Shown here in pieces: positions 1 to 64,000 of a stretch of DNA of 64,000 nucleotides (the stretch's first letter is position 1; each line of letters starts with the position of its first letter). The position numbers were made by a program, and so were the translations under genes. Below the pieces are notes generated by a model. That model saw only the letters and a list, made by a program, of their open reading frames with translations. It had not been told where the DNA came from and did not search any database. The stretch is from Patescibacteria group bacterium (lineage in GTDB: Bacteria > Patescibacteriota > Minisyncoccia > UBA6257 > Colwellbacteraceae). The stretch lies in NCBI GenBank assembly GCA_023380305.1, contig JAMCQZ010000008.1, positions 122,659 to 186,658 of the forward strand. Direction: 5' to 3'.

Positions 1-486
1 ACCGACAACGGCGACCGATTTTCCTTTCAAATCGATTTTCTGAAAATCCAATATCTCTTTGACGACGCCGACAGCCGGCGGCAGCACAAGAGGACTTCCT
101 CCGCGGAATCTATTAATCGCCTCCGAACTCAGAGCATCGGGATCTTTCCTAAAAGGCACGGCGTCAAGAATAGCCTGTTTATCAAGGTGTTCCGGCAAAG
201 GAAGCTGGACAATAATCCCTCCGCATTTTTCATCTTCGGCCAAGGCCTTGATGGCGGAAAGAAGCTCCTCTTCTTTGACTTTTTTCGGGAATTCAAAAAC
301 ACGGAAATCGATCCCCGATTTTTCAGCCGCCTGCTGTTTTTGCTTTCTGATAAAACTCATCGAAGCCGGATTATCGCCGACCAGAATGGCTGCTAAAAAC
401 TTATCTACAGGAGCAAAACCCCGAATCCGATCATAGATACGCCGACTGATTTGAAAACCGCTCAAAGCAATCATTAGAATGAGCAT
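1..486 (-). CDS. folD: methylenetetrahydrofolate dehydrogenase/cyclohydrolase FolD, 5' part (gene continues beyond window start)
   Basis: Not in the ORF track because there is no in-window stop. Reverse-strand translation from the ATG (reverse complement of 484-486) gives MLILMIALSGFQISRRIYDRI...LAAILVGDNPASMSFIRKQKQQAAEKSGIDF...GGIIVQLPLPEHLD, which has the FolD N-terminal and VQLPLP hallmarks. It lies beside glyA (one-carbon metabolism). Confidence 0.75.
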   Translation of the reverse strand, partial: MLILMIALSGFQISRRIYDRIRGFAPVDKFLAAILVGDNPASMSFIRKQKQQAAEKSGIDFRVFEFPKKVKEEELLSAIKALAEDEKCGGIIVQLPLPEHLDKQAILDAVPFRKDPDALSSEAINRFRGGSPLVLPPAVGVVKEILDFQKIDLKGKSVAVVG

Positions 487-576
487 AGCTTAAAAAAAAC
501 CGATTTTAAAGGAACTTCGGCAGACACTTGCCAAAACAGGCAAAATGTTGTATCTAAAAATAAGGAGGTGTTTGTA

Positions 577-783
577 ATGAGTATCCGCACTCTGACCTGC
601 AGGGATATATGCGATGGACGGAACAGCCTGGTTGATGGCCCGCCCATCACATTGAGACAAGTCGAGGAGATGATGGCGCCAGCCGTCGATCCCCGAGCTC
701 CGGAAAATTCTCCGGAGTACCGACAACTCACCCGGATCATTAACAAAAGAAAAATTCGGGCGCGCAATCCCCGAACTTTGTAG
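577..783 (+). CDS. hypothetical small protein (68 aa)
   Basis: AAGGAGG lies 8 nt before ATG 577. A TTGCCA-17nt-TATCTA promoter-like motif sits at ~528-556. A GC hairpin plus U-tract follows the stop. No family recognised; the antisense ORFs 474..788 and 490..726 were rejected. Confidence 0.45.
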   Translation: MSIRTLTCRDICDGRNSLVDGPPITLRQVEEMMAPAVDPRAPENSPEYRQLTRIINKRKIRARNPRTL

Positions 784-786
784 CCC

Positions 787-822
787 AAGGCTGCCGTAAG
801 GCAGCCTTCTCCATTTCTATTT
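787..822 (+). terminator. rho-independent terminator (AAGGCTGCC-GTAA-GGCAGCCTT followed by a T-rich run)
   Basis: Perfect 9-bp stem followed by CTCCATTTCTATTTTCC. Confidence 0.5.
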
Positions 823-1977
823 TCCTTTTTTTAAAATTTCGTAAATCCTTTTCGCGATCAACTTCATATCTTTCTCTTTCATTCCACGACGAGTAATGGC
901 CGGCGTGCCTATGCGGATGCCCGAAGGTTTGAAAGGAGAGGTGTCTCCAGGAACGCTGTTCCTATTCGCGATAATGCCATTTTTCTCGAGCAATTTCTCG
1001 GCGGTCAAACCGTCTACGCCGAAATTTTTCAAATCCAGAAGCATCAGATGGTTATCGGTTCCGCCGCTTACTAAAACAAACCCGAGTTTTTTAAACTCCT
1101 CGGCCAGAACCCTGGCGTTTTTGACAATCTGCTCCTCGTATTTTTTGAATCCCGGCTGTTGCGCCTCATAAAACATCTGGCATTTGGCGGCAGTAACATT
1201 GTTGTGCGGTCCGCCCTGTAATCCGGGGAAAACCGCCTTGTCGATTTCCTCGACCAGCTCTCGACGGCAGAAAATAACCGCGCCCCGTGGTCCGGCCAAG
1301 GTCTTGTGAGTGGTCGTCGTTACCACGTCGCTCCATGGAAAAGGCGACGGATGAAGCCCGGCGGCAACCAATCCGGCGATGTGGGAAATATCGGCCATAT
1401 GATAAGCGCCGACGGATTTAGCGATTTCGCTAATGCGTTTGAAATTGATCTTGCGAGGATAGGCGGAAATACCGGAGACGATGATCTTCGGTTTATGCTT
1501 TCGGGCCAGTCTGGCTATTTCTCCATAATCGATCAAGCCGGTTTTTTCATCGACTCCGTACTGAACCGCGCGGAAAAACTTCCCGGAAAAAGAGACTTTG
1601 TGGCCGTGGGTAAGATGGCCGCCGGCGGCGAGCTTCATCCCCAGGATCGTTTCCCCCGGCTCCAAAAGCGCCCCGTAGACCGCGAAATTGGCCGGAGAAC
1701 CGGAATACGGCTGGACATTGGCGTGCCATTTAGAAGGGCTAATATGAAAAGCCTTCAGGGCGTTTTCCTCGCAAAGCAACTCGATTTCATCGTAATACTT
1801 GTTCCCGGGATAATAGCGCTTGCCCGGATAACCTTCGGAATATTTGTTAACCAGGACCGATCCCAGAAGCTCCCTCACCTCATCCGAAGCGTAGTTTTCG
1901 GAAGCGATGAGGTCGACATCGCGAGTCTGCCTCCGCTCTTCTTTTTTAACCAGATCCCAAAGCCTCTTGTACTTCAT
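817..1977 (-). CDS. glyA: serine hydroxymethyltransferase
   Basis: ORF 817..2118 trimmed to Met48 (MKYKRLWDLVKKEERRQ...), which aligns with the SHMT N-terminus. It carries the motifs LIASENY, NKYSEGYPGKRYY, VQPYSGSPANFAVY and the THKTL PLP-lysine region. Confidence 0.9.
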   Translation of the reverse strand: MKYKRLWDLVKKEERRQTRDVDLIASENYASDEVRELLGSVLVNKYSEGYPGKRYYPGNKYYDEIELLCEENALKAFHISPSKWHANVQPYSGSPANFAVYGALLEPGETILGMKLAAGGHLTHGHKVSFSGKFFRAVQYGVDEKTGLIDYGEIARLARKHKPKIIVSGISAYPRKINFKRISEIAKSVGAYHMADISHIAGLVAAGLHPSPFPWSDVVTTTTHKTLAGPRGAVIFCRRELVEEIDKAVFPGLQGGPHNNVTAAKCQMFYEAQQPGFKKYEEQIVKNARVLAEEFKKLGFVLVSGGTDNHLMLLDLKNFGVDGLTAEKLLEKNGIIANRNSVPGDTSPFKPSGIRIGTPAITRRGMKEKDMKLIAKRIYEILKKGK

Positions 1978-2077
1978 ATATAGAAAAGGATAACAACAAT
2001 TTGACGAATAGACAAAGCTGTCGTAGAATCCGGCTGCTGGATGGCGCCCCGCGCCGTCCGCGGAAGGAGGGTAAAAA

Positions 2078-2416
2078 ATGTCAAAAGCCCAACCTTTGAC
2101 CCTCGACGACCTGTACAAAGTTCTTTGCCAAAAAGGTCAACTGACCGATCAACCGCCGGATCCAACCGACGAGCAGAAGCTTTCCGCCCTCGAGGCATAC
2201 GCGCACGCGCAACACTGGGTGATCCGCGTCGTCATGTTCTACGCCTTCGACGACGAGACTCCCAGGCCCCTGTACTACTTCTTCCAGGATCACTTCCAAG
2301 AAGAAGTGAACGATGACGGAGCCAAGCTCGACGCGATCAGGGCGTTGGCCAGTCGGACCGGCAAGAAGCTCATCGAAACCACCAAGTACGCGTTCGACTA
2401 TGATCTCGACGATTGA
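2078..2416 (+). CDS. hypothetical acidic protein (112 aa), atypical GC-rich codon usage
   Basis: GAAGGAGGG Shine-Dalgarno 8 nt upstream. GC is about 56% with GC3-rich codons (gac/ctc/ttc/tac), unlike neighbouring genes. A terminator follows. Confidence 0.55.
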   Translation: MSKAQPLTLDDLYKVLCQKGQLTDQPPDPTDEQKLSALEAYAHAQHWVIRVVMFYAFDDETPRPLYYFFQDHFQEEVNDDGAKLDAIRALASRTGKKLIETTKYAFDYDLDD

Positions 2417-2426
2417 GTCGAACGCA

Positions 2427-2457
2427 GAGCCGCCCCCACCAAGGCGGCTCTTCTTTT
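2427..2457 (+). terminator. rho-independent terminator (GAGCCGCC...GGCGGCTC + TTCTTTT)
   Basis: Hairpin then T-tract immediately after the 2078..2416 stop; it overlaps the stop of the convergent NUDIX gene. Confidence 0.5.
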
Positions 2458-2899
2458 ACGATCGATAAACAATCCTCCCCAAATAATTTTTGAGTATTTT
2501 CGCGCTCGGCGGGTAAACTTTTTCCGGCAAGTTATCCAAATCAAACCAGCGCCATTCGACGATTTCTTCCGGTTCCATCACCCTCGGCTCTCCGGAAAAA
2601 TCTTCCGAGATAAATCCGGCCGTCACAAAATGCTTATCCGGGATAATCTCGTCGGCCACACTGATCAACTCCAATTTTTTCAAAATAATTCCAGTCTCCT
2701 CTTTGGCTTCACGCAAGGCGGCCTCCTTCAGAGTCTCCCCGAAATCAAGCTTGCCTCCGGGCATTGTCCAGGTCCCTTCGCCGTGGAGCTCGCTCGAGGC
2801 TTTTGCCGGATCGTCGTTCCGCCGGCCGAGTAAGACCCTGCCTTCGCGAAAAACCATCACCCCCACTCCTATACCCGGTTTTGGATTGATGTCAGACAT
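2456..2899 (-). CDS. NUDIX hydrolase
   Basis: Nudix box GGKLDFGETLKEAALREAKEETGI (GX5EX7REUXEEXGU). Confidence 0.85.
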   Translation of the reverse strand: MSDINPKPGIGVGVMVFREGRVLLGRRNDDPAKASSELHGEGTWTMPGGKLDFGETLKEAALREAKEETGIILKKLELISVADEIIPDKHFVTAGFISEDFSGEPRVMEPEEIVEWRWFDLDNLPEKVYPPSAKILKNYLGRIVYRS

Positions 2900-3081
2900 A
2901 AGCCTATTTTAGGCCGTCTTTGCCCTCAATAAAAGGCTCCTAACCGCAACCAGGCAGAAACGAACAAGGGTTATCCACAATTTTGGGATTACACCGGGGG
3001 CTTTTTCCGCTAAACTTATTGCTAGTGTCTAAATCAGACTACCAGAATAAAATTCCGAAAATCGAAAAGGTTGATTCGCGA

Positions 3082-3107
3082 AATGAGCCGCTTGGCTCAT
3101 TTTTTTT
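3082..3107 (+). terminator. rho-independent terminator (AATGAGCC-GCTT-GGCTCATT + T8)
   Basis: Strong hairpin plus a long T-tract in the 2900-3182 intergenic region, ~75 nt upstream of the 3183 ORF. It may end a small leader or an sRNA. Confidence 0.45.
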
Positions 3108-3182
3108 AATCTATAACCGTTCGCTTCTTAGTCCGCCGTTCCAACCGACGGATTTTTAAAATCTCAAACATAAAAAATAAAA

Positions 3183-4199
3183 ATGAACACCCACCATTTA
3201 AAAAACCTTATCAAAATAAACAATTCGATTTTTGACGCCGGTCGCGAGCATTATAAAAACGCCGGGCTGACTTACGCCGAGGTGCCGCATATCGTCGGCA
3301 TCACCGGAGCCTGCGAAAACGTCGACACCCTTTTTAAGATCAGAAACCGGCAGGATATTCCCCTTTTCTTCACCCAAACCGGCCAACTGTCGCTCGAACA
3401 GCTTCTCCAGTGCCTTCCCGGAATATATACGATTATCCATAGCGGCCGAGACGAAGAAGATGAAGACAACCGGCACCTCCGCCAATTTATGCTGATCGAA
3501 GAAGAGTTCGATTGGAGTTTCGTCGATAAAGATCCGGCGGCCTACGATGAAGAAACGATGTACGAACACCTGCTCCGCCACATCGAATCAGCGGTCAAAG
3601 CAATGATTAGGAAAGCGCTCGAAGACAACGCCGAAATGCTATCCGATGATTATAAACGCGACACGAACAAGCTAAAGGAGGCGCTCGATCAACCCTTCTT
3701 CCGCATGGATTACGGTGAGGCCGTCGAGCTTTTAAAGAAGAACGGTTTCCCGGATCTTTCTTGGGGAAACGACTTGAAGGCCGAACACGAAGCGACCGTC
3801 GTCGGATTATTGAACGCTGACGGAACCGAGCGGCCGGTCTTTATCATGCGCTATCCGGAACATATCAAATTTTTCAATATGAAAGTCTCCGGGAAGAATC
3901 CCGACGTTGTCCTATCGGCCGATCTCATCTTTCCCTACGCCGGCGAAGGCGTGGGTTCGGCCGTGCGCGAACCGGACGGCGAAAGGCTTGAGAAAAGACT
4001 GCTTGGATCAACCATGTTCAAGCTCCACAAAGAACGCGGCGGCGAACTGGAGGATTTCCGCTGGTATCTTGACCTCGTGAAATCAAAGCAAACCCATCCG
4101 CACGCGGGTTACGGCTTGGGGAACGAAAGGCTCGTCCAATATATTTTGGGTTCGCAAGACATCCGCGAATGTTCGACTTTCGGAGCGCTCAAAAATTAA
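3183..4199 (+). CDS. class II aaRS-like catalytic-core protein (AsnA / AsnRS-paralog type, putative aspartate-ammonia ligase)
   Basis: C-terminal HPHAGYGLGNERLVQYILG resembles class-II motif 3 (GxGxGxxRL). The length and layout resemble AsnA-type asparagine synthetase / AsnRS paralogs. The family assignment is tentative. Confidence 0.5.
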   Translation: MNTHHLKNLIKINNSIFDAGREHYKNAGLTYAEVPHIVGITGACENVDTLFKIRNRQDIPLFFTQTGQLSLEQLLQCLPGIYTIIHSGRDEEDEDNRHLRQFMLIEEEFDWSFVDKDPAAYDEETMYEHLLRHIESAVKAMIRKALEDNAEMLSDDYKRDTNKLKEALDQPFFRMDYGEAVELLKKNGFPDLSWGNDLKAEHEATVVGLLNADGTERPVFIMRYPEHIKFFNMKVSGKNPDVVLSADLIFPYAGEGVGSAVREPDGERLEKRLLGSTMFKLHKERGGELEDFRWYLDLVKSKQTHPHAGYGLGNERLVQYILGSQDIRECSTFGALKN

Positions 4200-4203
4200 G
4201 GGG

Positions 4204-4971
4204 TTAGTCTATCAAGGCCGACAACCCCACCCGGCAAAGCTCGTCCTTTATCTTTTCCCTCGAATCGGTCTCCTCGATATAACTCCGGTCGCCGATAGTC
4301 TGGCCCTGGATAAGATTGTCAATGACGTAAAGAATGGCCGTGGCCGGAACCTTGAAGTGGCCGGAGACGGAAAAGAATGTCGAGGTCTCCATTTCCACGC
4401 CGTAGAATCCCTGCTTCGACCAATTCTCGACGTCTTCCAAAGTCTCACCATAAATAGCCTGACAAGTGATGATCGGCCCCCGCCAGACTTTAATCTTCGG
4501 ATCGATTCTATCCTGGGCCATCTTGGAAAGACCTTCGTCGGGAAAATATTTTTTATCGTTGTTCTCCCGGCTATAAATACGGGTAGCGCTTTCATCACCG
4601 AAGCTCCAAGTTGGGATCAGAAAGCTTTGAAGATCAAGCCCGGGATAAAGCCCGCCGCAAGCTCCGATATGGATATTCCTTTTCGATCCGAAAAGGCAAG
4701 CCAAATGGAGATATTCCGAAAGTAATGCTTCACCGTAAACAGCCGCCAGCCAATAGCGTTTTCCGGCGACGGTTATCTCATAAATATGATTTAAAGAATC
4801 CTTGAGTTTCCGGGATTCGTATCCCGGAGCCAAAACATCAAGGGCTTGATGAAGCTTTTGAAAATGCGGTTCCTCTTCGGCCGTGCCGTAAGACAAAAAT
4901 CCAGAGATTTCATAATCCTCCGGCAACCCGAGAACGGCTTTATGGTCTTTGGCGGTGAAGGATTTGTACAT
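4204..4971 (-). CDS. nucleoside phosphorylase, PNP/UDP (PNP_UDP_1) family
   Basis: GFYGVEMETSTFFSVSGHFKVPATAILYVIDN matches the phosphorylase-family substrate pocket (VEMEsaal...). Confidence 0.65.
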   Translation of the reverse strand: MYKSFTAKDHKAVLGLPEDYEISGFLSYGTAEEEPHFQKLHQALDVLAPGYESRKLKDSLNHIYEITVAGKRYWLAAVYGEALLSEYLHLACLFGSKRNIHIGACGGLYPGLDLQSFLIPTWSFGDESATRIYSRENNDKKYFPDEGLSKMAQDRIDPKIKVWRGPIITCQAIYGETLEDVENWSKQGFYGVEMETSTFFSVSGHFKVPATAILYVIDNLIQGQTIGDRSYIEETDSREKIKDELCRVGLSALID

Positions 4972-4994
4972 GTCTCGGCCGAATCGAAATATAT

Positions 4995-5069
4995 TGGGGT
5001 GGCCAACGGGAATCGAACCCGTATCGCCGCTTCCACAGAGCGGAGCTTTACCACTAAGCTATGGCCACC
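4995..5069 (-). tRNA. tRNA-His (anticodon GTG) with encoded G-1 and CCA
   Basis: Reverse complement gives GGTGGCCATAGCTTAGTGGTAAAGCTCCGCTCTGTGGAAGCGG...GGGTTCGATTCCCGTTGGCCACCCCA: a cloverleaf with anticodon loop CTGTGGA and an extra 5' G pairing with C73. Confidence 0.85.
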
Positions 5070-5222
5070 ATCGCCTTTGTATTCTACAAGAAAACCGCCT
5101 TAGAGCAAACCTTTGACCTGGGGCGTAAAAACGACCGGAGAAACAAATATCCTGGTCGGAGAGCCGAGAATTCCTGTCCGCCGCAGGCGAAGAACTCAAT
5201 CTTGTTTATAAGACCGACTTTG

Positions 5223-5293
5223 TCGGGCTGCCGAGAATCGAACTCGGTCTACATGCTCCCAAAGCATGCGTACTACCGGTATACTACAGCCCG
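5223..5293 (-). tRNA. tRNA-Pro (anticodon TGG)
   Basis: Reverse complement gives CGGGCTGTAGTATACCGGTAGTACGCATGCTTTGGGAGCATGTAGACCGAGTTCGATTCTCGGCAGCCCGA, with the C1:G72 pair typical of tRNA-Pro and anticodon loop TTTGGGA. CCA is not encoded. Confidence 0.85.
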
Positions 5294-5379
5294 GATAAAC
5301 TTTGAAGAGACCGCGGCCGATAAGAGACAATCGTGCCGCGAGAGGGAAGCTTACTACTCGTCATCGCCATCGCCTATCA

Positions 5380-5514
5380 CATTATATAATTTTGTAGGCG
5401 ATTGTCGGACTCCGTTCTTAAACCCCTCGGTTTGAGACCCGCCGGCAGGCGGATCCGCTACGGAAAGTAAACTTCCCGGCCCCTTCTTTTTTCGATATTC
5501 TTACTCGCGTCATA
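5380..5514 (-). repeat. tRNA-associated conserved element, copy E (downstream of tRNA-Phe)
   Basis: The minus-strand read GAAGGGGCCGGGAAGTTTACTTTCC...CCTGCCGGCGGG...AAACCGAGGGGTTTAAGAACGGAG is homologous to the cores after tRNA-Arg(TCT), tRNA-Arg(CCG) and tRNA-Gly. A degenerate copy of the tRNA-Phe 3' end (CTTCCCTCTCGCGGCAC) lies further downstream at ~5320-5345. Confidence 0.45.
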
Positions 5515-5533
5515 AAATGCCCCTGACGGGGCA
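5511..5533 (-). terminator. rho-independent terminator downstream of tRNA-Phe
   Basis: The minus-strand RNA reads GUGCCCC-GUCA-GGGGCAU followed by UUUUAU. Confidence 0.5.
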
Positions 5534-5538
5534 CTTTG

Positions 5539-5610
5539 TGCCGCGAGAGGGAATCGAACCCCCGACGCCATCCTCTTCAGGGATGCGCTCTACCACTGAG
5601 CTATCACGGC
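5539..5610 (-). tRNA. tRNA-Phe (anticodon GAA)
   Basis: Reverse complement gives GCCGTGATAGCTCAGTGGTAGAGCGCATCCCTGAAGAGGATGGCGTCGGGGGTTCGATTCCCTCTCGCGGCA, with anticodon loop CTGAAGA and discriminator A. Confidence 0.85.
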
Positions 5611-5681
5611 CTGAGATAAGGTTAGCATTTCCACCCTGGCTTTTCAATCTCAAAAAAATTGTTGTAGAATGGGTTTGCCAA

Positions 5682-5753
5682 GCCCCTGTAGTTCAACGGA
5701 TAGAACGACGCACTCCTAACGCGCCAATCGAGGTTCAATTCCTCGTGGGGGCA
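5682..5753 (+). tRNA. tRNA-Arg (anticodon CCT), anticodon stem with two A·C mismatches
   Basis: GCCCCTGTAGTTCAACGGATAGAACGACGCACTCCTAACGCGCCAATCGAGGTTCAATTCCTCGTGGGGGCA has good acceptor, D and T arms. The anticodon loop CTCCTAA needs A27·C43 and A31·C39, so it may be a pseudo-tRNA or an isotype I have misread. Confidence 0.55.
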
Positions 5754-5778
5754 CACGCTTTAAAAAGCGTAGGACTAC

Positions 5779-5850
5779 GCCCTCGTAGTTCAATGGACAG
5801 AACCGGAGACTTCTAATCTCTTAATGGGGGTCCGATTCCTCCCGAGGGCA
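5779..5850 (+). tRNA. tRNA-Arg (anticodon TCT)
   Basis: GCCCTCGTAGTTCAATGGACAGAACCGGAGACTTCTAATCTCTTAATGGGGGTCCGATTCCTCCCGAGGGCA, with anticodon loop CTTCTAA. Confidence 0.8.
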
Positions 5851-5853
5851 CAT

Positions 5854-5878
5854 AAATCCGCCGATGAGGCGGATTTTT
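5854..5878 (+). terminator. rho-independent terminator after tRNA-Arg(TCT)
   Basis: AAATCCGCC-GATGA-GGCGGATTTTT. Confidence 0.6.
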
Positions 5879-6078
5879 GGACCACTGGGAGGTCAATCGG
5901 ATTGGAAAAGGGGTCGGGGAAACTACCGTTTCCCCGTGGAGGAAACCTGCCGACAGGCAGGGCTAAAACCGCAGGGTGTTAGAGAAGCCCCTTCCTATTC
6001 TATTGACAATCGTTAGGGGCGAGGGAGATTCCGTGTTTCCCGAGGGCACATAAATCCGCCGACGAGGCGGATTTTTAT
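5879..6078 (+). repeat. tRNA-associated conserved element, copy A, ending in a degenerate tRNA-Arg(TCT) 3' end plus a duplicated terminator
   Basis: The core GGAAAAGGGGTCGGGGAAACTACCGTTTCCCCGTGGAGGAAAC...AAAACCGCAGGGTGTTAGAGAAG is homologous to copies B, C and E. At 6037-6078, TCCCGAGGGCACATAAATCCGCCGACGAGGCGGATTTTT nearly duplicates the tRNA 3' end plus terminator found at 5840-5878. Confidence 0.5.
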
Positions 6079-6083
6079 TAGGC

Positions 6084-6698
6084 TTAATCCTCGAAATACT
6101 TGTTGAACTCCCTGATCAATGTCTGAGCTTTTCGGTTTTGGCTGTTGATCTGACTTACCTGATCGTTGACCTGCTGAAGAATAGAAGAGGTAGCCGCATC
6201 GAAATCTTTCGGAGAATTGCTTAAAAACTTCAACCTCAACTGTTCGAGTAGATTCTGCAGGCCGCCGTTGTAGCTGATCAGCTGATTGACCAAAGTCATC
6301 TCCGCGGAGATGGCCTGCAACCCGGCACCCTGGGCCTGGACAGATTTGATTTCTCCGAGGCTGGCGATCATCTTTTGAAGCTCGGAAAGGAGGCCGATGC
6401 ATTTTTCCCTGATTTCGTTATTCCGTTTGATCTCGACGATCACCAGATCGACGGCTTTTTCGTAATTGCCAGCCTTGTCCTCGCGGCTGATGGCTTCGAG
6501 ATTCGCCGCCGCTTGACTCGAAAGACCGGTAATCTCTTCGGCGATAGCCACGCTGGCTGTTTTGGCTTCCAGAAATTCCGGAGGGACTTCAATTCTTTTA
6601 TTCGGAGAGCGGAAAACAAAGAAAACAGCAACGGCCACCATGGCGATGCCGGAAATTTTCAACCAGAGAAGCGCCTGTTTTTTAGGCATATTTTCCAT
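6084..6698 (-). CDS. hypothetical membrane-anchored protein (N-terminal TM helix, coiled-coil-like remainder)
   Basis: ORF 6084..6854 trimmed to the internal Met (MENMPKKQALLWLKISGIAMVAVAVFFVF...), because the upstream extension overlaps tRNA-Gly. The start is uncertain (6698 or 6689). Confidence 0.45.
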   Translation of the reverse strand: MENMPKKQALLWLKISGIAMVAVAVFFVFRSPNKRIEVPPEFLEAKTASVAIAEEITGLSSQAAANLEAISREDKAGNYEKAVDLVIVEIKRNNEIREKCIGLLSELQKMIASLGEIKSVQAQGAGLQAISAEMTLVNQLISYNGGLQNLLEQLRLKFLSNSPKDFDAATSSILQQVNDQVSQINSQNRKAQTLIREFNKYFED

Positions 6699-6780
6699 AT
6701 TATGAGATTTCTTTACAAGAAGCAAATAATTGATTAACCTGAATAATAGCTTTGTTTTTATAGATAAAAACGCAGAAAAA

Positions 6781-6853
6781 GCGGGATTAGTATAGTGGCA
6801 GTACGCTACCTTGCCAAGGTAATGGCGCCGGTTCGATTCCGGTATCCCGCTCA
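6781..6853 (+). tRNA. tRNA-Gly (anticodon GCC)
   Basis: GCGGGATTAGTATAGTGGCAGTACGCTACCTTGCCAAGGTAATGGCGCCGGTTCGATTCCGGTATCCCGCTCA, with anticodon loop TTGCCAA, discriminator U, and the GCGGGA/TCCCGC acceptor typical of Gly. Confidence 0.85.
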
Positions 6854-6857
6854 TAAT

Positions 6858-6887
6858 AAAATATCCCCTAAAGGGGATATTTTATTT
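6858..6887 (+). terminator. rho-independent terminator after tRNA-Gly
   Basis: ATATCCCC-TAAA-GGGGATAT followed by TTTATTT. Confidence 0.55.
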
Positions 6888-6904
6888 ATACGTGATATCC
6901 GGAT

Positions 6905-6992
6905 GAGTATAGGAAAGGGTCTCCGGCAGTTGCCGGACAAACCGAGTGGTTTGAGCGAGGAGTTGTGCGACGACGTTCGATCCCTATCCTGC
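6905..6992 (+). repeat. tRNA-associated conserved element, copy C, ending in a degenerate tRNA-Gly 3' end
   Basis: AGGAAAGGGTCTCCGGCAGTTGCCGGACAAACCGAGTGGTTTGAGCGAGGAG aligns with copy B (AAGGAAGGTGTCAGGGAACTCGTTCCCT...GAAACCGAGAGGTGTCAGAGAGGAG). GCGACGACGTTCGATCCCTATCCTGC then mimics the tRNA-Gly 3' end GGTTCGATTCCGGTATCCCGC. Confidence 0.4.
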
Positions 6993-7094
6993 TTTATTTT
7001 ACAAAGCCCTTTCCAGCCTATAAACTGAAATAGCCTTTGGGAGTTTAGGTAAGTGGTATACCGGCGGTCTCCAATTCCGCAGACAATCAAAAAT

Positions 7095-7167
7095 GGGGCT
7101 ATAGTTCAGTGGTAGAATGTCGATCTCCAAAATCGATGACCGAGGTTCGAATCCTCGTGGCCCCGCC
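7095..7167 (+). tRNA. tRNA-Trp (anticodon CCA)
   Basis: GGGGCTATAGTTCAGTGGTAGAATGTCGATCTCCAAAATCGATGACCGAGGTTCGAATCCTCGTGGCCCCGCC, with anticodon loop CTCCAAA and discriminator G. Confidence 0.85.
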
Positions 7168-7186
7168 GACTAAGATATATGCGGGA

Positions 7187-7222
7187 CGATTCCTCCAACT
7201 CCCGCCTCAAAAAACGCCCCTT
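7187..7222 (+). repeat. 36-bp direct repeat, left copy (CGATTCCTCCAACTCCCGCCTCAAAAAACGCCCCTT), tRNA 3'-end-like
   Basis: Identical at 35 of 36 positions to 8336-8371. It is preceded by GCGGGA (a tRNA-Gly-like acceptor 5' strand). The two copies bracket the low-GC methyltransferase gene. Confidence 0.6.
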
Positions 7223-7223
7223 A

Positions 7224-8234
7224 TTACTTTTCCGCCATCAGACCTATGGTAGTTTGCTTGTCGGCGAGTTTGATCCGCGGAGGATTGAAGTTGAATCCGG
7301 CATATGGTTTTAGATAAGCGCCGTCAATGATTTTCGCCCGATGAAAATGACAAGGCCTCGCTAAAGATGTCAAAGATTGACGAGTATATTTAACTGTCTC
7401 CGGATCGCCGAGAAAACGATCACATCCATCCTTGCCTTGAGTGACAATCAACAGCTTCCCTCCTGGTTTTAAAACTCTCCACATTTCTTTAAGGGCCAAT
7501 TTCGCTCCTTGATAATCCATGTGCTCTAAAACGAAATAACAAAGAATCCCTCCGAATTTATTGTTCGGAAAATTAAGATGGCGAGCGTCGCCATAACGCA
7601 AATCCAGTCCTAAAGACTTAGCCATGGCGTTTTTTATCTTATCCAATTCATAATCAACGCCAATAATTCTTTTAGGATCCAAACTCACGAATTCGCCTAA
7701 CCCCGCACCGACATCAAGAATCTTCCCCGATAAATCTTTAAAGAATAAATCCCAAAGAAATTGTTGATGATGTATGCTCTGATCCCAAAAAGCCTTCACG
7801 CATTCGACATCGTCAAGATCTCTTATAAAAAGCTCATTTGCCATGAAGGGTCGCAGTTCGACATCGCCAAATTTGGCGGTATAGGCCTTCGGCACCCCCG
7901 GACATAATTCTCGAAGCAGGCAATTCGAACATTTTTCGACTAGGGTATCTCCAGGAGAATGTTTTACTAAAGACACGAATCCCGTCCATGCGCGACCTTC
8001 TCTGGGAAAAACGCACAAAGGACAACCCGATATTGATATATTATAGAAATGCTTTTGATCAGAGATATTTTGGATAATCGGGATAACATCTTTATAAGTA
8101 ACCATCTCGGACTCGGAAGAATAATCATAAAAAAGATCGAAATCTTCATGATGAGCGATAAATTTGCTTAATAAATCCTTAAGCCCGCCTAAAGATTTTT
8201 TATTAAGGCCGATACGATGCGGGTGTCCGTTCAT
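7224..8234 (-). CDS. class I SAM-dependent methyltransferase with an N-terminal Cys-rich (zinc-ribbon-like) domain
   Basis: Motif I ILDVGAGLGEF and post-I/II VLKPGGKLLIV. The N-terminal region has CPLC...CSNC. The gene is about 40% GC against about 52% around it. Confidence 0.8.
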   Translation of the reverse strand: MNGHPHRIGLNKKSLGGLKDLLSKFIAHHEDFDLFYDYSSESEMVTYKDVIPIIQNISDQKHFYNISISGCPLCVFPREGRAWTGFVSLVKHSPGDTLVEKCSNCLLRELCPGVPKAYTAKFGDVELRPFMANELFIRDLDDVECVKAFWDQSIHHQQFLWDLFFKDLSGKILDVGAGLGEFVSLDPKRIIGVDYELDKIKNAMAKSLGLDLRYGDARHLNFPNNKFGGILCYFVLEHMDYQGAKLALKEMWRVLKPGGKLLIVTQGKDGCDRFLGDPETVKYTRQSLTSLARPCHFHRAKIIDGAYLKPYAGFNFNPPRIKLADKQTTIGLMAEK

Positions 8235-8335
8235 AAATTAGTAGCTCTACAGCTTTCAACACTACCCATAACCTTACGCTTCTATTTCAGCATAACAAAG
8301 ATTAAAACAAGGTTCAAAATATAGAAACTCGGGTT

Positions 8336-8371
8336 CGATTCCTCCGACTCCCGCCTCAAAAAACGCCCCTT
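8336..8371 (+). repeat. 36-bp direct repeat, right copy (CGATTCCTCCGACTCCCGCCTCAAAAAACGCCCCTT)
   Basis: It is preceded by a T-loop-like CTCGGGTTCGATTCC. The copy plus its upstream context resembles the tRNA-Trp 3' end (CGAGGTTCGAATCCTCGTGGCCCCGCC). Its 3' part forms a perfect terminator hairpin. Confidence 0.6.
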
Positions 8372-8388
8372 GCGGGGCGTTTTAAACG
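8358..8388. terminator. bidirectional hairpin terminator (AAAACGCCCC-TTGC-GGGGCGTTTT)
   Basis: Perfect 10-bp stem flanked by an A-tract and a T-tract, sitting at the tyrS stop. Confidence 0.55.
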
Positions 8389-9578
8389 ACGATCTTCTTA
8401 AATTTTCTCTTCCCGATCTGGAGAATCAAGCCTTCCGCCGGGATATCGATTTCTTCGACCGGATTATCGTGTTTTTTCTCGTTTATATCGACTCCGCCCT
8501 GTTCCACCAGCCGCCTGGCTTCGCTCCGGCTTTTGGCCATATTGGCGGCGACAACGAGATCAATGATATTCATTCTGGAAGAAACGGCCCTAAAGACTTC
8601 GATGTTTTCGGGAGCTTCTTTTTCCCGGAAAACCCTGTTAAATCCGTCCTCGGCCGCTTTGGCGGCTCCGAGACCGTGATACAAAGCAGTGATTTCGAAA
8701 GCCAGTCTCGCCTTGGCGTCCCGAGGATTTTGCGAATCCATGATCTTTTTTATTTCCTCTTCTTTGAGATCGGTGCAAAGCCAGAAATATTTATAAATCA
8801 GCTCGTCATTTAGACTCATCATCTTGCCGTACATATCGCCTGGCTCGTCGGAAATATTGATGACGTTTCCCCAGCTCGTCGACATCTTCCGGCCATCGGT
8901 GCCTTCGAGCATTTCGTTTATCAAAATATCCTGTTCCTTCTGACGATAATATTTTTGAATCGTCCGGCCGGCCATCAAATTAAAAAGCTGGTCTGTCCCG
9001 CCGAGCTCGACGTCGGCCTTAATGGCGACGCTGTCATATCCCTGCATCAGCGGATATAAAAATTCACGAAGGCTTATTTCCTCATGACGCTCGAAACGGT
9101 CCTTAAAATTCCGACGTTCGAGCATCTGGAGGACGGAGAAGCTTTCCGCCAGATTGGCGATTTCTTTAAAATTTAGTTTTCTCAACCAATCGTTGTTGTT
9201 TCTAAACTCCACTTTCCGGAGATCCAGAATTTTGCCGAGCTGACGCTTGTAGTCGGCCATGTTCTTTCTAACCTGGGCTTCGGTGAGCATTGGACGCTTG
9301 GAAAGCTTGTCCGACGGGTCGCCGATCTGGGCCGTAAAGCCGCCGATAACGAGTACCACCTTGTGCCCAAGGTCTTGGAACTCCTTAAGCTTCCTGATGG
9401 CCACCGCCCGACCAAGATGAATCTTCGTCCCGGTCGGATCAATGCCGAGCTTCACGCGCAAACGCTTTCCGGACCTCAAGGCCTCTTCCAAATGCCCGCG
9501 ATCGATAACTTCGGCCACGCCCCGGGAAAGCAAAGCGTTGATCTTTTCCTCCTTATTTGTTTTTCTTGATGATTTCAT
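8382..9578 (-). CDS. tyrS: tyrosine--tRNA ligase (bacterial type with C-terminal S4 domain)
   Basis: HIGH-region variant [15 protein letters not shown] for KMSKS, and a C-terminal S4-like [20 protein letters not shown]. The annotated ATG overlaps the clpP 3' end by 26 nt, so a downstream non-canonical start is possible. Confidence 0.85.
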
Positions 9579-10173
9579 CGATAAGGCCGTAGTCTTTAGC
9601 TTCCTCGGCGGTCAGCCAGAAATCGCGGTCGCTGTCTTTCTCAATTTTGGCAAGCGATTGCCCGGTCATCTTCGCCAAAAGCTGGTTGACCCTCTGTTTG
9701 GTCTTCAAGATCTGCTTGGCGGTAATCTCGATGTCGGTCGCCTGGCCTTCGGCCGCGCCCATCACTTGGTGCAGAAGGATTTCCGAATTGGGTAAAGCGA
9801 ATCTTTTTCCTTTGGCTCCGGCCGCCAAAAGAAAAGCGGCGAAAGAAGCGGCCATGCCGACGCAATAGGTCTCGACGGTCGGCCTGACCAGCTGCATCGT
9901 ATCGTAGATGGCCATACCAGCCGTTACCGATCCGCCCGGGGAATTGATATAAAGCTTGATGTTCTTCTTGGGATCCTCATAATCGAGGAAAAGAAGTTGG
10001 GCGATGATTAAATTCGCCACCTGGTCGTTGATCGGACCGCCCAAGAAAACCACCCTGTCCCTCAAAAGGCGGGAATAGATGTCGTAGGCCCGCTCGCCAT
10101 AAGTGCTTTTTTCGATGACCGTCGGCACCAGATATTGGTATCCTTCGGCTTCGTTTTTAATGTCTTTATTCAT
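9553..10173 (-). CDS. clpP: ATP-dependent Clp protease proteolytic subunit
   Basis: ORF 9553..10224 trimmed to Met18 ([37 protein letters not shown]...), which begins 5 nt after the nusA stop. Contains the Ser-His-Asp ClpP catalytic-triad regions ([11 protein letters not shown]...HQ). Confidence 0.85.
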
Positions 10174-10177
10174 TTTG

Positions 10178-11437
10178 TTAATCTTCTTCTCCGACAAACT
10201 TCGGAATAATTTTGGTTTCTTCAATTTTATCTTGTTTCAAATCGCCTTCCAAGACCTCAGGCAAAGTATCTTCATCCTCGGTTTCGGCGACACCCCCTTC
10301 TTGGACTTCTTCCGGTCTCGATTCCGAACGGACGTCGATCTTCATGCCTGTCAGTTTGGCGGCCAATCTGACATTTTGCCCGCCCTTGCCGATAGCAAGA
10401 CTCAATTGATCCTCGGCTACCAGAACCTTGGCTTCGCGACGCAGTGATATTTCCACGCTCAAAACCTTAGCCGGCGAAAGGGAGGCTGCCACGAATTTCT
10501 CCGGCTCCTCTGACCATTCGATGATATCAATTTTCTCCTGACCTCCAAGCTCGTTCGTTACCGCCATTACCCTCGTGCCCCGCTGCCCGACGCAGGATCC
10601 GACCGGGTCCACGCCTTGAGCTTTGGAAGCAACCGCGATTTTGGTGCGACTTCCCGGCTCACGGGCAACGCCTTTTATTTCCACTGTCCCGTCGTTGATT
10701 TCCGGAACTTCCAGTTCGAAAAGCCGATTGATAAACCTCGGATGCGACCGAGAAAGGATAATGCCCGGCTGGCCGCGACGATCTTCCTGGATGCTCAATA
10801 CGTAAAAACGCATTCTTTCGTTCGTACGATAATGTTCTCCCGGAATGGATTCATTGCCAAACATAATTCCCAGAGCCTTGCCGATTTCAACGTAAACATT
10901 CCCCCGGTCAAAACGGTGGATGATGCCGGAGACAACTTTGCCCTCCTTGTCTTTAAATTCCTGAAGAAGCATATCTTTTTCGGCCTCGCGGAGTTTCTGT
11001 AAAATAACCTGCTTGGCGGCTTGAGCGGCAATACGGCCGAAATCGGTCTTCGGCTCAAGGCTGAATTCCAAATTCTCGCCGACCTGAACGTCGGGGTTAA
11101 CCTTTTTCGCTTCTTCGACGAAAATATGTCTTTCCGGATTGTAACGGGGAAGTTTCGGCTCCTCTTCTTCCTGCGGCTCAGCCGGCTGTTCTTCCACGGC
11201 TTCTTCCTCGGTAACGACCCGGACCGTATTTTCATCAACCACCTCTTTCACCTGCCAAAAAGCCAACTCTCCGGTTTTTTCATCAAGCTTGGCCTTAATC
11301 ACTTCTCCCCGCTTGCCATATTCCTTGCGATAAGCGGCGGCGATAGACTCTTCTATAACCGAGATAATCTTTTCCGGCTCGATGCCCTTTTCCTTGGCGA
11401 CCTGGCCGATGACGATCAGCAACTGTTTTAAATCCAT
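10178..11437 (-). CDS. nusA: transcription termination/antitermination factor NusA
   Basis: N-terminal domain, S1 ([21 protein letters not shown]) and tandem KH ([23 protein letters not shown]; [20 protein letters not shown]). Confidence 0.9.
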
Positions 11438-11549
11438 TTTATTTTTGTTTTTTCCGCCAGAAGGCGATTTACTTTTATTTTTTTAAACCCCGCGGGAAGC
11501 GGGGTTTAACATCAAGATTTAGTATACTCTCGAAAACCGATCTGTCAAG

Positions 11550-12785
11550 CTAAATCCCGAGCCTCTTCGCCGCTTCCTTAATAGCGTTGTAAGAAGTGGC
11601 CACGACCCAATAGGTGGTATCGCCGGATTTAAAGAATCCGTATTCTATCCTTTGGGAATTAGATCCCCTTGAAAATCTCACGATCTTGGTAGAATCGATG
11701 CTTCCGTTATCGAACTTCCCAAAATTGCCGGTGTCGGTCAGAAAAATATTGGCCAGCTGCTTGGACGCTTCGAATTTGGTTCCGATAGCGTTATAGGAAG
11801 TGGCTCCGACGCCGGATTTCACTTTGGCAACGAACCCAGGAAAAGGATTGGAAGAAGAGTCGTAATAAACAAATTGAGTGAAGTCGTCTTCGAAGTTGGC
11901 GCTCAAATCGGATTCCGGAATATCTCCCGGGAGAATAGCATTCACATAAATCGGGAGGGTGATCGGGCCGTCGTCATCGGCGAGCACTGCCTCAACGACG
12001 GTCGACGGTTTGATTTTTTCGACTGGAATCTTAGATAAGGCTTCTTTGATATTTGTAAGATCAACCGTCGCCAATTGAATATTCTCGATTTGGTCCGCCG
12101 GAATCGTGAAGTAAGAGGCGTGAACCCTCGTCGGCGCGACCTCCACCGCTTCCTCCGGAGCCGGAGCGATCGGCTGAGTCTCGGTCGCGGTCGGAGCCGG
12201 ACACGGCTCGCAGACCTGAACCGGACACATCTTCGGTAAAAGCACGTATTTAAAAAGCAAAAGTAGTCCCAAAATAGCTGCCAGTCCGATGACGACGGCG
12301 ATTAGCAGGGTATTCGATTTTTTTGGCATTCCGGGCTTGGAGGCGGAAAGGTTAACCACGTCCGGGGTGAAAACCGGCTCGTTCGGTCCGGCCGGAGCGG
12401 CCGCGAAAACCTGGGGAGCGGCTTCGGCGCCGCCGGTCGCCTGCAACGATTCGGCGTCCGAGGCCATGGTCCTGATGCCGATATCCGGAGCGGATGAAGG
12501 CGGGGGCGGAACCGGAGTGGATGCCGCTGGAGCAAACGGTTGCCCCATCGGCGCGGCCGGAGTCGGCTGGCTCGGCTGATTGAACGAAGCAGGCTGAGCC
12601 GGGATATTAAAAGCTTCGTTTACCGATTTCGGAAATTGATCGGTTGGGCTAGCGGCGAAAGTCGCCGGCGTCCCGAAAGAGGCCGGAGGGAACGGAGTCG
12701 GGCCCATGTTGTTTGCATTGGACGGAGGATTCGGCTGTTTTTGATCAGGCGCCGAATTTAAAGGAAAATTTTGTTGGCTATCCAT
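11550..12785 (-). CDS. hypothetical single-pass membrane protein: Pro/Ala-rich disordered N-terminus, TM helix, extracytoplasmic C-domain
   Basis: Low-complexity P/A/S-rich residues 1-150, TM helix LLIAVVIGLAAILGLLLLF, and the internal repeat ATSYNAI appearing twice in the C-domain. Confidence 0.55.
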   Translation of the reverse strand: MDSQQNFPLNSAPDQKQPNPPSNANNMGPTPFPPASFGTPATFAASPTDQFPKSVNEAFNIPAQPASFNQPSQPTPAAPMGQPFAPAASTPVPPPPSSAPDIGIRTMASDAESLQATGGAEAAPQVFAAAPAGPNEPVFTPDVVNLSASKPGMPKKSNTLLIAVVIGLAAILGLLLLFKYVLLPKMCPVQVCEPCPAPTATETQPIAPAPEEAVEVAPTRVHASYFTIPADQIENIQLATVDLTNIKEALSKIPVEKIKPSTVVEAVLADDDGPITLPIYVNAILPGDIPESDLSANFEDDFTQFVYYDSSSNPFPGFVAKVKSGVGATSYNAIGTKFEASKQLANIFLTDTGNFGKFDNGSIDSTKIVRFSRGSNSQRIEYGFFKSGDTTYWVVATSYNAIKEAAKRLGI

Positions 12786-12815
12786 GACTTAATGATAGCA
12801 CAACGAAAACTTTTT

Positions 12816-14927
12816 TTATGCAGATTGTGTGGATAATTGCTTCACCGAGAGGGCGATTTTGCCATCCTCGACGCGAATCACTTTCGCGCGGAGAAAATCT
12901 CCAATCTTGGCGACATCATTGATGTTTTTGACAAAGCCGTCCTTGAATTCCGAAATATGGATCATGCCGTCTCGGCCGCCGCCCAGATCGACAATCGCTC
13001 CAAAATCGAGCAGACGAACGACCGTCCCTTCGACGATCTCGCCCACCTGGTACTCTTTGGTTAAGGCCTCGATCTCCGCCACCGCTTTCAAGGCGGAATC
13101 TTTGTTGTCGGCTGCCACGAAAACCTTCCCGGTCTGCTCGATATCAATGCTCAAAGCTCCCGTCCTCTCAATGATGCCATTGATCATCTTGCCTCCGGGG
13201 CCGATAACCTCGCCGATCTTTTCGGGGTTGATATGAATCACTATCACCTGCGGCGCGTAGGGCGAAAGCTCGGGTTTCGGCGCCTTGATGGCCTTTTCCA
13301 TAGCATCCAAGATCCGCAGTCTCGCTTCGCGAGCCTGGGCTAAAGTTTTTTCAGCAATCTCCAAGGTAATCCCCCAAATTTTCACGTCCATCTGTACGGC
13401 GTTTACGCCGTCCCTGGTGCCGGCCACCTTGAAATCCATGTCTCCATGGTGGTCTTCCGGTCCCTGGATGTCGGTCAAAATCTTGTAGTCTCCTTTTTCA
13501 TTCGACATCAATCCCATGGCAATGCCCGCGGCCGGTTTTCTGATGGGCACTCCCGCGTCCATCAAAGACATACTCCCGGCGCAAACCGTAGCCATCGAAG
13601 AAGAACCGTTCGAAGAAAGGATCTCGGAAACGACGCGGATGGTGTAGGGAAATTCGTCCTGTGAAGGAATAAGCGGTCGGAGAGCCTTCTCGGCCAAAGC
13701 TCCATGGCCGATATCGCGACGGCCCGGTCCCCGATAGGATCCGGTTTCGCCCACCGAATACGGCGGGAAATTGTAATGAAGCATGAACCGCCTCTTACCC
13801 GAATATTCCATGGTCTCGATAAGCTGTTCGGCTCCGGGCGCGGCCAGAGTCGTTACCGCCAGGGCCTGAGTGTTGCCACGGATGAAAACAGCCGAGCCGT
13901 GGGTGCGCGGCAAAAGGCCGGTCTCGGTATAAAGATCCCTGACTTCATCAAGTTTGCGGCCGTCCGGACGCATCTCTTTTTCTAAAATGTTTTTATGAAC
14001 CAGCTCGTCTAAAGCTTTATTGAACAGGCTGGCGCTGGCGCCGATGTCGGAATCGCCAAACCCTTTTTCGGAAAGATGCGCCGCCATTTCATCTTCGAGT
14101 TCGCCGAGCTTCTTTTCGCGATCAGCCTTCTCTCTGACGTAAACCGCTTCCTCCAGCTTGTCCGCCAGAAATTCCGAAACCGCGGATTTCAGCTCCTCCG
14201 CCGGTTCAGCCAGTTTAACATCAGCCTTCTCCTTGCCGATCGCCTTGATGATCTCCTTTTGAAAATCAATAAGTCCTTCTATTTCTTTGAGAGCCACGGC
14301 GTAAGCTTCGATAATATCTTTTTCGTTCGCTTCGTTCGCTTCAAGCTCGAGCATGTTGATCTTACCGTTAAGCCCGGCGACAAAACTTTCAAACCTTACT
14401 TCGGGGTTGTCGGTAGTCTCCACGTGGGAGGGATTCACGACGATGCGGTCGCCGATCTTCGCCATTTTGACGCCGGCGATCGGACCAGCCCACGGGATAT
14501 CGGAAATGGCCAGAGCGGTGGAAGCGGCCATCAAGGCGATGAAATCGGGTTCGTTCACCTCGTCGATCGACAGAATGGTAACGACCACCTGGATGTCTCG
14601 GCGAAGCCGCTGGTCGAAAAGCGGCCTGATGGCGCGATCAACCAAACGGCCGGAAAGAATGGCGTCTTCCGAAGGCCTTCCTTCGCGGCGGACAAAACGG
14701 CTGCCGATGATTTTGCCGGCGGCGTAAAATTTCTCCTCGTAATCGACGGTAAGCGGCATATAGTCAACCGCCCTGTCGGCTTTTCCCATGACCGTCGTCA
14801 CAAGCACGGTTGTTCCGCCGTAAGTGGCGAAAACCGCGGCATCGGTTTGTTCGGCCAACCGGGAAACTTCAATTTTCAAATCCCGACCGGCGATATTTTT
14901 GATAAAAGTCTTTTTATTTAGCTCCAT
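12816..14927 (-). CDS. pnp: polyribonucleotide nucleotidyltransferase (PNPase)
   Basis: Two RNase PH domains plus KH (GPGGKMINGIIERTG) and S1 (GEIVEGTVVRLLDFGAIVDL...GMIHISE) domains. Confidence 0.9.
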   Translation of the reverse strand: MELNKKTFIKNIAGRDLKIEVSRLAEQTDAAVFATYGGTTVLVTTVMGKADRAVDYMPLTVDYEEKFYAAGKIIGSRFVRREGRPSEDAILSGRLVDRAIRPLFDQRLRRDIQVVVTILSIDEVNEPDFIALMAASTALAISDIPWAGPIAGVKMAKIGDRIVVNPSHVETTDNPEVRFESFVAGLNGKINMLELEANEANEKDIIEAYAVALKEIEGLIDFQKEIIKAIGKEKADVKLAEPAEELKSAVSEFLADKLEEAVYVREKADREKKLGELEDEMAAHLSEKGFGDSDIGASASLFNKALDELVHKNILEKEMRPDGRKLDEVRDLYTETGLLPRTHGSAVFIRGNTQALAVTTLAAPGAEQLIETMEYSGKRRFMLHYNFPPYSVGETGSYRGPGRRDIGHGALAEKALRPLIPSQDEFPYTIRVVSEILSSNGSSSMATVCAGSMSLMDAGVPIRKPAAGIAMGLMSNEKGDYKILTDIQGPEDHHGDMDFKVAGTRDGVNAVQMDVKIWGITLEIAEKTLAQAREARLRILDAMEKAIKAPKPELSPYAPQVIVIHINPEKIGEVIGPGGKMINGIIERTGALSIDIEQTGKVFVAADNKDSALKAVAEIEALTKEYQVGEIVEGTVVRLLDFGAIVDLGGGRDGMIHISEFKDGFVKNINDVAKIGDFLRAKVIRVEDGKIALSVKQLSTQSA

Positions 14928-15459
14928 ATTTCGTTGGTTTCTTTGATTTCGACGATCTAAACGTTATCCGCGGCATTTTTTCCAAATCATAAAATCCGTC
15001 GGCCTCTTCCCTTAACCGGCCGGAAGCGGTTTTTCCAAAAGCCGCCACTTCCACGACTTTGCCCAGACCCCATTTCAAATATTGGACGAGCGGCATAAAA
15101 TCGCCGTCCCCGGTTACGAGCACGATGACGTCGAGGGAGTCCGCCAGCCTGATGGCATCGACAGCCATGCCGACATCCCAATCGGCTTTTTTGGTGCCGT
15201 CGGGGAAAATCTGGATCTCTTTGCTCCGGAGCTCGATGCCGGTTTTTTCCAAAGCCTCGAAAAAGAGCTCTTCCCCGGTCTGGGGGTCGCTCGAAACGAC
15301 GTAAGCGATGGCTCGGATCAATTTCCGGCCGTCGGTCAGGTTCTTGATGAGTTCGGCATAGTTCACCCGCGCTCCGTAGAGATTCCGCGCGGAGTGGTAA
15401 AGATTTTGGATATCGATAAAAATACCTATCCTTTGATCGGAGTGTTTTATAAAAGCCAT
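14914..15459 (-). CDS. NYN-domain (LabA-like / DUF88) putative ribonuclease
   Basis: IGIFIDIQNLY ... VDAIRLADSLDVIVLVTGDGDF gives the PIN-like NYN acidic signature. ORF 14914..15483 trimmed to Met9, which starts 1 nt after the rpsO stop. Its 3' end overlaps the pnp start by 14 nt. Confidence 0.7.
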   Translation of the reverse strand: MAFIKHSDQRIGIFIDIQNLYHSARNLYGARVNYAELIKNLTDGRKLIRAIAYVVSSDPQTGEELFFEALEKTGIELRSKEIQIFPDGTKKADWDVGMAVDAIRLADSLDVIVLVTGDGDFMPLVQYLKWGLGKVVEVAAFGKTASGRLREEADGFYDLEKMPRITFRSSKSKKPTKYGAK

Positions 15460-15460
15460 T

Positions 15461-15688
15461 TTATTTGGCGGCCTTGGCCGCAAGATAATGCTCCAACTTG
15501 CGCCGCTTGCTCACCATTTTGAGCAAACCGCGGCGGGAGTGGACGTCTTTCGGGTGTTTTTTTAAGTGGGCGGTCAGCTCGTCAATCTGTTTATCTAAAA
15601 GGCCGACCTGAATCTGGATCGATCCGGTGTCGGTTTCATGAAGACCCTTCGCCTTGACGATTATTGATTTTTTGCGGGGTGTAAGCAT
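15461..15688 (-). CDS. rpsO: 30S ribosomal protein S15
   Basis: [69 protein letters not shown] matches S15 (…HSRRGLL.MV..RR.LL.YL). It is the last 75 codons of ORF 15461..16030. Confidence 0.9.
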
Positions 15689-15823
15689 AAATTCTTTGTT
15701 TGGATAATTAAGATTAGCCCGAAATCCGTTTTTTTTCAAGGGGAACGATTTTTCCGAAGCGTCAAGGCGTTTTCGACCGGAAGCCGTTTCAATATTTTGC
15801 GACAAGCATGATAAAATTGATCG

Positions 15824-16711
15824 ATGATCGAAAAATACCTGAAAGACTACCTGGATTACCTGCAGATCGAGAAGAACCGCTCCTACCGGACCAAAGACGT
15901 TTACGGCCGGGCCCTCAAAAAATTCTTCGAGTTCGCCAAAATCAAGAAACCCGAAGACATCACAAACGACAAAATCCGTTCTTTCCGCATCCACCTCGCG
16001 GAAAGCACGAGGTTGAAAAAGAATACCCAAAGCTATTACGTCATCGCCATACGGAACTTCCTCCGTTATCTCATTAAAAGGGATATCGAGGTGATTTCCC
16101 CGGACAAAATCGAATTGCCGCAGATTCCCAAAAGACAGATCGACATCATCGAATACGAAGACCTGGAGCGGCTTTTAAGGGCGCCCGAAGGGTCGAGCCT
16201 CAAGGATCTCCGCGATCGGGCCATTCTCGAACTCCTCTTCTCAACCGGGCTTCGGGTGTCCGAACTCTGCGGACTCGACCGTTATTTAAACTGGAACCGC
16301 GGAGAGATTACCGTCCGCGGCAAAGGCGAAAAACTGCGGGTGGTCTTTATTTCGGACGCTGCCAGAAAAGCCATCAAAAACTACCTTGATAAACGTGGAG
16401 ATCCCGACTCAGCGCTCTTTGTCAGCTACTCGAATAACAAGAACCCGAAAGCCCTCGGCCGGATCACGCCGCGGAGCATCCAAAGACTCGTGGATTTTTA
16501 CAGTCGCAAAGCCGGCATCGCCAAAAGAATTTCGCCCCACACCCTGCGCCACCTTTTCGCGACCGATCTATTGATGAACGGAGCGGATTTGAGATCGGTC
16601 CAGGAGATGCTCGGCCACGCGAGCATCCAGACAACCCAGATCTATACCCACCTCACCAACAAGGCCCTAAAAGAAGTACACGAGGCTTTTCACGGAAGAC
16701 GAAGGAAATAA
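15824..16711 (+). CDS. tyrosine site-specific recombinase, XerC/XerD family
   Basis: N-terminal SAM-like core-binding domain. C-terminal catalytic R..HxxR..Y: [39 protein letters not shown]. Confidence 0.85.
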
Positions 16712-16715
16712 AAAC

Positions 16716-16738
16716 GCCGGATCTTCAAAGATCCGGCT
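16716..16738. terminator. hairpin terminator (GCCGGATCTT-CAA-AAGATCCGGC) between convergent genes
   Basis: Perfect 10-bp stem, U-rich on the minus-strand side. Confidence 0.45.
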
Positions 16739-16748
16739 TAATCGGTGG

Positions 16749-16997
16749 CTATGGCTGACGCTTTTCTAGCTCCTTAGCTAAGTCCTTAGCTGCATTCATC
16801 TCGGCTTCTTCTCGGGTATTTCCATAACCCTTGCCGTGAGTATTGCTCTTGATTTCAAGCGCCTCTGCTTCGTACTTCGGATCCGGAATGGTTAAAAATA
16901 ACCCTCCGGTAAGTACCCCCAACATTAAATCTGCGATTCCGGGATCATCGTGTTTTTCCTTCGATGTGATCACGATATCGCCTTCTCTCTTACTCAC
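16749..16997 (-). CDS. hypothetical small protein (about 82 aa)
   Basis: GTG start with AAGGAGG 8 nt upstream (GAAAGGAGGTGAATATCGTG). Gly-rich C-terminal half (GKGYGNTREEAEMNAAKDLAKELEK). No family recognised. Confidence 0.45.
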   Translation of the reverse strand: MSKREGDIVITSKEKHDDPGIADLMLGVLTGGLFLTIPDPKYEAEALEIKSNTHGKGYGNTREEAEMNAAKDLAKELEKRQP

Positions 16998-17100
16998 GAT
17001 ATTCACCTCCTTTCTTCTTGTGCTGCCTCAAAAAATTCACAAGGATCTATTTAAAATTTAAAATAGATAAAATCTATATTTTGTCAAGTATTTAAAAATG

Positions 17101-17184
17101 TGCCGGGAGAGGGATTTGGACCCTCAAGTCCTTGCGGACACAGCGCCCTAAACGCTGCGCGTCTGCCAATTTCGCCATCCCGGC
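17101..17184 (-). tRNA. tRNA-Leu (anticodon TAG), type II with long variable arm
   Basis: Reverse complement gives GCCGGGATGGCGAAATTGGCAGACGCGCAGCGTTTAGGGCGCTGTGTCCGCAAGGACTTGAGGGTCCAAATCCCTCTCCCGGCA, with anticodon loop TTTAGGG and a 15-nt variable arm. Confidence 0.85.
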
Positions 17185-17240
17185 TCACATTGATTTATAG
17201 CACGATCATTCTTGTTTTTGCGAGTGAAAATCAGCCCCGA

Positions 17241-17270
17241 TTGACAAAGGGGCCGAAATGTGCTGATATT
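17241..17270 (+). promoter_or_regulatory. putative sigma70-type promoter (TTGACA-17nt-TGATAT)
   Basis: Consensus -35 with a TG-extended -10-like element, about 65 nt upstream of the 17337 ORF. Confidence 0.35.
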
Positions 17271-17336
17271 AAGCCATCAGCTTGGACATTCCGATGGGTC
17301 CGGCAAATGCCGGACTATCATAAGGGAGGAACTAAG

Positions 17337-17915
17337 ATGTTGTGGATGGGTATCGGCCTGTTGGGGCTCGTTATCGCCGGAATCGGCATTGCCCACTGCT
17401 ATCACCGGACGATCCCGCAAAACCTCTGGTTTATCGGAGCGGTCGTCTCCATGATCGGCCTGGTCTTCATTTTCCTGCCGTCGTGGGGAATGACAGCTCT
17501 CCTCGTGCTTCCCGCCTCTATTCCGGTCTACTGCCTTGTCCGCGCCGGACGCCGGACCATGGCTCTTTACGCGGCCATTGGACTCGTCATCCTGATCCTT
17601 GCCGCCCACTTCCAACAAACCTCGTCCTACACGATCGTTCGTCTCTCGGACCGGGTTGAAATCCGCATGACCATGAAAGGCTGGGACGAGGGAGACGGCG
17701 TAAAAGGACCCGATTTTACAAAGCTCGGACAGGATTATCCGGGCTGGCGATTCAGATTCTCGCCAGCAGGCGTAGATATTCAAGTCCGATTCCCGGGCAA
17801 AGAAAGACAATTCTGGGGCCAGGAGTTCGGACTCCAAAACGGGACTCCGGTTTTCTTCGGACCCGAAGGAACGGAGATCCTCATCACACTCCTCCCTCCT
17901 AAAAGCGCACCTTGA
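17337..17915 (+). CDS. hypothetical integral membrane protein (4 predicted TM helices plus C-terminal soluble domain)
   Basis: ORF 17100..17915 trimmed to Met80 (MLWMGIGLLGLVIAGIG...), preceded by AAGGGAGGAA. The upstream extension overlaps tRNA-Leu. Confidence 0.6.
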   Translation: MLWMGIGLLGLVIAGIGIAHCYHRTIPQNLWFIGAVVSMIGLVFIFLPSWGMTALLVLPASIPVYCLVRAGRRTMALYAAIGLVILILAAHFQQTSSYTIVRLSDRVEIRMTMKGWDEGDGVKGPDFTKLGQDYPGWRFRFSPAGVDIQVRFPGKERQFWGQEFGLQNGTPVFFGPEGTEILITLLPPKSAP

Positions 17916-17920
17916 ACCAA

Positions 17921-17960
17921 AACCCCGCAAAAGCGAAAGCTGATGCGGGGTTTGTATTTC
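17921..17960. terminator. bidirectional terminator (CCCCGCA...TGCGGGG plus T-tract)
   Basis: Hairpin between the convergent genes at 17915 and 17974. Confidence 0.45.
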
Positions 17961-17973
17961 CGAGATTTTTTAT

Positions 17974-18333
17974 TTAAGCGCCTTTGACAAAGCTCGCGAT
18001 AATCGCCGGTATGGATTTGGCAAGTATGGCCAAAAGAATACCAATGAAGATATTGCGAATCTGAGTTCCAAGTCCTTTTAATTTGGCAGGATCTCCGCTT
18101 GACCTAACAAACTCAAAAGCTGTCCACAAGATTACTCCAACCGTCCAAATAGTGATCAACCAAAAAGCCCAATTGAAGATAAGGGCTGGCCAGCCGTAGA
18201 TATCGGACAAGCTCCAGGAACGCGGCGTGATAATCGGGATTTCACCAGACGGCGGCAGAGCCTGGGCAAAAGCGACAGGCGCGACCGCGGCGATTACCGC
18301 TAACCCGATTAAAAGATAATTAACCTTTCTCAT
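17974..18333 (-). CDS. small secreted/membrane protein, VirB2/TrbC pilin-like topology (signal peptide plus 2 TM), paralog 1
   Basis: Signal peptide MRKVNYLLIGLAVIAAVAPVAFA, two hydrophobic helices and a short charged loop. The C-terminal SIPAIIASF tail is shared with paralog 2. Confidence 0.45.
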   Translation of the reverse strand: MRKVNYLLIGLAVIAAVAPVAFAQALPPSGEIPIITPRSWSLSDIYGWPALIFNWAFWLITIWTVGVILWTAFEFVRSSGDPAKLKGLGTQIRNIFIGILLAILAKSIPAIIASFVKGA

Positions 18334-18406
18334 TTCGATTTCTCTTTACGACCTTTTCTTGATTTATATTGACACTATTATACAAGTTTTCTCTTCGCGG
18401 CCGCAA

Positions 18407-18811
18407 TTATCCGGCGAAAAATTCCCTGATAATTCCCGGGATGCTTTGGGCAAGCAGAATCAACACGAACCCGATTATGGCATTAAACAACCTACCCTTG
18501 GCTCTTCTTTGAACAGCCACTACATCTCTGCTGTTTATTAGATCCCAGGCCGACGTGATAATGATGTAAATCAGCACGGCCGAGGCAATCCACAAAACCC
18601 AGGTCATAATCGTCGCGATCAAAGCGCCAAGATCAGTCGGCAATCCAGTCGGCGGAGCGATTCTTAGAGACTCCCCGCCCGGCAAAGTTCCGCCTCCGAC
18701 CGAACCGTTTCCACCGGGCAACACGCCTCCGCCGGCGGTACCGCCTCCGCCGCCGCCGCTCGGCGCGGCAATAGCCTTTTTAATGAAAATCAATCTCAAC
18801 CAATCAAGCAT
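18407..18811 (-). CDS. small membrane protein, VirB2/TrbC pilin-like, paralog 2 (Gly-rich N-region)
   Basis: GGGGGGTAGGG low-complexity region followed by two TM helices. The C-terminal QSIPGIIREFF is similar to paralog 1. Confidence 0.45.
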   Translation of the reverse strand: MLDWLRLIFIKKAIAAPSGGGGGGTAGGGVLPGGNGSVGGGTLPGGESLRIAPPTGLPTDLGALIATIMTWVLWIASAVLIYIIITSAWDLINSRDVVAVQRRAKGRLFNAIIGFVLILLAQSIPGIIREFFAG

Positions 18812-18824
18812 TTTTTTGTTAATT

Positions 18825-19157
18825 TTACGGGCGGCTGAACACGCCTCTTATTAAATTATAAATCAGATAAGAGCTGTAAACCAAAGCCAGGCCGATGATG
18901 GCCGAGGTGATTTTTCTCCTACCGGCGACGTATACGTCTTTTCTGTCTCCAGCCGTCATTATTTGGAAACCACCGTAGATGATCCAGTAAAGAGCGATGA
19001 AAGGCACAATCTTTAGAAGGAGATCAACAGCATTATTTAAAAGTATGACAAACTCGTTCCAGCCGCAGCCCGTTTCCGGACAGCTGGGAATAAGCCTGTG
19101 CGCCGCTTCGACCGTTTCCTCTGCGCTCTGAGCGAAAACCCGCGGAATCAACATCAT
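18825..19157 (-). CDS. small membrane protein, VirB2/TrbC pilin-like, paralog 3
   Basis: Same size and 2-TM architecture, with a CxxTGC motif in the N-region. Third member of a tandem trio upstream of gyrA. Confidence 0.4.
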   Translation of the reverse strand: MMLIPRVFAQSAEETVEAAHRLIPSCPETGCGWNEFVILLNNAVDLLLKIVPFIALYWIIYGGFQIMTAGDRKDVYVAGRRKITSAIIGLALVYSSYLIYNLIRGVFSRP

Positions 19158-19169
19158 GGGTTAATTATA

Positions 19170-21605
19170 TCACAGGCAGATGATGCCGATGAGTTTATCT
19201 CCGGAATCGAGCTTAATGATCCTTACTCCCTGAGCCGCCCTCGCGGTTTCACGCACGCTCTTAATCTCCGTGCGCAAAATCTGACCCTTGGCCGAGAGAG
19301 CGATGAGCTCGGTCTCGTCGGAAACGACCTGCGAAGTCACCAATTTGCCGGTTTTCGAAGTGATGGTGGCTGTTTTGATGCCTTTCCCGCCGCGGCTTTG
19401 GACTTTATATTCTTTGAGCGGTGTCTGCTTGGCGAAGCCGTTGTCCATGACGCTTAAAAGGTTGGCGGATTTCTTTTCGGCCGGGACAATATCAAACGAC
19501 GCGACCTTGTCCGACGAAGAAAGATTGATGCCCCGCACGCCGGCGGCGGCCCTGCCCATGGCCCGAGCTTCGGTTTCCTTGAAGCGAATCGCTTGGCCTT
19601 CGACGGTGGTAATGACGATTTCATCCTTGCCCGAAGAAAGTTTCGCGCCGATGAGCTTGTCGCCCTTATTCAAATTGATGGCGATAATGCCGTTTCTGCG
19701 GATATTCCCGAATTCCTTGATACTGGTTTTCTTAATTACTCCTTTGGAGGTGACCATTACCAGATAACCCGAACCCGATTTCAGCTGGCTGTTCGAATAG
19801 GTGATGACGGCGTTTACCGATTCGTCCGCCGGAATCTCCAAAAAATTCTGGATCATCCTTCCTTTGGCGGTGCGGCTCGCAGCCGGAATCTCGTAAACCT
19901 TGATCTGAAAAGCCCGTCCTTTTTCCGTGAAAAAGAGGATGTTGTCGTGGGTGGCGGCGGAAATGAAGTGCGTCAAGAAATCGTCCTCGCCGACATCGGA
20001 ACCGATGACGCCTTTGCCGCCGCGATGCTGGGCTTTGATGTTTTGCGGCGGGAGCCGCTTGATGTAACCGCTTTTTGAAAGAGTGATCATCACCTCCTCC
20101 TCCGGAATCAAATCCTCATCGGAAAATTCCTTAAGCCCCGAAGCGACCACCTTGGTCTTCCTTTCGTCGCCGTATTTCTCTTTCAAGGCGACAAGTTCTT
20201 CCTTAACCACTTTCAGAATAGCCTTTGGGCTCTTCAAGAGAGCCTCAAGGTCGGCGATCAGTTTCTTCTTCTCCTTGAGTTCATTTTCGATCTTCTCCCT
20301 TTCCAAAGCGGCCAGGGTTTGGAGCTTCATTTCCAAAATAGCCTCGGCCTGAAGCTCGCTCAAATCAAAGTTTTTAACAAGGTTCTTTTTAGCGTCTTCC
20401 TTATCATCGGACTTCTTGATGGTCGCGATAATCTTGTCGATAACCGAAAGCGCCTTGGCCAAGCCTTCCAATATATGGGCTCTTTCTTTGGCGCGTTTCA
20501 AATCGAACTCGGCCCGTCGGCGAACGACATTCTCGCGATGTTTGATATGGACGGAGAGCATGTCCTTCAAAGACATGACCTCGGCCCGGATGCCGTCGAC
20601 GAGCGCCAAGGTGTTCAGATGGAAATCTTTCTGAAGATCGGTAAATTTATAAAGCTGGTTTAGGACTTTCTGGGGAACGGCATCGGACTTGAGCTCGATC
20701 ACGATCCGCAGGCCGTCTTTATCCGATTCGTCGCGGATATCCTTGATGCCCTCGACCCGCTTCTCTTGGACGAGCTCGGCCATTTTCACGATCAGCTCCG
20801 ATTTGTTGACCTGATACGGAATCTCGGTGATAACGATCCTCTTCTCCTCGACATCGGCTACGGCCCGACAAGTGATGCTGCCCTTGCCGGCGGCGTAAGC
20901 CGCGGCAATGGCTTTCTTGTCATAGATGATCCCGCCTGTCGGAAAATCCGGCCCCTTCACCAAGTCCGTCAGTTCCTCCAACGAGGCTTCAGGGCGATCG
21001 ATCAAACAGACCTCGGCGTCCACTACCTCGGATAGATTGTGCGGCGGGATGTTTGTCGCCATACCGACGGCGATACCAGAAGCGCCGTTCACCAAAAGGT
21101 TCGGGAGTTTAGCCGGCAAGACAATGGGTTCAAGGCGGGTGGCGTCGTAATTCGGCTGCCAGTCGGTGGTCTCCTTTTCGATATCGGACAAAAGCTCTTC
21201 GGAAATTTTACTTAAACGGGCCTCGGTGTAACGTTGGGCCGCCGGAGGATCGCCGTCGATCGAACCGAAATTTCCTTGTCCCTGGATAAGTGGATAGCGT
21301 AGGGAGAAGTCCTGGGCCATGCGGACCATGGCGTCGTAAACCGCCACGTCTCCGTGCGGATGGTATTTGCCGAGACACTCTCCGGTTACCCTCGCCGCCT
21401 TCATAAATTTGGCGCCAGCAGAAAGACCCATATCCCACATTGCCCAAAGAATGCGCCTCTGCACTGGCTTCAAACCGTCCCTCGCGTCGGGCAAGGCCCG
21501 GCCGACGATGACGGACATGGCGTAATCCAAATACGCCTCCTTAAGTTCGGCGGTGATTTCCCTCTCCGTTATTTTGCCTATTTGATTTTCTTTTTCCTGA
21601 TCCAT
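19170..21605 (-). CDS. gyrA: DNA gyrase subunit A
   Basis: Catalytic-Tyr region, [18 protein letters not shown], and a C-terminal beta-pinwheel with the GyrA-box-like QHRGGKG. Confidence 0.9.
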
Positions 21606-21628
21606 TAAGGTGCGCTACATTATATATA

Positions 21629-22210
21629 TTAACAAGACAAGATCGCCAGCCGGGTTTTTTCCTCGGCTTCAAGATCCTTCTTTTTGACAACCAGTTTCTC
21701 CTGCGGTTCGGCGTCTTGGCCCAATTCGACAGCCAGTTTCTTGGAATCGCCGGCCGGAATAACCACCTTCGGCTCGACGGATTTCACGTAACGCATGGCC
21801 ACATTGGCCGCGCCCGGAGCAAAAAGAATATCGATCTCATCGAAATCGTCAAGCTCTTCTTCGGTCAGATCAGAGGAGACGTCTCCGAGAAATCCCAACT
21901 TGATCTCGTCGAGTTCGACGCGGAAAGCGGTTCTGATTTGCTTCTCTCCGGACTCCTTGGAGATCAACACCCCTCTCACTTTAGCCGGGCCGATATTGTA
22001 CTCGCCCGGGCCAAAAATTTCCCCTTCTCTGGGAGGGAAATTCTCCGCGGCGGCTTTGGAGTCTTCGATGATGCCTTTATCCGACGTATGCAGGATCAAA
22101 TCCCCTTTCAAGCGGTTCCCGACGGCGGGAGCGGTTTCGGGATCAATAATCAAGTTAAAATTCGGCGTCTGTATCTTATAGCATCCGCCTCCGTACCAGT
22201 TGATGGTCAT
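21629..22210 (-). CDS. MBL-fold (UPF0173-like) protein lacking the canonical HxHxDH motif
   Basis: The overall pattern is ITWLGH...LIDP...LTH.D; here it reads LILHTSDKG, so the protein may be non-catalytic. Confidence 0.5.
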   Translation of the reverse strand: MTINWYGGGCYKIQTPNFNLIIDPETAPAVGNRLKGDLILHTSDKGIIEDSKAAAENFPPREGEIFGPGEYNIGPAKVRGVLISKESGEKQIRTAFRVELDEIKLGFLGDVSSDLTEEELDDFDEIDILFAPGAANVAMRYVKSVEPKVVIPAGDSKKLAVELGQDAEPQEKLVVKKKDLEAEEKTRLAILSC

Positions 22211-22276
22211 TTTAGTCTATTTTATCAGACGCAGACTTGATTTTCAAGCCGATTTTAAGCTATCATTAAGCCCATC

Positions 22277-23386
22277 ATGGATACATTGACTCAGCTTATT
22301 AAAGCCAAACCCGAGATCGTCCCTATTTTAAAGAAGGGCGAAATCGTCACGGTGAAGCTCGTTGGAAAGGCCCCTCGGGCCGCTTATTTCGAAGTTCAAA
22401 ACATCGGAACGGGCGTCGTCCTCGGCCGCGAGCTTTTGAACGGCCGCGATATCTTAAAACCCTTGAGCATCGGCGATTCCATCAGCGCCAAGGTCTCCAA
22501 CCCGGAGAACGAAGACGGATTCATCGAGCTGTCGCTCACCGAAGCCGACAAACAGAAGTCCTGGCAAGCCGTCAAAGAACTTCAGGAAAAAGACGAACCG
22601 ATCAAGGTGAAGATAACAGCGGCGAACGCCGGCGGACTGATGACCGAAATCGAAGACCTCAAGGCCTTCTTGCCGGTTTCGCAGCTTTCGTCCGAACACT
22701 ATCCGAGGATGCAGGAACAAAGCCGCGAAAAACTGATCGAGGAACTCAATAAGTTCGTAGGCGCGGAGCTGGACGTGAAGATCATCAGCATGAACCAACG
22801 CACCAATAAGCTCATCATTTCCGAAAAAGAAGTCTTGAGCCAGAACGTCAAAGACCTTATCAACCAGTACAAAATCGGCGACGTCGTTCCCGGCATCATC
22901 TCCGGCCTTGCCAATTTCGGCGCTTTCATCAGGTTCGCCGATAACCCGGAAATCGAGGGACTGATCCACATCTCCGAGCTTGACCATCGGCTCATCGAAT
23001 CTCCGAAAGAAGTGGTTGCCGTCGGCGACATGGTGAACGCCAAAGTGATGGACATCAAAGACAACAAGATTTCTCTTTCGCTCAAGGCGCTCCAGCCGGA
23101 TCCCTGGAAAGACATCGACCAAAAATTCAAAGCCGACGACGTTATTAAGGGAACCGTTTACAAATTCAATCCTTTCGGCGCCTTCATCAAGTTAAACGAT
23201 GACATCGTCGGATTGATTCACGTTTCCGAATTCGGAAGCATCGAGGCCATGAAGGCCGAAATAAGCGTCGGCCAGACTTACGACTTCGTCATCACCTCCA
23301 TCAAACCCGACGAAAAAAGAATCGTTCTTAAATTAGCCAATAAAAAAATCCCAACCCCCGCTCAAACCGAAACAACCAATGGTTAA
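22277..23386 (+). CDS. rpsA: 30S ribosomal protein S1 (four S1 repeats)
   Basis: Repeated S1 OB-folds (GEIVTVKLVG...; GDVVPGIISGLANFGAFIRF; GDMVNAKVMDIKDNKISLSLK; GTVYKFNPFGAFIKL). Confidence 0.85.
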   Translation: MDTLTQLIKAKPEIVPILKKGEIVTVKLVGKAPRAAYFEVQNIGTGVVLGRELLNGRDILKPLSIGDSISAKVSNPENEDGFIELSLTEADKQKSWQAVKELQEKDEPIKVKITAANAGGLMTEIEDLKAFLPVSQLSSEHYPRMQEQSREKLIEELNKFVGAELDVKIISMNQRTNKLIISEKEVLSQNVKDLINQYKIGDVVPGIISGLANFGAFIRFADNPEIEGLIHISELDHRLIESPKEVVAVGDMVNAKVMDIKDNKISLSLKALQPDPWKDIDQKFKADDVIKGTVYKFNPFGAFIKLNDDIVGLIHVSEFGSIEAMKAEISVGQTYDFVITSIKPDEKRIVLKLANKKIPTPAQTETTNG

Positions 23387-25214
23387 ACAGCTTGGAAAAA
23401 GCTTAGCTATTTTAACCGCCGTTTTCCTCGTTCTTATCAGCATCCTCTCTCTCGCCGAATCCCGGAACAAGCCGGAACCGATCTCATTAAATAGCTTGGC
23501 TCAAAAAATAACGGCCGGCGAAGTGTCGACGGTAACCGTCGACTACAACACTCTCCGGGTCGTTTTAAACGACGGGCAAAAACTTGTCGCTTCCAAAGAA
23601 GTCGACGCCAATTTCGTGAGCCTGATGCGGGATTACGGCGTACCGGCCGAATCTCTGCAAGCGGTCGGCCTTGAGGTTAAGGATAACACCACCAAGGAGA
23701 TCGTTCTGAACGCTTTGGCGACCATCATCCTCCCCCTACTATTGCTCGCCGGACTGATGATGTTTCTCACGAGGCGGGCGGCCGGAGGCGCTAATCAGGC
23801 CTTCTCTTTCGGCCGAGCAAATATCCACCTTTTCACCAATTTCAAGGATCGCATCAGCTTTAAAGATGTCGCCGGAGCCAAAGAAGCCAAACAAGAACTC
23901 GAGGAGGTCGTCGATTTTTTGAAGAATCCAAAAAAGTTTTTAGATCTCGGAGCGAAAATCCCGAGGGGCGTCCTTTTAATGGGTCCGCCGGGCTCGGGAA
24001 AGACCCTCCTCGCGAGAGCGGTGGCCGGCGAAGCCGGCGTGCCGTTCTTCCATATCTCCGCCTCGGAATTCGTGGAAATGTTCGTCGGCGTCGGCGCGAG
24101 CCGCACCAGGGACGCTTTCCAGACCGCCAAGAAGGCCAGCCCTTCGATCCTTTTTATCGATGAGATCGACGCTGTCGGCCGCGAGCGCGGCGCCGGACTC
24201 GGAGGCGGCCATGACGAACGCGAACAGACTTTAAACCAGATTCTCGTCGAGATGGACGGATTCGATCGAGACACGAACGTCATCGTCCTTGCGGCCACCA
24301 ACAGGCCGGATATTCTGGATCCGGCGCTCTTGAGGCCCGGCCGGTTCGATCGCCGCATCGTGCTAGACCTGCCCGACATGTCGGAACGAGAGGATATTTT
24401 GAGACTCCACAGTAAGGGCAAGCCGATCGGTCCGGATGTCGATTTTAAAAAGGTGTCCGTGCGTACGCCAGGATTTTCTGGAGCCGACCTCGCGAACGTC
24501 ATGAACGAATCAGCTATCCTCGCCGCCCGCCACAACGCCAAAGTCATCAGCCAGCAGAATATCTACGATTCGATCGAAAAAGTTTTGCTCGGACCAGAAC
24601 GCCGAAGCAAAATTATTTCCGACAAGGAAAAAAATATCACCGCCTTCCATGAAGCCGGACATGCCCTCGTCTCCGTGGGTGTCAAAAATTCCGATCCGGT
24701 TCACAAGATCTCCATCATCAGCCGCGGCCGCGCCGGAGGTTATACTTTGAAGCTTCCGACCGAAGACCAAAGATTGAAAACCAAGGACCAATTCTTGGCG
24801 GACCTGGCGGTCCTGATGGCCGGGTTCGTCTCCGAGAAAGAAACTTTCGGCGACGTCTCCACCGGAGCTTCAAGCGATTTGAAAAACGCTTCGGAGATCG
24901 CGAGAAAATTGGTAACACGTTTCGGTATGAGCGATAAGCTCGGGCCGATCACCTTCGGAGACACCGAAGAATTGGTTTTCTTGGGACGCGAAATCTCGGC
25001 CGAAAAAAATTATTCCGAAAAAGTGGCCGCCATAATCGACGACGAGGTGCGTGGTTTTATCGCCAGAGCCGAAAGAGCGGCTCAAAAAATCATCAAAGGC
25101 AACGGAAAGGCACTCGCTAAAATAGCCGAGGCCTTGCTCAAAGAAGAAACCATAGAGCAAGACGAATTTTACCGTCTTGTGAAGCCGTTCGGTTTGAAAC
25201 CAATAACGGTTTAG
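23379..25214 (+). CDS. ftsH: ATP-dependent zinc metalloprotease FtsH
   Basis: Two N-terminal TM helices, AAA+ Walker [12 protein letters not shown], and the zinc motif HEAGHAL. Confidence 0.9.
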
Positions 25215-25233
25215 ACTAAACTGAGCTAGATTC

Positions 25234-25308
25234 CGGCACGTAGCTCAGTGGTAGAGCAATGCTCTTATAAAGCATGGGTCGCAGGTCCGATCCCTGCCGT
25301 GCCGACCA
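25234..25308 (+). tRNA. tRNA-Ile (anticodon TAT) with encoded CCA
   Basis: CGGCACGTAGCTCAGTGGTAGAGCAATGCTCTTATAAAGCATGGGTCGCAGGTCCGATCCCTGCCGTGCCGACCA, with anticodon stem ATGCT/AGCAT and loop CTTATAA. UAU is a rare anticodon. Confidence 0.65.
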
Positions 25309-25310
25309 TA

Positions 25311-25340
25311 AATCCCGCTCCAACGCGGGATTTTTGTTTT
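25311..25340 (+). terminator. rho-independent terminator after tRNA-Ile
   Basis: AATCCCGC-TCCAAC-GCGGGATT followed by TTTGTTTT. Confidence 0.6.
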
Positions 25341-25357
25341 AAATAAAGGGTTCGGAT

Positions 25358-25373
25358 TGTTTCACGTGAAACA
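25358..25373. promoter_or_regulatory. isolated perfect parS site (TGTTTCACGTGAAACA)
   Basis: Exact 16-bp ParB/Spo0J parS consensus palindrome. Confidence 0.7.
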
Positions 25374-25681
25374 ATCTGTTTTCACAAAAATGTTTCACAC
25401 CCGATAAATCGGTTGGGGACGACGCCGGGACAAGCTCAAGCAGCCGGTAAATCCAAGGACCAGAAAGCATCCTCCAAAAGCGGATCCCAATCCGCCGACA
25501 CTAACAACGGAAGAGTTAAAACGACCGCTGAAACGGCATCATCGAGCCGGCTGGAACCCAAATCGTTTCGTCGCCTCTTACATCGATAGCCAAGCCAAGC
25601 GCCGAACGAAATTGTCGTTCTCGCCGCGAATGAAATAAAAATATTTTTCAAAACATCTGGTTTGTGATAGATATAAAAAGC

Positions 25682-25753
25682 GGACGGTTAGCTCAGGGGT
25701 AGAGCATCTCGTTTACACCGAGAGGGTCATAGGTTCAAATCCTATACCGTCCA
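25682..25753 (+). tRNA. tRNA-Val (anticodon TAC)
   Basis: GGACGGTTAGCTCAGGGGTAGAGCATCTCGTTTACACCGAGAGGGTCATAGGTTCAAATCCTATACCGTCCA, with anticodon loop TTTACAC. About 40 nt downstream sits a degenerate copy of its 3' end (GGGCTCGAATCCTGCGCCGTCCACCG). Confidence 0.85.
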
Positions 25754-25859
25754 CAGCTGTCAAAAAATCCCTAAAGGGCGGTCCGAAAAACCACGGGCTC
25801 GAATCCTGCGCCGTCCACCGTAAAAAATAAAGCCGCCTCTTTCGAGACGGCTTCGGGGA

Positions 25860-26381
25860 TTATCTGGAAACACGACGCGCTTTGACGACGCGGCGGCCGA
25901 GCGCGAGAGCCGCGTCAAGACCAGTATCCCCTTCTCCGCAAAAAACATCGAGCTCCAAGTGATCGGTAAGCGAAGCTTTCCTGTCGTTCACACGCACTTC
26001 GCCCACGCCATCGACGAACCAAAAACTGCCGAAGGGCGCGAGATCCAAATTGCTTGAAGCCGCGGACCCGATATAGGTTTGTTCGCCTATGGCCGTGCGG
26101 CCATTGCCATTCATTTTAAGATCGGCTTCGTATGATCCACCGGCATAATGTTTCTGACCGAACAATGGTTTATAGTAACCGGTGATTATGACTTCGACAG
26201 GCGCATTGACGCCATCGTGGGTCTCGCGATAATTCGGCGGAGCGAGAGGTTCCTCCAAAACCGCAACTGCTCCCCTGCTATGCGTTTGATGTCGGCTTTC
26301 TAAAAAGCCGGATAAAAACCAGGGCACGGAGACAACCAACACGACCGCGAAACCGAAAATTACCAACCCTTTGCGCGACAT
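25860..26381 (-). CDS. membrane-anchored 3D-domain (MltA/RlpA-like) protein, putative cell-wall-active
   Basis: N-terminal TM anchor. The C-terminal GRTAIGEQTYIGSAASSNLDLAPFGSFWFVDGVGEVRVNDR...GEGDTGLD resembles the 3D (Asp-rich) domain. Confidence 0.45.
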   Translation of the reverse strand: MSRKGLVIFGFAVVLVVSVPWFLSGFLESRHQTHSRGAVAVLEEPLAPPNYRETHDGVNAPVEVIITGYYKPLFGQKHYAGGSYEADLKMNGNGRTAIGEQTYIGSAASSNLDLAPFGSFWFVDGVGEVRVNDRKASLTDHLELDVFCGEGDTGLDAALALGRRVVKARRVSR

Positions 26382-26781
26382 CTAACGATACCTCCATTAT
26401 GTGATTTGGAATGTCCTACGGCTTACGCACAAAGATTTATAGTCTAACGATAGAAACCAGACCACAATTCTTTGGTCGCGAGTTAAAACTTTATACTCAA
26501 TTAATTTTGTGCAGTCAAATTGAGAACGCGGCCATTTTTAATAAATTTGGCCACATGGCCGGACTATGTCCACGTGGCCAAAACGTGGCCGAGTGACGAA
26601 GAATTATTGGCCAAGCTAGGTTAAAGAATGGTCTAAATAATCGATCTGTCAATCTACATCTACGTTAATCAGCACAACTTAATATTTTGCGACGCTGTCT
26701 ACACAAAGTGTGAAACATCGTTTTTTATTGATAATCGATCCGTCGCGTTAAATCTACGTTTTTCATAAAACCGAAATTTTA

Positions 26782-27051
26782 ATGTTTCACGTGAAACATT
26801 TTGTTTGCATAAAAATGTTTCACGAGGCTAGTTTACGATGTTTCACGTGAAACACTATATTCTAAAAAACCCGGAAAAACCTCAATTCGGTGTTTACAAT
26901 GTTTCACGTGAAACATTTTTTATTCCGGTGTGAAACAAAATTGTTTCACAGATAAAATTCTGGTGTTTCACGTGAAACATGCCCATAAATCCGATGGCCA
27001 CATGTCCTAATTACTTGGCCAGGCCAACAGCCGATGTTTCACGTGAAACAT
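26782..27051. promoter_or_regulatory. parS centromere-like array: five perfect TGTTTCACGTGAAACA sites plus half sites within ~270 bp
   Basis: Perfect 16-mers at ~26783, 26839, 26900, 26964 and 27035, most of them in the 18-bp form ATGTTTCACGTGAAACAT. Half sites lie at 26815 and 26700. An inverted split site GTGAAACA-AAAT-TGTTTCAC lies at 26929-26950. The surrounding 26390-27033 has no convincing CDS. Confidence 0.8.
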
Positions 27052-27111
27052 CAGTTGACCTTTAAAGCTGGCCAGCGCAACAAATTTTCCGAAAACAGGC
27101 TATACTTAATT

Positions 27112-27546
27112 ATGCGCTCTTTAAATAGAATAAAAGGGGATCAGGGCGAAGAAATCGCCTGTGGATATCTCGTGGACAATGGTTATCAGATACTCGACCA
27201 AAATTTTTGGCGACCCTTCGGCGAGATAGATATAATCACGAAATTTCGAGGTCGGACACTTGTTTTTATCGAGGTCAAAACTATCCACAAACCCGGCCAA
27301 ATGGCCATGTCACAACCTGGCCAAAATGCGGCCAAACATAACCAGGACAAGCTCAAATTTCAAAATTCTATACAGCCCGAAGATAATTTAACTGCCAAGA
27401 AAATGGCCAAGTTAAAAAAGACATGTGCGTGGTATGTTGGCCAGCATCCAGAGCTGGTTGATCTTGAAACTGGCTGGAGGATCGATTTAATCAGCTTGAC
27501 AATTACTGGGGAAAGTTGCCTTATCAGACATTACCAAAACATTTAA
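27112..27546 (+). CDS. YraN/UPF0102 family protein (predicted endonuclease fold) with an internal low-complexity insertion
   Basis: ORF 27034..27546 trimmed to Met27, because the upstream MFHVKH codons are just the last parS palindrome. GEEIACGYLVDNGYQILDQNFWRPFGEIDIIT...LVFIEVKT is the UPF0102 core. The insertion HKPGQMAMSQPGQNAAKHNQ... is encoded by a TGGCCA-rich repeat. Confidence 0.65.
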   Translation: MRSLNRIKGDQGEEIACGYLVDNGYQILDQNFWRPFGEIDIITKFRGRTLVFIEVKTIHKPGQMAMSQPGQNAAKHNQDKLKFQNSIQPEDNLTAKKMAKLKKTCAWYVGQHPELVDLETGWRIDLISLTITGESCLIRHYQNI

Positions 27547-27547
27547 A

Positions 27548-28843
27548 ATGATTTCACGAATCAAATTGTCCAGACTAGCTGACAAGCGACTCGCGCGCCC
27601 CTCCTCCATCCCGTCTCCAACCGCAGGTCTGGAACAGGGCTTCACTCTCGTCGAACTCCTCCTTGTCATAGGGATCCTTGGAATCATGGGAGGAATCACG
27701 GTTCTCGTGTTGAGGCCAGCTGAGCTCTTGAAACAAGCCCGGGATTCGGAAAGGCTAGCCGATATGAAGACGTTGAGCCAGCTTTTCACCTCGTATACCA
27801 CCCAGGTGTCGGAGCTCTACGGAAACCCGCAGAACATCTACCTTTCTTTGCCCGACACAAATCCGGATTGCTCTTCCTACAGCCTCCCAGATATTCCTTC
27901 CGGCTACAGCTATCATTGCGTTTCCACAGCAAACCTGAAGAAGGTGGACGGAACAGGCTGGATACCGGTGAACTTCAATTCCATTCCTGGAGGTTCTCCT
28001 ATCGCGGTCTTGCCTGTTGATCCGGCAAACAACGTTTCCTATTACTACAGTTTTGTGGAGGGAGGGTCGTATTCGTTGACCTCGTTTTTAGAATCCCAGA
28101 AACGGGCCCAAGAGAAACCAGATACCGAAGCCACTGGTTCGCTCAGGCAAGACGGTTTTGTCTACGCGATCGGAACAGATCTCGATCTTACGCCCGATAT
28201 AATTTGGGGGAGGAGCTGTAAAACCATCAAAACCCAATATCCGCAGAGTCCCGACGGGCTTTATTGGATAGACGCCGATGCCGAAGGCATTGAGCCGGAA
28301 ATCAGGGTATATTGCGACATGACGACCGACGGCGGAGGATGGACCCTTATCCAATCAACCGTTAAGGGCCAGGCAGCTGACAGCCGTTGGGCCGATACGT
28401 TCCCTAACCAACTCTATCAGACGATCGGCGAACCGTCGCTCATCAGCCCATACCGATTGGCCATGCGTTACTGGTATCTCATACCGAACACCAGCTGGAG
28501 CAAAATGGCGATTACGACAGCTGAGCAAAAGAAGACCTTCAATAAATCTCCGACTTTTTCCCTGACCGGCGTCAATGCCGGCCCGACCGGCTTTACTTAT
28601 ATCGGATCTGATCCGGTTGTCGTCCTTAACTCGCTAAGTTCTTACAACTGGAACACCTGCACTTATGGCGTGGCTTATTTCAACACCAGTTGCTGCGGCA
28701 CCTGCATCCTCTACAACAATCCGACCACCTACAACGCCTACAATCAGCCGATGATGTCGACGATCACCGCCATTGACGGGTCGGTTATCCAGAAATGGAA
28801 TAATTTCGCGCCTCTCGACCGACTCAATATCTTCTCGAGATAG
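27548..28843 (+). CDS. type IV pilin-like protein with C-terminal fibrinogen-related domain (FReD), long 30-aa leader
   Basis: Prepilin cleavage/methylation motif G|FTLVELLLVIGILGIMGG after a 30-residue leader. The C-terminal CKTIKTQYPQSPDGLYWIDADAEGIEPEIRVYCDMTTDGGGWTLIQ carries the FReD signature (C..I....SG.Y.I....VYCDM..DGGGWTVIQ), followed by a Cys-rich tail. Confidence 0.7.
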   Translation: MISRIKLSRLADKRLARPSSIPSPTAGLEQGFTLVELLLVIGILGIMGGITVLVLRPAELLKQARDSERLADMKTLSQLFTSYTTQVSELYGNPQNIYLSLPDTNPDCSSYSLPDIPSGYSYHCVSTANLKKVDGTGWIPVNFNSIPGGSPIAVLPVDPANNVSYYYSFVEGGSYSLTSFLESQKRAQEKPDTEATGSLRQDGFVYAIGTDLDLTPDIIWGRSCKTIKTQYPQSPDGLYWIDADAEGIEPEIRVYCDMTTDGGGWTLIQSTVKGQAADSRWADTFPNQLYQTIGEPSLISPYRLAMRYWYLIPNTSWSKMAITTAEQKKTFNKSPTFSLTGVNAGPTGFTYIGSDPVVVLNSLSSYNWNTCTYGVAYFNTSCCGTCILYNNPTTYNAYNQPMMSTITAIDGSVIQKWNNFAPLDRLNIFSR

Positions 28844-28911
28844 ACTAGTCAAGACTGATCCGCCGGCCTTTACAGGCGTTTTCTTCTTTGTTATTCTGAA
28901 TCTGCTTAAAT

Positions 28912-29187
28912 ATGCCAATCATCAGATCAGCGAAAAAAGCATTAAGGCAATCCGAAAAAAGGCGAGTTGTGAATGCGGGTAAAAAAGAGACCCTTCTTAA
29001 GGCTATCAAGCAGTACCGGAGATTGATCGCCGCCGGCAAAACCGAAGAAGCCAAACAATATCTGCCATCGCTTTACAAAACCTTAGACAAGGCCGCAAAA
29101 GCAAACCTGGTGAAGCAGAACAAATCGAGCCGCTTGAAATCGCGCCTGGCTCAGCTGATCGCGAGATCGGTCAAAACCTCTTCGTAA
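28912..29187 (+). CDS. rpsT: 30S ribosomal protein S20
   Basis: MPIIRSAKKALRQSEKRRVVNAGKKE... matches the S20 N-terminus (IKSAKKR..Q.EKRR.N). Basic, helical, 91 aa. Confidence 0.85.
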   Translation: MPIIRSAKKALRQSEKRRVVNAGKKETLLKAIKQYRRLIAAGKTEEAKQYLPSLYKTLDKAAKANLVKQNKSSRLKSRLAQLIARSVKTSS

Positions 29188-29954
29188 TCCAGTTTTCCGG
29201 ATTTCACCGCCACGTCATAATCGGCTAACATGTTTAGCCATTTTTTTTGGTCTATCGGCGGCCGGCCGTAAGGCAGGCTGTTGAATATCCTTGCCGGGTC
29301 TTCTCTAAGCTGACTCAAGAGCGCTTCGAGCGCCCATAATTTGTGGTTTAAAGATCTACCCGATTTAAAGACGTTCAGGGCTTGGAAATACTCCGGGGCC
29401 TGGGAGCGCCTCCGGAGCGACAATCCTTCTCCGCTCAAAGACAATTTGTCGAGTTCGGTCGCAATGGACCAAGTGTCGACCCCGAAATTATCCTTGAGCA
29501 AGGATATCTGGTCGTCTTTCAGCTCCAAGCCGCGCTTCGCAGCTTCGTTTTTGATAAACTTCGTCAGGCCGGCCTCGCCAAGCTCTTCGAACTCCTGCGA
29601 CTTGATGTCGGTTTCGAACAAAAACTTGAAGTCCGCTCCGGGCTTGGAGTCAGCCGAAAGAATCACCGTGTCCCGGCTATTTTTATAGAGAGCGACCAAT
29701 TCTTTAAGCTCCTTGATCTTCTTTCCCGCCTTGAAATCAGCGCCGGAAAAATTTTTCAAAACAACAATCTTAAGGGGGTCGAAAAGGGATCGGTTTCTCA
29801 AAAATTCGACGGCGTCGTCGAAAGCCTGGAGATCGTCTTCAAGATCGGCTCTGAAAACCCCGAGATCGCCGTGCTTTTGCCGGTAAGCCGCGATGATTTC
29901 ATCCGTTTTCTGTTTGCGGCGATAAGAATCCGGCCCGTAGAAAAGCAAAACCAT
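29151..29954 (-). CDS. holA: DNA polymerase III delta subunit (HolA)-like
   Basis: N-terminal LLFYGPDSYRRKQ fits the clamp-loader delta pattern (LYLLYG.E.L.). The size and helical C-domain are consistent. Moderate confidence. Confidence 0.55.
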   Translation of the reverse strand: MVLLFYGPDSYRRKQKTDEIIAAYRQKHGDLGVFRADLEDDLQAFDDAVEFLRNRSLFDPLKIVVLKNFSGADFKAGKKIKELKELVALYKNSRDTVILSADSKPGADFKFLFETDIKSQEFEELGEAGLTKFIKNEAAKRGLELKDDQISLLKDNFGVDTWSIATELDKLSLSGEGLSLRRRSQAPEYFQALNVFKSGRSLNHKLWALEALLSQLREDPARIFNSLPYGRPPIDQKKWLNMLADYDVAVKSGKLDYEEVLTDLAIS

Positions 29955-29985
29955 GGCCTTATGATAACCCGAAACCCGCGAAGAT

Positions 29986-30855
29986 TCACAATCTCTGGCA
30001 GGCAGGACAGAAATAAGCTGATCGGCCTCCGATCTTCATCCTCTTGACCTTGCCGGCGCAGGGCCCCGGACAAGGCTGATTCTCGCGGCGGTAAACCAGG
30101 CGCTTCGGGCCGTAAGCGCCTTCGGCACCGGCTGTGTCGCGAAAATCCGAAACCGAGACGCCCCGAAGGATAATGGCCTCTTGGAGTATTCTTTTCATCG
30201 AATCATAAAGTTTTTTCCGCCTTTCGTTATCCAGAGAATCGGCCGAAGACAAAGGATGGATCTTGGCGTCGAAAAGGATTTCGTCCGAATAAATATTGCC
30301 GATGCCGGCGATCGAGCCCTGATCCATCAGCAATTTTTTGATCGGCTTTCGAGAGTCTCTTAGGAGATTCTTAAAATTCTCGAAGTCAATTTCGGTTGCC
30401 TCCGGCCCCAACCGATCAAGCTTGGCCGCGGCCGTGATTTCCTCGGCGTCGCCGAACATAATCTTCGCGAATTTACGAAGATCGGATAAGGCAAGCATCT
30501 GGCCGTTATCAAGAGAAAAAACAACGTGGATGTAGCTGTTCACCTTCTCCATAAGCGGACCGGCCGCTTTCACCGGCTTGGCCCCCTTCGAAGAAAGAAT
30601 CCACTGGCCGAGAAGATAATGACCGGTCATTTTAAGATGGGTCAGAAGCAGTTTTCCGGAGTCGAAGTGGATCAAAATATTTTTCGCCCGGCGATCGACG
30701 CCGACAATCTTCCGGCCGACGATCTCCTTCTTGAACTGCGAAAACGGCTCGCGAATCAAATTCGGCGCGTCCGTCCAGACATCGACGATCGTCCGGCCTT
30801 TGATTTTCTTATCAAGGTCATCGACGATCGTTTGAACTTCCGGAAGTTCTGGCAT
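29986..30855 (-). CDS. mutM: formamidopyrimidine-DNA glycosylase (Fpg/MutM)
   Basis: N-terminal MPELPEV catalytic Pro2/Glu3, H2TH, and the C-terminal zinc finger CPGPCAGKV...CPACQ. Confidence 0.85.
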   Translation of the reverse strand: MPELPEVQTIVDDLDKKIKGRTIVDVWTDAPNLIREPFSQFKKEIVGRKIVGVDRRAKNILIHFDSGKLLLTHLKMTGHYLLGQWILSSKGAKPVKAAGPLMEKVNSYIHVVFSLDNGQMLALSDLRKFAKIMFGDAEEITAAAKLDRLGPEATEIDFENFKNLLRDSRKPIKKLLMDQGSIAGIGNIYSDEILFDAKIHPLSSADSLDNERRKKLYDSMKRILQEAIILRGVSVSDFRDTAGAEGAYGPKRLVYRRENQPCPGPCAGKVKRMKIGGRSAYFCPACQRL

Positions 30856-30867
30856 CGACGATAAGGA

Positions 30868-32202
30868 TTACGTCTCGCCGTAGATTATTTCCTTCGGCGG
30901 GATCAGTCTCGGATCGGTCGGCAGAAAAACGTAAAAAGTCGTTCCCCGGTTCAAAACCGACTCCGCCTGGATGCCGCCGCCGTGACGAAGGATAATATTC
31001 TTGGCGATATAGAGGCCAAGCCCCGTGCCGTCGGTCTCGTCGCGCACCACGTTCTCTCCGCGATAAAACTTGCTGAACAATTTGGGCATGTCTTCCTCCG
31101 GTATGCCGACGCCTGTGTCTTGAACGCTTATTCTCACATACGGCCGATCGGTCATCTTTTCGATCTTCACGGTAACGCTGCCGTTTTTGACGTTATACTT
31201 GATGGCGTTGTCGAGCAGATTTGAAAAAGCCATGCCGAGTCTTTTCGGATCCATCCTGATAACAACCGGGAGATTGTCGGCCGGCCGATCGAAATAAAGA
31301 CTGACTCCGTATTCTTTGGCGATCGCCTGGACTCCCGAAAGAGCCTCTTCGAGAAAGGCGACGATATCCATATCCTGGAACTCGTAACCGAAACGCCCTT
31401 CTTCAATCTTCGAAGTGTTTAAAAGATCCTCGATGATTTTCATGAGCTTTCCGGAGGCGGAAAGACCCGTCGCCGTCAACTCTTTGATGTTCGGATCAAG
31501 GTTCGGAACAATGTTGATATTCTCGAGGGCCCAGCGCACGGCCGTAAGGGGTGTCCGGAGCTGGTGGGCGGCCACGGTGATAAATTCCGATTTTGACCGC
31601 AGGAGTTCGATCTCCCGGGTCCGGTCGTGGACCACCTTGACGAATCCGAGCACCTCTCCTTTGTCCGTCGTTATTCGATCGGTTGAAACCCGAATCTCGA
31701 TGTCCGGCTCGACGAAGGAGATATCGACGACCTGGGGGTATACCCCGGGCTCGCTCCTTTTGACAACTGTCGGCGCAAGCGAAGGAAAAACCACTTGAGC
31801 GAGCAGTTTTAGCTCCGGATTAGCTCCCCATTCGGGAGAAATCTTCTTGCCGATGACCTTGTCTTTCTGGATGTTAAAAATCTGTTCGGCGGCGGCGTTC
31901 ATCTCGGTGATCTCGAGATTGTTGTCGTAACTTATGATGCCGTCGCTTAGATTGGAGACGATGCTCTGGAGCCTCCTGTAATTAAAAACAGCCTGGCGGC
32001 TTTCTCTCATCGCCCGGTAGCCCGCCCGAAAGACAAAAACGCCGGTAACGACAACAGCGGCAAGATCCAACCATAGCCAAATGCCAGTCAGGTAGCTGAT
32101 CGCGATAACGAGATTGAGAATCCCGGCGGCGAGAAAAAACCAAAAGCCCGTCATCTGCGGGGATCGCCACCATCCTTTAATTTGCGAAAAGATTTTGTCC
32201 AA
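30868..32202 (-). CDS. sensor histidine kinase (2 TM plus PAS plus HisKA plus HATPase_c)
   Basis: H-box AAHQLRTPLTAV. N/G boxes LLDNAIKYN...DTGVGIPEE...GTGLGLYIAK. Confidence 0.85.
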   Translation of the reverse strand: MDKIFSQIKGWWRSPQMTGFWFFLAAGILNLVIAISYLTGIWLWLDLAAVVVTGVFVFRAGYRAMRESRQAVFNYRRLQSIVSNLSDGIISYDNNLEITEMNAAAEQIFNIQKDKVIGKKISPEWGANPELKLLAQVVFPSLAPTVVKRSEPGVYPQVVDISFVEPDIEIRVSTDRITTDKGEVLGFVKVVHDRTREIELLRSKSEFITVAAHQLRTPLTAVRWALENINIVPNLDPNIKELTATGLSASGKLMKIIEDLLNTSKIEEGRFGYEFQDMDIVAFLEEALSGVQAIAKEYGVSLYFDRPADNLPVVIRMDPKRLGMAFSNLLDNAIKYNVKNGSVTVKIEKMTDRPYVRISVQDTGVGIPEEDMPKLFSKFYRGENVVRDETDGTGLGLYIAKNIILRHGGGIQAESVLNRGTTFYVFLPTDPRLIPPKEIIYGET

Positions 32203-32209
32203 ATCTTTA

Positions 32210-33088
32210 TTATTCTACCACTTCAAGCCTTGACGCCAAAGAATGGAATCCGAGCTCGGTGAAATAATCCATCAAATCTTTTTTGGAGACGATGCCAAAT
32301 TTCAAAGTGGACAGATCGACTTCGGGTAGGGGAACGTCTCTTCTCACGGTCGCCAGTTTTTTCGAGAGCATGGCCATCTCTTTGCCGGCGATCAGCTTCT
32401 TGTAGCCGCTGTTGATCGGGGCGGGCGAAAGGCCATAAAAATCCTCGATCGATCCGAACTCCCTGATGATTTCTCCGGCTGTTTTCGGCCCGATACCCAA
32501 CACCCCGGGGATATTATCAGACTTGTCTCCGACCAAAGCTTTGTAATCCGGAATCTGATCCGGCCGCACGCCATATTTTTCGATGACGGCCTTCTCGTCG
32601 TAGACAGTAAAGCTGCTCACGCCTTTTTGAGGAATCCAGGCGCTCACTTTCGGATCCTCAACGAGCTGCAGGGTATCGTGGTCTCCGGAAAGAATAACGA
32701 TACGGAGATCGTCCCGGGATTTGTACTTCTCAACAAGCGTAGCGATCAGATCGTCGGCTTCGAATCCCGGCATCTCGTAAGTCATGATGTTGAAATGCTC
32801 CATCATGTGTTTCGATTCCTTGAGTTGGGCGATCAAATCCGACGGCGCAGCCGGCCGGGTGATCTTATAATTTTCAAATTCCTGCTCCCGGAAAGTCGGT
32901 TCGGGCCGATCATAAGCGGCGAAGACGTACTCCGGGTGGATCTCTTTCAATATTTTTAAAAGAGCATTCGCCAAACCATAAAGGGCGCCGGTCGGCCGGC
33001 CATCGGGGGCAGTAAACGGCGGCAAAGCGAAAAAACTTCGATAAATTAGGGAATTCGCGTCTATCAGAAGAAGTATTTTATCCGGCAT
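32210..33088 (-). CDS. 5'-3' exonuclease / flap endonuclease (Pol I N-terminal-domain-like)
   Basis: LLLIDANSLIYRSFFAL, EADDLIATL, GDKSDNIPGVLGIGPKTA (H3TH). Confidence 0.8.
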   Translation of the reverse strand: MPDKILLLIDANSLIYRSFFALPPFTAPDGRPTGALYGLANALLKILKEIHPEYVFAAYDRPEPTFREQEFENYKITRPAAPSDLIAQLKESKHMMEHFNIMTYEMPGFEADDLIATLVEKYKSRDDLRIVILSGDHDTLQLVEDPKVSAWIPQKGVSSFTVYDEKAVIEKYGVRPDQIPDYKALVGDKSDNIPGVLGIGPKTAGEIIREFGSIEDFYGLSPAPINSGYKKLIAGKEMAMLSKKLATVRRDVPLPEVDLSTLKFGIVSKKDLMDYFTELGFHSLASRLEVVE

Positions 33089-33092
33089 GGTT

Positions 33093-33545
33093 TTAAAACT
33101 TGATTATCCGTTCATTCTCTTTTTCGCCGCAGGCGAAGGAAATCATCTTGGCATCTTTGAACAGGCTCGTCCGGACCCGCTCCGGCCATTCGATCATCAC
33201 GAGCGCCCGGCTGGATTTCAAGACGTCTCCGAATCCAAGCTCCTTCAAGTCGCCGAAGCTCCGCAAGCGATAGGCGTCGACGTGATAGACGTCTTTGACG
33301 CCGAGCTTGGCCCGCGAAAGCCGATAGTGTTTCATCAAGACAAAAGTCGGGCTGGTGGCTCGCCTCACTCCGAAATAACGAAGCGCTCCCTGGATAAAAG
33401 TCGTCTTGCCCGAACCGAGATCGCCGGAAAGGAGTAAAACCAACGCTCCGGTTTTGGGCTTCCTCTTGCGTAAAACATCCTCGATGAATTCCTCGGCCAG
33501 GGCCCGGGTTTCTTTAAAAGACTCTGTCTTGACCTTCGTCATCAA
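33093..33545 (-). CDS. tsaE: tRNA t6A37 biosynthesis ATPase TsaE (YjeE)
   Basis: Walker A GDLGSGKTTFIQG, and the size is typical of TsaE. Confidence 0.75.
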   Translation of the reverse strand: MMTKVKTESFKETRALAEEFIEDVLRKRKPKTGALVLLLSGDLGSGKTTFIQGALRYFGVRRATSPTFVLMKHYRLSRAKLGVKDVYHVDAYRLRSFGDLKELGFGDVLKSSRALVMIEWPERVRTSLFKDAKMISFACGEKENERIIKF

Positions 33546-34528
33546 GGCTTGGCTAGATGCTCTTTGGCCGCTTCGGTGATCACTCGACCGGACGAAGTCC
33601 TTTTTAAAAATCCGATTTTCATAAGATACGGCTCGTAAACCTCCTCGATCACGCCGCGTTCTTCCCCCAAGGCCGCCGAGAGAGTGTTGAGGCCGACCGG
33701 GCCGCCGCCAAATTGGTTGGCGATAAGCCCCAAAAACTTCCTGTCGATGTATTCAAGGCCAAATTCGTCTATATCAAGCAGCTGGAGCGCCTTATCGACG
33801 GTTTCTTCCTTGATTACCGACACCTGGTTCATCTCGGCGAAGTCCCGACTTCTCTTTAAAAGCCTGTTCGCGATTCTCGGAGTGAAGCGGCTCGCGGCGG
33901 CCAGGCTTGCCACGGCCGGGTCTTCGATCGCGATATTTAAAATCTTGGCCGATCTTTTTAAAATGGATTCGATATCTTTCAAAAAATAATAATCCAGCCG
34001 AAACGAAGCTCCGAAACGCGATCTCAAAGGGTTTGAAAGCAGGTTCGCCCGCGTCGTCGCCGCGATCAAAGTAAAGGGGGGCAAGTCTAAGGAGATGGTC
34101 CTGGCAGCCGGACCCTTACCCAAAATAATGTTTAGTTTCCGGCTTTCCATCGCCGGATAAAGAATTTCTTCAATCATTTTATTGAGACGGTGGGCTTCGT
34201 CTATAAAAAGGACGTCGTGCGGTTCGAGGTTGGTTAAAACCGCAGCCAAATCTCCGGCTTTCTCGAGCGCCGGCCCGGAAGTCTCTCTAATTTCGACGTC
34301 GAGCTCGTTCGCCACCAAATGGGCGAGCGTGGTTTTTCCAAGTCCGGCCGGGCCGTAGAATAAAAGATGGTCCGGCGCCTCGTTTCTCTGCTTGGCCGCC
34401 CCCAAAATGACAGCCAGCGCTCTTTTGATCGTCTCCTGGCCGACGTAATCCTCGAAAACTCGCGGTCTCAATAAGAGATCAACGTTCGAATCATCGATTT
34501 TCGGCGGCTGAATAGGGGTTTTTTTCAT
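33542..34528 (-). CDS. ruvB: Holliday junction branch-migration helicase RuvB
   Basis: GPAGLGKTTLAHLVANEL, FIDEAHRL, and a winged-helix C-terminal domain. Confidence 0.9.
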   Translation of the reverse strand: MKKTPIQPPKIDDSNVDLLLRPRVFEDYVGQETIKRALAVILGAAKQRNEAPDHLLFYGPAGLGKTTLAHLVANELDVEIRETSGPALEKAGDLAAVLTNLEPHDVLFIDEAHRLNKMIEEILYPAMESRKLNIILGKGPAARTISLDLPPFTLIAATTRANLLSNPLRSRFGASFRLDYYFLKDIESILKRSAKILNIAIEDPAVASLAAASRFTPRIANRLLKRSRDFAEMNQVSVIKEETVDKALQLLDIDEFGLEYIDRKFLGLIANQFGGGPVGLNTLSAALGEERGVIEEVYEPYLMKIGFLKRTSSGRVITEAAKEHLAKP

Positions 34529-34729
34529 CTCTTGACAAATATCCTGCGATATGCTATCTTGAGTTAAATCCGCAATGGATCTTCGGTATGGGAATTGTTT
34601 TTAGTCATCGGCCTATCTGGCTCCGGCTGGGTTACGCCTCGAGACAATTCTAAATCTTTCTTTTGATTCTTAAAAGAAAGATCATTCTTTTTTAAGCTTA
34701 CCGAAATTCCTTCGCGGATTTTTTGTTTT

Positions 34730-36061
34730 CTAAACTATTTTCCAAGCTATCGGGCCTGTCTGGCGCTCTACTTCCTCAAATGAGGTAACGCCTCTCAACA
34801 CCTTAATCAAACCGTCCGCCTGCGCGCCGACAAACCCCTTTTTGACAGCGGCTTTTTCAATATCGAACTCCGTCATATTCTCGGCGATGATGGAGGCGAA
34901 TTCTTTATCGAATCTCAATATTTCAAAAATGCCGATTCTCCCCTTATAACCCGTGTTGTTGCAGACGGGGCAGCCGACCGCTTTGTATAGACGAACCTCT
35001 TCTGCTTTCGGTTTGTCCACGATTCCGGGAAGGGCATCAAGAAAACTTTTTATCTTCTCTTTTGTCTCCTCGGACGGATCAACCGATTCCCGGCATTCTT
35101 CACAAAGTTTTCTCACCAGCCTTTGGGCGATGACCACGTTCAAGGCCGGTCCGATAACCGAGGGTTTGATGCCCAAATCAAGAAGCCTCGGCACGGCGCC
35201 GACGGCATTATTGGTGTGCAAGGTGGAAAAAACCAGGTGGCCGGTAAGGCTGCTGTGAAGCGCGATCTCCGCTGTTTGCTCGTCGCGGATTTCACCGACC
35301 AGGATAACGTCCGGGTCCTGCCTCAAGATCGATCTCAAGCCGTTTTCAAAAGTGTATCCGGCGCTTTCGTCAACCTGGGTCTGTTCAATGCCCGGGAGGT
35401 GATATTCAATCGGATCCTCGATGGTAATAATCTTGATATCCGGACTGGAAACAGACTTCAAAAAAGCATAAAGCGTAGTGGTTTTGCCCGATCCGGTCGG
35501 CCCGGTAACCAAGATCATGCCGTTCGGACGCTTCAGCTCCTCGGCCATCACAGCTTCATCATCTTTGCGCAGGCCAAGGTCGCCGATGTTTAAAGAGATG
35601 GCCGCCGGGTTCAGCAATCTTAAAACTGCGGTCTCGCCGAACTCCGAAGGGTTGACTGAAACTCTGATTTCGACGTCAATCGCTCCGGCGGGCTCCAAAA
35701 CGCGCGCCGTAAAGCGACCATCCTGGGCCACGTCGCGGACATTCAGTTTTAAATTCCCCAAAAGCTTGATCCGGTTTAAAATCAAAGCGTAAGAATCCCT
35801 GCCGATTTCGGCGATATCATTCAAAACGCCGTCGATGCGCGCCCGCAAGCGCGTTTTTCCTTCTTCGATCTCCAAATGAATGTCTGAAGCGTCGAGGCCG
35901 AGACTCGAAGCGACGATCGTCTCCAAAAATTCAGAGGCGCTTGCTTTTTTGTCGTTTAAATCTTGAATTTTCTTCCCAAAATCGGCTATGGTTGTAGGAA
36001 GAAACGCCGAGATTTCTATCCCATCTCGGAAATCTGCATTCTCAGCCATTGAAAACATCAT
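34730..36061 (-). CDS. pilB: type IV pilus assembly ATPase PilB / GspE family
   Basis: GspE N-domain, Walker A LVTGPTGSGKTTTL, Asp/His boxes, and the tetracysteine motif CEECRE...CPVCNNTGYKGRIGIFE. Confidence 0.85.
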   Translation of the reverse strand: MMFSMAENADFRDGIEISAFLPTTIADFGKKIQDLNDKKASASEFLETIVASSLGLDASDIHLEIEEGKTRLRARIDGVLNDIAEIGRDSYALILNRIKLLGNLKLNVRDVAQDGRFTARVLEPAGAIDVEIRVSVNPSEFGETAVLRLLNPAAISLNIGDLGLRKDDEAVMAEELKRPNGMILVTGPTGSGKTTTLYAFLKSVSSPDIKIITIEDPIEYHLPGIEQTQVDESAGYTFENGLRSILRQDPDVILVGEIRDEQTAEIALHSSLTGHLVFSTLHTNNAVGAVPRLLDLGIKPSVIGPALNVVIAQRLVRKLCEECRESVDPSEETKEKIKSFLDALPGIVDKPKAEEVRLYKAVGCPVCNNTGYKGRIGIFEILRFDKEFASIIAENMTEFDIEKAAVKKGFVGAQADGLIKVLRGVTSFEEVERQTGPIAWKIV

Positions 36062-36068
36062 AAATTAT

Positions 36069-36593
36069 ATGTCTGGACACAGCAAATGGTCTCAAATCAA
36101 ACACAAGAAGGAAGTCACCGATAAAAAACGGGCGAAATTCTTCACCAAACTCCTCGGCAATATCCAGGTCGCGGCCAAAGACGACCCGAATCCAGAATTC
36201 AATCCGCGACTGCGCGACGCCGTGCTTAAAGCCAAGGAAGCCAACATACCCCAAGAAAACATTGACCGGGCCATCAAGCGCGCCAAAGAGGAGCCGAGCG
36301 AGGAAATCCTCGTCGAAATGTACGGGCCCGAAGGGTCGGCTTTCATGGTCGCCGGCGTTACCGCAAATACCAACCGGACCATGGCCGACATTAAGGCCGT
36401 AGCCAAAGATTTCGACGCCAAAATCGGCTTGCCCGGATCGGCCAAATGGGCCTTCAACCAATCCGACGGGGAGTTTGTCCCGAATTTCACGCAGGCGGTT
36501 TCGGAAGAAAACCGAGAAAAAATTTCAAACCTGATCGACGCCCTGGAGGACATCGACGAGGTAACCGCGATTTACACGAACGCCGTTTTATGA
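36069..36593 (+). CDS. yebC: YebC/PmpR family probable transcriptional regulator (short form)
   Basis: MSGHSKWSQIKHKKEVTDKKRAKFFTKL is a canonical YebC N-terminus. ORF 35988..36593 trimmed to Met28. Confidence 0.8.
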   Translation: MSGHSKWSQIKHKKEVTDKKRAKFFTKLLGNIQVAAKDDPNPEFNPRLRDAVLKAKEANIPQENIDRAIKRAKEEPSEEILVEMYGPEGSAFMVAGVTANTNRTMADIKAVAKDFDAKIGLPGSAKWAFNQSDGEFVPNFTQAVSEENREKISNLIDALEDIDEVTAIYTNAVL

Positions 36594-37078
36594 AAAATCT
36601 GACGATTTTGGGGATCGATCCCGGAAGCCACCGTATCGGTTTCGGCCTTGTCGAAAAAAGCGGCCGGGACCTTTGTTCGAAAAATTACGGGACCATCGAA
36701 TTCCGACCCGGCCAAACCGCGGACCGGCTGGCCCTTCTGGAAAAAGAAATTGAAAAACTCGTTAAAAAAAACAAGCCTTCGGCCATCGCCATTGAAAAAC
36801 TCTATTTTTCCAAAAACCGGAAGACCGCCCTCTCGGTGGCCGAATCGCGCGGCGTCATTATGCTCGCTGCGAGAAAATCGGGCGCGCCCGTCTTAGAATA
36901 CGATCCGACGACAGTCAAACAGCGCATCACCGGCTACGGCATGAGCGACAAAAAGGCCGTCTTAAAAATGGTTAAAATTTTCCTCAGACTCAAGGACTTC
37001 GCGGGGCTCGACGACGCTTCGGATGCCCTGGCGATCGCCATCGTCGCCTGCCTCGATAACCCGGGAATTAACTCTTGA
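36590..37078 (+). CDS. ruvC: crossover junction endodeoxyribonuclease RuvC
   Basis: ILGIDPGSHRIGFGLVE (catalytic Asp), AIEKLYFSKN, DASDALAIAI. ATG overlaps the yebC stop (ATGA). ORF 36446..37078 trimmed to Met49. Confidence 0.85.
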   Translation: MKNLTILGIDPGSHRIGFGLVEKSGRDLCSKNYGTIEFRPGQTADRLALLEKEIEKLVKKNKPSAIAIEKLYFSKNRKTALSVAESRGVIMLAARKSGAPVLEYDPTTVKQRITGYGMSDKKAVLKMVKIFLRLKDFAGLDDASDALAIAIVACLDNPGINS

Positions 37079-37157
37079 CGGCGAAGAAAAAACAATTATA
37101 CTTTTTCAAGTTATCAAAAAATAAACCAAAAGATTCGAAAGGTCGAAACTTTTCACG

Positions 37158-37334
37158 ATGATGACGGATTATTATAACAAAGGATATCTTCTGATGGATA
37201 ACTTCGAAGAGGGGGAAGAGGAGTCTAATGATTCCGACACCGATTTCCTCGGAGGGGTGGGTGATCTTGAAGACGAAGACGAGGAAGAGGACGAAGACGA
37301 GGAAATGGGCGACGAAGACGGCGACGAGTGGTAA
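37158..37334 (+). CDS. possible small highly acidic protein (58 aa, D/E-rich), strand uncertain
   Basis: MMTDYYNKGYLLMDNFEEGEEESNDSDTDFLGGVGDLEDEDEEEDEDEEMGDEDGDEW is encoded by a GAAGAC-rich low-complexity tract. The antisense 84-aa Ser-rich ORF (37172..37426) is the alternative. Neither reading has strong support. Confidence 0.25.
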   Translation: MMTDYYNKGYLLMDNFEEGEEESNDSDTDFLGGVGDLEDEDEEEDEDEEMGDEDGDEW

Positions 37335-37371
37335 AAGAAGATAATCTGATAGAGTAATCTATATCTATAAT

Positions 37372-37407
37372 AATCCGCCTTGGTTATAATAAAACCAAGG
37401 CGGATTT
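37372..37407. terminator. strong stem-loop (AATCCGCCTTGGTT-ATAATAAA-ACCAAGGCGGATTT) upstream of the PBP gene
   Basis: Perfect 14-bp stem. The flanking tracts are AU-rich rather than pure U, so it may be a terminator or an attenuator. Confidence 0.4.
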
Positions 37408-37424
37408 GATTAAAACACGGCTCC

Positions 37425-39875
37425 ATGAAAAAAGATAACGTCTATAGAGACATTTTTATTTCGGTCGTCGCTCTCGGAATTTTCGCCGCGCTCGCCGGCC
37501 TCTTGGTCTTCTACCGCTTGAGCAAGACTCTTCCGCCAGTCGCTCAGCTCGATGGCGACATCAAGACCGAGTCAACCAAAATCTACGACCGCACCGGGCA
37601 GGTGATGCTCTACGAAATCTACGGTGAGGAGCGCCGCACTATTCTCTCGGCAGATCAAATCCCTGATGTTATGAGGCGAGCGGTGATCGCCGTCGAAGAT
37701 AAGGAATTCTACGGCCATCCGGCCTTCGATATCGCGGCCATGACTAGGGCCCTTATCGCCGACATTTTGAAACAAAGCGCTTCCCAGGGCGGCTCAACCA
37801 TCACTCAGCAGCTCGCCCGGAACGCCTTTTTAACGACCGAACGCTCGATAACGAGAAAGCTCAAGGAGATCATCCTCGCCTATCGCATCGAAAAACTTTA
37901 TTCCAAGGACGAAATCCTGAATCTCTATTTAAACCAGATTCCCTTCGGCCAGAACAGCTACGGCATTGAGGCTGCGAGCCAGACCTATTTCGCCAAACAC
38001 GCCTCCGATCTTAGTCTGTCCGAAGCGGCCCTGCTCGCGGCCGTGGCCAAAGGGCCAAGTTACTTTTCTCCCTGGGGGTCCCACCTCATCGAGCTCGAAG
38101 GCCGCAGGCAATACGTGCTCGAACAGATGGAAAAAGTCGGGTTCATCGACAAGCAGCAGTTGGAAGCCGCGAGAGCGGACAAGCCACGAGTCCTTGCCGA
38201 ACCCCAAAGGGCCAACTTTCATATCGCGCCCCACTTCGTCATTTACGTCCAGGATTATTTAAACCAGAAATACGGGGAGGACTTCGTGAGGAGATCGGGA
38301 ATGAAGGTGATCACCACCTTGGATGTCGACCTCCAGAAACTAGCGAATGAGAAAGTGGCCTCCGGCGGAAAAAGGAATATTGAGATGATCAACGGCCACA
38401 ACGTCGCCCTACTTGCCGAAGACGCGACCAACGGCCAGATACTCGCCATGGTCGGGTCAAGGGATTATTTCGCCGATTCCGAACCAGCCGGTTGCGTTGA
38501 AGGGGAAAACTGCCTCTTCGAGGGAAAATTCAACGTCGCCACTCAGGGATTGAGACAGCCCGGATCCGCTCTAAAACCCTTTGTCTATTCGTTAGCATTC
38601 AAATCAGGCCTGACTCCCGACACCGTCGTTTTCGATGTCCCGACGGAGTTCCGCGCCAACAGCTCTGATTGCCCGGCTGTCCCGAACCTCATCGATGAAA
38701 ACAAAGAATGCTATCATCCGAAAAATTACGACGGTCTTTTCAGGGGGCCGATCATGTTGAAAGACGCCCTGGCGCGGTCTTTAAACATTCCGGCGGTTAA
38801 AGTGCTCCATGTCGTTGGGCTCCAAAATGCCATCAACTGGCTGGAAAGATTCGGCATCACTACCTTGAATGATCCCGACCGCATCGGGCTTTCTCTCACC
38901 CTGGGAGGAGGGGAAATCAGACTGACCGAACTCACGAATGCCTACGCTACCCTGGCAAACGACGGTGTTTTCAATCCTCAAACCGCGATCTTGAGCATCG
39001 CCGATTCCAAGGGGAACGTTTTGGAACAATTCGAACCGAAACCAGAAAGAGCCGTCGACGCCCAATATGCGAGGCTCGTAAACGACATCCTCTCCGATCC
39101 AAAGCTCAGGGAGCCGCTCTTCGGATCAAACCTTTACCTAACCCAGGTCCCGGGCAAACAGATCGCCCTTAAGACAGGAACCGCCGACAACTACGTCGAC
39201 GCTTGGGCCTTCGGCTATTCGCCGCGGCTCGTGGTCGGTCTCTGGGCCGGCAACAACAACCGCCACCCCTTGGGAAAAGCCGGATCAAGTATTCTGGCCG
39301 CAATTCCAACCTGGCACGACTTCGCTATCGAAGCCTTTAAAAACGAACCCGGCCTTACCTTTATCAAGCCAGATCCCATCTATTCCGATTCGCCGATACT
39401 TTTGGGAGCGATCGACCGAAGCAACGTTCACGACCTCCTTTATTTCTTAAACCGGATTTCCGATCCGCAATACCAGAATTGGGAAGAAGACGTCAGAGCC
39501 TGGGTGACCCAAAACGGCATGCCTCTTTATTGGGGCCAGGCCACTTATACCTTTAAAAGCGACGGCCGAGTGGAATTAAACGGTGAAAAAAATATCACCA
39601 TAAGCCTGTCTTTCCCGAAAAACGGCGACTTTATTAATTCCTCGTCCGAATTGAAAGCGTCTGTCTCGGCCGAATCCGGCGTAAAAAGCATCGAACTCCT
39701 ATTAAACAGTCAGCCGATAGACGTTTTCCAGGCCGGTTCAAAAAACATCGTCGATTATCGCTTTGTTTTCGGGACGACTCCATTAAACCCCCAGAATTCG
39801 TTAACCTTACGGGCGACAAATGCTTTAGGGAACTCCACCGAACAAACAATAATCGTCTTTAAGGAGACCGATTAA
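37425..39875 (+). CDS. class A penicillin-binding protein (glycosyltransferase plus transpeptidase) with C-terminal extension
   Basis: GT51 motifs RAVIAVEDKEFYGHP and GGSTITQQLAR. Transpeptidase SALKPF (SxxK) and KTGTA. Confidence 0.85.
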   Translation: MKKDNVYRDIFISVVALGIFAALAGLLVFYRLSKTLPPVAQLDGDIKTESTKIYDRTGQVMLYEIYGEERRTILSADQIPDVMRRAVIAVEDKEFYGHPAFDIAAMTRALIADILKQSASQGGSTITQQLARNAFLTTERSITRKLKEIILAYRIEKLYSKDEILNLYLNQIPFGQNSYGIEAASQTYFAKHASDLSLSEAALLAAVAKGPSYFSPWGSHLIELEGRRQYVLEQMEKVGFIDKQQLEAARADKPRVLAEPQRANFHIAPHFVIYVQDYLNQKYGEDFVRRSGMKVITTLDVDLQKLANEKVASGGKRNIEMINGHNVALLAEDATNGQILAMVGSRDYFADSEPAGCVEGENCLFEGKFNVATQGLRQPGSALKPFVYSLAFKSGLTPDTVVFDVPTEFRANSSDCPAVPNLIDENKECYHPKNYDGLFRGPIMLKDALARSLNIPAVKVLHVVGLQNAINWLERFGITTLNDPDRIGLSLTLGGGEIRLTELTNAYATLANDGVFNPQTAILSIADSKGNVLEQFEPKPERAVDAQYARLVNDILSDPKLREPLFGSNLYLTQVPGKQIALKTGTADNYVDAWAFGYSPRLVVGLWAGNNNRHPLGKAGSSILAAIPTWHDFAIEAFKNEPGLTFIKPDPIYSDSPILLGAIDRSNVHDLLYFLNRISDPQYQNWEEDVRAWVTQNGMPLYWGQATYTFKSDGRVELNGEKNITISLSFPKNGDFINSSSELKASVSAESGVKSIELLLNSQPIDVFQAGSKNIVDYRFVFGTTPLNPQNSLTLRATNALGNSTEQTIIVFKETD

Positions 39876-40981
39876 TCTTTGATCGGCATTAAAATATAGA
39901 AATAAGAAGTGTCGTTCGGCGCTTTGATGATCGCTGGCCGGCTGTCTCCCTGGAGGCCGAATAAAACCGTATCCGTGTAAATGTTTTTCAATCCGTCCAG
40001 GAGATATTTCCAATTAAACGAAGCTTTGACTGGGTCGCCGTTTATTTTCGCGGAAATCAAATATTTGTTTTCCCCGAGTCCGCTGTCGGCCGAATAGACC
40101 TCGACGATCTTTTTGTCGTCTCCCACTTTAACGATCACTTCGCCACTTCTCGCGGTAAACGACCCGGCTAATTTCATAGCGTTCACCAACTCCTGTTTAT
40201 CGATGACTATTTCGGTTTCGAGAATCTTCGGAATGATCGGCCCGTAATCCGGAAACTGCCCGTCGATCAGCCGGGTGATTATCTCCAGGCTTTCTGTCTT
40301 GAAAAGCGCCTGGGAGTCGTCGATAAAAATATGGACATCATCCTCGTCATCCAAAACCCTCACCAACTCCTGGATGGTTTTTAAGGGAATAATGGTTTTT
40401 TTAACCTTTAAGGAATTGCTTTTAAATTGCGTTTCCGGGATAGTTTTTTCTGCTAGCCTAAAACTGTCGGTCGCCACCAATTTGAAAACATTGGTTTCGA
40501 AATTAAAAAGAATGCCGCTTATTTCCGGACGCAAATCGGAAATTTGACAAGCGTTGATTATTTTATTGATTCCTTCCTTTAAGACCGCAGCGGGGATATT
40601 AAAACTTCCTGATTCCGGAGTGATTTTGGGGATAATCGGAAAATCCGAAGGATTCATCCCTTGGATAGTCGCTTCGTAATTATCCGTTTTAAGAAAAAGG
40701 TTGTTCTTTTTCGCTTCAAGGTCAATGCGCTCGCTTTGAAGATTGTTGATCAGACTATTTAAGAGATTAAAAGGGACCGTTACTTCTCCTTGCTCGGTGA
40801 TTTTTCCAGGAACGATTTTTGTGATAGCCGCTTCAAGATTAGTGGAAGCGATGGTGATTTTCGACTGATCCGCTCTAATAAAGATATTTTTTAAGATCGG
40901 CAGATTGAGATTATCTTCGATCGTTCTTGAGACGGCATCCAAGGCATTTTTTAGATTATTACGTAATACGATTATTTTCAT
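39872..40981 (-). CDS. dnaN: DNA polymerase III beta sliding clamp
   Basis: Three-domain beta-clamp layout (MKIIVLRNNLKNALDAVSRTIE...), positioned immediately downstream of dnaA. Confidence 0.85.
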   Translation of the reverse strand: MKIIVLRNNLKNALDAVSRTIEDNLNLPILKNIFIRADQSKITIASTNLEAAITKIVPGKITEQGEVTVPFNLLNSLINNLQSERIDLEAKKNNLFLKTDNYEATIQGMNPSDFPIIPKITPESGSFNIPAAVLKEGINKIINACQISDLRPEISGILFNFETNVFKLVATDSFRLAEKTIPETQFKSNSLKVKKTIIPLKTIQELVRVLDDEDDVHIFIDDSQALFKTESLEIITRLIDGQFPDYGPIIPKILETEIVIDKQELVNAMKLAGSFTARSGEVIVKVGDDKKIVEVYSADSGLGENKYLISAKINGDPVKASFNWKYLLDGLKNIYTDTVLFGLQGDSRPAIIKAPNDTSYFYILMPIKD

Positions 40982-41130
40982 ATATAAATTTGTAGTAGTT
41001 ATCCGTGTGGATTGGTGGATAAGTTGTTTTTCGACGCTTTTTAAATAAGTTTTTTGATATTTATTTTTGTGGATAAAAAGTTTTTATCTGCGTTCGTCTG
41101 TTTTTATCCATAATTTATTCCCGGAATAAT
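40982..41130. promoter_or_regulatory. putative oriC segment: DnaA-box cluster in AT-rich dnaA-dnaN intergenic region
   Basis: A perfect box TGTGGATAA at ~41068-41076, GTGGATAAG at ~41015-41023 and TTATCCATA at ~41104-41112, plus weaker boxes near 40999-41013 and T/A-rich spacers. Confidence 0.6.
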
Positions 41131-42489
41131 TCACAGGTTTTGGGGTTTATTGATTAAATCCTTGATTAGAGAAATTTTTTGATTCAACCCTTGGTCTTTG
41201 GAAAGAGAAAGGTTGATTTTTTCATAGGCGTAGATGGCTGTCGTGTGATCGCGCTTCCCCATTTTTTCGGCAATATAGGGATAAGACATATTGAGAAGTT
41301 CCCGCAGAAGATAAATAGCCACTTGTCTCGGCTCGACGATCTCTTTTTTCCGGCCCCGACCGATCAGGTCGGTTGGGGAGATTTCGTAGAAGGTGGAGAC
41401 GGCTTTAAGCACGTGTGTTGGGCTAATATTGACCGCAGACTGGGTTAAAATATCATTGATGATATTTTCCACTTGTTCGATAGAAAAACCCTCCTGGTGC
41501 TGATTTCTGTAGAAAATAAGCTTGTTTAAAATACCTTCGAGCTCCCGGATATTCCTTTGGATTTTTTTGGCGACGATGCTGATAACGGCGTCGTCGAAAG
41601 CCTCGCTTTTCTCTTGAAGCTTCACTTTAATAATGGCCATCCTTGTTTCGTAGTCCGGGAAGCTGATATCGGCGATCATTCCACCTTCAAACCTCGAACG
41701 AAGCCTTTCTTCGAGTATCGGAATGGCGCGCGGAGGCCGATCCGAAGAAATGATGATCTGTTTATTGGCCTCGTAAAGGGCGTTGAAGGTGTGGAAGAAT
41801 TCTTCTTCAGTTTTCTCCTTTCCGCCGATGAACTGGATATCGTCAATTATTAAGACGTCGACGTTCCGATAGGCTTCTTTGATATCCTCGACGCGTTTGT
41901 TTCTTATCGCCCAGATAACGTCGTTCGTGAACTTTTCCGAGGAGACATATTTGACGTTGACGTTTTTATAGTTGTTTTTTATTTCGTTTCCGATAGCTTG
42001 GATCAAGTGGGTTTTACCGAGGCCGGTGCCGCCGTAAACAAAGAGAGGATTGTATTTTTTGCCGATCTCTTCGATGACAGCGAGCGAAGCGGCGTAAGCC
42101 AGTTCGTTCGAGGAACCGACGACAAACGATTTCAAATTGTATCTTGGATTGAGTCCGGTCTCGGGATCGATCTTAAGTTCGGAGAAAACCAATTGCTTGC
42201 TTTGAGGAGCGGCCGGAGCCTGTTCGGCGGGCTTCTTGAAAACTACGCTATCGACGGCATAACTAATATTTCTGATCGATCCGTCCTTGCTTCTTAAGAC
42301 GCCGAGGATTAATTTATGGTATTTTGTTTCCACCCATTCTTTGGCGAAGTGGTTTGGGAGGATAACAGTCGCCTTTCCGTTTTCGTAATCGTTCATGCGG
42401 CTGTTTTTTAACCAAGTAAGGAAGTTGGGCTTTGAAATTTGTATTTCCAGTTCTGACAAAACGTTTTTCCAAAGCTCTTCCTTATTCAT
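41131..42489 (-). CDS. dnaA: chromosomal replication initiator DnaA
   Basis: AAA+ Walker A GGTGLGKTHLIQAIGNE, box VII, and a C-terminal DNA-binding domain. Confidence 0.9.
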   Translation of the reverse strand: MNKEELWKNVLSELEIQISKPNFLTWLKNSRMNDYENGKATVILPNHFAKEWVETKYHKLILGVLRSKDGSIRNISYAVDSVVFKKPAEQAPAAPQSKQLVFSELKIDPETGLNPRYNLKSFVVGSSNELAYAASLAVIEEIGKKYNPLFVYGGTGLGKTHLIQAIGNEIKNNYKNVNVKYVSSEKFTNDVIWAIRNKRVEDIKEAYRNVDVLIIDDIQFIGGKEKTEEEFFHTFNALYEANKQIIISSDRPPRAIPILEERLRSRFEGGMIADISFPDYETRMAIIKVKLQEKSEAFDDAVISIVAKKIQRNIRELEGILNKLIFYRNQHQEGFSIEQVENIINDILTQSAVNISPTHVLKAVSTFYEISPTDLIGRGRKKEIVEPRQVAIYLLRELLNMSYPYIAEKMGKRDHTTAIYAYEKINLSLSKDQGLNQKISLIKDLINKPQNL

Positions 42490-42556
42490 GGCTTAATTTT
42501 AGGTAAGCGGAGCTTGATAGTCAAAAGAAGCAAAAAAACATAAACTGTTGACTACC

Positions 42557-42565
42557 TGTGGATAA
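42557..42565. promoter_or_regulatory. perfect DnaA box (TGTGGATAA) in dnaA-rpmH intergenic region
   Basis: Exact reverse complement of TTATCCACA, about 20 nt upstream of rpmH. Confidence 0.5.
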
Positions 42566-42583
42566 TTCGATTATTTTTAATAT

Positions 42584-42718
42584 ATGTCATTAACTTATCA
42601 GCCGAGAAAGAAAAAGAGAAGCCGAACGCACGGCTTTCTTAAGCGTCAGAGCACCCCAGGCGGCAGACGGACGGTTGCGAGGCGTCGCGCCAAAGGAAGG
42701 AAGAGGCTGACGGTTTAA
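42584..42718 (+). CDS. rpmH: 50S ribosomal protein L34
   Basis: Not in the ORF track (44 aa). [44 protein letters not shown] aligns with L34. Its stop overlaps the rnpA ATG (TAATG). Confidence 0.85.
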
Positions 42719-43050
42719 TGCTTTCCAAAAGACATCGCTTTAACGTCCTGTCAAACAGGGGTTTTTTGGCTTTCTACCGAGGCGGACAGATCTTGATTAA
42801 AGTCAGGCTAAACCATTTGACATTTTCGAGATTTGGTGTCTTTCTGACGAAGAAAAACATTCCCTTATCCAGTCAAAGAATCGCCTTTAAAAGATTGGTG
42901 TTTGATTTTCTTGACAAAAGCGGGGTTTTATCGTCTTCTCCCTCGGCCGAACCCAGGGATTTTCTGATAATTAACCTCGCCAAAATAAACAAAATAGGGG
43001 ATAATAAACCGATTATTATTAAAGAACTCAAAGAAGCTTTTCATGTTTAA
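42718..43050 (+). CDS. rnpA: ribonuclease P protein component
   Basis: Basic 110-aa protein (KRHRF...IAFKRLVFDFL) in the conserved rpmH-rnpA-yidC-jag position. Confidence 0.7.
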   Translation: MLSKRHRFNVLSNRGFLAFYRGGQILIKVRLNHLTFSRFGVFLTKKNIPLSSQRIAFKRLVFDFLDKSGVLSSSPSAEPRDFLIINLAKINKIGDNKPIIIKELKEAFHV

Positions 43051-43765
43051 CTTATTGCTTTACAGACCGTTTTTAAATCTTCTCGTTTGGATCTCCGAGC
43101 ATTTGGTCGCGGGCGATTTTGGTCTGGCTATCGTGATTTTGACCGTCGTCGTGAGGTTCTTGCTCTTCCCGTTCTTCCATAAGTTTCTAAAAGGACAGCA
43201 GGCGATGATAAAGGTCCAGGCCGAGCAGAAGAAGATCGAAGCGCAGTATCCCGGGAATAAAGAAAAACAGCTTCAAGCCATCATGGAGCTCTATAAGGCG
43301 AATAAAATCAACCCTTTTGCCAGCCTCCTCCTCACTTTCGTCCAAATACCGGTTATCTATGCCCTTTATAAAGTGATTATCACCGGCTTGAATGGCGGAG
43401 CCATTGGGAATCTTTACCCTTTTATTAAGCCGACGACGACGGTCAATTATTTGTTTCTAGGCTTGATAAATCTCAAAGAAAGCAATACGATAATGCTTGG
43501 TTTGGCGCTCGGAGTCCAGCTAATCCAGGGCGTAATGGCTGCCCCCGGAGGCTTGTTCGGAAAGACAACCCCGGAGCTTAAAAAAAGCCGGCAGACGGCG
43601 ATCAACACGAGTTTGATGATGACCGGACTTCTTGCTTTGTTTTTCTGGAAACTGCCGGCGGCCATCGGGCTTTACTGGCTGGCATCGACCTTGTTTTCAA
43701 TCGGCCAGCAGTTAATCGTCAATAAAATAAGCGCGCAAAATGGAGAATTTAAAGGAAATAACTAA
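43043..43765 (+). CDS. yidC: membrane protein insertase YidC (short, monoderm-type)
   Basis: ILTVVVRFLLFPF, MIKVQAEQKKIEAQY, ELYKANKINP, and the typical five-TM core. Confidence 0.85.
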   Translation: MFNLLLYRPFLNLLVWISEHLVAGDFGLAIVILTVVVRFLLFPFFHKFLKGQQAMIKVQAEQKKIEAQYPGNKEKQLQAIMELYKANKINPFASLLLTFVQIPVIYALYKVIITGLNGGAIGNLYPFIKPTTTVNYLFLGLINLKESNTIMLGLALGVQLIQGVMAAPGGLFGKTTPELKKSRQTAINTSLMMTGLLALFFWKLPAAIGLYWLASTLFSIGQQLIVNKISAQNGEFKGNN

Positions 43766-44171
43766 AAAATTGGTCGGAATGATCGGTTTTAGGGACGCAA
43801 ACGTCGATTTTGACGAGATGAACAGGCGCGTTCTCATCTTTATTAACGACGAGTTTGCCGGACCCGCCAACGTTCCAGAGCTTATCAACCATTTCAGTCG
43901 GGTCTTTAAGCTGGTAGCTAAGAAGTTCGACGAAGGCCCAATTACCGTTGACATCAACAACTATCGAAAAGAGAGGGAAAAACTTATTATCGAATTGGCG
44001 AGGGCTGGAGCGAGGAAGGCGAGCACCACCAAGAAAGAGGTGGCTCTGCCGCCGATGAACGCTTATGAAAGAAGGCTGGTTCACTCAGAGCTTTCTTTGA
44101 GACCGGATATCAAGACAGAGAGCGTCGGCGAAGGATCCGGCAGGCAGGTGATCATCAAGGTGTTGGAATAA
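43740..44171 (+). CDS. jag: Jag/KhpB-like RNA-binding protein (KH plus R3H)
   Basis: C-terminal R3H MNAYERRLVHSELSLRPDIKTESVGEGSGRQVIIK, downstream of yidC. Confidence 0.8.
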   Translation: MENLKEITKKLVGMIGFRDANVDFDEMNRRVLIFINDEFAGPANVPELINHFSRVFKLVAKKFDEGPITVDINNYRKEREKLIIELARAGARKASTTKKEVALPPMNAYERRLVHSELSLRPDIKTESVGEGSGRQVIIKVLE

Positions 44172-44190
44172 GAAATTTGACGGGAACAAA

Positions 44191-44217
44191 AAAAACGGCC
44201 GAAAGGCCGTTTTTTTA
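44191..44217. terminator. bidirectional terminator (AAAAAACGGCC-GAAA-GGCCGTTTTTTT)
   Basis: Perfect hairpin flanked by A7/T7, between the convergent jag and M23-peptidase genes. Confidence 0.6.
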
Positions 44218-45006
44218 ACCGGCGGGGTTAAAAGGATTGGCGAGGGGGTTGACCCTCGTGCCGTTTAGGGCGATCTCGAAATGCACGTGCGGGCCGGTTG
44301 AACGACCGGTGCTTCCGGCCAAGGCGATTTCTTCGCCTTTGGTAACCGTGTCTCCGACTCTCACAAGCAGCTCGGAACAGTGGCCATAGAGCGTGGTATA
44401 GCCATTCGCGTGTTGAATTTGAATATAATTGCCGTATCCGTCCGGATCAAAGCTGGCGACAATGACTTTGCCCGTCTCCGCTGCATAGACCGGAGCCCCC
44501 ATATTAACCGCGATATCAATCCCGTGATGTACGGAGGCGCCTCGCGGACCGAAAGGAGACGAGATCCAGCCGCTTGAAAGGGTCGGCCAGCTGAAACCGT
44601 TGATCAGTTGTTGGCTTAATCCCCCGACGTTGCTCGGGCCCGAAGACCTGCCTTCGGCAGGAAGATTTATTTTCTGGAGCGGAGGAAGATTGATTTTAAA
44701 CTCCAAAAGAGAAGGATTAATGACGGAAATGATGATGTAGCTCGTGGCGAGGATCCCCAGGCCCCAGGCTGCCTCGGTGATCATCTCTTTGGAACGTTTT
44801 TGTTTGGCCACGTCGTTTGCATGGACCGTGTATTGAAATCCGGCCCAGAGAATAATGAGGAAGGCGATGAATCCACCAAGTTCCCAAGCAAAGACGAACA
44901 GATTTTCGAGCCCTCCGGGGATGAGGCTGTTTAGCGCTTCGAGAATGCCGCTCGAAGACGTTGTCCCGTTGCTCGCCAAGGCGACACCCGTGAAAAAATT
45001 GGACAT
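44215..45006 (-). CDS. M23 (LytM) peptidase with N-terminal pilin-like 2-TM domain (PrgK/VirB1-like function for a T4SS)
   Basis: HHGIDIA...GYGNYIQIQH...HVHFEI are the M23 zinc ligands. N-terminal residues 1-110 resemble the small VirB2-like paralogs (two TM helices with a charged loop). Confidence 0.75.
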   Translation of the reverse strand: MSNFFTGVALASNGTTSSSGILEALNSLIPGGLENLFVFAWELGGFIAFLIILWAGFQYTVHANDVAKQKRSKEMITEAAWGLGILATSYIIISVINPSLLEFKINLPPLQKINLPAEGRSSGPSNVGGLSQQLINGFSWPTLSSGWISSPFGPRGASVHHGIDIAVNMGAPVYAAETGKVIVASFDPDGYGNYIQIQHANGYTTLYGHCSELLVRVGDTVTKGEEIALAGSTGRSTGPHVHFEIALNGTRVNPLANPFNPAG

Positions 45007-45049
45007 ATTATTTCAATTATACTCGAAAACCTGGGAAAGACGACAGCTT

Positions 45050-45415
45050 TTAAAACGGAGTTTTCCTGGCCGTTCCGGCAACCTTGACGATCGTTTGCGC
45101 TTCCGGCCGGCTGATAAGGAAAAAAGTAACGAGCAGAGTGATGGTCTTGATGGGTAAAATATTCAAAATTGGGAAGAGCTCGAAAACGCCGCCGGCGAGA
45201 GACCAAACGCCTTTGATGCCTTTGACAAGCAAATAGCCGTTGATGACAATGCCGGCGATAAGGGCGACGAAAGAATTTAGAAACAGGAAGATGAGCCCGA
45301 CCACCGGCACCAAGCCGAAAAGTCCGTTCAAGAGTTCGAAAAGATCGGCTCCGATCGCCACCAAAAAAAGAATGATCCCCTCGGGCAGCGATATTTTGGG
45401 AGACGCTTTATCCAT
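45050..45415 (-). CDS. small polytopic membrane protein (VirB3-like?) in T4SS-like operon
   Basis: Three predicted TM helices. The start overlaps the stop of the upstream VirB4-like gene (translational coupling). Confidence 0.45.
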   Translation of the reverse strand: MDKASPKISLPEGIILFLVAIGADLFELLNGLFGLVPVVGLIFLFLNSFVALIAGIVINGYLLVKGIKGVWSLAGGVFELFPILNILPIKTITLLVTFFLISRPEAQTIVKVAGTARKTPF

Positions 45416-47760
45416 TAGACGTTTTCCTGCTCCTCGAGACCTTCTTCTCCGGCGAGCGCCGCCTCGGCCTGTTCGGCTTCGACGATCTCTTCCGGATTGG
45501 TAGTGATGATCTGGTGCTCGAAGGGAGAGGCGACGACTTCGATTGCCGCATGGGTCAGCCCCGCGAGAAACAGGCCCTGGCCGATGTCTACCTCAAGAAG
45601 ATAATTCTTTTCCGATTCGGAAAGTCCGAAGGCCTTGCCCGTTGATTCGATGGACGAAGGGGACTGTTTCAAAAGCAGTTGGAGGGATGAGTTGGTGATG
45701 ATCGGCCGGCCGTAGGGAGAGCTTAAAAAGTCCTCCACGTCCTGGGTGATGGTCGAGATGCCGAGATAGTATTTTCTCGCTCTTTTGACGAGGCCGAAAA
45801 GGAATGAGGCCGAATCCGGATATTTCATCATCCACCAGGCCTCATCGATGATCATCAGCCTTTTTTTGAGGTCGGCTCTCACTAGGTTCCAGACGAAATT
45901 CAAAATGATGAACATGGCGATCGGACGGAGTTCGTCTTCGAGGTCGCGGATGGAAAAAACAATGAGCCGGTTATTGGTGTCGATATTCGAAGCCTGGTTC
46001 AAGAACCCGGCATAGCTTCCTTTGGTGAAACGATAGAGCCGGTCGGCCAGGGCACGGCCGCCTTCGATATTTCGGAGGATTTCCTCCAGGTCTTCGAGGA
46101 GCGGCGGCGTGGCGCCGGAGAAGTCCTTGTTCGGCGTGATGTCTTTCGAGGCGTAGGCTTCGGTGATGGCCTGATCAATAACGGCTTCTTCCTCCGGCTT
46201 GATCTCTCCGAACATCAGCTTTAAAAGGCTTGTCAGGTTGACGATGTGTGATTTCAGGACTTCTGGCGGACTCTCGTCTTCCGGAATTTGCGGAACGTCA
46301 AAAGGGTTGATGTGGTTCGGCGAATCGAGCGAAATCTTGATAAAGGATCCGCCCGCGGAATTCGCCAGGTTTTCATATTCGTTTTCCGGATCGATGATGA
46401 TCACCTCGTCGCCGATCATGAGAGATCGGAGCACTTCGAGCTTGGTGGCATAGGATTTTCCGGATCCGGCTTTGGCGAAGACGACGGTGTTGGCGTTTTC
46501 CAAAGAAAACCGGTCGAAGATGATGGGAGTGTTGTTGTGCCGGTTGATGCCGTAGAGTATGCCCTCGTCCGAGGACAGGGTGGCGGAGACGAACGGAAAG
46601 AAAGAAGAAAGCGTGTTGGTGTTGAAGGGATTCGCGATTTCCAGACGGTCCTCGGCGATCGGTAGGGTGGAGTAGAAGCCCTGGAGGTTTTCAAAAAGCA
46701 AAGGCTTGGCGTAGATGAGCTTGGCCTCGAGTCCGCTCGAAATGCGGTCGATGATGCGGTTGAGATCCGAAGAGTCTTTGCCGAAAATGGTCAGATAAAC
46801 GCTTACCGAAAAAAGTTTTTCCTGAGATTGCTGAAGGTTGTCTCGCAAGGCCTCGATATCCTGCAGGGCGGTCTCGAGCATCGGATCCCGGACCAGGCCT
46901 TTCTCTTCGATTTCCATAAGTTGGACCTGGACCTGGGCTGATCGGTTGCGGAGCTGTCTCAAGACGTCTCCTGTCTCGGTGGGCGAAATATGGATGGAAA
47001 TGTCGGCGAGCTCGGCGAGATTGATGAGGCCAGAAAGCCAGCCGCTCGAGAGATACCGCGGATAACCGGAAAGAAAAAGAGATTTGGCTGTCAGCTCGTC
47101 CACCTTTAGGGAGTCCGGAGCGATCTCGAATCGCCGTGGCCCGATGAATTTCTGGGCCTCGGCCGGATTCAGTTTTTCTCCCGGGTTGAAGGCGCTGTAA
47201 AAAAGCTCTCGGAGCTCCGCTTCTTCGAGGACAATGCCGCGGAGCCCGATGCGGTGGAGGCTGTTTATGATCTGGCTGGCCTTGAGATCAAGTTTTTCTT
47301 TGGCTTCGCGGACGGCCGTCGGCTCTGTCTCGGCTGGAGGCTGTTGCCGGCCGATGGTCGGCAGGCTGATGATCTCGTGGGGGATGGTGATGAAAAAACC
47401 TTTTTTCATCACGGCGTTTTCGGCGACGAAATTTTCGATGAACTCCCGATAGATGGCGATTTGGGAACGCATCATCTCGTTCTGCTCCTGGTTTTCTTTT
47501 TCTTTCAGCCGGTTCAAATAGTCGTCGATAAAAAACTTTCTCGAAGAGACGCTGATTTCGATCGGATAGTCGAGGGAGTTTAGGAGATCGGCGAAGGCCG
47601 AAAGGATCATCTGCTGTTCTTCCTCGGATTTAAGATCGAAGTTGACGCCGTTCACCATGATGACCTTGCGGAGTCCGCCGTCTTTCAAAAAAACGGAATC
47701 GCCTTCGATTTTTTTGACCGGCAGGATGTTCTCCGAGGAGATGTTTTGTTTCTGAGCCAT
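45415..47760 (-). CDS. VirB4/TrbE/PrgJ-family type IV secretion ATPase
   Basis: Walker A FAKAGSGKSYATK, Walker B MIIDEAWWMM, plus the N-terminal VirB4 domain. 781 aa. Confidence 0.8.
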   Translation of the reverse strand: MAQKQNISSENILPVKKIEGDSVFLKDGGLRKVIMVNGVNFDLKSEEEQQMILSAFADLLNSLDYPIEISVSSRKFFIDDYLNRLKEKENQEQNEMMRSQIAIYREFIENFVAENAVMKKGFFITIPHEIISLPTIGRQQPPAETEPTAVREAKEKLDLKASQIINSLHRIGLRGIVLEEAELRELFYSAFNPGEKLNPAEAQKFIGPRRFEIAPDSLKVDELTAKSLFLSGYPRYLSSGWLSGLINLAELADISIHISPTETGDVLRQLRNRSAQVQVQLMEIEEKGLVRDPMLETALQDIEALRDNLQQSQEKLFSVSVYLTIFGKDSSDLNRIIDRISSGLEAKLIYAKPLLFENLQGFYSTLPIAEDRLEIANPFNTNTLSSFFPFVSATLSSDEGILYGINRHNNTPIIFDRFSLENANTVVFAKAGSGKSYATKLEVLRSLMIGDEVIIIDPENEYENLANSAGGSFIKISLDSPNHINPFDVPQIPEDESPPEVLKSHIVNLTSLLKLMFGEIKPEEEAVIDQAITEAYASKDITPNKDFSGATPPLLEDLEEILRNIEGGRALADRLYRFTKGSYAGFLNQASNIDTNNRLIVFSIRDLEDELRPIAMFIILNFVWNLVRADLKKRLMIIDEAWWMMKYPDSASFLFGLVKRARKYYLGISTITQDVEDFLSSPYGRPIITNSSLQLLLKQSPSSIESTGKAFGLSESEKNYLLEVDIGQGLFLAGLTHAAIEVVASPFEHQIITTNPEEIVEAEQAEAALAGEEGLEEQENV

Positions 47761-47763
47761 GGG

Positions 47764-48264
47764 TTAGCGGTAATCTATGCGGCGGACAGCTTCTTTTTCG
47801 CCGGTTATTTTTTGGATAATGGCGTATTTCTGGCGCCACTCGTTTTGGTTTCTGATAAAATCGGCTTCGAAAGCCATTTCCCGTTTCGGCACCGGAGCGA
47901 CGCTCGTGGTGATGCGCTCAAAAAGGCTGGTGAGGGAAGGCTTCGCCGTTACTCCGGCGGGGGCGACGGCCACCAGTTTTTCTTCGGCGTAAGCCGGCCA
48001 GACGTAAAGTTTTGACCGCGTAAGATAATAAAAAGAGGCTCTGACCACTATCGGGAGAGGCCGGGTGTTTATTTTAACAAAAGCCAGGCCGGCGCCGGCT
48101 CCCATAAGGCCGGCGGCGACGATGATCCAAACCCAATGCGCCAGAGGAAAATACAGGGCGTAGGCGATGGCCGCCGGAATGGCGAGGTAGATGAACTGGG
48201 TGAGCGTTAAAGAACCGATGATGCGGTTCTCGGTGCTGATAAACTGCGGAACTAAAAATTGCAT
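47764..48264 (-). CDS. PrgI-like small membrane protein (VirB3 analogue of monoderm T4SS)
   Basis: 166 aa, two TM helices (FIYLAIPAAIAYALYF; VWIIVAAGLMGAGAGLAFV), immediately upstream of VirB4 as in Gram-positive conjugation operons. Confidence 0.45.
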   Translation of the reverse strand: MQFLVPQFISTENRIIGSLTLTQFIYLAIPAAIAYALYFPLAHWVWIIVAAGLMGAGAGLAFVKINTRPLPIVVRASFYYLTRSKLYVWPAYAEEKLVAVAPAGVTAKPSLTSLFERITTSVAPVPKREMAFEADFIRNQNEWRQKYAIIQKITGEKEAVRRIDYR

Positions 48265-48308
48265 CGCTTTGTTAAAGTCTTTCCGAACAGAAAAAGACTC
48301 TATTAATT

Positions 48309-49145
48309 CTACAAAGGAAGGTCCCTTAAGTCTATTTTCTTGTTTTCGGGAGAGGCTGCGGACTTGGCGGTGTTTTCAATGACGCGATCATTGAATTTGG
48401 CCGGCGAGATAATGGCCGGCGCGGGTTCGGTCGGGACAACAGTCGGTTGGGGGGCCGGTGTTTCCGACCGCGTCGGCGGGTTGAGGGGCGTCTTGAGGCT
48501 GGAATAATGAACGATTTTCGGGGCGAAGACTTCGGTCCTGCCGATCGCGGGCGGTTGGGGTTTTATTGGTTCGGTCGGGACAGGTTCCTTGTATCCGCCA
48601 AATTGGATTCTGGCTGGCTGGGCCGGCTGCCTGAATGTCGGTTGGGCCTGGCTCGAGCTGAAGAAAGCCTGCCTGATCGGTTCGTAATTGATGTCGTGTT
48701 CTTCGGCGAGGGTTTTGAAAGCAGCCTCCTCATGGAGAATATAGGGCGAAGGGGTAGCAGGAGAGGGCTGAATTTCCGAGGGCGTTGCCGGGATAACGGA
48801 TATGGGCATCTCTAAGGGCTCGGTCTGCGGCGTCGGCGTCGCGACAGCCGGCGATGGAGCGGTCGGGATAAGACCAATATCGATCCCGAACGCGGACAGG
48901 TTGTTTTTAATCGGCGTGAGTATTTTTTCGACGATCTGCTGAAGAAGCTCCGGCGGCAATTCTCGGCCGGCGCGTTTTTGAAGTTCTATCGCGAAATTCT
49001 CCGGAGATATTTGTTTGGACTCCAGATAATAAAGGGTAAGCGTCAAAACCGAAATATCAAAGTTGAATTTGCCGGCAAGTTCTTCGTAAACAGCTATCAT
49101 CGGCTCGGAATTGAGCCATGTTTTGATGTTGAGGGGAATCTCCAT
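48309..49145 (-). CDS. hypothetical Pro-rich protein in T4SS-like operon
   Basis: Structured N-domain followed by a P/T/A-rich low-complexity C-terminal half. No TM helix and no family match. Confidence 0.45.
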   Translation of the reverse strand: MEIPLNIKTWLNSEPMIAVYEELAGKFNFDISVLTLTLYYLESKQISPENFAIELQKRAGRELPPELLQQIVEKILTPIKNNLSAFGIDIGLIPTAPSPAVATPTPQTEPLEMPISVIPATPSEIQPSPATPSPYILHEEAAFKTLAEEHDINYEPIRQAFFSSSQAQPTFRQPAQPARIQFGGYKEPVPTEPIKPQPPAIGRTEVFAPKIVHYSSLKTPLNPPTRSETPAPQPTVVPTEPAPAIISPAKFNDRVIENTAKSAASPENKKIDLRDLPL

Positions 49146-49148
49146 AAT

Positions 49149-49465
49149 CTATTTTTCTCCCGGCTTGATAATCTTCGCCTCGGGATTGGGCTGCGCTCCC
49201 GGAGTAATAATTTTGGCTTCGGGATTAGGCTGGTTCCCGGCTGTGATTATGCGAGCCGGACCGGTGGCGGCCTCTCGATAACGTTCCATTGGTTTGATGT
49301 CGATCGGGTAATCGCGGGAAGCCGGCCCGTAGATTTTCGCTGAAGGGTTTGGCTGCGCTCCCGGAGTAATAATTTTGGCTTCGGGATTAGGTTGGGCTCC
49401 GGGCGTGATGATCTTCGCTTCGGGATTGGGCTGAACCTCGGAAGGATTGATAATCCGTGAAGGGC
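49149..49465 (-). repeat. 39-bp in-frame tandem repeats (five full or partial units) in the virB6-like 3' end
   Basis: GGCTGCGCTCCCGGAGTAATAATTTTGGCTTCGGGATTAGG-type units are visible at ~49190, 49230, 49340 and 49380; they encode AQPNPEAKIITPG. Confidence 0.6.
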
Positions 49466-51746
49466 CGGCGGGCATTGCCGGAGAAGCCGGGCTGGTCGGG
49501 GAGGTCGGACTTGGCTCTATCGGAGTTGGCGGTTGGGAGCCGGGACCGCTCGGCGGGGGCGATTCCAGTTCCGCGACCAATTCGGACCAGGAAGGAATGC
49601 GTTTTAATCTGCGGACAGTATTTTCGAAGGCCTGGTTCTGCTGGGGGTCTTCGGGATCTGTTTTGATGGCTTTTAATGTTTTCCCGATATTTTCTATTTG
49701 TTCATTAGTGCCTTCGTCGCCAAGTTTTCTGAATTGGGAGTCGGTTATGGCCAGGACAACAGGTCTGGAGTTAAAGGCTTCTGGCACGACATCCAGGATC
49801 TCGCTTGGCTTGAGGCCTTTGACGATTTTGGCGGGATTTGATGCGTGGTGGGGCATTGTTTTTTCGAAAGCGCCGGTCGCTTTGATGCTTTGCGCGGCCA
49901 AAACCAGCTGGCGGATTTTTTCATTGATGGGCTGTCTGCGTTCTTCGCTCAAGCCGACTTTAGCCAGATCGCCTTCTTTAAAAGAAGTAATTTTTTTATC
50001 CTGCAATTGCTGTAAGAGTGCGGTGCGCGCTTGCGGATTCATCAAAGAAATATTCGCGGAGTTCAGATAACGGATGAGAGTTTCTTTGGACCAATCTTTA
50101 TAGGCGGCGCCGTATTCGCCGATGGATTTTTTCTGAGCTTCTTTTAATTTCCCGGCAAGCACGTCCGAGCCGACGGCCAGGGGCCTTGTAATGAAGCTGC
50201 CAGCGAGTATGTTCTTGGCGCGTTGGTATTGGGGAGCCGCCATGATTCTTCCTCCCAAAATAGTGCCGAGGCTTTTACCTTCCCTGATGGGGATATTCTT
50301 GGCTCTTTCAAGCCAGCGGCTGGCTAGTCCGAAAACGGCTTTCCCACCGCCCAGGCTGAGACTGTTTGCCTGTTGCAGGCCGATGGCGAGCAAAACCAAT
50401 TGGATGATCAGCCTGCCGACGCCGAGTCCTAAAGATTGACCGAAGACCGTTTCGGTTGTCGCGTCGAGGCCGATCGAGCTTAAGCTAAGCACGATGTAGA
50501 TGAAGAGCATCATCAGCGGAGCGAAAACCAACCATTGGATGAATTGTTGGCTCCAATCTTCAAATGACAGTTTCTTGAAGGAGACAACCGGGAAGACTCT
50601 CATAAAAATTACTAGGGGAGAAATGATGACGAGGAAAGTCAGGTATCCCCAACGGATGAAGAACATGATGGCGATCGCGGACATTACGAGAATGATGCCG
50701 ATGCCGACGAGGGCCGTGAGAAGAGGCATAAAGATAAGTTGGAAAATGCCCTCGATGTTTCCGAGAATGGCTGAATTCGGCGTGGCCGCCGGGATTCTCC
50801 CGAAATAATTCCAGGCATTGGAATCGGTGACTATCTGGCTGAGCGCCAAAGTTATTTTGTCGGAAAAGCTGATGAATATTCCGGCCAGAGCGAAGGTGAA
50901 ATTCACCAGGAAGAAAGCGAGAAGAAACTTGGGCAGGCTGTTTTTGTCGATTTTGCCCAGGATCTTGGAATTCGGGAACACGGGTCTCAGCATCGTGGCA
51001 AAGCCGATGCCGAGGATTCCGAAAACGAAAAACAAATTGACGAATTGGAGGACGACGTCGAATCCGGCTTTGGCAAGGCTGGCGCCCCCGTAAATGGTCG
51101 AGTTTAAAGCGATGGCTCCAGAAAGGATATAAACAGCGAGTTTGACGAAGCCTTTGATGATGGCGCCGACAATATTGGTGAGGACGCAGGCAAGAGTGCC
51201 CGTAATGTTCAGGCTTAAAAGCGGCAGCATGCAGCTAGAATCTCCTTCCGGCTGGCAGACGCCGACAACGCTTTGGGGCTCGTAGACGCAGACGAGAGGC
51301 GCCTTGCAGGGCATGAATTCGGTTTTGCCGGTGGGTTTTCCTTCAGCGTTTTTTTGCGGAATATTGCCGCATTGATCGCCGATTTGTTCGGCCCCAGCCA
51401 ATCCTATTTTGGCTTCTTGGGTTCGGATATAAGTGTCGGCTTCGCTCTGGATATAGCACCGGCCGGTGTCGGCTCCGGTGTCGTCGGGGACGCATTTGTA
51501 GTCATTGGGGCATTCGTTTGCCAATCCGACGCTACAAAAGCAGTCTGACCCCGATCCAAGCGGACCGCTGGCCGGAAGACAGACGCCGCTTGATCCGCCG
51601 AGGCTGGTGGGAGAACAGTGCTGGTTTTCGGCGCAGGGTTTGTCCGGGCCGCAAGCCGGTCCCGAGGGCCGGCAGGCCGCCTCCGCTTTTCCGACCATAA
51701 GCACGACCGATAAGACAACCGCGAGCAAGAGGAAATATTTGCGCAT
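49149..51746 (-). CDS. VirB6/TrbL/PrgH-like large polytopic T4SS membrane protein with Cys-rich N-terminal ectodomain and C-terminal tandem repeats
   Basis: Signal peptide (from Met13, MRKYFLLLAVVLSVVLMVG), a Cys-rich 180-aa domain, at least 8 TM helices, and a C-terminal (IITPGAQPNPEAK)x5. The ORF-track GTG start at 51782 would overlap rsmA. Confidence 0.55.
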   Translation of the reverse strand: MRKYFLLLAVVLSVVLMVGKAEAACRPSGPACGPDKPCAENQHCSPTSLGGSSGVCLPASGPLGSGSDCFCSVGLANECPNDYKCVPDDTGADTGRCYIQSEADTYIRTQEAKIGLAGAEQIGDQCGNIPQKNAEGKPTGKTEFMPCKAPLVCVYEPQSVVGVCQPEGDSSCMLPLLSLNITGTLACVLTNIVGAIIKGFVKLAVYILSGAIALNSTIYGGASLAKAGFDVVLQFVNLFFVFGILGIGFATMLRPVFPNSKILGKIDKNSLPKFLLAFFLVNFTFALAGIFISFSDKITLALSQIVTDSNAWNYFGRIPAATPNSAILGNIEGIFQLIFMPLLTALVGIGIILVMSAIAIMFFIRWGYLTFLVIISPLVIFMRVFPVVSFKKLSFEDWSQQFIQWLVFAPLMMLFIYIVLSLSSIGLDATTETVFGQSLGLGVGRLIIQLVLLAIGLQQANSLSLGGGKAVFGLASRWLERAKNIPIREGKSLGTILGGRIMAAPQYQRAKNILAGSFITRPLAVGSDVLAGKLKEAQKKSIGEYGAAYKDWSKETLIRYLNSANISLMNPQARTALLQQLQDKKITSFKEGDLAKVGLSEERRQPINEKIRQLVLAAQSIKATGAFEKTMPHHASNPAKIVKGLKPSEILDVVPEAFNSRPVVLAITDSQFRKLGDEGTNEQIENIGKTLKAIKTDPEDPQQNQAFENTVRRLKRIPSWSELVAELESPPPSGPGSQPPTPIEPSPTSPTSPASPAMPAGPSRIINPSEVQPNPEAKIITPGAQPNPEAKIITPGAQPNPSAKIYGPASRDYPIDIKPMERYREAATGPARIITAGNQPNPEAKIITPGAQPNPEAKIIKPGEK

Positions 51747-51765
51747 TGTTAAAATAATACCATTT

Positions 51766-52536
51766 TTAACCCGCGAAAACACGGCTCAACTCGATGATCT
51801 GGTCGAAGGAAAGTTCCTGGCCCCGGATGGAGGGGTCGATGCCTTGTTTCTCGAGCCGACTTTGGATTTCTCCCTTGTTGATTTTGAGGGCCGAGAGATT
51901 GTTAAGGATGGTTTTTCTCGGTTGTTTGAAGAGCGTCTTGATAAAGGCGTAGTAGTTTTGGCGTTCGGCTTCGCTTCTATCAATTTGTTTGGTTTTAAGG
52001 AGAATGACGGCCGAATCCACTTTGGGCTCTGGAGAAAAGTCTTTTCTGGGAATGCTTAAGACTATTTGGGGCTCGGCCCAGAAGGCGATACTCCCTGCAA
52101 GCAGGTTCATCTCCGGCGGCTTGGCGGACGCGCGTTCAGCCACTTCTTTCTGGATGGTGAAAACCGAGATCATAGGTTTTCGCGGTAGATTTTCAATCAA
52201 TCTAAAAAGATGGCCGGTGATGTAGTAGGGAATATTGCCGCATAGTTTGTAGCCGTAGCCGATGTTTTCGACGATTGCCGGCAGAGATTTGAGGGCGTCG
52301 GCTTCAACCACTTCCAGTTTTTCCGGGGACAAAGGCATTAATCTGGCGGCCAGTTTCGGGTCGCGTTCAATAGCGATCAGTTTCCTCGGATTTTTATAGA
52401 GCAGATGTTTGGTCAGCTCTCCATGGCCCGGGCCGATTTCGATGAGGACGTCGTCCGGAGAAATATCCAAAACCCCGGCGATTCTTTCAAGAACCGTTTC
52501 GTTTTTCAAAAAATGCTGGCCTAATCGCCTCATCAA
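51766..52536 (-). CDS. rsmA: 16S rRNA (adenine1518/1519-N6)-dimethyltransferase
   Basis: LGQHFLKNETVLERI, IEIGPGHGELT. Confidence 0.9.
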   Translation of the reverse strand: MMRRLGQHFLKNETVLERIAGVLDISPDDVLIEIGPGHGELTKHLLYKNPRKLIAIERDPKLAARLMPLSPEKLEVVEADALKSLPAIVENIGYGYKLCGNIPYYITGHLFRLIENLPRKPMISVFTIQKEVAERASAKPPEMNLLAGSIAFWAEPQIVLSIPRKDFSPEPKVDSAVILLKTKQIDRSEAERQNYYAFIKTLFKQPRKTILNNLSALKINKGEIQSRLEKQGIDPSIRGQELSFDQIIELSRVFAG

Positions 52537-54278
52537 TCCAAGTATATCGTATCTTCGTCGGTTTTGGGTCTGATGCCGTCGAACTCGACGAGCTCCGGAG
52601 GAATCTCATAGAGAAATCTCGAAGGAAAGTTGAAAAAGCTGATAAAAAGCTTCTCCCTGGCGCGGGTCATAGCCACGTACATCAGTCGGCGTTCTTCTTC
52701 GAGCTCGTCTTTGGACGCGAGCGAACGGTGGTGGGGCAGGAGGCCTTCGTTTACGCCGACGATGAAGACGTTTTTGAATTCGAGACCTTTGGAAAGATGG
52801 ATGGTCATCATTTTCACGCCTGGCCGATCAGCCCCCTTGATTTCGTCGTTCGCCTGGAAAAGGGAGATCTTCTCGAGCAGTTCCTCGAGCGATTTGGCTT
52901 CGGCGGCGAACCCGACGAGCTCGCCGATATTTTCCATGCGTTCCTCGCTATTTTTGAATTTGGTCGCGAGGAGAGCCGGATAGTTGGCCGTCTGGAGAAT
53001 GAAGCCGATGAGTTCGGCCGGCGAGAGGCTCGCGGCCATTTCCGGCAGTCGTTCGATGAGTTCGGTCGCCGGTTTCCGGTTGAAGGAAGACTCGATGCGC
53101 TCGCGGCTGATCATATCCCTTGGGTTGAATCCGTAGCGCAGACAGGCGACGACGTCCTTAATTTCTTTCCTTTCGTAGAACTTCAATCCGCCGTAGATCT
53201 GGTAGGGGATCTGGTTATAAATGAAATATTGTTCGATCGGCCGGGACTGGGCGTTCGTTCGGAAAAGCACGGCCGTGTTTTCCCAGTCTCCCAGGTCGAT
53301 TATTTTTTCAGCGAGCCATTCGGCTTCGCCTTCGGCGTCATAGGCCCCAAAAACCTTTATTAAATCCCCTTCAGAGTTGTCGGTCCAAAGGGTTTTCGGC
53401 CGCTGGAGCGTATTGTGGCGGATGACTTCCCCGGCCGCGGAAATAATGTTCTTGGTCGAACGGTAGTTTTGGTCGAGGGTAACCACCTTGGCTTCGGGCC
53501 AGTCCTTTTCGAAATTCAAAAAATTTCTGAAGTCCGATCCGCGGAAGCTGTAGATGCTCTGGGCGTCGTCGCCGACGACGCTCAAATTACGGTGTCCGGA
53601 AGCGAGAAGCCTCACCAGTTCGTACTGACTCTGGTTGATGTCCTGGTACTCGTCGACGAGAATGTGCCGGAACTGGTCGCGGTATTTGGCGAGGGCGTCG
53701 GGGCTTTCCGAAAAGAGCCGGACCACCTTTTCAATGAGGTCGTCGAAATCAAAAGCGTTTGCTTCGACAAGGCCCGCTTCGTAGTTTTCGAAGATTTTGA
53801 TTCCCATATCGTCGCCCAGGTCTTCCGGCCGTAGAAGCTCGCTTTTGACGCGCGATATTTTTCCGAGATAGCTAGCGGCCGGGAACCTTTCCTTGTCGAG
53901 ATCGAGCGACTTAACGATGTTTTTGATGAGTTTTAAGGAATCGTCGTCGTCGAAGATAACGTAGCCCCTGGTCCGGCCGAAAGAAGGTTCTTGTCTCAAT
54001 ATCCGGGCGCCGAGAGAGTGGAAGGTGCCGAGAAAAGGCGTCCTGCCGGATTTGATTTCCGGATAAACCCGTCTTTTTATCTCTTCGGCCGCTTTGTTTG
54101 TGAAGGTGATGGCGACGATTTGATCGGCCGGAACCCCTTTCTGGATCAAAAAGGCCAATCTTTGGGTCAGGGTTCTGGTTTTGCCCGATCCGGCGCCGGC
54201 GGTGATGAGCAGGGGGCCGTCGCCGGCGGTGGCGGCTTCGAGCTGGCGATCGTTCAGATTTTGTGGTATAATAGGCAT
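52533..54278 (-). CDS. UvrD/PcrA-family ATP-dependent DNA helicase (compact, 581 aa)
   Basis: Motif I AGAGSGKTRTLTQR, motif II VDEYQD, motifs IV-VI (e.g. VAMTRARE). Confidence 0.85.
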   Translation of the reverse strand: MPIIPQNLNDRQLEAATAGDGPLLITAGAGSGKTRTLTQRLAFLIQKGVPADQIVAITFTNKAAEEIKRRVYPEIKSGRTPFLGTFHSLGARILRQEPSFGRTRGYVIFDDDDSLKLIKNIVKSLDLDKERFPAASYLGKISRVKSELLRPEDLGDDMGIKIFENYEAGLVEANAFDFDDLIEKVVRLFSESPDALAKYRDQFRHILVDEYQDINQSQYELVRLLASGHRNLSVVGDDAQSIYSFRGSDFRNFLNFEKDWPEAKVVTLDQNYRSTKNIISAAGEVIRHNTLQRPKTLWTDNSEGDLIKVFGAYDAEGEAEWLAEKIIDLGDWENTAVLFRTNAQSRPIEQYFIYNQIPYQIYGGLKFYERKEIKDVVACLRYGFNPRDMISRERIESSFNRKPATELIERLPEMAASLSPAELIGFILQTANYPALLATKFKNSEERMENIGELVGFAAEAKSLEELLEKISLFQANDEIKGADRPGVKMMTIHLSKGLEFKNVFIVGVNEGLLPHHRSLASKDELEEERRLMYVAMTRAREKLFISFFNFPSRFLYEIPPELVEFDGIRPKTDEDTIYLD

Positions 54279-54926
54279 ATTAGTAATTTAGCTCACAAAT
54301 CAAGATATGTTTTCTTGGCGGCGATAGGAATCGCCATATTTTTTGCGGGTTTCGGCCAGAGTATTTTAGCAAAAAGCGAAGCCCAAAAGCTATCGAAGTT
54401 TTTGGCCGAAAATTCGGTTTTCGGATCGGTTTTCCCGGGATTGCGGCCGGACGGCTCGTTTTCGGCCTTTTCCCAGATTATTTCCCCGGAGGTAGTCATT
54501 TCCGACGGATTAAACCGTGAACGGATCACGGAAGGGGCCTTGTTCGAGGCTTCGGAGACGGTTGAAGACGATCTCGCCGGCCGGACCGAAACCACGATCT
54601 ATAAAGTCCAGCCGAGAGATACTCTTGTTTCCGTCGCCAGAAAGTTCAATATTTCGACAGACACCATCGTGTGGGCCAACGGTTTGAAGACAAGGGCTTT
54701 GAAGCGGGGTTCGAGCCTGGTGATTCTTCCGGTCTCCGGAGTGATCCATGAAATCAAATCTGGTGAGACCGTGGAATCGATCGCCGACAGCTACCACGTG
54801 CCGGCCCAGCAGATTTACGCTTTCAATAAAGGCAAGATTTTAACCGAGGGAGTCGAACTTATCGTCCCCGGAGGTCAGCCTTTGGACAACGGTTTGGCCA
54901 CGCAGTCTTCGGCGAAAGTCAACTAA
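54279..54926 (+). CDS. secreted/membrane-anchored protein with two LysM domains (start codon uncertain)
   Basis: LysM 1 YKVQPRDTLVSVARKFNISTDTIVWANGL and LysM 2 HEIKSGETVESIADSYHVPAQQIYAFN. N-terminal hydrophobic segment FLAAIGIAIFFAGFG. There is no in-frame ATG after the divergent uvrD start. Candidate starts are ATT 54279 or TTG 54315. An extended -10 TGGTATAAT lies at ~54264-54272. Confidence 0.5.
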   Translation: MSNLAHKSRYVFLAAIGIAIFFAGFGQSILAKSEAQKLSKFLAENSVFGSVFPGLRPDGSFSAFSQIISPEVVISDGLNRERITEGALFEASETVEDDLAGRTETTIYKVQPRDTLVSVARKFNISTDTIVWANGLKTRALKRGSSLVILPVSGVIHEIKSGETVESIADSYHVPAQQIYAFNKGKILTEGVELIVPGGQPLDNGLATQSSAKVN

Positions 54927-54948
54927 AAGATTTTTGTGAGAGCCGCTT

Positions 54949-56487
54949 TCAAGCGGCGTTTTTTAATCTGTATTGATAGGCCTCAGCTACGTGGTCGGCC
55001 GTAACGAGTTCCGATTCCTCGAGATCGGCGATGGTGCGGCTTACCTTGAGCATCCGGAAATAGCCCCGGCCGGAAAGCTCCGATTGGTCAAAGATTTTCT
55101 TTAGCATGTTGTCGGCGCCGCGGTCGCAATTGATAAGTTCCTCACATTGTTTCGAAGACATTTCGCTATTGAGGAGTAGGGAGATTTTCTGTTGTGCAAA
55201 ACGTTCTTTTTGAATTTCTCTTGCTTGGTTGACCCTTCTTCGGATTTCTGAGCTTCTCGCTCCGCCGCTTGATCTGAGTTCGCCGAGTTTCAGATTGGGA
55301 ACGTGGATTTGAATGTCAATCCGGTCAAGCAAGGGGCCGGAGATTTTCTTCTGGTAGCGGAAGATTTCGTTGGCGCTACAGCGACATTCGCGTTTCGGGT
55401 CGCCGTAAAATCCGCAGGGGCATGGATTCATAGCGGCGACGAATTGGAAACGCGAGGGGAAGGTGAGGCTGGACTTCGCCCTTGAAACGACGATCTCTCC
55501 AGATTCAAGGGGTTGCCTCAGGGCTTCGAGAATATCCCGGTGGAATTCGGGTAGCTCGTCCAAGAAAAGCACGCCGCGGTGGCTTAAGCTGATTTCCCCG
55601 GGTCTGGGATTCGCGCCGCCGCCGATCACGGAAACGATCGAGGCTGAATGGTGTGGCTGCCGGAAAGGCCGCGATTTTATAAAAGAAGCATTTTCGGGGA
55701 TCATTCCCGCGGCGCTCCAGACCTTGGAGACTTCGAGCGCTTCGGCCAGGGTGAGCGGCGGCAGAATGGAGCCGAGGGCTTTGGCGAGCATGGTCTTGCC
55801 GGACCCCGGCTGTCCGGACATGAGAATGTTGTGGCCGCCGGAAGCGGCGACAATCAGGGCCCGTTTGGCCGCTTCCTGGCCGCGGACGTCTCCGAAGTCG
55901 AATTCTGCTTCGATATTTTCGAAATCCGGTTCTTGGTTCGGGAAAACATCGATCAAACGTTTGTTTTCGAAGTGGTCGATGGCTTCCGCGAGGCTGCCAA
56001 CTGGGACGACGGCGATCTCTTGGATAAGGCTTGCTTCCTCGGCGTTTTGTTTCGGAAGGACGATGGATTTAAATCCCTGTTCGGCGGCGGCCGAGGCGAT
56101 GTTCAAGGCGCCGCGCATCGGCCGGAGTCCGCCGTCGAGGCCGAGCTCGCCGACAAAAAGGATCTGCGAGGAGTCGAATTCTTTCATCTGGTTTGAAGCC
56201 ACTAGATAGGCGAGGGCGATTCCGAGATCGTATTGCGATCCGGATTTGTCGATATCCGCCGGCGCGAGGTTGACGACGATTCTCCGGTTTTCGCGGTTCG
56301 GCGGCCGGCAGCCGCTCCACTTGAGGGCCGAGTTTACCCTCTCTTTGGCCTCGGACAGTGCCTTGTCCGCCAGGCCGACGATCGTAAAACTATGAAGGCC
56401 GACGTTTAAGTCGACCTCGATTTCGATTATCCTCGCCTGCACCCCCTCGAGTTCCGCTGAGAAAACGCGAGACAGGTTGGCGGGCAT
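54949..56487 (-). CDS. comM: YifB/ComM family Mg-chelatase-like AAA+ ATPase
   Basis: ORF trimmed to Met30 (MPANLSRVFSAELEG...). Lon-like N-domain, Walker A MSGQPGSGKTMLAK, and the C-terminal ChlI-like region. Confidence 0.85.
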   Translation of the reverse strand: MPANLSRVFSAELEGVQARIIEIEVDLNVGLHSFTIVGLADKALSEAKERVNSALKWSGCRPPNRENRRIVVNLAPADIDKSGSQYDLGIALAYLVASNQMKEFDSSQILFVGELGLDGGLRPMRGALNIASAAAEQGFKSIVLPKQNAEEASLIQEIAVVPVGSLAEAIDHFENKRLIDVFPNQEPDFENIEAEFDFGDVRGQEAAKRALIVAASGGHNILMSGQPGSGKTMLAKALGSILPPLTLAEALEVSKVWSAAGMIPENASFIKSRPFRQPHHSASIVSVIGGGANPRPGEISLSHRGVLFLDELPEFHRDILEALRQPLESGEIVVSRAKSSLTFPSRFQFVAAMNPCPCGFYGDPKRECRCSANEIFRYQKKISGPLLDRIDIQIHVPNLKLGELRSSGGARSSEIRRRVNQAREIQKERFAQQKISLLLNSEMSSKQCEELINCDRGADNMLKKIFDQSELSGRGYFRMLKVSRTIADLEESELVTADHVAEAYQYRLKNAA

Positions 56488-56488
56488 G

Positions 56489-56824
56489 TCAGCTTTCCTG
56501 CTTGTTGTGCTCTTTGCAATAGCGCGCCGACGGATTGAGTTCGAGAACCTCCATCTCGATGTTTTCCCCGCCAATTTCGCAGATGCCGTAGACGTTGTTC
56601 TTGATTTTGTTCAAAGCCGAACGGATGTCGTCGAGTTTCTGCAGCAAGATGTCCTGCTTGCTTGCCTGCAAATCGGCCGCGGTCGATTCGTCGGCTTCTT
56701 CGGTTTCCTCGTCCTGGGTGTCGCCGAAATTGACAACATCGGGCGTGGCTTTGAGTTCGGACTCGATTTTGGCCTCTTCTTGGACCAGTCTTTTTTCAAA
56801 TTTTTCTAAATCTTCGTTCGTCAT
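56489..56824 (-). CDS. DksA/TraR-family C4 zinc-finger protein
   Basis: Acidic coiled-coil N-terminus and a C-terminal CEICGENIEMEVLELNPSARYC zinc ribbon. Confidence 0.55.
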   Translation of the reverse strand: MTNEDLEKFEKRLVQEEAKIESELKATPDVVNFGDTQDEETEEADESTAADLQASKQDILLQKLDDIRSALNKIKNNVYGICEIGGENIEMEVLELNPSARYCKEHNKQES

Positions 56825-56837
56825 ATAATAAAAGTAT

Positions 56838-57404
56838 ATGATTTACAGCTTAAAAGGCAAATTAACGGAAAAGGGACCGGGTTATGTTGTCGTGGAGACT
56901 TCGGGAGTGGGCTACAAAACGTTCTTCCCGGCTTCATCCGAAAACAAATTACCGAAACTGGGGGAAGACATTAAGCTTTATACCAAGCTCCGGGTGAAAG
57001 ACGACGGATTCGATCTCTACGGATTCCTTTATAAAGAAGAGCGGGAATTTTTCGAGCTTTTAAATACGGTCTCCGGCGTCGGTCCAAAAACCGCTCTGGG
57101 AATTTTGAATTTGGCTTCGGTCGGGGATTTGAAGTTCGCTATAGCCGAAGGCAACAAGGACGTACTCATCAAGTCGATCGGTATCGGCAAGAAGACGGCC
57201 GAAAGGCTGATCACCGAGCTGAAAGACAAGATTTTTGTCCCGGAGTCCGGCAAAAAATCCGCCTCCTGGGACGAGGATGTTTACCAGGCGTTGCTCGAGC
57301 TCGGCTATAAATCGAAAGAGGCCAAGGAAGCAGTGATGAAAATAAATCCTGATTTAAAGACCTCCGGGGAAAAGCTGAAAGAGGTTTTAAAAAAAATAAA
57401 ATAA
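56838..57404 (+). CDS. ruvA: Holliday junction DNA helicase RuvA
   Basis: OB domain MIYSLKGKLTEKGPGYVVVETSGVGYK, HhH LLNTVSGVGPKTALGIL, and a C-terminal RuvB-binding domain. Confidence 0.85.
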   Translation: MIYSLKGKLTEKGPGYVVVETSGVGYKTFFPASSENKLPKLGEDIKLYTKLRVKDDGFDLYGFLYKEEREFFELLNTVSGVGPKTALGILNLASVGDLKFAIAEGNKDVLIKSIGIGKKTAERLITELKDKIFVPESGKKSASWDEDVYQALLELGYKSKEAKEAVMKINPDLKTSGEKLKEVLKKIK

Positions 57405-57458
57405 GAAAGAGGCCCGTTGTAAGCGGGTCTCTGGTTTGGCTGCCAGCGCGGAGCCGGA

Positions 57459-57758
57459 TCAGCCGATGGACAGGGATTCAACCTTGCCGTCCAGGATGCG
57501 GAAAGCGCATCTTCCTTGAGGCAGGAGCGAGGCGGAGAGGCCGTAGTTATGCACGACATCTTCATCGGTGTATGGCTGGAGAAGCTGATCTTCGATGTAG
57601 ACGCTCGCCACGAGCTTCAAGACAGACCGGAAAGCGTTCTTGATGAAGTGTTGAGCCTGGCTCTCCGAGAAGGCCCTGACGAAACAAATGCCCTTGACCC
57701 TACTCGTCGGGACCCGATACAGCTGGAGCACGGACTTTGTTCTCGGTCTCACGGCCAT
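57459..57758 (-). CDS. hypothetical protein (99 aa)
   Basis: Strong AAAGGAGGAG Shine-Dalgarno 7 nt upstream of ATG. The antisense ORF 57516..57833 was rejected. Confidence 0.5.
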   Translation of the reverse strand: MAVRPRTKSVLQLYRVPTSRVKGICFVRAFSESQAQHFIKNAFRSVLKLVASVYIEDQLLQPYTDEDVVHNYGLSASLLPQGRCAFRILDGKVESLSIG

Positions 57759-57912
57759 ACAATCTCCTCCTTTAGCGATTGTGGTTTTTCACCTGAAAAT
57801 GAATCAAGGTCCGATCAAATTGCCTATTTTTAAAATATAACACATTTCCCGATTTTTGTCCAGAGAGGACTCACTCGATCGAACATTCTGCGATATAATC
57901 TATTTAATCACC

Positions 57913-59334
57913 ATGAAATTAACTTTTTTCGGCGGAGTCGGGGAAGTGACCGGCTCGAATTATTTATTGGAAAGCGAGCCTCTTGATCCTAAAGATCGGC
58001 CGACGCGCATTCTAATCGACTGTGGTCTGGAGCAAGCAGGCCACTATTGCGAAGATTCGAACTTCGAGCCTTTCCCGTTCGACCTCAAAGAGATTGACGC
58101 CGTCATCATCACCCATAGCCATATCGACCACATCGGCCGCGTCCCGAAGCTCGTAAGGGATGGGTTTAAGGGCTCGATCATTTCCACGCCTCCGGCCAAG
58201 GATTTTGCCGAAGAGCTGTTGCTCGATTCCGAGCATATTCTCGGGAACGAAGCCGAGGCGAAAGGCAGGGAACCTCTTTATACCGCCGTCGATGTCGAGG
58301 ATGCGCTCGGCCTTTGGAAAACCATTCGTTATCACGAAATCAAAAAAATCAAGGATTTCGAAATCGAGCTTTACGACGCCGGACATATCCTGGGTTCGAG
58401 CTTCGTCGTTGTCTCGACTACGGAGTCAAAGAAGGACAAGGACGGCCGGCCCGTAGATGGGGCGGTTAAAAAGAAAATCGTTTTTTCCGGGGATCTTGGC
58501 AATGTTCCGGCGCCGCTCGTCAAAGATACCGAGATCGTGAACCAGGCAGATTATGTGCTTGTTGAGTCGACCTACGGCGATCGCCTGCATCAGGATCTCG
58601 CAACAAGACAGGACCTTCTGGAAAACGCCATCGAAGACACGGTCAATTCCAAGGGCGCATTGATGATTCCGGCTTTTGCCATGGAGCGCACCCAGGAGCT
58701 ACTTTACGAGATCAACTCGCTCGTTTCCGAAGGCCGCATTCCCCAGGCTCCGGTTTTCATCGACAGCCCGCTTGCTATCAGGCTGACGGCCATCTATAAA
58801 AAATATTCGAATAACCCCGAGTATTTTGACGCCGAATCTCTGGCCAAGCTTCGCGGGGGGGACGCTATTTTCGATTTTCCGGGGTTGCAGACGACGCTTA
58901 CCACCGAAGAGTCGAAGATGATCAACGATGTGCCCATGCCCAAAGTGATCATTGCCGGGTCTGGCATGTCTCAGGGCGGCCGCATCATGCACCACGAGCT
59001 CCGCTATTTGCCCGATAAAAACAGCACCATGCTTTTCATCGGCTTCCAGGTTCAGGGGTCTCTGGGAAGGGCGATTTACGACGGGGAGAAAAAGGTAAGA
59101 ATTTTGGGAGAAGAGGTGGCGGTCCGCTGCCGAGTGAGATCGATCGACGGTTATTCGGCTCACGCCGACCAGGAGGGGCTGATCAAGTGGCTTTATCCGA
59201 TGAAAGACAGCCTAAAGAAAATTTTCGTTACCCACGGAGAACCGGAGATAAGCGCCGAATTCGCCGCCGCCGCTTCGGATAAACTGGCGGTTGAAACCGA
59301 GGTCCCGCAGAAAGGCGAGAGTGTGATATTATAA
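57913..59334 (+). CDS. MBL-fold / beta-CASP family hydrolase (RNase J / CPSF-like RNA-metabolising enzyme)
   Basis: ITHSHIDHIG (HxHxDH), a downstream beta-CASP region and a C-terminal His motif (SAHADQEGL). ORF trimmed to Met20. Confidence 0.7.
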   Translation: MKLTFFGGVGEVTGSNYLLESEPLDPKDRPTRILIDCGLEQAGHYCEDSNFEPFPFDLKEIDAVIITHSHIDHIGRVPKLVRDGFKGSIISTPPAKDFAEELLLDSEHILGNEAEAKGREPLYTAVDVEDALGLWKTIRYHEIKKIKDFEIELYDAGHILGSSFVVVSTTESKKDKDGRPVDGAVKKKIVFSGDLGNVPAPLVKDTEIVNQADYVLVESTYGDRLHQDLATRQDLLENAIEDTVNSKGALMIPAFAMERTQELLYEINSLVSEGRIPQAPVFIDSPLAIRLTAIYKKYSNNPEYFDAESLAKLRGGDAIFDFPGLQTTLTTEESKMINDVPMPKVIIAGSGMSQGGRIMHHELRYLPDKNSTMLFIGFQVQGSLGRAIYDGEKKVRILGEEVAVRCRVRSIDGYSAHADQEGLIKWLYPMKDSLKKIFVTHGEPEISAEFAAAASDKLAVETEVPQKGESVIL

Positions 59335-59355
59335 AAACAAAACAACAACGATTAC

Positions 59356-59946
59356 ATGCCTGATTCGACATTGAAATATAAGATTTGCGTTTCCGGAGCA
59401 GCCGAGACTGCTCATTGCGGAGAAGCGGCTTTCAAACAGGCCGAGGAACTCGGCCGGGAGATTATTAGACACGGCGCGGTTTTGGTCGACGGCGCGACCA
59501 CCGGGTTCCCTTTCTGGGCGGCCAAAGGAGCCAAGCTCGAAGGCGGAACCGTTGTCGGCGTTTCGCCGGCTGATTCCAAACAGGAGCACATCAAGCTCTA
59601 CAAACTGCCGGTCGATTATCACGACATCATCATGTACACCGGTCACGGATATTCCGGACGCAACCTTCTTTTGACGCGCATGGCCGACGCCGTGGTCGTC
59701 GGTTGCGGACGCATGGGGACGCTTAATGAATTCACCATCGCTTTCGAGGATAAAAAACCCATCGGGATTCTGGAAGGGGAATGGGTGACGGACGAAGTCA
59801 TCAAGACCATCATCGAAAAATCGTTTCGCGGGGACGAGATGAAGGACCGCATCGCTTACGATGCCGATCCCAAAGCCCTACTCGACAAATTGATTGCCAT
59901 CGTTTCCCGCCTTGAAGAAACAAACGGCATCGTCAAACCGCTCTAA
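59356..59946 (+). CDS. LOG / TIGR00725-family Rossmann-fold protein
   Basis: VVGCGRMGTLNEFTIAF resembles the LOG-family GGxGTxxE motif. 196 aa. Confidence 0.55.
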   Translation: MPDSTLKYKICVSGAAETAHCGEAAFKQAEELGREIIRHGAVLVDGATTGFPFWAAKGAKLEGGTVVGVSPADSKQEHIKLYKLPVDYHDIIMYTGHGYSGRNLLLTRMADAVVVGCGRMGTLNEFTIAFEDKKPIGILEGEWVTDEVIKTIIEKSFRGDEMKDRIAYDADPKALLDKLIAIVSRLEETNGIVKPL

Positions 59947-59969
59947 AGGTCGGAAAATTATTTTAATAA

Positions 59970-60218
59970 ATGGAAAAATCAGTGGGCATGGTTACCCATT
60001 ATTATGGGAAACTCGGGGTGGCCATCGTCAGGCTTTCCGGCGAACTTAAACTCGGAGAAAAGATTAGGATTTTCGGAAAAACAACGGACTTTTCCGAGGA
60101 GAATACCTCGATGCAGGCCGATCATAAGGTCATCAAATCGGCGGGCAAAGGGGAAGAGGTGGGCATTAAAGTTAGCCAGGAAGTGCGCGAGGGAGATGAA
60201 GTTTTCAAAATCGTATAA
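59970..60218 (+). CDS. hypothetical small beta-barrel-like protein (82 aa)
   Basis: Vaguely reminiscent of the EF-Tu domain-2 / GTP_EFTU_D2 fold (GELKLGEKIRIFG...). Its 3' end overlaps the next gene by 23 nt. Confidence 0.35.
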   Translation: MEKSVGMVTHYYGKLGVAIVRLSGELKLGEKIRIFGKTTDFSEENTSMQADHKVIKSAGKGEEVGIKVSQEVREGDEVFKIV

Positions 60219-61323
60219 GGAAATTGTTATCCCGGCAAGCATGCTTGCGTCCTTGATTATTGGCGCCGGCATGTTTTCTCTGCCTTACGTAACAAGCAGG
60301 TCCGGCCTCATCGTCGGCCTGGTTTATCTTGTCGTTTTTACGGGGCTCATGTCTCTGATCCATTTGTTTTACGCCGATGTCGTCGCCGATGACCGGGATA
60401 GCCGTTTTGTCGGCCAAAGCAGGCGCTATCTCGGAAAAGCCGGTTTTTTCTTCGGGGCAGTCGCCATTTTGATCGGCACTACTTTGGCTTTGACGATTTA
60501 TCTTATTCTGACCGTCGGTTTCGCTTCCCTGGTGTTTCCCCGTCTGCCGACTTTAGCCGCGGCTGTTATTTTCTGGGCCGCCGCCGGCCTCGCCATCGGT
60601 CTGGGCGTCAAGGAGATCGCCGGCGTCGACAGTTTGTTGACGATTTTTATGGTCTTCCTCGCGGCCACCGTGGCTTTCTTCGGCTTGAGATCCGGCCATA
60701 CAGCCATGGGTGGACTTGATCTCTGGCCGGTCGCTGGTGCATCGCTTTTGCTTTTGCCTCTTGGTCCGTTTCTTTTCTCTTTGAACGGCCGGGCGGCCAT
60801 TGTCTCCCTGAGGGATTATTTCGATACCAACCGTCTGGATAAGAGAAAAATGAAACAGGCGATTATTTTGGGAACGTCGATCCCGGCGTTCGTCTATCTG
60901 TTTTTCATCGTGGGCATCATTATGTTGGCGGCTGGGGCGCCGGCCAAGGATATAGTCCAGGACCTCGCTTTTCTGCCAGCCTACGCCAGGCCGGTTATCG
61001 GCGGCCTGGGGCTCATCGCCATTTTTACTTCGTATATTTTTCTCGGTCTTGAACTCAAATCCATTTTTGAAAGAGATTTCGGTTTGCGAAAGGGACTGGC
61101 TTTCGCGGCCACTATTTTCCCGGCGCTTTTTTTCTATCTTTTCGGCGAGCGCAACCTTGTCGATTTGATCGCCGCCGCCGGCGGGATATTCATCGCTATC
61201 GAGAGCATCCTCGTGATTTTGATGTGGGAGAAAACGAAATCGAAGAAGCTTTTTATCAACCGCGTCATTATCATTGTTTTCGTCCTGGGAGCGGTTTACG
61301 AGGTTTGGAAGAGGATCGGCTGA
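60196..61323 (+). CDS. polytopic membrane transporter, amino-acid (HAAAP/TnaB-Mtr-TyrP-like) permease family
   Basis: About 11 TM helices. N-terminal SMLASLIIGAGMFSLPY resembles the HAAAP signature. ORF trimmed to Met65. Confidence 0.55.
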   Translation: MKFSKSYKEIVIPASMLASLIIGAGMFSLPYVTSRSGLIVGLVYLVVFTGLMSLIHLFYADVVADDRDSRFVGQSRRYLGKAGFFFGAVAILIGTTLALTIYLILTVGFASLVFPRLPTLAAAVIFWAAAGLAIGLGVKEIAGVDSLLTIFMVFLAATVAFFGLRSGHTAMGGLDLWPVAGASLLLLPLGPFLFSLNGRAAIVSLRDYFDTNRLDKRKMKQAIILGTSIPAFVYLFFIVGIIMLAAGAPAKDIVQDLAFLPAYARPVIGGLGLIAIFTSYIFLGLELKSIFERDFGLRKGLAFAATIFPALFFYLFGERNLVDLIAAAGGIFIAIESILVILMWEKTKSKKLFINRVIIIVFVLGAVYEVWKRIG

Positions 61324-61327
61324 CGAA

Positions 61328-61355
61328 TTGCCGAGTTTCCCGATAGGCCGTATAA
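61328..61355 (+). promoter_or_regulatory. sigma70-type promoter (TTGCCG-17nt-TATAAT) for tRNA-Arg(CCG)
   Basis: Consensus -10 TATAAT, about 24 nt upstream of the tRNA 5' end. Confidence 0.45.
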
Positions 61356-61378
61356 TCTGGGCTGTCAGACAACTGATC

Positions 61379-61453
61379 GCCTCGGTAGTTCAATGGATAG
61401 AATGCGAGCCTCCGAAGCTTGCGATGAAGGTTCGATTCCCTCCCGAGGCACCA
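61379..61453 (+). tRNA. tRNA-Arg (anticodon CCG) with encoded CCA
   Basis: GCCTCGGTAGTTCAATGGATAGAATGCGAGCCTCCGAAGCTTGCGATGAAGGTTCGATTCCCTCCCGAGGCACCA, with anticodon loop CTCCGAA. Confidence 0.8.
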
Positions 61454-61481
61454 AAAAATACTGCCTGTGGCAGTATTTTTG
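61454..61481 (+). terminator. rho-independent terminator after tRNA-Arg(CCG)
   Basis: AAAAATACTGCC-TGT-GGCAGTATTTTT. Confidence 0.6.
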
Positions 61482-61680
61482 TGCCCTGGAGAAGATTGAG
61501 AACAAGGAAGGTGTCAGGGAACTCGTTCCCTGCGGAGGAAGAACTGAAACCGAGAGGTGTCAGAGAGGAGCGGACGCGAAGTCCCGAGCTTATCGAGGGA
61601 CGGAGACGGTAGCGACGATGTTCGCTTCCCTCCCGAGGCACAACACAAAGCCGCCTTGAAGGCGGCTTTGTGTTACCCCT
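61482..61680 (+). repeat. tRNA-associated conserved element, copy B, ending in a degenerate tRNA-Arg(CCG) 3' end plus a second terminator
   Basis: The core AAGGAAGGTGTCAGGGAACTCGTTCCCTGCGGAGGAAGAAC...GAAACCGAGAGGTGTCAGAGAGGAG is followed by GCGACGATGTTCGCTTCCCTCCCGAGGCAC (compare the tRNA 3' end GCGATGAAGGTTCGATTCCCTCCCGAGGCACCA). The hairpin AAAGCCGCC-TTGAA-GGCGGCTTT follows. Confidence 0.5.
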
Positions 61681-61730
61681 GGCCTTTCGATCTCCTTTAA
61701 GCTCCTCATTTTTTTCTCTATAATTAGTCT

Positions 61731-63413
61731 ATGCTTTTCACGGAAATCGTCTTGACGATCGTGCTTGCTTCTTTGCTTGGAATTCTGATGATCCTTTTGA
61801 AACAGCCTTCGATTTTGGGTTACATTCTTGCCGGAGTGGTTATCGCTGCCGCCGGCTTCGTGAGCAACGAATCCCTTGATGTAGTTTCCGCGCTTTCGTC
61901 GATCGGCATCGCTTTTCTTCTGTTTATGGTCGGTCTGGAGATGAACCTAGAAAAAATTAGACATTTAGGGAAGGACATCGTTCTTCTCGGCATTCTCCAG
62001 ACGGTTTTTATCGTCGCCGCCGGGTTCGGAGTCAGCCGCTTGTTGGGATTCGGGGCCACGCCGGCGGTTTATCTCGCTTTCGGGTTGTCTTTTTCTTCGA
62101 CCATCATCGTCGTCAAGCTCCTTTCCGAGAAGAAGGACTTAAATAGTCTTTACGGCCGGTTGGTTGTCGGCTCCATGGTGTTTGAAGATTTCCTGGCGAT
62201 TCTCATGCTGATTTTTCTCGAGGGGGTGGGCGCTTCCTCCGGCGCTTTCGGATTTGGCGGGGATTTCATTATTACCATTTTGAAGGGCCTCGTGCTTTTC
62301 GGCGCGACCATCGTGCTTTCGAGATTCATGCCTAAGGCGCTTGATTTTTTCGGCGGCAAGAGCGAAATGCTTTTCCTTTTCAGTCTGGCCTGGGGTCTGG
62401 GTATCGCCGCCTTGATGGATTTGCCCATAATCGGATTGGGCATAGTTATCGGCGGATTCTTGGCCGGGCTTAGCCTGGCAAGTTCGGCCGAACATTACGA
62501 GATCTCCGGAAAAATCCGTTGGATCAGGGATCTTTTTATTCTTCTCTTTTTCGTAGTCTTGGGCGCCCAGATGAGCCTTGAATTAAATTGGGAAGTGCTT
62601 TTGCGGGCCAGTGTTTTTTCCGGATTTGTCCTCGTTATTTCCCCGATCATATCGATGTTTATCATGTCCTTGCTTGGCTATAAAAGCCGGACGGCCTTTT
62701 TCGCGAGCTTGAGCACCGCCCAAATTTCCGAATTCAGCCTAGTGGTGGCTATGAAGGGATTTAATCTCGGCCATCTTACTCAAAACGACGTGAGCGTTAT
62801 GATTATCGTTGCCGCCGTCACCATCGTCGGCTCGTCATATTATGTGATGCATGGGGATAGGCTTTACGCTTTTTTCAAAAGATCGCTGAAGCTCCTTGAA
62901 TTCAGAAAATCCCGCGAGGGAGGCGCTTTTATCGAGGAATATAAGGACCATATTGTTTTAATAGGCGGGCACCGGCTTGGAGAAAATATCATCAAGGCGC
63001 TCGTCGACATCGGCGAGGATTTTGTGATCATCGATTTCGATCCGCAGATCATCAAGATCTTGCGGAGCCGGGGTTTGGCCGTCATTTACGGGGATATCGC
63101 CGAGGACGACGTAAGGGAGGCGGCTGGATTTTCAAAGGCGCGACTCGTCATTTCGACGGCGCCGTCGTTTGAAGACAACGTCGTTATCCTGGAAACGGCG
63201 CGGCGGGACAATCCGCGAACCCGGGTGATTCTCCGGGCGGAAAGCGATCTGGATGCCAGAGACCTTTACGATCTCGGCGCGGATTACGTGCTTTTGCCGT
63301 ATTTTCTGGGAGGGGAATATCTGGGGAGGATGCTTGAGGACGACAAATCTTGCCGGCGGCTCGCGGCCGTCAAAAAAAGGGACCTCGAACTTTTGAAAGA
63401 TCGTTGCCCATAA
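61731..63413 (+). CDS. monovalent cation:proton antiporter-2 (CPA2, KefB/KefC-like) with C-terminal RCK/TrkA-N domain
   Basis: 13 TM Na+/H+-exchanger core. C-terminal Rossmann motif HIVLIGGHRLGENIIKAL...DFVIIDFD. Confidence 0.85.
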   Translation: MLFTEIVLTIVLASLLGILMILLKQPSILGYILAGVVIAAAGFVSNESLDVVSALSSIGIAFLLFMVGLEMNLEKIRHLGKDIVLLGILQTVFIVAAGFGVSRLLGFGATPAVYLAFGLSFSSTIIVVKLLSEKKDLNSLYGRLVVGSMVFEDFLAILMLIFLEGVGASSGAFGFGGDFIITILKGLVLFGATIVLSRFMPKALDFFGGKSEMLFLFSLAWGLGIAALMDLPIIGLGIVIGGFLAGLSLASSAEHYEISGKIRWIRDLFILLFFVVLGAQMSLELNWEVLLRASVFSGFVLVISPIISMFIMSLLGYKSRTAFFASLSTAQISEFSLVVAMKGFNLGHLTQNDVSVMIIVAAVTIVGSSYYVMHGDRLYAFFKRSLKLLEFRKSREGGAFIEEYKDHIVLIGGHRLGENIIKALVDIGEDFVIIDFDPQIIKILRSRGLAVIYGDIAEDDVREAAGFSKARLVISTAPSFEDNVVILETARRDNPRTRVILRAESDLDARDLYDLGADYVLLPYFLGGEYLGRMLEDDKSCRRLAAVKKRDLELLKDRCP

Positions 63414-64000
63414 ATGAAATTCATCGCCGATTTTCACATTCATTCTGCTTTTTCCCGGGCGGTTTCCCGGGATATGACCTTCGATAACCTCGGGGCTTGG
63501 GGCAAAAAGAAGGGCCTGAAAGTCATTGGTACCGGAGATTTCACCCATCCGCGATGGCTTGCCGATATAGAAAGCCTTTTGGAACCGGCCGAGCCCGGAC
63601 TTTACAAATTGAGATCTGGAGATCAAGGGACGCGGTTTCTGCTGACGGCCGAAATCTCGAGTATTTATTCCCGAGCCGGAGCGACGCGGAGGGTCCACAA
63701 TTTGGTTTTTGCCCCGGATGTGGCGACCGTAAAAAAAATCAACGAGGCGCTTTTAAAACGGGGAGCGAATCTCCTTTCAGACGGCCGGCCGATCATCGGC
63801 CTCGATTCCGAGGAACTGGTGAAAATAATCCTGGAAGCCGATTCCGGGGCGGCCGTCGTGCCGGCGCACGCCTGGACGCCGTGGTTTTCGGTCTTCGGAT
63901 CGATGTCCGGCTTTGACTCTCTCGAGGAATGTTACGGAGAACAGACAAAAAATATTTTCGCCATCGAGACCGGTCTCTCGAGCGATCCCTCGATGAACTG
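63414..64000 (+). CDS. PHP-domain protein (TIGR00375-like), 5' part; gene continues beyond window end
   Basis: Not in the ORF track (no stop). MKFIADFHIHSAFSRAVSRDMTFDNLGAW...VPAHAWTPWFS carries the PHP metal-binding His motifs. Its ATG directly follows the antiporter stop. Confidence 0.55.
   Translation, partial: MKFIADFHIHSAFSRAVSRDMTFDNLGAWGKKKGLKVIGTGDFTHPRWLADIESLLEPAEPGLYKLRSGDQGTRFLLTAEISSIYSRAGATRRVHNLVFAPDVATVKKINEALLKRGANLLSDGRPIIGLDSEELVKIILEADSGAAVVPAHAWTPWFSVFGSMSGFDSLEECYGEQTKNIFAIETGLSSDPSMN

Follow-up and report, generated by a model that had tools for sequence, protein, structure and literature searches.

A modular type IV prepilin with a divergent fibrinogen-related head, a proposed pilus-tip adhesin, in a Patescibacteria genome

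Results

Locus and gene product

The window analysed here, a 64 kb stretch of a Patescibacteria genome, contains a gene for a modular type IV prepilin, which by direct reading starts with ATG and ends with TAG. The identical NCBI protein (P0001, MCL4406332.1 / MCL5262178.1) comes from a Patescibacteria MAG and is named 'prepilin-type N-terminal cleavage/methylation domain-containing protein'. Thirteen full-length orthologs with identities of 54-76% were found, and JGI labels orthologs 'pseudopilin PulG'. The protein consists of a prepilin cleavage site (G31/F32-T-L-V-E36), a pilin module (~150 aa), a linker and, at the C-terminus, a head of ~210 aa (Table 1). Since all four parts are present in a real open reading frame, the fusion of a pilin with a fibrinogen-type head, which an earlier note on this DNA had put forward, is confirmed at the sequence level, and the prepilin, NF040941 and Fibrinogen_C profiles all match well beyond chance.

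Table 1. Coordinates in the window of the prepilin gene, its parts and the assembly ATPase.
Feature	Coordinates	Strand	Evidence
Whole gene, modular type IV prepilin	27548..28843	+	431 aa plus stop codon; ORF list, sequence
Leader peptide, codons 1-31, MISRIKLSRLADKRLARPSSIPSPTAGLEQG	27548..27640	+	direct reading
Tract ~97% DNA-identical to paralog P0015	27627..28072	+	DNA alignment A1; protein sequences; locus L001
Mature N-terminus F32, Glu at +5, hydrophobic alpha1-N helix FTLVELLLVIGILGIMGGITVLVL	27641..27712	+	TIGR02532, N_methyl, PDB pilin N-termini
Pilin module, residues 32 to about 183, conserved Cys108 and Cys124	27641..28096	+	common to >100 CPR pilins; alignment A2
Linker, residues about 184-221 (~38)	28097..28210	+	variable, gapped in alignment A2; pLDDT <50 in both models
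Head, divergent fibrinogen-related domain, residues 222-431	28211..28840	+	
YCDMTTDGGGW signature, Y255-W265	28310..28342	+	NF040941 E 1.4e-21; alignment A2
Cys cluster C371...C382-C383-x-x-C386 (WNTC...AYFNTSCCGTC)	28658..28705	+	alignment A7, family profile, hhalign A3-A5 and A5-A4
PilB/GspE-type assembly ATPase, 443 aa	34730..36061	-	PF00437 E 5.4e-116; GspE/PilB/PilT model scores

Housekeeping genes surround this orphan gene, with yraN upstream and rpsT downstream, and no other prepilin motif occurs in the 64 kb. No PilD, PilC or PilM was seen among the window ORFs scanned, and apart from one ATPase the window holds no other pilins or pilus genes. An Rfam scan of the window returned just tRNAs, none of them near the gene. 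The ATPase, which had been noted earlier as a PilB, holds up as a T2SSE protein of the PilB/GspE type; its gene is isolated between ruvB and ruvC, ~6 kb from the pilin gene. The scores are 435 bits for GspE and 422 bits for PilB, as compared to 164 bits for PilT; none reaches its equivalog cutoff, and the protein has no counterpart of the first ~100-170 residues of the models. We regard it as a candidate pilus motor, although its gene and that of the pilin do not share an operon.

Prepilin signal and pilin module

The canonical prepilin peptidase site reported previously is indeed present. The class III signal comprises Gly31, Phe at +1, Glu at +5 and a hydrophobic stretch, in the context AGLEQG31/F32TLVE36, which continues as LLLVIGILGIMGGITVLVL. 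The TIGR02532 model (prepilin GFxxxE), which has a cutoff of 16.3 bits, matches with 21.1 bits. The proposed check with Pfam N_methyl (PF07963) gave a match at residues 29-50, although its 20.6 bits are slightly below the gathering score of 21.2. Models of GspG, GspH and PilA match partially at the N-terminus, and the N-termini of pilins in the PDB match residues 29-85.

The module that follows recurs in more than 100 CPR pilins under other heads, namely LamG, FGE-sulfatase-like, PF09603, NHL and GH10, and the columns of Cys108 and Cys124 are both conserved in alignment A2. The AlphaFold model of the full-length protein, built with a 29-sequence alignment, was unusable (pLDDT 47.9), and no fold claim is drawn from it; the fold of the pilin module is therefore based on sequence alone.

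Leader peptide and start codon

The basic leader lacks a hydrophobic stretch. It had been described as unusually long, with 30 residues. It is long and probably real, but it has 31 residues and is not exceptional in the family, where annotated leaders of at least 18 aa occur in 30 of 104 relatives (about 29%). Type IVb pilins such as TcpA, CofA and BfpA normally have long leaders, of about 13-30 residues. A long basic leader ahead of the conserved Gly is thus common to them and to the protein studied here, whereas the latter has Phe at +1 and an N-terminal motif that is type IVa/pseudopilin-like.

Another option considered was that the long leader is an annotation artefact, the real start being a non-canonical codon further in, such as CTG (codon 28) or ATC (codon 21); this would leave a leader of normal length, 4-11 residues. 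The closest orthologs do have short leaders set by upstream stops or ATGs (MSKKS/F in L006, MDFRNKQLG/F in L005, 9 aa in P0002), the annotated starts of this family demonstrably cannot be relied on, those of P0006 and P0010 lying inside the helix, and a weak promoter-like match at 27521-27549 overlaps the ATG. The genome offers no Shine-Dalgarno signal to guide the choice of start, the motif being essentially absent across 36 window genes, which makes this test uninformative. However, the sole alternative canonical start is the TTG at 27566-27568 (codon 7), corresponding to a leader of 25 aa, and from there to the cleavage site the sequence contains no ATG, GTG or TTG. The ATG of the gene lies 1 nt past the stop of the upstream gene, as is typical of coupled translation, and the leader is basic and hydrophilic, as genuine long leaders of the type IVb kind are. 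Moreover, its last 13 codons resemble in frame the leader of the paralog P0015 (SSIPSPTAGLEQG vs SFFPSQNRSLEQG), with two Ser differences that are both synonymous, and P0029 and P0033 carry similar leader segments, which argues that this stretch is translated. The CTG at codon 28 was considered specifically, as the high DNA identity with P0015 begins 2 nt before it, but the in-frame alignment of the 13 preceding codons makes it unlikely. We find the artefact explanation doubtful on the whole. A leader of 25-31 aa is probably real, and an internal start that gives a short leader, which the earlier note had named as a way in which its reading could fail, is unlikely.

The C-terminal head

The head carries the motif of fibrinogen-related domains (FReDs), LYWIDADAEGIEPEIRVYCDMTTDGGGWTLIQ, at residues 238-269, with four Cys residues downstream of it (371, 382, 383 and 386). 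The fibrinogen C-terminal motif and the Cys-rich part after it, both predicted earlier, are thus borne out. The NCBIfam model NF040941, 'fibrinogen-like YCDxxxxGGGW domain', matches with 76 bits against a cutoff of 30, and Pfam COLFI with E 1.3e-8. Pfam Fibrinogen_C (PF00147), one of the suggested checks, scores above the gathering score (E 8.8e-7, 29.4 bits vs 22), but on its own covers just profile positions 3-55 of 221. Its match is near-complete (positions 11-208 of 221) for P0027, P0030 and P0040, which have the same pilin module. The family profile A7 matches solved FReDs over ~175 residues, with E 4e-18 for tenascin-R and E 4e-15 for tachylectin-5A; the match runs from the first Cys to the WWYxxC motif and stops there.

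In alignment A2, C224, C256 and GGGWTL are invariant, and Cys256 would pair with Cys224 in the predicted subdomain-A disulfide of FReDs. In alignment A7, C371 (C166 there) is invariant and C177, C178 and C181 nearly so, and the family profile aligns 'stC..PWFYgsCC' with 'NCA..AWWYKNC' of tenascin-R. From these alignments the Cys cluster can be assigned as the counterpart of the P-subdomain 'NCA...WWYxxC' disulfide, with an extra CxxC typical of the bacterial family. Both conserved Cys pairs of FReDs are accordingly present by alignment, C224/C256 and C371 with C382/383, in a predicted pairing. The head modelled alone has a pLDDT of 82 and is a FReD, with the three subdomains A, B and P of the fold. 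The model is least confident around residues 355-385 (pLDDT 54-63), near the expected ligand site.

It is important to point out that the Asp cluster of the Ca2+ site, D-x-D-x-D before the NCA Cys, is not found here. The segment reads V-L-N-S-L-S-S-Y-N-W, as compared to S-T-T-D-S-G in the bacterial relatives and D-R-D-N-D in true FReD heads. Because these aspartates are not conserved, a lectin specificity of the head is unproven. The earlier description as a ficolin/FIBCD-like acetyl-binding lectin is not supported, since N-S-L-S-S replaces the D-x-D-x-D and the model is weakest there. Some FReDs bind proteins instead of glycans.

The head is 14-19% identical to animal FReD proteins (ficolins, FIBCD1, tachylectin-5A, tenascin, angiopoietins and fibrinogen beta/gamma), from which it differs by the non-conserved Ca2+-site Asp and the extra CxxC. 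The collagen or coiled-coil oligomerisation stalk of the animal proteins is also absent, with a pilin in its place. We also considered an intelectin identity. The intelectin-specific fold is not found, and the remainder of the head aligns with the B and P subdomains of FReDs; structurally, the head is less similar to intelectins/X-type lectins (XEEL, human intelectin-1) than to canonical FReDs.

Paralogs and head swapping

A new observation is a paralog in the same genome, in which a ~97% identical pilin module is joined to another head. This protein, P0015, is encoded at locus L001 on contig JAMCWW010000007.1 of GCA_023480935.1, an assembly that, by NCBI accession series, also holds P0001 on another contig. 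The tract of ~97% DNA identity extends from 2 nt before codon 28 through codon 175, with divergent flanks on both sides, a pattern that reflects gene conversion or a recent head swap. The P0015 head is unrelated to the one studied here and matched no family, the best match being a non-significant one to CBM_4_9 (E 0.16). P0032, with a different GGGWT-type head, is a probable third paralog. As judged from the sequences, the gene is a member of a pilin family of Patescibacteria that pairs a single carrier module with exchangeable heads.

Distribution of the head

Fibrinogen-related domains had been described as rare in bacteria, which turned out not to be the case. There is a dedicated NCBI model for the bacterial 'YCDxxxxGGGW' domains, 3945 proteins match the family profile, and an exhaustive search of 1.84 billion cluster representatives gave 10439 that match. 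Full-length matches to the present head, in contrast, were obtained for only two of the 1.84 billion representatives, one bacterial and one archaeal pilin cluster; this head subtype was found solely on pilins of these two domains. One ortholog, in the P0007 cluster, bears the NCBI name 'fibrinogen-like YCDxxxxGGGW domain-containing protein'.

The NF040941 proteins of bacteria, which are abundant in Myxococcota (e.g. Haliangium ochraceum), are 25-34% identical over 75-95% of the head. They share the PWFYxxCC​xTC and HPM motifs with it, and hhalign gives a probability of 99.5% over the full length. They differ in that, instead of pilins, most are proteins with MopE-like Cys repeats (PF11617) or giants built of many modules, and the pilin head subtype forms a separate tight group.

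The occurrence of the same head subtype on archaeal type IV pilins, as assigned by sequence, is new. The archaeal proteins have class III signal peptides and heads 55-67% identical to the one studied here, and their contigs encode archaeal-type PheRS, RNase P component 3 and FlaI/FlaJ-like pilus genes. It seems rather probable that Patescibacteria (CPR) and small archaea, probably DPANN, have exchanged a dedicated adhesin head derived from FReDs, which in each domain was placed on the type IV pilin scaffold of that domain. If so, pilus-tip heads would form a mobile cross-domain attachment 'toolkit' of ultra-small episymbionts, possibly for a common ligand. For the present gene, composition gives no sign of a recent horizontal acquisition, since neither the GC (0.51-0.52) nor the GC3 (0.60-0.65) of module and head departs from the background of the window.

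Discussion

Proposed function

We propose, with a probability of about 0.7, that the gene encodes a modular type IV pilin that acts as a tip adhesin. In this mechanism, the prepilin peptidase would cut the basic leader of 25-31 residues after Gly31, and the hydrophobic N-terminal helix together with the pilin module would allow insertion into a type IV pilus. The linker would then project the divergent FReD head, stabilised by disulfides. So bulky a head does not fit into the body of the filament, and the protein would therefore most likely be a minor pilin, of low abundance, located at the tip. There, the head would act as an adhesin and bind to the surface of a host or partner cell, the ligand probably being a glycan or some other component of the cell envelope. 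A pilus-displayed adhesin, as suggested by the earlier note, is the most likely reading, and by analogy a role in host attachment is reasonable.

An improbable alternative is that the protein is the major pilin, with a FReD head on every subunit and hence a thick lectin-coated pilus. Large major pilins do exist, M. xanthus PilA being an example (PMC11046646), and a linker of about 38 residues could let the heads splay outwards. However, the mature protein of ~400 aa is twice the size of the largest characterised major pilin, and modelling of the bimodular PilB gave steric clashes in the filament body (PMC8179133). The window contains no smaller pilin, but this search spanned 64 kb of genome. 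Furthermore, one genome has at least two, probably three, paralogs with related modules and different heads, which fits alternative tip adhesins and not one structural subunit.

Slightly less improbable, though still unlikely, is a scenario with no extended pilus, in which the pilin-like N-terminus is a membrane anchor or a short pseudopilus stalk, of the kind known from type II secretion or competence systems, that presents the lectin-like head on the cell surface, or in which the protein serves DNA uptake. The N-terminus also matches the GspG/GspH pseudopilins and ComGC weakly, JGI labels the orthologs as pseudopilins, the GspE model gives the nearby ATPase a slightly higher score than the PilB model does, and the gene lies outside any pilus operon. 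However, each of these N-terminal matches is short and of a kind that class III signals give in general. No role in DNA binding or secretion is known for a globular FReD head, and the closest experimental parallels in Patescibacteria are pilus-borne (PMC11623550).

Pili are the leading candidates for the means by which ultra-small episymbionts, both bacterial and archaeal, recognise their hosts and hold on to them. The tip-adhesin reading makes the gene a concrete adhesin candidate, with a ~210-aa head, soluble and with predicted disulfides, that lends itself to expression and to screening on glycan or cell-wall arrays. Since the architecture had already been catalogued, the value lies in the family-level pattern and not in the single gene: a constant pilin carrier with swapped heads, both within one genome and across the divide between bacteria and archaea. 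This pattern suggests how host range could evolve fast in these lineages.

Comparison with known modular pilins

The design of a pilin with a FReD is not new. 'Modular pilins' have been described, and Dataset S1 of Raynaud et al. 2021 (PNAS, PMC8179133) lists the architecture IPR012902-IPR002181, a pilin motif plus a fibrinogen C-terminal domain, for 8 proteins and for 2 more with an extra domain, with CPR examples among the architectures shown. Our literature search, which included CPR/DPANN, found no paper devoted to FReD-headed pilins. The present protein qualifies as a modular pilin: the head folds alone in the model, the pilin module occurs with other heads, and the architecture is listed. 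It has in common with those pilins a class III pilin module, a short linker and a grafted binding module that is not pilus-specific. The experiments there concerned vWA (PilB) and in part the lectin (PilC), whereas the fibrinogen-type entries are a table line; as compared to those entries, the head studied here is a divergent subtype, of which single-sequence Pfam sees only 55 residues. PilB and PilC of S. sanguinis mediate adhesion and were modelled at the tip (PMC8179133).

Ultra-small cells have been seen attached to hosts via pili-like appendages (PMC7906910). In the Saccharibacteria TM7x, host binding has been linked to the lectin-like minor pilins PilX1 and PilX2 (Grossman et al. 2024, PMC11623550); PilX2 is needed for efficient binding, and the authors propose glycan recognition. 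Like the present protein, these come from Patescibacteria, and they are minor pilins of type IV pili whose large accessory domains, at the C-terminus, resemble lectins. Their heads are, however, a beta-jelly roll and a 7-bladed propeller, as opposed to the FReD here, and they have no predicted PilD signal and lie in pilus loci, whereas the protein studied here has a G/FTLxE site and is encoded by an orphan gene.

Results and Discussion

The reading frame proposed in the earlier note at window 27548-28843 (+) is present exactly as claimed, running from ATG to TAG and encoding 431 residues. The identical NCBI protein (MCL4406332.1 / MCL5262178.1, from a Patescibacteria MAG) is named 'prepilin-type N-terminal cleavage/methylation domain-containing protein'. 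It carries a class III (prepilin) signal, M1...LEQG31|F32TLVE36LLLVIGILGIMGG, with a glutamate at +5 followed by a hydrophobic helix. By direct reading, its cysteines are at positions 108 and 124 in the pilin module and at 224, 256, 371, 382, 383 and 386, while residues 238-269 are LYWIDADAEGIEPEIRVYCDMTTDGGGWTLIQ. The protein is matched by NF040941 (NCBIfam, 'fibrinogen-like YCDxxxxGGGW domain', E 1.4e-21), Pfam COLFI (E 1.3e-8), Pfam Fibrinogen_C (PF00147, E 8.8e-7) and TIGR02532 (score exceeding the model cutoff), all far beyond chance, and Pfam N_methyl is slightly under its gathering score.

The N-terminal ~175 mature residues constitute a module common to more than 100 proteins of Patescibacteria (CPR), and Cys108 and Cys124 are both conserved in the alignment. 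Its assignment as a pilin is supported by sequence, the full-length model being too poor to judge the fold.

We now turn to the C-terminal head (residues 222-431). With a single sequence, the Fibrinogen_C match stops after the initial ~55 head residues (profile positions 3-55 of 221), and intelectins are the best PDB matches. Three CPR relatives that share the pilin module of the gene product (P0027, P0030 and P0040) have a near-complete Fibrinogen_C domain, at profile positions 11-208 of 221. In profile-profile comparisons, the head family aligns over its full length with a large bacterial family (P0143/P0146 type, probability 99.5%), and this family aligns with true fibrinogen-related domain (FReD) heads through the 'NCA...WWYxxC' region (98.9%). 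The head-family profile of 128 sequences covers ~175 residues of solved FReDs, with E-values of 4e-18 for tenascin-R, 4e-15 for tachylectin-5A and about 1e-12 for FIBCD1 and the ficolins, and its 'stC..PWFYgsCC' is placed opposite 'NCA..AWWYKNC' of the FReD. The AlphaFold model calculated from the 128-sequence alignment has a pLDDT of 82.1 and a pTM of 0.83, and its top 50 Foldseek matches (E ~1e-8 to 1e-7, TM 0.52-0.62) are FReDs only, namely ficolins, MFAP4, fibrinogen, angiopoietins, tenascin and FIBCD1. Since the Fibrinogen_C-bearing relatives, the profile-profile steps and the structure prediction agree, a FReD fold of the head is supported. The core of the earlier reading, a pilin with a FReD that is likely a pilus-displayed adhesin, is also supported.

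The ficolin-like ligand specificity, on the other hand, could not be upheld. The FReD Ca2+ site D-x-D-x-D is replaced by N-S-L-S-S in the head, and the model is weakest around residues 355-385 (pLDDT 54-63). Functional equivalence to acetyl-binding lectins is accordingly not supported by the alignment and the model.

Metagenomes and Patescibacteria MAGs contain 13 full-length orthologs with 54-76% identity; one of the clusters bears the label Candidatus Colwellbacteria and the NCBI name 'fibrinogen-like YCDxxxxGGGW domain-containing protein'. Many relatives carry other heads on the same pilin module, among them LamG, FGE-sulfatase-like, PF09603, NHL and GH10. Judged by the NCBI accession series, the assembly of the paralog P0015 also contains the window protein. 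P0015 shares with the gene a DNA tract of ~97% identity (window 27627-28072, codon 28 to codon 175), while its leader has diverged and its head is unrelated, giving no family match beyond a non-significant CBM_4_9 hint. The shared tract points to gene conversion or to a head swap that happened recently. P0032 (MCL4405963.1), with a related pilin module, a different GGGWT-type head (YCDMDYSGGGW) and a 6-residue leader, is probably a third modular pilin of the same genome, because it belongs to the same accession series. Its gene is also an orphan among housekeeping genes. Heads are thus exchanged on a conserved pilin carrier, and gene conversion or recent duplication keeps the carrier uniform.

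The head subtype is also present on archaeal pilins (loci L002, L003 and L004), with 57-66% identity to the head of the gene and 55-67% over all bacterial-archaeal pairs. These carriers are considered archaeal because they have archaeal class III signals (e.g. MKKRG|LSTIVVTLLIILLSLVAVG), two of their N-termini resemble the Sulfolobus pilin UpsA (E 2e-5 to 3e-6), and the genes around L002 and L003 agree. The L002 carrier, on a 327-kb contig, adjoins RNase P component 3 and archaeal-type PheRS beta (TIGR00471, 490 bits, above cutoff), and at L003 two FReD-headed pilins lie in tandem, with FlaI-like and FlaJ-like genes about 2.4 kb downstream. Neighbour joining places the bacterial heads in a single clade and the archaeal ones in another clade plus one basal branch; the mean identity is 60% between domains vs 68-69% within each. 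When 1.84 billion cluster representatives were searched exhaustively with the profile, 10439 proteins matched, mostly via a ~50-residue GGGWT segment; only two representatives gave full-length matches, a pilin cluster of bacteria and one of archaea. On this basis the head subtype appears to be confined to pilins of bacteria and archaea, which would imply that a pilus adhesin head has passed between the two domains.

Different arrangements were also observed. Among DPANN archaea, a Nanoarchaeota MAG encodes a fusion of archaeal pilin, LamG and GGGWT with a different head subtype, which also speaks for the archaeal origin of the carriers above, and a Woesearchaeota MAG encodes a 1210-aa protein in which two GGGWT modules alternate with LamG-like regions. 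The giant proteins P0284-P0290 (2400-4900 aa) have 7-15 separate matches each to the GGGWT segment, which means that it is also a repeated module.

The design is shared with the 'modular pilins', of which an InterPro survey found more than 1200 proteins in 264 architectures, CPR examples included (Raynaud et al. 2021). For one of them, the vWA-containing PilB of S. sanguinis, adhesin function is proven and modelling places the protein at the tip of the pilus, and Dataset S1 of that work lists 8 proteins combining the pilin motif with a fibrinogen C-terminal domain (IPR012902-IPR002181). In the Patescibacteria TM7x, lectin-like minor pilins are implicated in host binding (PMC11623550). By sequence and analogy, the gene product is likely a pilus-displayed adhesin. 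The architecture is already catalogued, and the gene adds another example. Contrary to the earlier note, FReD-like domains are not rare in bacteria: NCBIfam has a dedicated model, the family profile gave 3945 matches, and confirmed loci in GTDB species representatives number at least 552. What goes beyond the published literature found is the almost identical carrier module bearing different heads inside one genome, and the restriction of the head subtype to bacterial and archaeal pilins.

It is important to consider the length of the leader, which is 31 residues by the annotated ATG, 1 nt past the stop of the upstream yraN-like gene. A normal short leader from an internal start finds no canonical codon: after the TTG at codon 7, neither ATG, GTG nor TTG occurs before the cleavage site, so that canonical initiation leaves only leaders of 25 or 31 residues. 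The 13 codons 5' of the cleavage site align in frame with the leader of the paralog P0015 (SSIPSPTAGLEQG vs SFFPSQNRSLEQG) with synonymous Ser differences, and similar peptides are present in the relatives P0029 and P0033, which argues that this stretch is translated. However, in the closest orthologs stop codons or ATGs limit the leader to a short 5-9 residues, start calls in this pilin family are unreliable and err in both directions, and Shine-Dalgarno signals are missing from the genome. Altogether, we consider the long leader to be real with a probability of roughly 0.7. Contrary to the earlier suggestion, it is not exceptional, either in this family or among type IV pilins generally. Annotated leaders have a median of 10 residues in the 104 relatives whose cleavage site is recognisable, and reach 18 or more in 30 of them; type IVb pilin leaders are also long.

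For the ortholog P0006 the database places the start inside the hydrophobic helix, and the DNA reveals the true N-terminus further upstream, as MDFRNKQLG|FTLTELM. A recurrent motif of long annotated leaders is F-[TLF]-P, in many cases within 'GFTPxQ/E' (8 of 30 vs 0.84 expected from shuffles; P0053, P0069, P0086, P0106, P0108, P0110, P0015 and P0029). The motif resembles a degenerate GFTLxE prepilin site and may be a vestigial duplicated N-terminus or else a conserved leader element. Essentially no Shine-Dalgarno-like motif precedes the confident genes (36 gene starts in the window, e.g. 27523-27547), where A/T-rich sequence is found instead. A weak, consensus-level sigma-70-like match (TTATCA-17-TAAAAT) overlaps the annotated ATG; if functional, the start would be the TTG at codon 7. 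Past the stop codon, a short GC stem (CGCC...GGCG) and a T-rich run, also consensus-level only, are possibly a weak terminator.

In the window, the gene is an orphan with the sole prepilin motif of the 64 kb and no compositional deviation from the background. A UPF0102/YraN gene lies upstream, and rpsT, holA, mutM, a histidine kinase, a 5'-3' exonuclease and ruvB follow downstream. The assembly ATPase called pilB in the earlier note is indeed of PilB/GspE type and stands alone between ruvB and ruvC; PilC, PilD and PilM were absent among the window ORFs scanned. The window also holds a type IV secretion-like cluster, adjoining dnaN and dnaA genes, which probably mark the replication origin region, and tRNA genes.

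Coordinates of features in the window and at other loci
Feature	Sequence	Coordinates	Strand	Remark
PilB/GspE-type ATPase	window	34730-36061	-	scores far better than PilT; lacks N-terminal part of models
Sigma-70-like match	window	27521-27549	+
GC stem and T-rich run	window	28861-28890	+
Type IV secretion-like cluster	window	44215-51782	-	includes two further ORFs (278 and 877 aa)
M23 peptidase with T4SS_pilin domain	window	44215-45006	-
TraG/VirB4-like P-loop ATPase	window	45415-47760	-
PrgI-like protein	window	47764-48264	-
dnaN and dnaA	window	39872-42489	-
tRNA cluster	window	4998-7165		eight genes
tRNA genes	window	25234-25753		two genes
Paralog P0015	L001, JAMCWW010000007.1 (GCA_023480935.1)	10001-11233
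P0032	L083 (Logan SRR10252151)	2493-3671		just downstream of def and fmt
Archaeal pilin, same head subtype	L002	10001-11089
Archaeal pilins, same head subtype	L003	10001-12459
Archaeal pilin, same head subtype	L004	10001-11218
True N-terminus region of P0006	L005 (CAZRNY010000002.1)	5407-5460		start-call error; same issue in P0010
Nanoarchaeota fusion	L062	3091-5079
Woesearchaeota protein	L036	5692-9324

Follow-up and report, generated by a model that had tools for sequence, protein, structure and literature searches.

What is the function of a T4SS-like operon that lies beside the replication origin of a Patescibacteria genome with no coupling protein or relaxase gene nearby, and is it a resident of that genome or a visitor? 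We analysed the locus within a 64-kb window (the whole stretch of DNA under study) and consider it very probable that this is a vertically inherited chromosomal Patescibacteria T4SS, from the clade within monoderm MPF_FATA, in a compact six-gene Colwellbacteria-like form with a pilin array 25 kb away, and that it serves as a host-contact machine, not for conjugation. Such a T4SS is carried next to the replication origin by most ultra-small Patescibacteria and was described in 2023–2025 (PMC12102498, PMC10633639, PMC12857230). An earlier reading of the sequence alone (the sequence-only reading) had regarded the system as new and unexplained, which does not hold, as it is already described in detail, including its dnaA/ksgA neighbourhood; new here are only the compactness of the gene set and the fusion of a pilin with a cell-wall peptidase.

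Six co-directional minus-strand ORFs were confirmed between jag and rsmA, all of them intact and with catalytic motifs kept (Table 1). The sequence-only reading had the number and direction of the genes right but gave all gaps as 1–4 nt, where we found intergenic distances of 3, 44, 3, −1 and 43 nt. The 5′ end of the operon closely adjoins rsmA and uvrD, with 19 nt from the rsmA stop to the ATG of the VirB6-like gene and a 4-nt overlap between uvrD and rsmA, so that more than six genes may belong to the transcription unit.

Table 1. Features of the T4SS locus and related genes, in window coordinates
Feature	Coordinates	Strand	Basis
VirB6-like polytopic protein, 865 aa	49149..51746	-	ortholog TrbL matches and structure model
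Soluble Pro-rich protein, 278 aa	48309..49145	-	positional orthologs
PrgI/VirB3-like 2-TM protein, 166 aa	47764..48264	-	PF12666, position and NCBI name
VirB4 ATPase, 781 aa	45415..47760	-	NF045971, Pfam P-loop_TraG, AAA_10
Small 3-TM protein, 121 aa	45050..45415	-	orthologs directly downstream of virB4
VirB2-like pilin–M23 fusion, 263 aa	44215..45006	-	PF18895 and PF01551
rsmA/ksgA, conserved upstream neighbour, co-transcription possible	51766..52536	-	PF00398, 150.8 bits
jag (R3H domain), conserved convergent downstream neighbour	43740..44171	+	R3H, 59.4 bits, and synteny
LysM-only gene	54315..54926	+	two LysM domains, M23 absent
Three-gene VirB2-like pilin array	17974..19157	-	PF18895
Origin region, DnaA boxes flanking dnaA	41014..42565	.	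box positions, GC skew, GC dip

Components of the operon

The ATPase matched the NCBIfam equivalog model NF045971 (conju_CD1110) at 395 bits, above its cut-off of 325, as well as Pfam P-loop_TraG (95 bits) and AAA_10 (41 bits), and it carries Walker A GSGKSYATK at residue 432 and Walker B LMIIDE at 635. By these profile matches it is a true VirB4, as the sequence-only reading had proposed in calling it VirB4/PrgJ-like. That reading had named an FtsK/HerA identity as the outcome that would overturn it; such an identity was rejected, with DUF87 reaching just 36 bits. The protein is unsplit, with a TrsD-like N-terminal domain and the ATPase in one chain, whereas virB4 is divided into parts of ~215 aa and ~590 aa in other Paceibacteria. 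It has more than 7,900 homologs, the nearest from Colwellbacteria; among the best 120, most carry no source name and those that are named all belong to Patescibacteria (Colwellbacteria, Harrisonbacteria and Parcubacteria). The best curated models are monoderm, namely CD1110 and the Mycoplasma ICE VirB4.

The gene furthest upstream in the operon is an ORF of 877 aa when read from a GTG (49149..51782); its start is likely the ATG at 51746 called by NCBI. The product has a signal peptide, an ectodomain with 16 Cys in residues 25–187, ~7 TM helices and a ~400-aa tail with 13-aa Pro-rich repeats. Pfam and NCBIfam searches with the protein gave no direct match, but 4 of its 26 positional orthologs matched TrbL/VirB6 (PF04610; best E 1.9e-7), and two family members (P0127 and P0168) exceeded the TrbL cut-off. 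An AF2 model of residues 160–530 (pLDDT 78.4) was compared with the PDB by Foldseek, and the top matches were R388 TrwI/VirB6 chains (probability 0.89–0.97, E 0.04, TM 0.37–0.46). A VirB6-like identity thus has indirect support, from transitive and structural similarities that are modest, in line with the VirB6/PrgH-like, Cys-rich polytopic protein of the sequence-only reading.

For the protein encoded directly before VirB4, the PF12666 score of 26.0 bits fell just under the cut-off of 27, but orthologs do match this family (for example, in locus L001), in 78 of 83 loci a PrgI homolog is encoded immediately before virB4, and NCBI names the product ‘PrgI family protein’. Family, position and name together confirm it, at the level of sequence, as PrgI/VirB3 adjacent to virB4.

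The other two proteins that the sequence-only reading had listed, a Pro-rich hypothetical and a small 3-TM protein, are also present. The former (15% Pro) has no TM helix; it begins with a helical domain of ~90 aa and ends in a Pro-rich tail. It matched nothing in Pfam or NCBIfam, and in most of the 42 loci compared the gene just before PrgI is a positional ortholog whose N-terminal pattern is similar. The 3-TM protein had no match in Pfam, and its orthologs share an E-x-I-P-x-x-N-x-L-P motif. Its membership of the pilin or PrgI families was considered and rejected, as hhalign showed no relation. No VirB8-like (PrgL/TraM) component was found in the operon by Pfam or NCBIfam, and by topology no operon protein has the VirB8 layout, in which one N-terminal TM helix precedes a globular domain.

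Pilins and cell-wall hydrolases

The last gene of the operon encodes two TM helices and an M23 domain. A VirB2-like pilin module occupies residues ~33–96 (PF18895, 29.3 bits, cut-off 26.6) and an M23 zinc endopeptidase residues 159–254 (PF01551, 118.6 bits), the latter with its HxxxD and HxH motifs intact (HHGID at 160, HVH at 240). The sequence-only reading had recognized the pilin-like 2-TM module and the M23 peptidase, and both stand; its label of a PrgK/VirB1-type hydrolase does not, as the M23 metallopeptidase is a functional analogue and not a homolog of the SLT, CHAP and NlpC/P60 hydrolases of the VirB1/PrgK/CwlT type. Of the 83 loci only L004 has the fusion, and among the top 150 representative clusters it occurs in 3, making it a local detail of few lineages.

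At a distance of 25 kb from the operon, downstream of gyrA, lies a three-gene array of VirB2-like pilins that the sequence-only reading had missed (18825..19157, 18407..18811 and 17974..18333; PF18895 at 30.5, 28.9 and 24.1 bits, respectively, against 26.6). With the fused module, the window therefore holds four VirB2-like modules, three above the PF18895 cut-off and one below it. The array pilins are divergent, with pairwise identities of 23–33% in informative alignments; a single value of 46% comes from 13 aligned residues only.

Close to the operon there is also a gene with a pair of LysM domains but without M23; a second assembly gives the product as 203 aa. The orthologous genes of related genomes encode a C-terminal M23 domain, and LysM–M23 genes occupy the same position in loci L001, L003, L013, L030 and others. 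The copy in the window has lost the M23 domain, alongside the pilin–M23 fusion. In two further cases (P0270 and L002), the pilin is fused instead to an unrecognized Cys/His-rich domain with GH-x-SHG...D and HFH motifs. Within this small clade, the VirB2-like pilin that follows virB4 has thus acquired different extracellular domains by fusion more than once. It is conceivable, but in our judgement improbable, that the pilin module is more than a membrane anchor and serves as a carrier that places a lytic enzyme along the T4SS pilus or at its tip, an enzyme-armed pilus able to breach the wall of the host cell. Pilin–hydrolase fusions do hint at how the wall, own or host’s, gets opened.

Residence beside the replication origin

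The operon lies 2–3 kb from a cluster of DnaA boxes. Gene order at the origin is dnaN, dnaA, rpmH (42584..42718), rnpA, yidC and jag, with jag closing the rpmH–rnpA–yidC–jag block; DnaA boxes are found in the dnaA–dnaN spacer (41014, 41068 and 41104) and the dnaA–rpmH spacer (42557), with 20 in the window against 7.9 expected by chance. The GC skew changes sign near 40–41 kb, and GC content dips to 43%. These features bear out the earlier placement of the operon between rsmA and jag, beside oriC.

We ran a synteny comparison of the kind that the sequence-only reading had suggested, fetching 83 loci, of which 42 include rsmA together with jag or yidC. The order uvrD–rsmA–T4SS–jag–yidC–rnpA–dnaA–dnaN was kept in all 42, including loci from Colwell-, Harrison-, Jorgensen- and Kaiserbacteria, and the context is conserved across Paceibacteria; rsmA was upstream of the T4SS genes in each of these and was found in 48/83 loci overall. 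Dozens of genomes, with DnaA diverged down to ~40% identity, thus have the T4SS flanked by the same housekeeping genes, and VirB4 identity follows DnaA identity closely (r=0.94, 53 loci). Inheritance of the locus therefore looks vertical. Conserved synteny and co-divergence with DnaA strongly support, at the sequence level, core-genome residence and not an ICE, as had been suggested earlier.

Genes for conjugation were sought by Pfam scans of the ~50 window ORFs and of 10 kb beyond the right end, and neither a relaxase nor a VirD4- or TcpA-type coupling protein (T4CP) was found, in agreement with the earlier reading of the window. Around the T4SS the window holds only housekeeping genes. No integrase lies near the operon, the sole tyrosine recombinase in the window being XerC/D-like and 28 kb away, and no direct (att-like) repeats bracket it. 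The complete ICE that the sequence-only reading had considered as a possible refutation is thus not present in the window, where the flanks are syntenic housekeeping genes.

The lack of a relaxase and coupling protein would also fit a decaying ICE remnant, now functionless and stripped of both as well as of its integrase, and the curated families that VirB4 matches most closely, CD1110 and the Mycoplasma ICE VirB4, are conjugative. This explanation is effectively refuted because the synteny is conserved, with the same neighbours in dozens of genomes and VirB4 co-diverging with DnaA. Moreover, every ORF is intact with its catalytic motifs preserved, att-like repeats are missing, the GC content of the operon (0.529) is close to that of the window (0.505) with no compositional anomaly, and a homologous system is essential in Saccharibacteria (PMC10633639).

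A complete conjugation system, with relaxase and coupling protein encoded elsewhere and mobilizing chromosomal or plasmid DNA, is highly unlikely. The genome stretch inspected was ~74 kb, and VirD4-like genes lie far from virB4 in most Patescibacteria, with matches in 2,918/3,035 genomes (PMC12102498). However, relaxases occur in only 103 of those 3,035 genomes (PMC12102498), S. epibionticum can do without its remote T4CP homolog but not without its T4SS, and a strictly vertical pattern does not fit a mobile function.

Putative function and relation to known systems

By analogy with related systems, we infer that the function is that of a host-contact pilus or translocon and not conjugation. 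The steps proposed here come from known T4SS architecture. The VirB6-like protein and PrgI would form a membrane platform on which VirB4 hexamers dock, and ATP hydrolysis by VirB4 would pull VirB2-like pilins from the membrane and drive their polymerization into a tube that crosses the cell wall. The M23 endopeptidase would be held on the outside of the membrane by a pilin-like hairpin of its own and would cut peptidoglycan cross-links locally so that the structure can pass. The machine would then serve host-cell contact and exchange of macromolecules with the host. Epibiotic growth of S. epibionticum requires the homologous cluster, pilins included, but not comEC (PMC10633639), and tubular structures, possibly T4SS pili, have been seen at the host interface (bioRxiv 10.64898/2026.06.21.733656).

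Transport might instead run inwards, the T4SS importing host nucleic acids or other macromolecules, like archaeal Ced or H. pylori ComB, to feed an organism unable to make nucleotides. We regard this as possible but doubtful. Because comEC is dispensable and the T4SS essential, the T4SS has been proposed as a candidate route of nucleotide acquisition (PMC11665869), and a 2026 preprint links VirB4 to feeding on host RNA, speculatively only (bioRxiv 10.64898/2026.06.21.733656); the lack of a T4CP and relaxase in the window and the adjoining 10 kb is also compatible with import. VirB4 is weakly similar to CedB (32.7 bits) and CedD, but these scores are far under the cut-offs of 700 and 600, respectively, its best matches are to conjugative monoderm models, and the operon has no recognizable DNA- or RNA-binding component.

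Few machines have been shown to be essential for the epibiotic lifestyle, and the Patescibacteria T4SS is among them. The host-contact machine that we favour for this locus is no new kind of system but a naturally pared-down one, with six genes, VirB4 in a single chain and a hydrolase that carries its own anchor, which helps to define the minimal component set and would be convenient for structural work or heterologous reconstitution.

VirB4 machines that lack VirD4 or that import are known in Bordetella Ptl, Brucella VirB, H. pylori ComB and archaeal Ced, but these are diderm or archaeal, belong to other MPF classes and resemble the present locus only in the VirB4 P-loop region. Gram-positive MPF_FATA systems (pCF10 PrgH-I-J-K-L, the CTn2 CD1110 family and ICEBs1 Con) share with it the VirB6–VirB3–VirB4 order, a cell-wall hydrolase in the operon and the absence of outer-membrane components. 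They differ in residing on mobile elements, in having a T4CP, relaxase, oriT, VirB8-like proteins and adhesins but no VirB2 pilins, and in using SLT, CHAP or NlpC/P60 hydrolases, not M23.

Closer is the cluster SEML1_0006-0019 of Southlakia epibionticum ML1 (Wang et al. 2023, PMC10633639), with monoderm-type subunits, VirB2-like pilins, peptidase/lysozyme genes beside virB4 and, as here, no recognizable coupling protein or relaxase. That cluster, from another class (Saccharimonadia), is larger and has a six-pilin array inside the locus; its essentiality has been shown, whereas the Colwellbacteria-type locus is known from sequence.

Closest is the Patescibacteria-clade T4SS itself (Quinonero-Coronel et al. 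2025, PMC12102498), present in 2,407/3,035 genomes, usually without a relaxase and with a mostly remote T4CP. The locus, whose VirB4 is probably nested in MPF_FATA too, shares with it PrgI/VirB3, a VirB6-like protein, PF18895 pilins and pilin arrays, the absence of a relaxase and local T4CP, and, as described for Paceibacteria, a position near dnaA, dnaN, rnpA, ksgA and rpmH. Unlike the surveyed Paceibacteria arrangement, one pilin here is fused to M23. In this lineage the locus comprises six genes in 6.4–7.3 kb with VirB4 in one piece, against ~11 genes in 11–16 kb with separate TrsD-like and ATPase proteins in Harrison-, Kaiser- and Jorgensenbacteria.

Six co-directional genes and their protein families

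All six co-directional ORFs proposed in the sequence-only reading were present on the minus strand (see the table of features), the first of them shortening from 877 to 865 aa when started at the ATG at 51746. Intergenic distances along the operon were 3, 44, 3, −1 and 43 nt, so the claimed 1–4-nt spacing held at three of the five junctions (3, 3 and −1 nt) but not at the other two (44 and 43 nt). Because the end of rsmA lies 19 nt from the VirB6-like ATG, and uvrD and rsmA overlap by 4 nt, the transcription unit may be longer than six genes, taking in rsmA and uvrD upstream; a promoter and terminator scan gave signal no better than shuffled sequence. The operon, with rsmA, uvrD and comM, lies on the negative-GC-skew strand right of the origin and so is transcribed toward oriC, head-on to replication. 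Its convergent orientation with jag was kept in all related loci.

Coordinates of the operon and of other features in the window
Feature	Coordinates	Strand	Details
T4SS operon	44215..51782	-	six ORFs: 877, 278, 166, 781, 121, 263 aa
Repeats in VirB6-like C-terminal tail	49157..49451		39-nt (13-aa) repeat unit AKIITPGAQPNPE; ~5 copies split over two blocks
Operon with rsmA, uvrD, comM	44215..56574	-
LysM gene	54315..54926	+	next to uvrD and comM
PF18895 pilin array, three tandem genes	17974..19157	-	110, 134, 119 aa; 30.5, 28.9, 24.1 bits
DnaA boxes	41014, 41068, 41104, 42557
PilB/GspE-type T2SSE ATPase	34730..36061	-	388 bits
tRNA-Ile, anticodon UAU	25234..25308	+
Protein with type IV pilin N-terminal methylation motif	27548..28843	+	431 aa
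ORF without Pfam match	11550..12785	-	411 aa
ORF without Pfam match	6084..6854	-	256 aa

The 781-aa protein scored 395 bits against the NCBIfam model NF045971 (‘VirB4-like conjugal transfer ATPase, CD1110 family’), above the curated cut-off of 325, which establishes the VirB4 assignment; the second-best model was the Mycoplasma ICE VirB4. Both Walker motifs of the 781-aa protein are intact, A as GSGKSYATK at residue 432 and B as LMIIDE at residue 635. An FtsK/HerA identity for this ATPase, the alternative that the earlier reading had named against itself, was rejected because HerA/DUF87 matched with just 36 bits, far under NF045971 and the Pfam family P-loop_TraG (95 bits; AAA_10 also matched). 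A reading of the operon as a decayed remnant was likewise considered and rejected.

Topology by simple hydropathy analysis agreed with that described earlier for the operon proteins. The 166-aa protein has two TM helices and scored 26.0 bits against the PrgI model (cut-off 27); its orthologs match PF12666 and its NCBI name is PrgI family protein, which together uphold the PrgI-like assignment. In the 865-aa protein the analysis showed a signal peptide, 16 Cys within residues 25–187, approximately seven TM helices and a tail of ~400 residues; the protein had no direct match in Pfam or NCBIfam. A homolog search with the full-length protein gave six matches only, probably owing to the low-complexity tail, and the search was repeated with an alignment of TM cores from positional orthologs in related loci. 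TrbL/VirB6 (PF04610) was matched by 4 of 26 ortholog TM cores (best E = 1.9e-7), and the profile search recovered 183 VirB6-like family members, some above the TrbL cut-off and one annotated at NCBI as ‘type IV secretion system protein’. Against PDB sequences, the TM-core profile gave an insignificant match to TrwI (E = 7). An AF2 model of residues 160–530 from 92 sequences (pLDDT 78.4, pTM 0.66) placed R388 TrwI/VirB6 chains at ranks 1–4 and 6 in a Foldseek search of the PDB (probability 0.89–0.97, E 0.04–0.3, TM 0.37–0.46). The ortholog TrbL matches and the structure model together lend moderate, indirect support to the VirB6-like claim and to the protein being an ‘extended VirB6’. The PF19590 match precomputed for many VirB6-like relatives was not reproduced for the related proteins P0125 (at E ≤ 0.05) or P0134, P0168 and P0158 (at E ≤ 0.01).

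The 278-aa and 121-aa proteins had no match in Pfam or NCBIfam. The former has no TM helix and 15% proline, and a member of its positional family, with a similar ~90-aa helical N-terminal domain, a variable low-complexity tail and no TM helix, lies directly upstream of PrgI across Paceibacteria. The latter, with three TM helices, belongs to a conserved 3-TM family immediately 3′ of virB4 that shares the motif E-x-I-P-x-x-N-x-L-P; its identity as a further pilin or VirB3 paralog was rejected, as hhalign found it unrelated to the pilin and PrgI families. No VirB8-like protein was recognized in the operon.

Pilins and a putative peptidoglycan hydrolase

The last gene was proposed to join a pilin-like 2-TM N-terminus to an M23 peptidase, and its 263-aa product indeed has two TM helices by hydropathy, a T4SS_pilin domain (PF18895) at residues 33–96 (29.3 bits, cut-off 26.6) and a Peptidase_M23 domain at residues 159–254 (118.6 bits) with HHGID and HVH intact. 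Nearly all relatives have a stand-alone pilin gene, with M23 carried in a LysM-LysM-M23 gene ~10 kb upstream, and among the loci compared only the window and L004, which is its closest relative, have the fusion. A survey in which 1.84 billion representatives were searched found the fusion in 3 of the best 150. The LysM gene of the window is without M23, and its orthologs in related loci (L001:4634-5656 and L003:2797-3768) bear a C-terminal M23 domain. That the LysM gene lost M23 while the pilin gene gained one is consistent with domain relocation within the genome.

Two close relatives, the protein P0270 (276 aa) and the gene at L002:12359-13261, have the same pilin module fused to a different, Cys/His-rich C-terminal domain, which had no Pfam or PDB sequence match; its motifs (TGGTEVGH-x-SHG...D and HFH) suggest, as a guess at motif level, that it may be a LAS/M15-like peptidase.

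Three further pilins, overlooked in the sequence-only reading, form a tandem array immediately 3′ of gyrA and ~25 kb from the virB4 operon, and in informative alignments are 23–33% identical to one another and to the fused module.

The 431-aa protein with a type IV pilin methylation motif also matches fibrinogen C-terminal and fibrillar-collagen C-terminal domains, and may be a pilus-associated adhesin. The PilB/GspE-type ATPase gene lies close to the origin, in a PBP1a-RuvC-YebC-T2SSE neighbourhood kept in three related loci (L001–L003).

Probable inheritance with the chromosome

Pfam scans of ~50 ORFs identified the whole window as housekeeping, its genes including SHMT, aminoacyl-tRNA synthetases, ClpP, NusA, PNPase, GyrA, FtsH, RuvABC, PBP1a, ComM and RNase J. 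Identical proteins are deposited at NCBI from a Patescibacteria MAG, and the nearest named relatives are Candidatus Colwellbacteria. The tRNA-Ile with anticodon UAU is of a kind uncommon in bacteria, where AUA is mostly read by a lysidine-modified CAU tRNA.

The location beside oriC was borne out by the gene order (dnaN, dnaA, rpmH, rnpA, yidC, jag), four DnaA boxes and a sign change in GC skew near 40–41 kb. We compared 83 related loci and scored synteny in the 42 that held both rsmA and jag or yidC; the order uvrD-rsmA-[T4SS]-jag-yidC-(rnpA)-dnaA-dnaN was found in all 42. VirB4 identity to the window protein correlated with DnaA identity (r = 0.94, 53 loci). The conserved order and this correlation point to vertical inheritance with the chromosome, as the proposed core-genome residence would have it, and count against an ICE. 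A XerC/D-like recombinase lies 28 kb from the operon. No direct repeats bracketing the operon were found. In GC content the operon differs little from the window (0.529 against 0.505). As the earlier reading had stated for the window, neither a VirD4/TcpA-type coupling ATPase nor a relaxase was found by Pfam among the ~50 ORFs, or in the 10 kb past the right end. Together with the conserved synteny and the VirB4–DnaA correlation, the lack of bracketing repeats, and of a relaxase and VirD4 in the window and the 10 kb past its right end, led us to reject the ICE reading.

Relation to described patescibacterial systems

Harrison-, Kaiser- and Jorgensenbacteria have ~11 genes over 11–16 kb, and their VirB4 comes in two parts, a TrsD-like protein of ~215 aa and an ATPase of ~590 aa, whereas the window clade (L001–L005 and L039) has six genes over 6.4–7.3 kb and an unsplit VirB4. 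A split VirB4, in a cluster of ~11 genes, was found in most Paceibacteria (L009–L083; for example, L030:10001-12371). The ~11-gene clusters carry large uncharacterized proteins at both ends that are absent here, and no homolog of their accessory genes was found anywhere in the window.

Building on the observed parts list and its conservation, we infer a membrane platform made of PrgI and the VirB6-like protein. VirB4, seated on it, would pull out VirB2-like pilins and polymerize them. Peptidoglycan would be opened by the M23 domain, which follows the second pilin helix and lies outside the cytoplasm. The assembled machine would serve contact and exchange with the host rather than conjugation, and may either export effectors or import host material. 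In reviews the function is termed ‘completely unknown’, with effector delivery and nutrient uptake put forward as alternatives (PMC11665869, PMC12857230), and a 2026 preprint describes possible T4SS pili at the host interface (bioRxiv 10.64898/2026.06.21.733656). In S. epibionticum, a homologous cluster and pilins are essential for epibiotic growth, and the cluster was noted to be without coupling protein and relaxase (Wang et al. 2023, PMC10633639).

The earlier observation is confirmed and its interpretation supported, for a system already described in the literature. Quinonero-Coronel et al. (2025, PMC12102498) reported a clade of Patescibacteria VirB4 proteins inside MPF_FATA, occurring in 2,407 of 3,035 genomes and accompanied by PrgI/VirB3, VirB6, TrsD and PF18895 pilins, some of these in arrays; relaxases were almost absent, T4CP homologs lay mostly far from virB4, and in Paceibacteria the system lay near dnaA, dnaN, rnpA, ksgA and rpmH. 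The system in the window agrees with this description, and adds to the published picture only the compact architecture, the recurrent pilin–hydrolase fusions and the remote pilin array.
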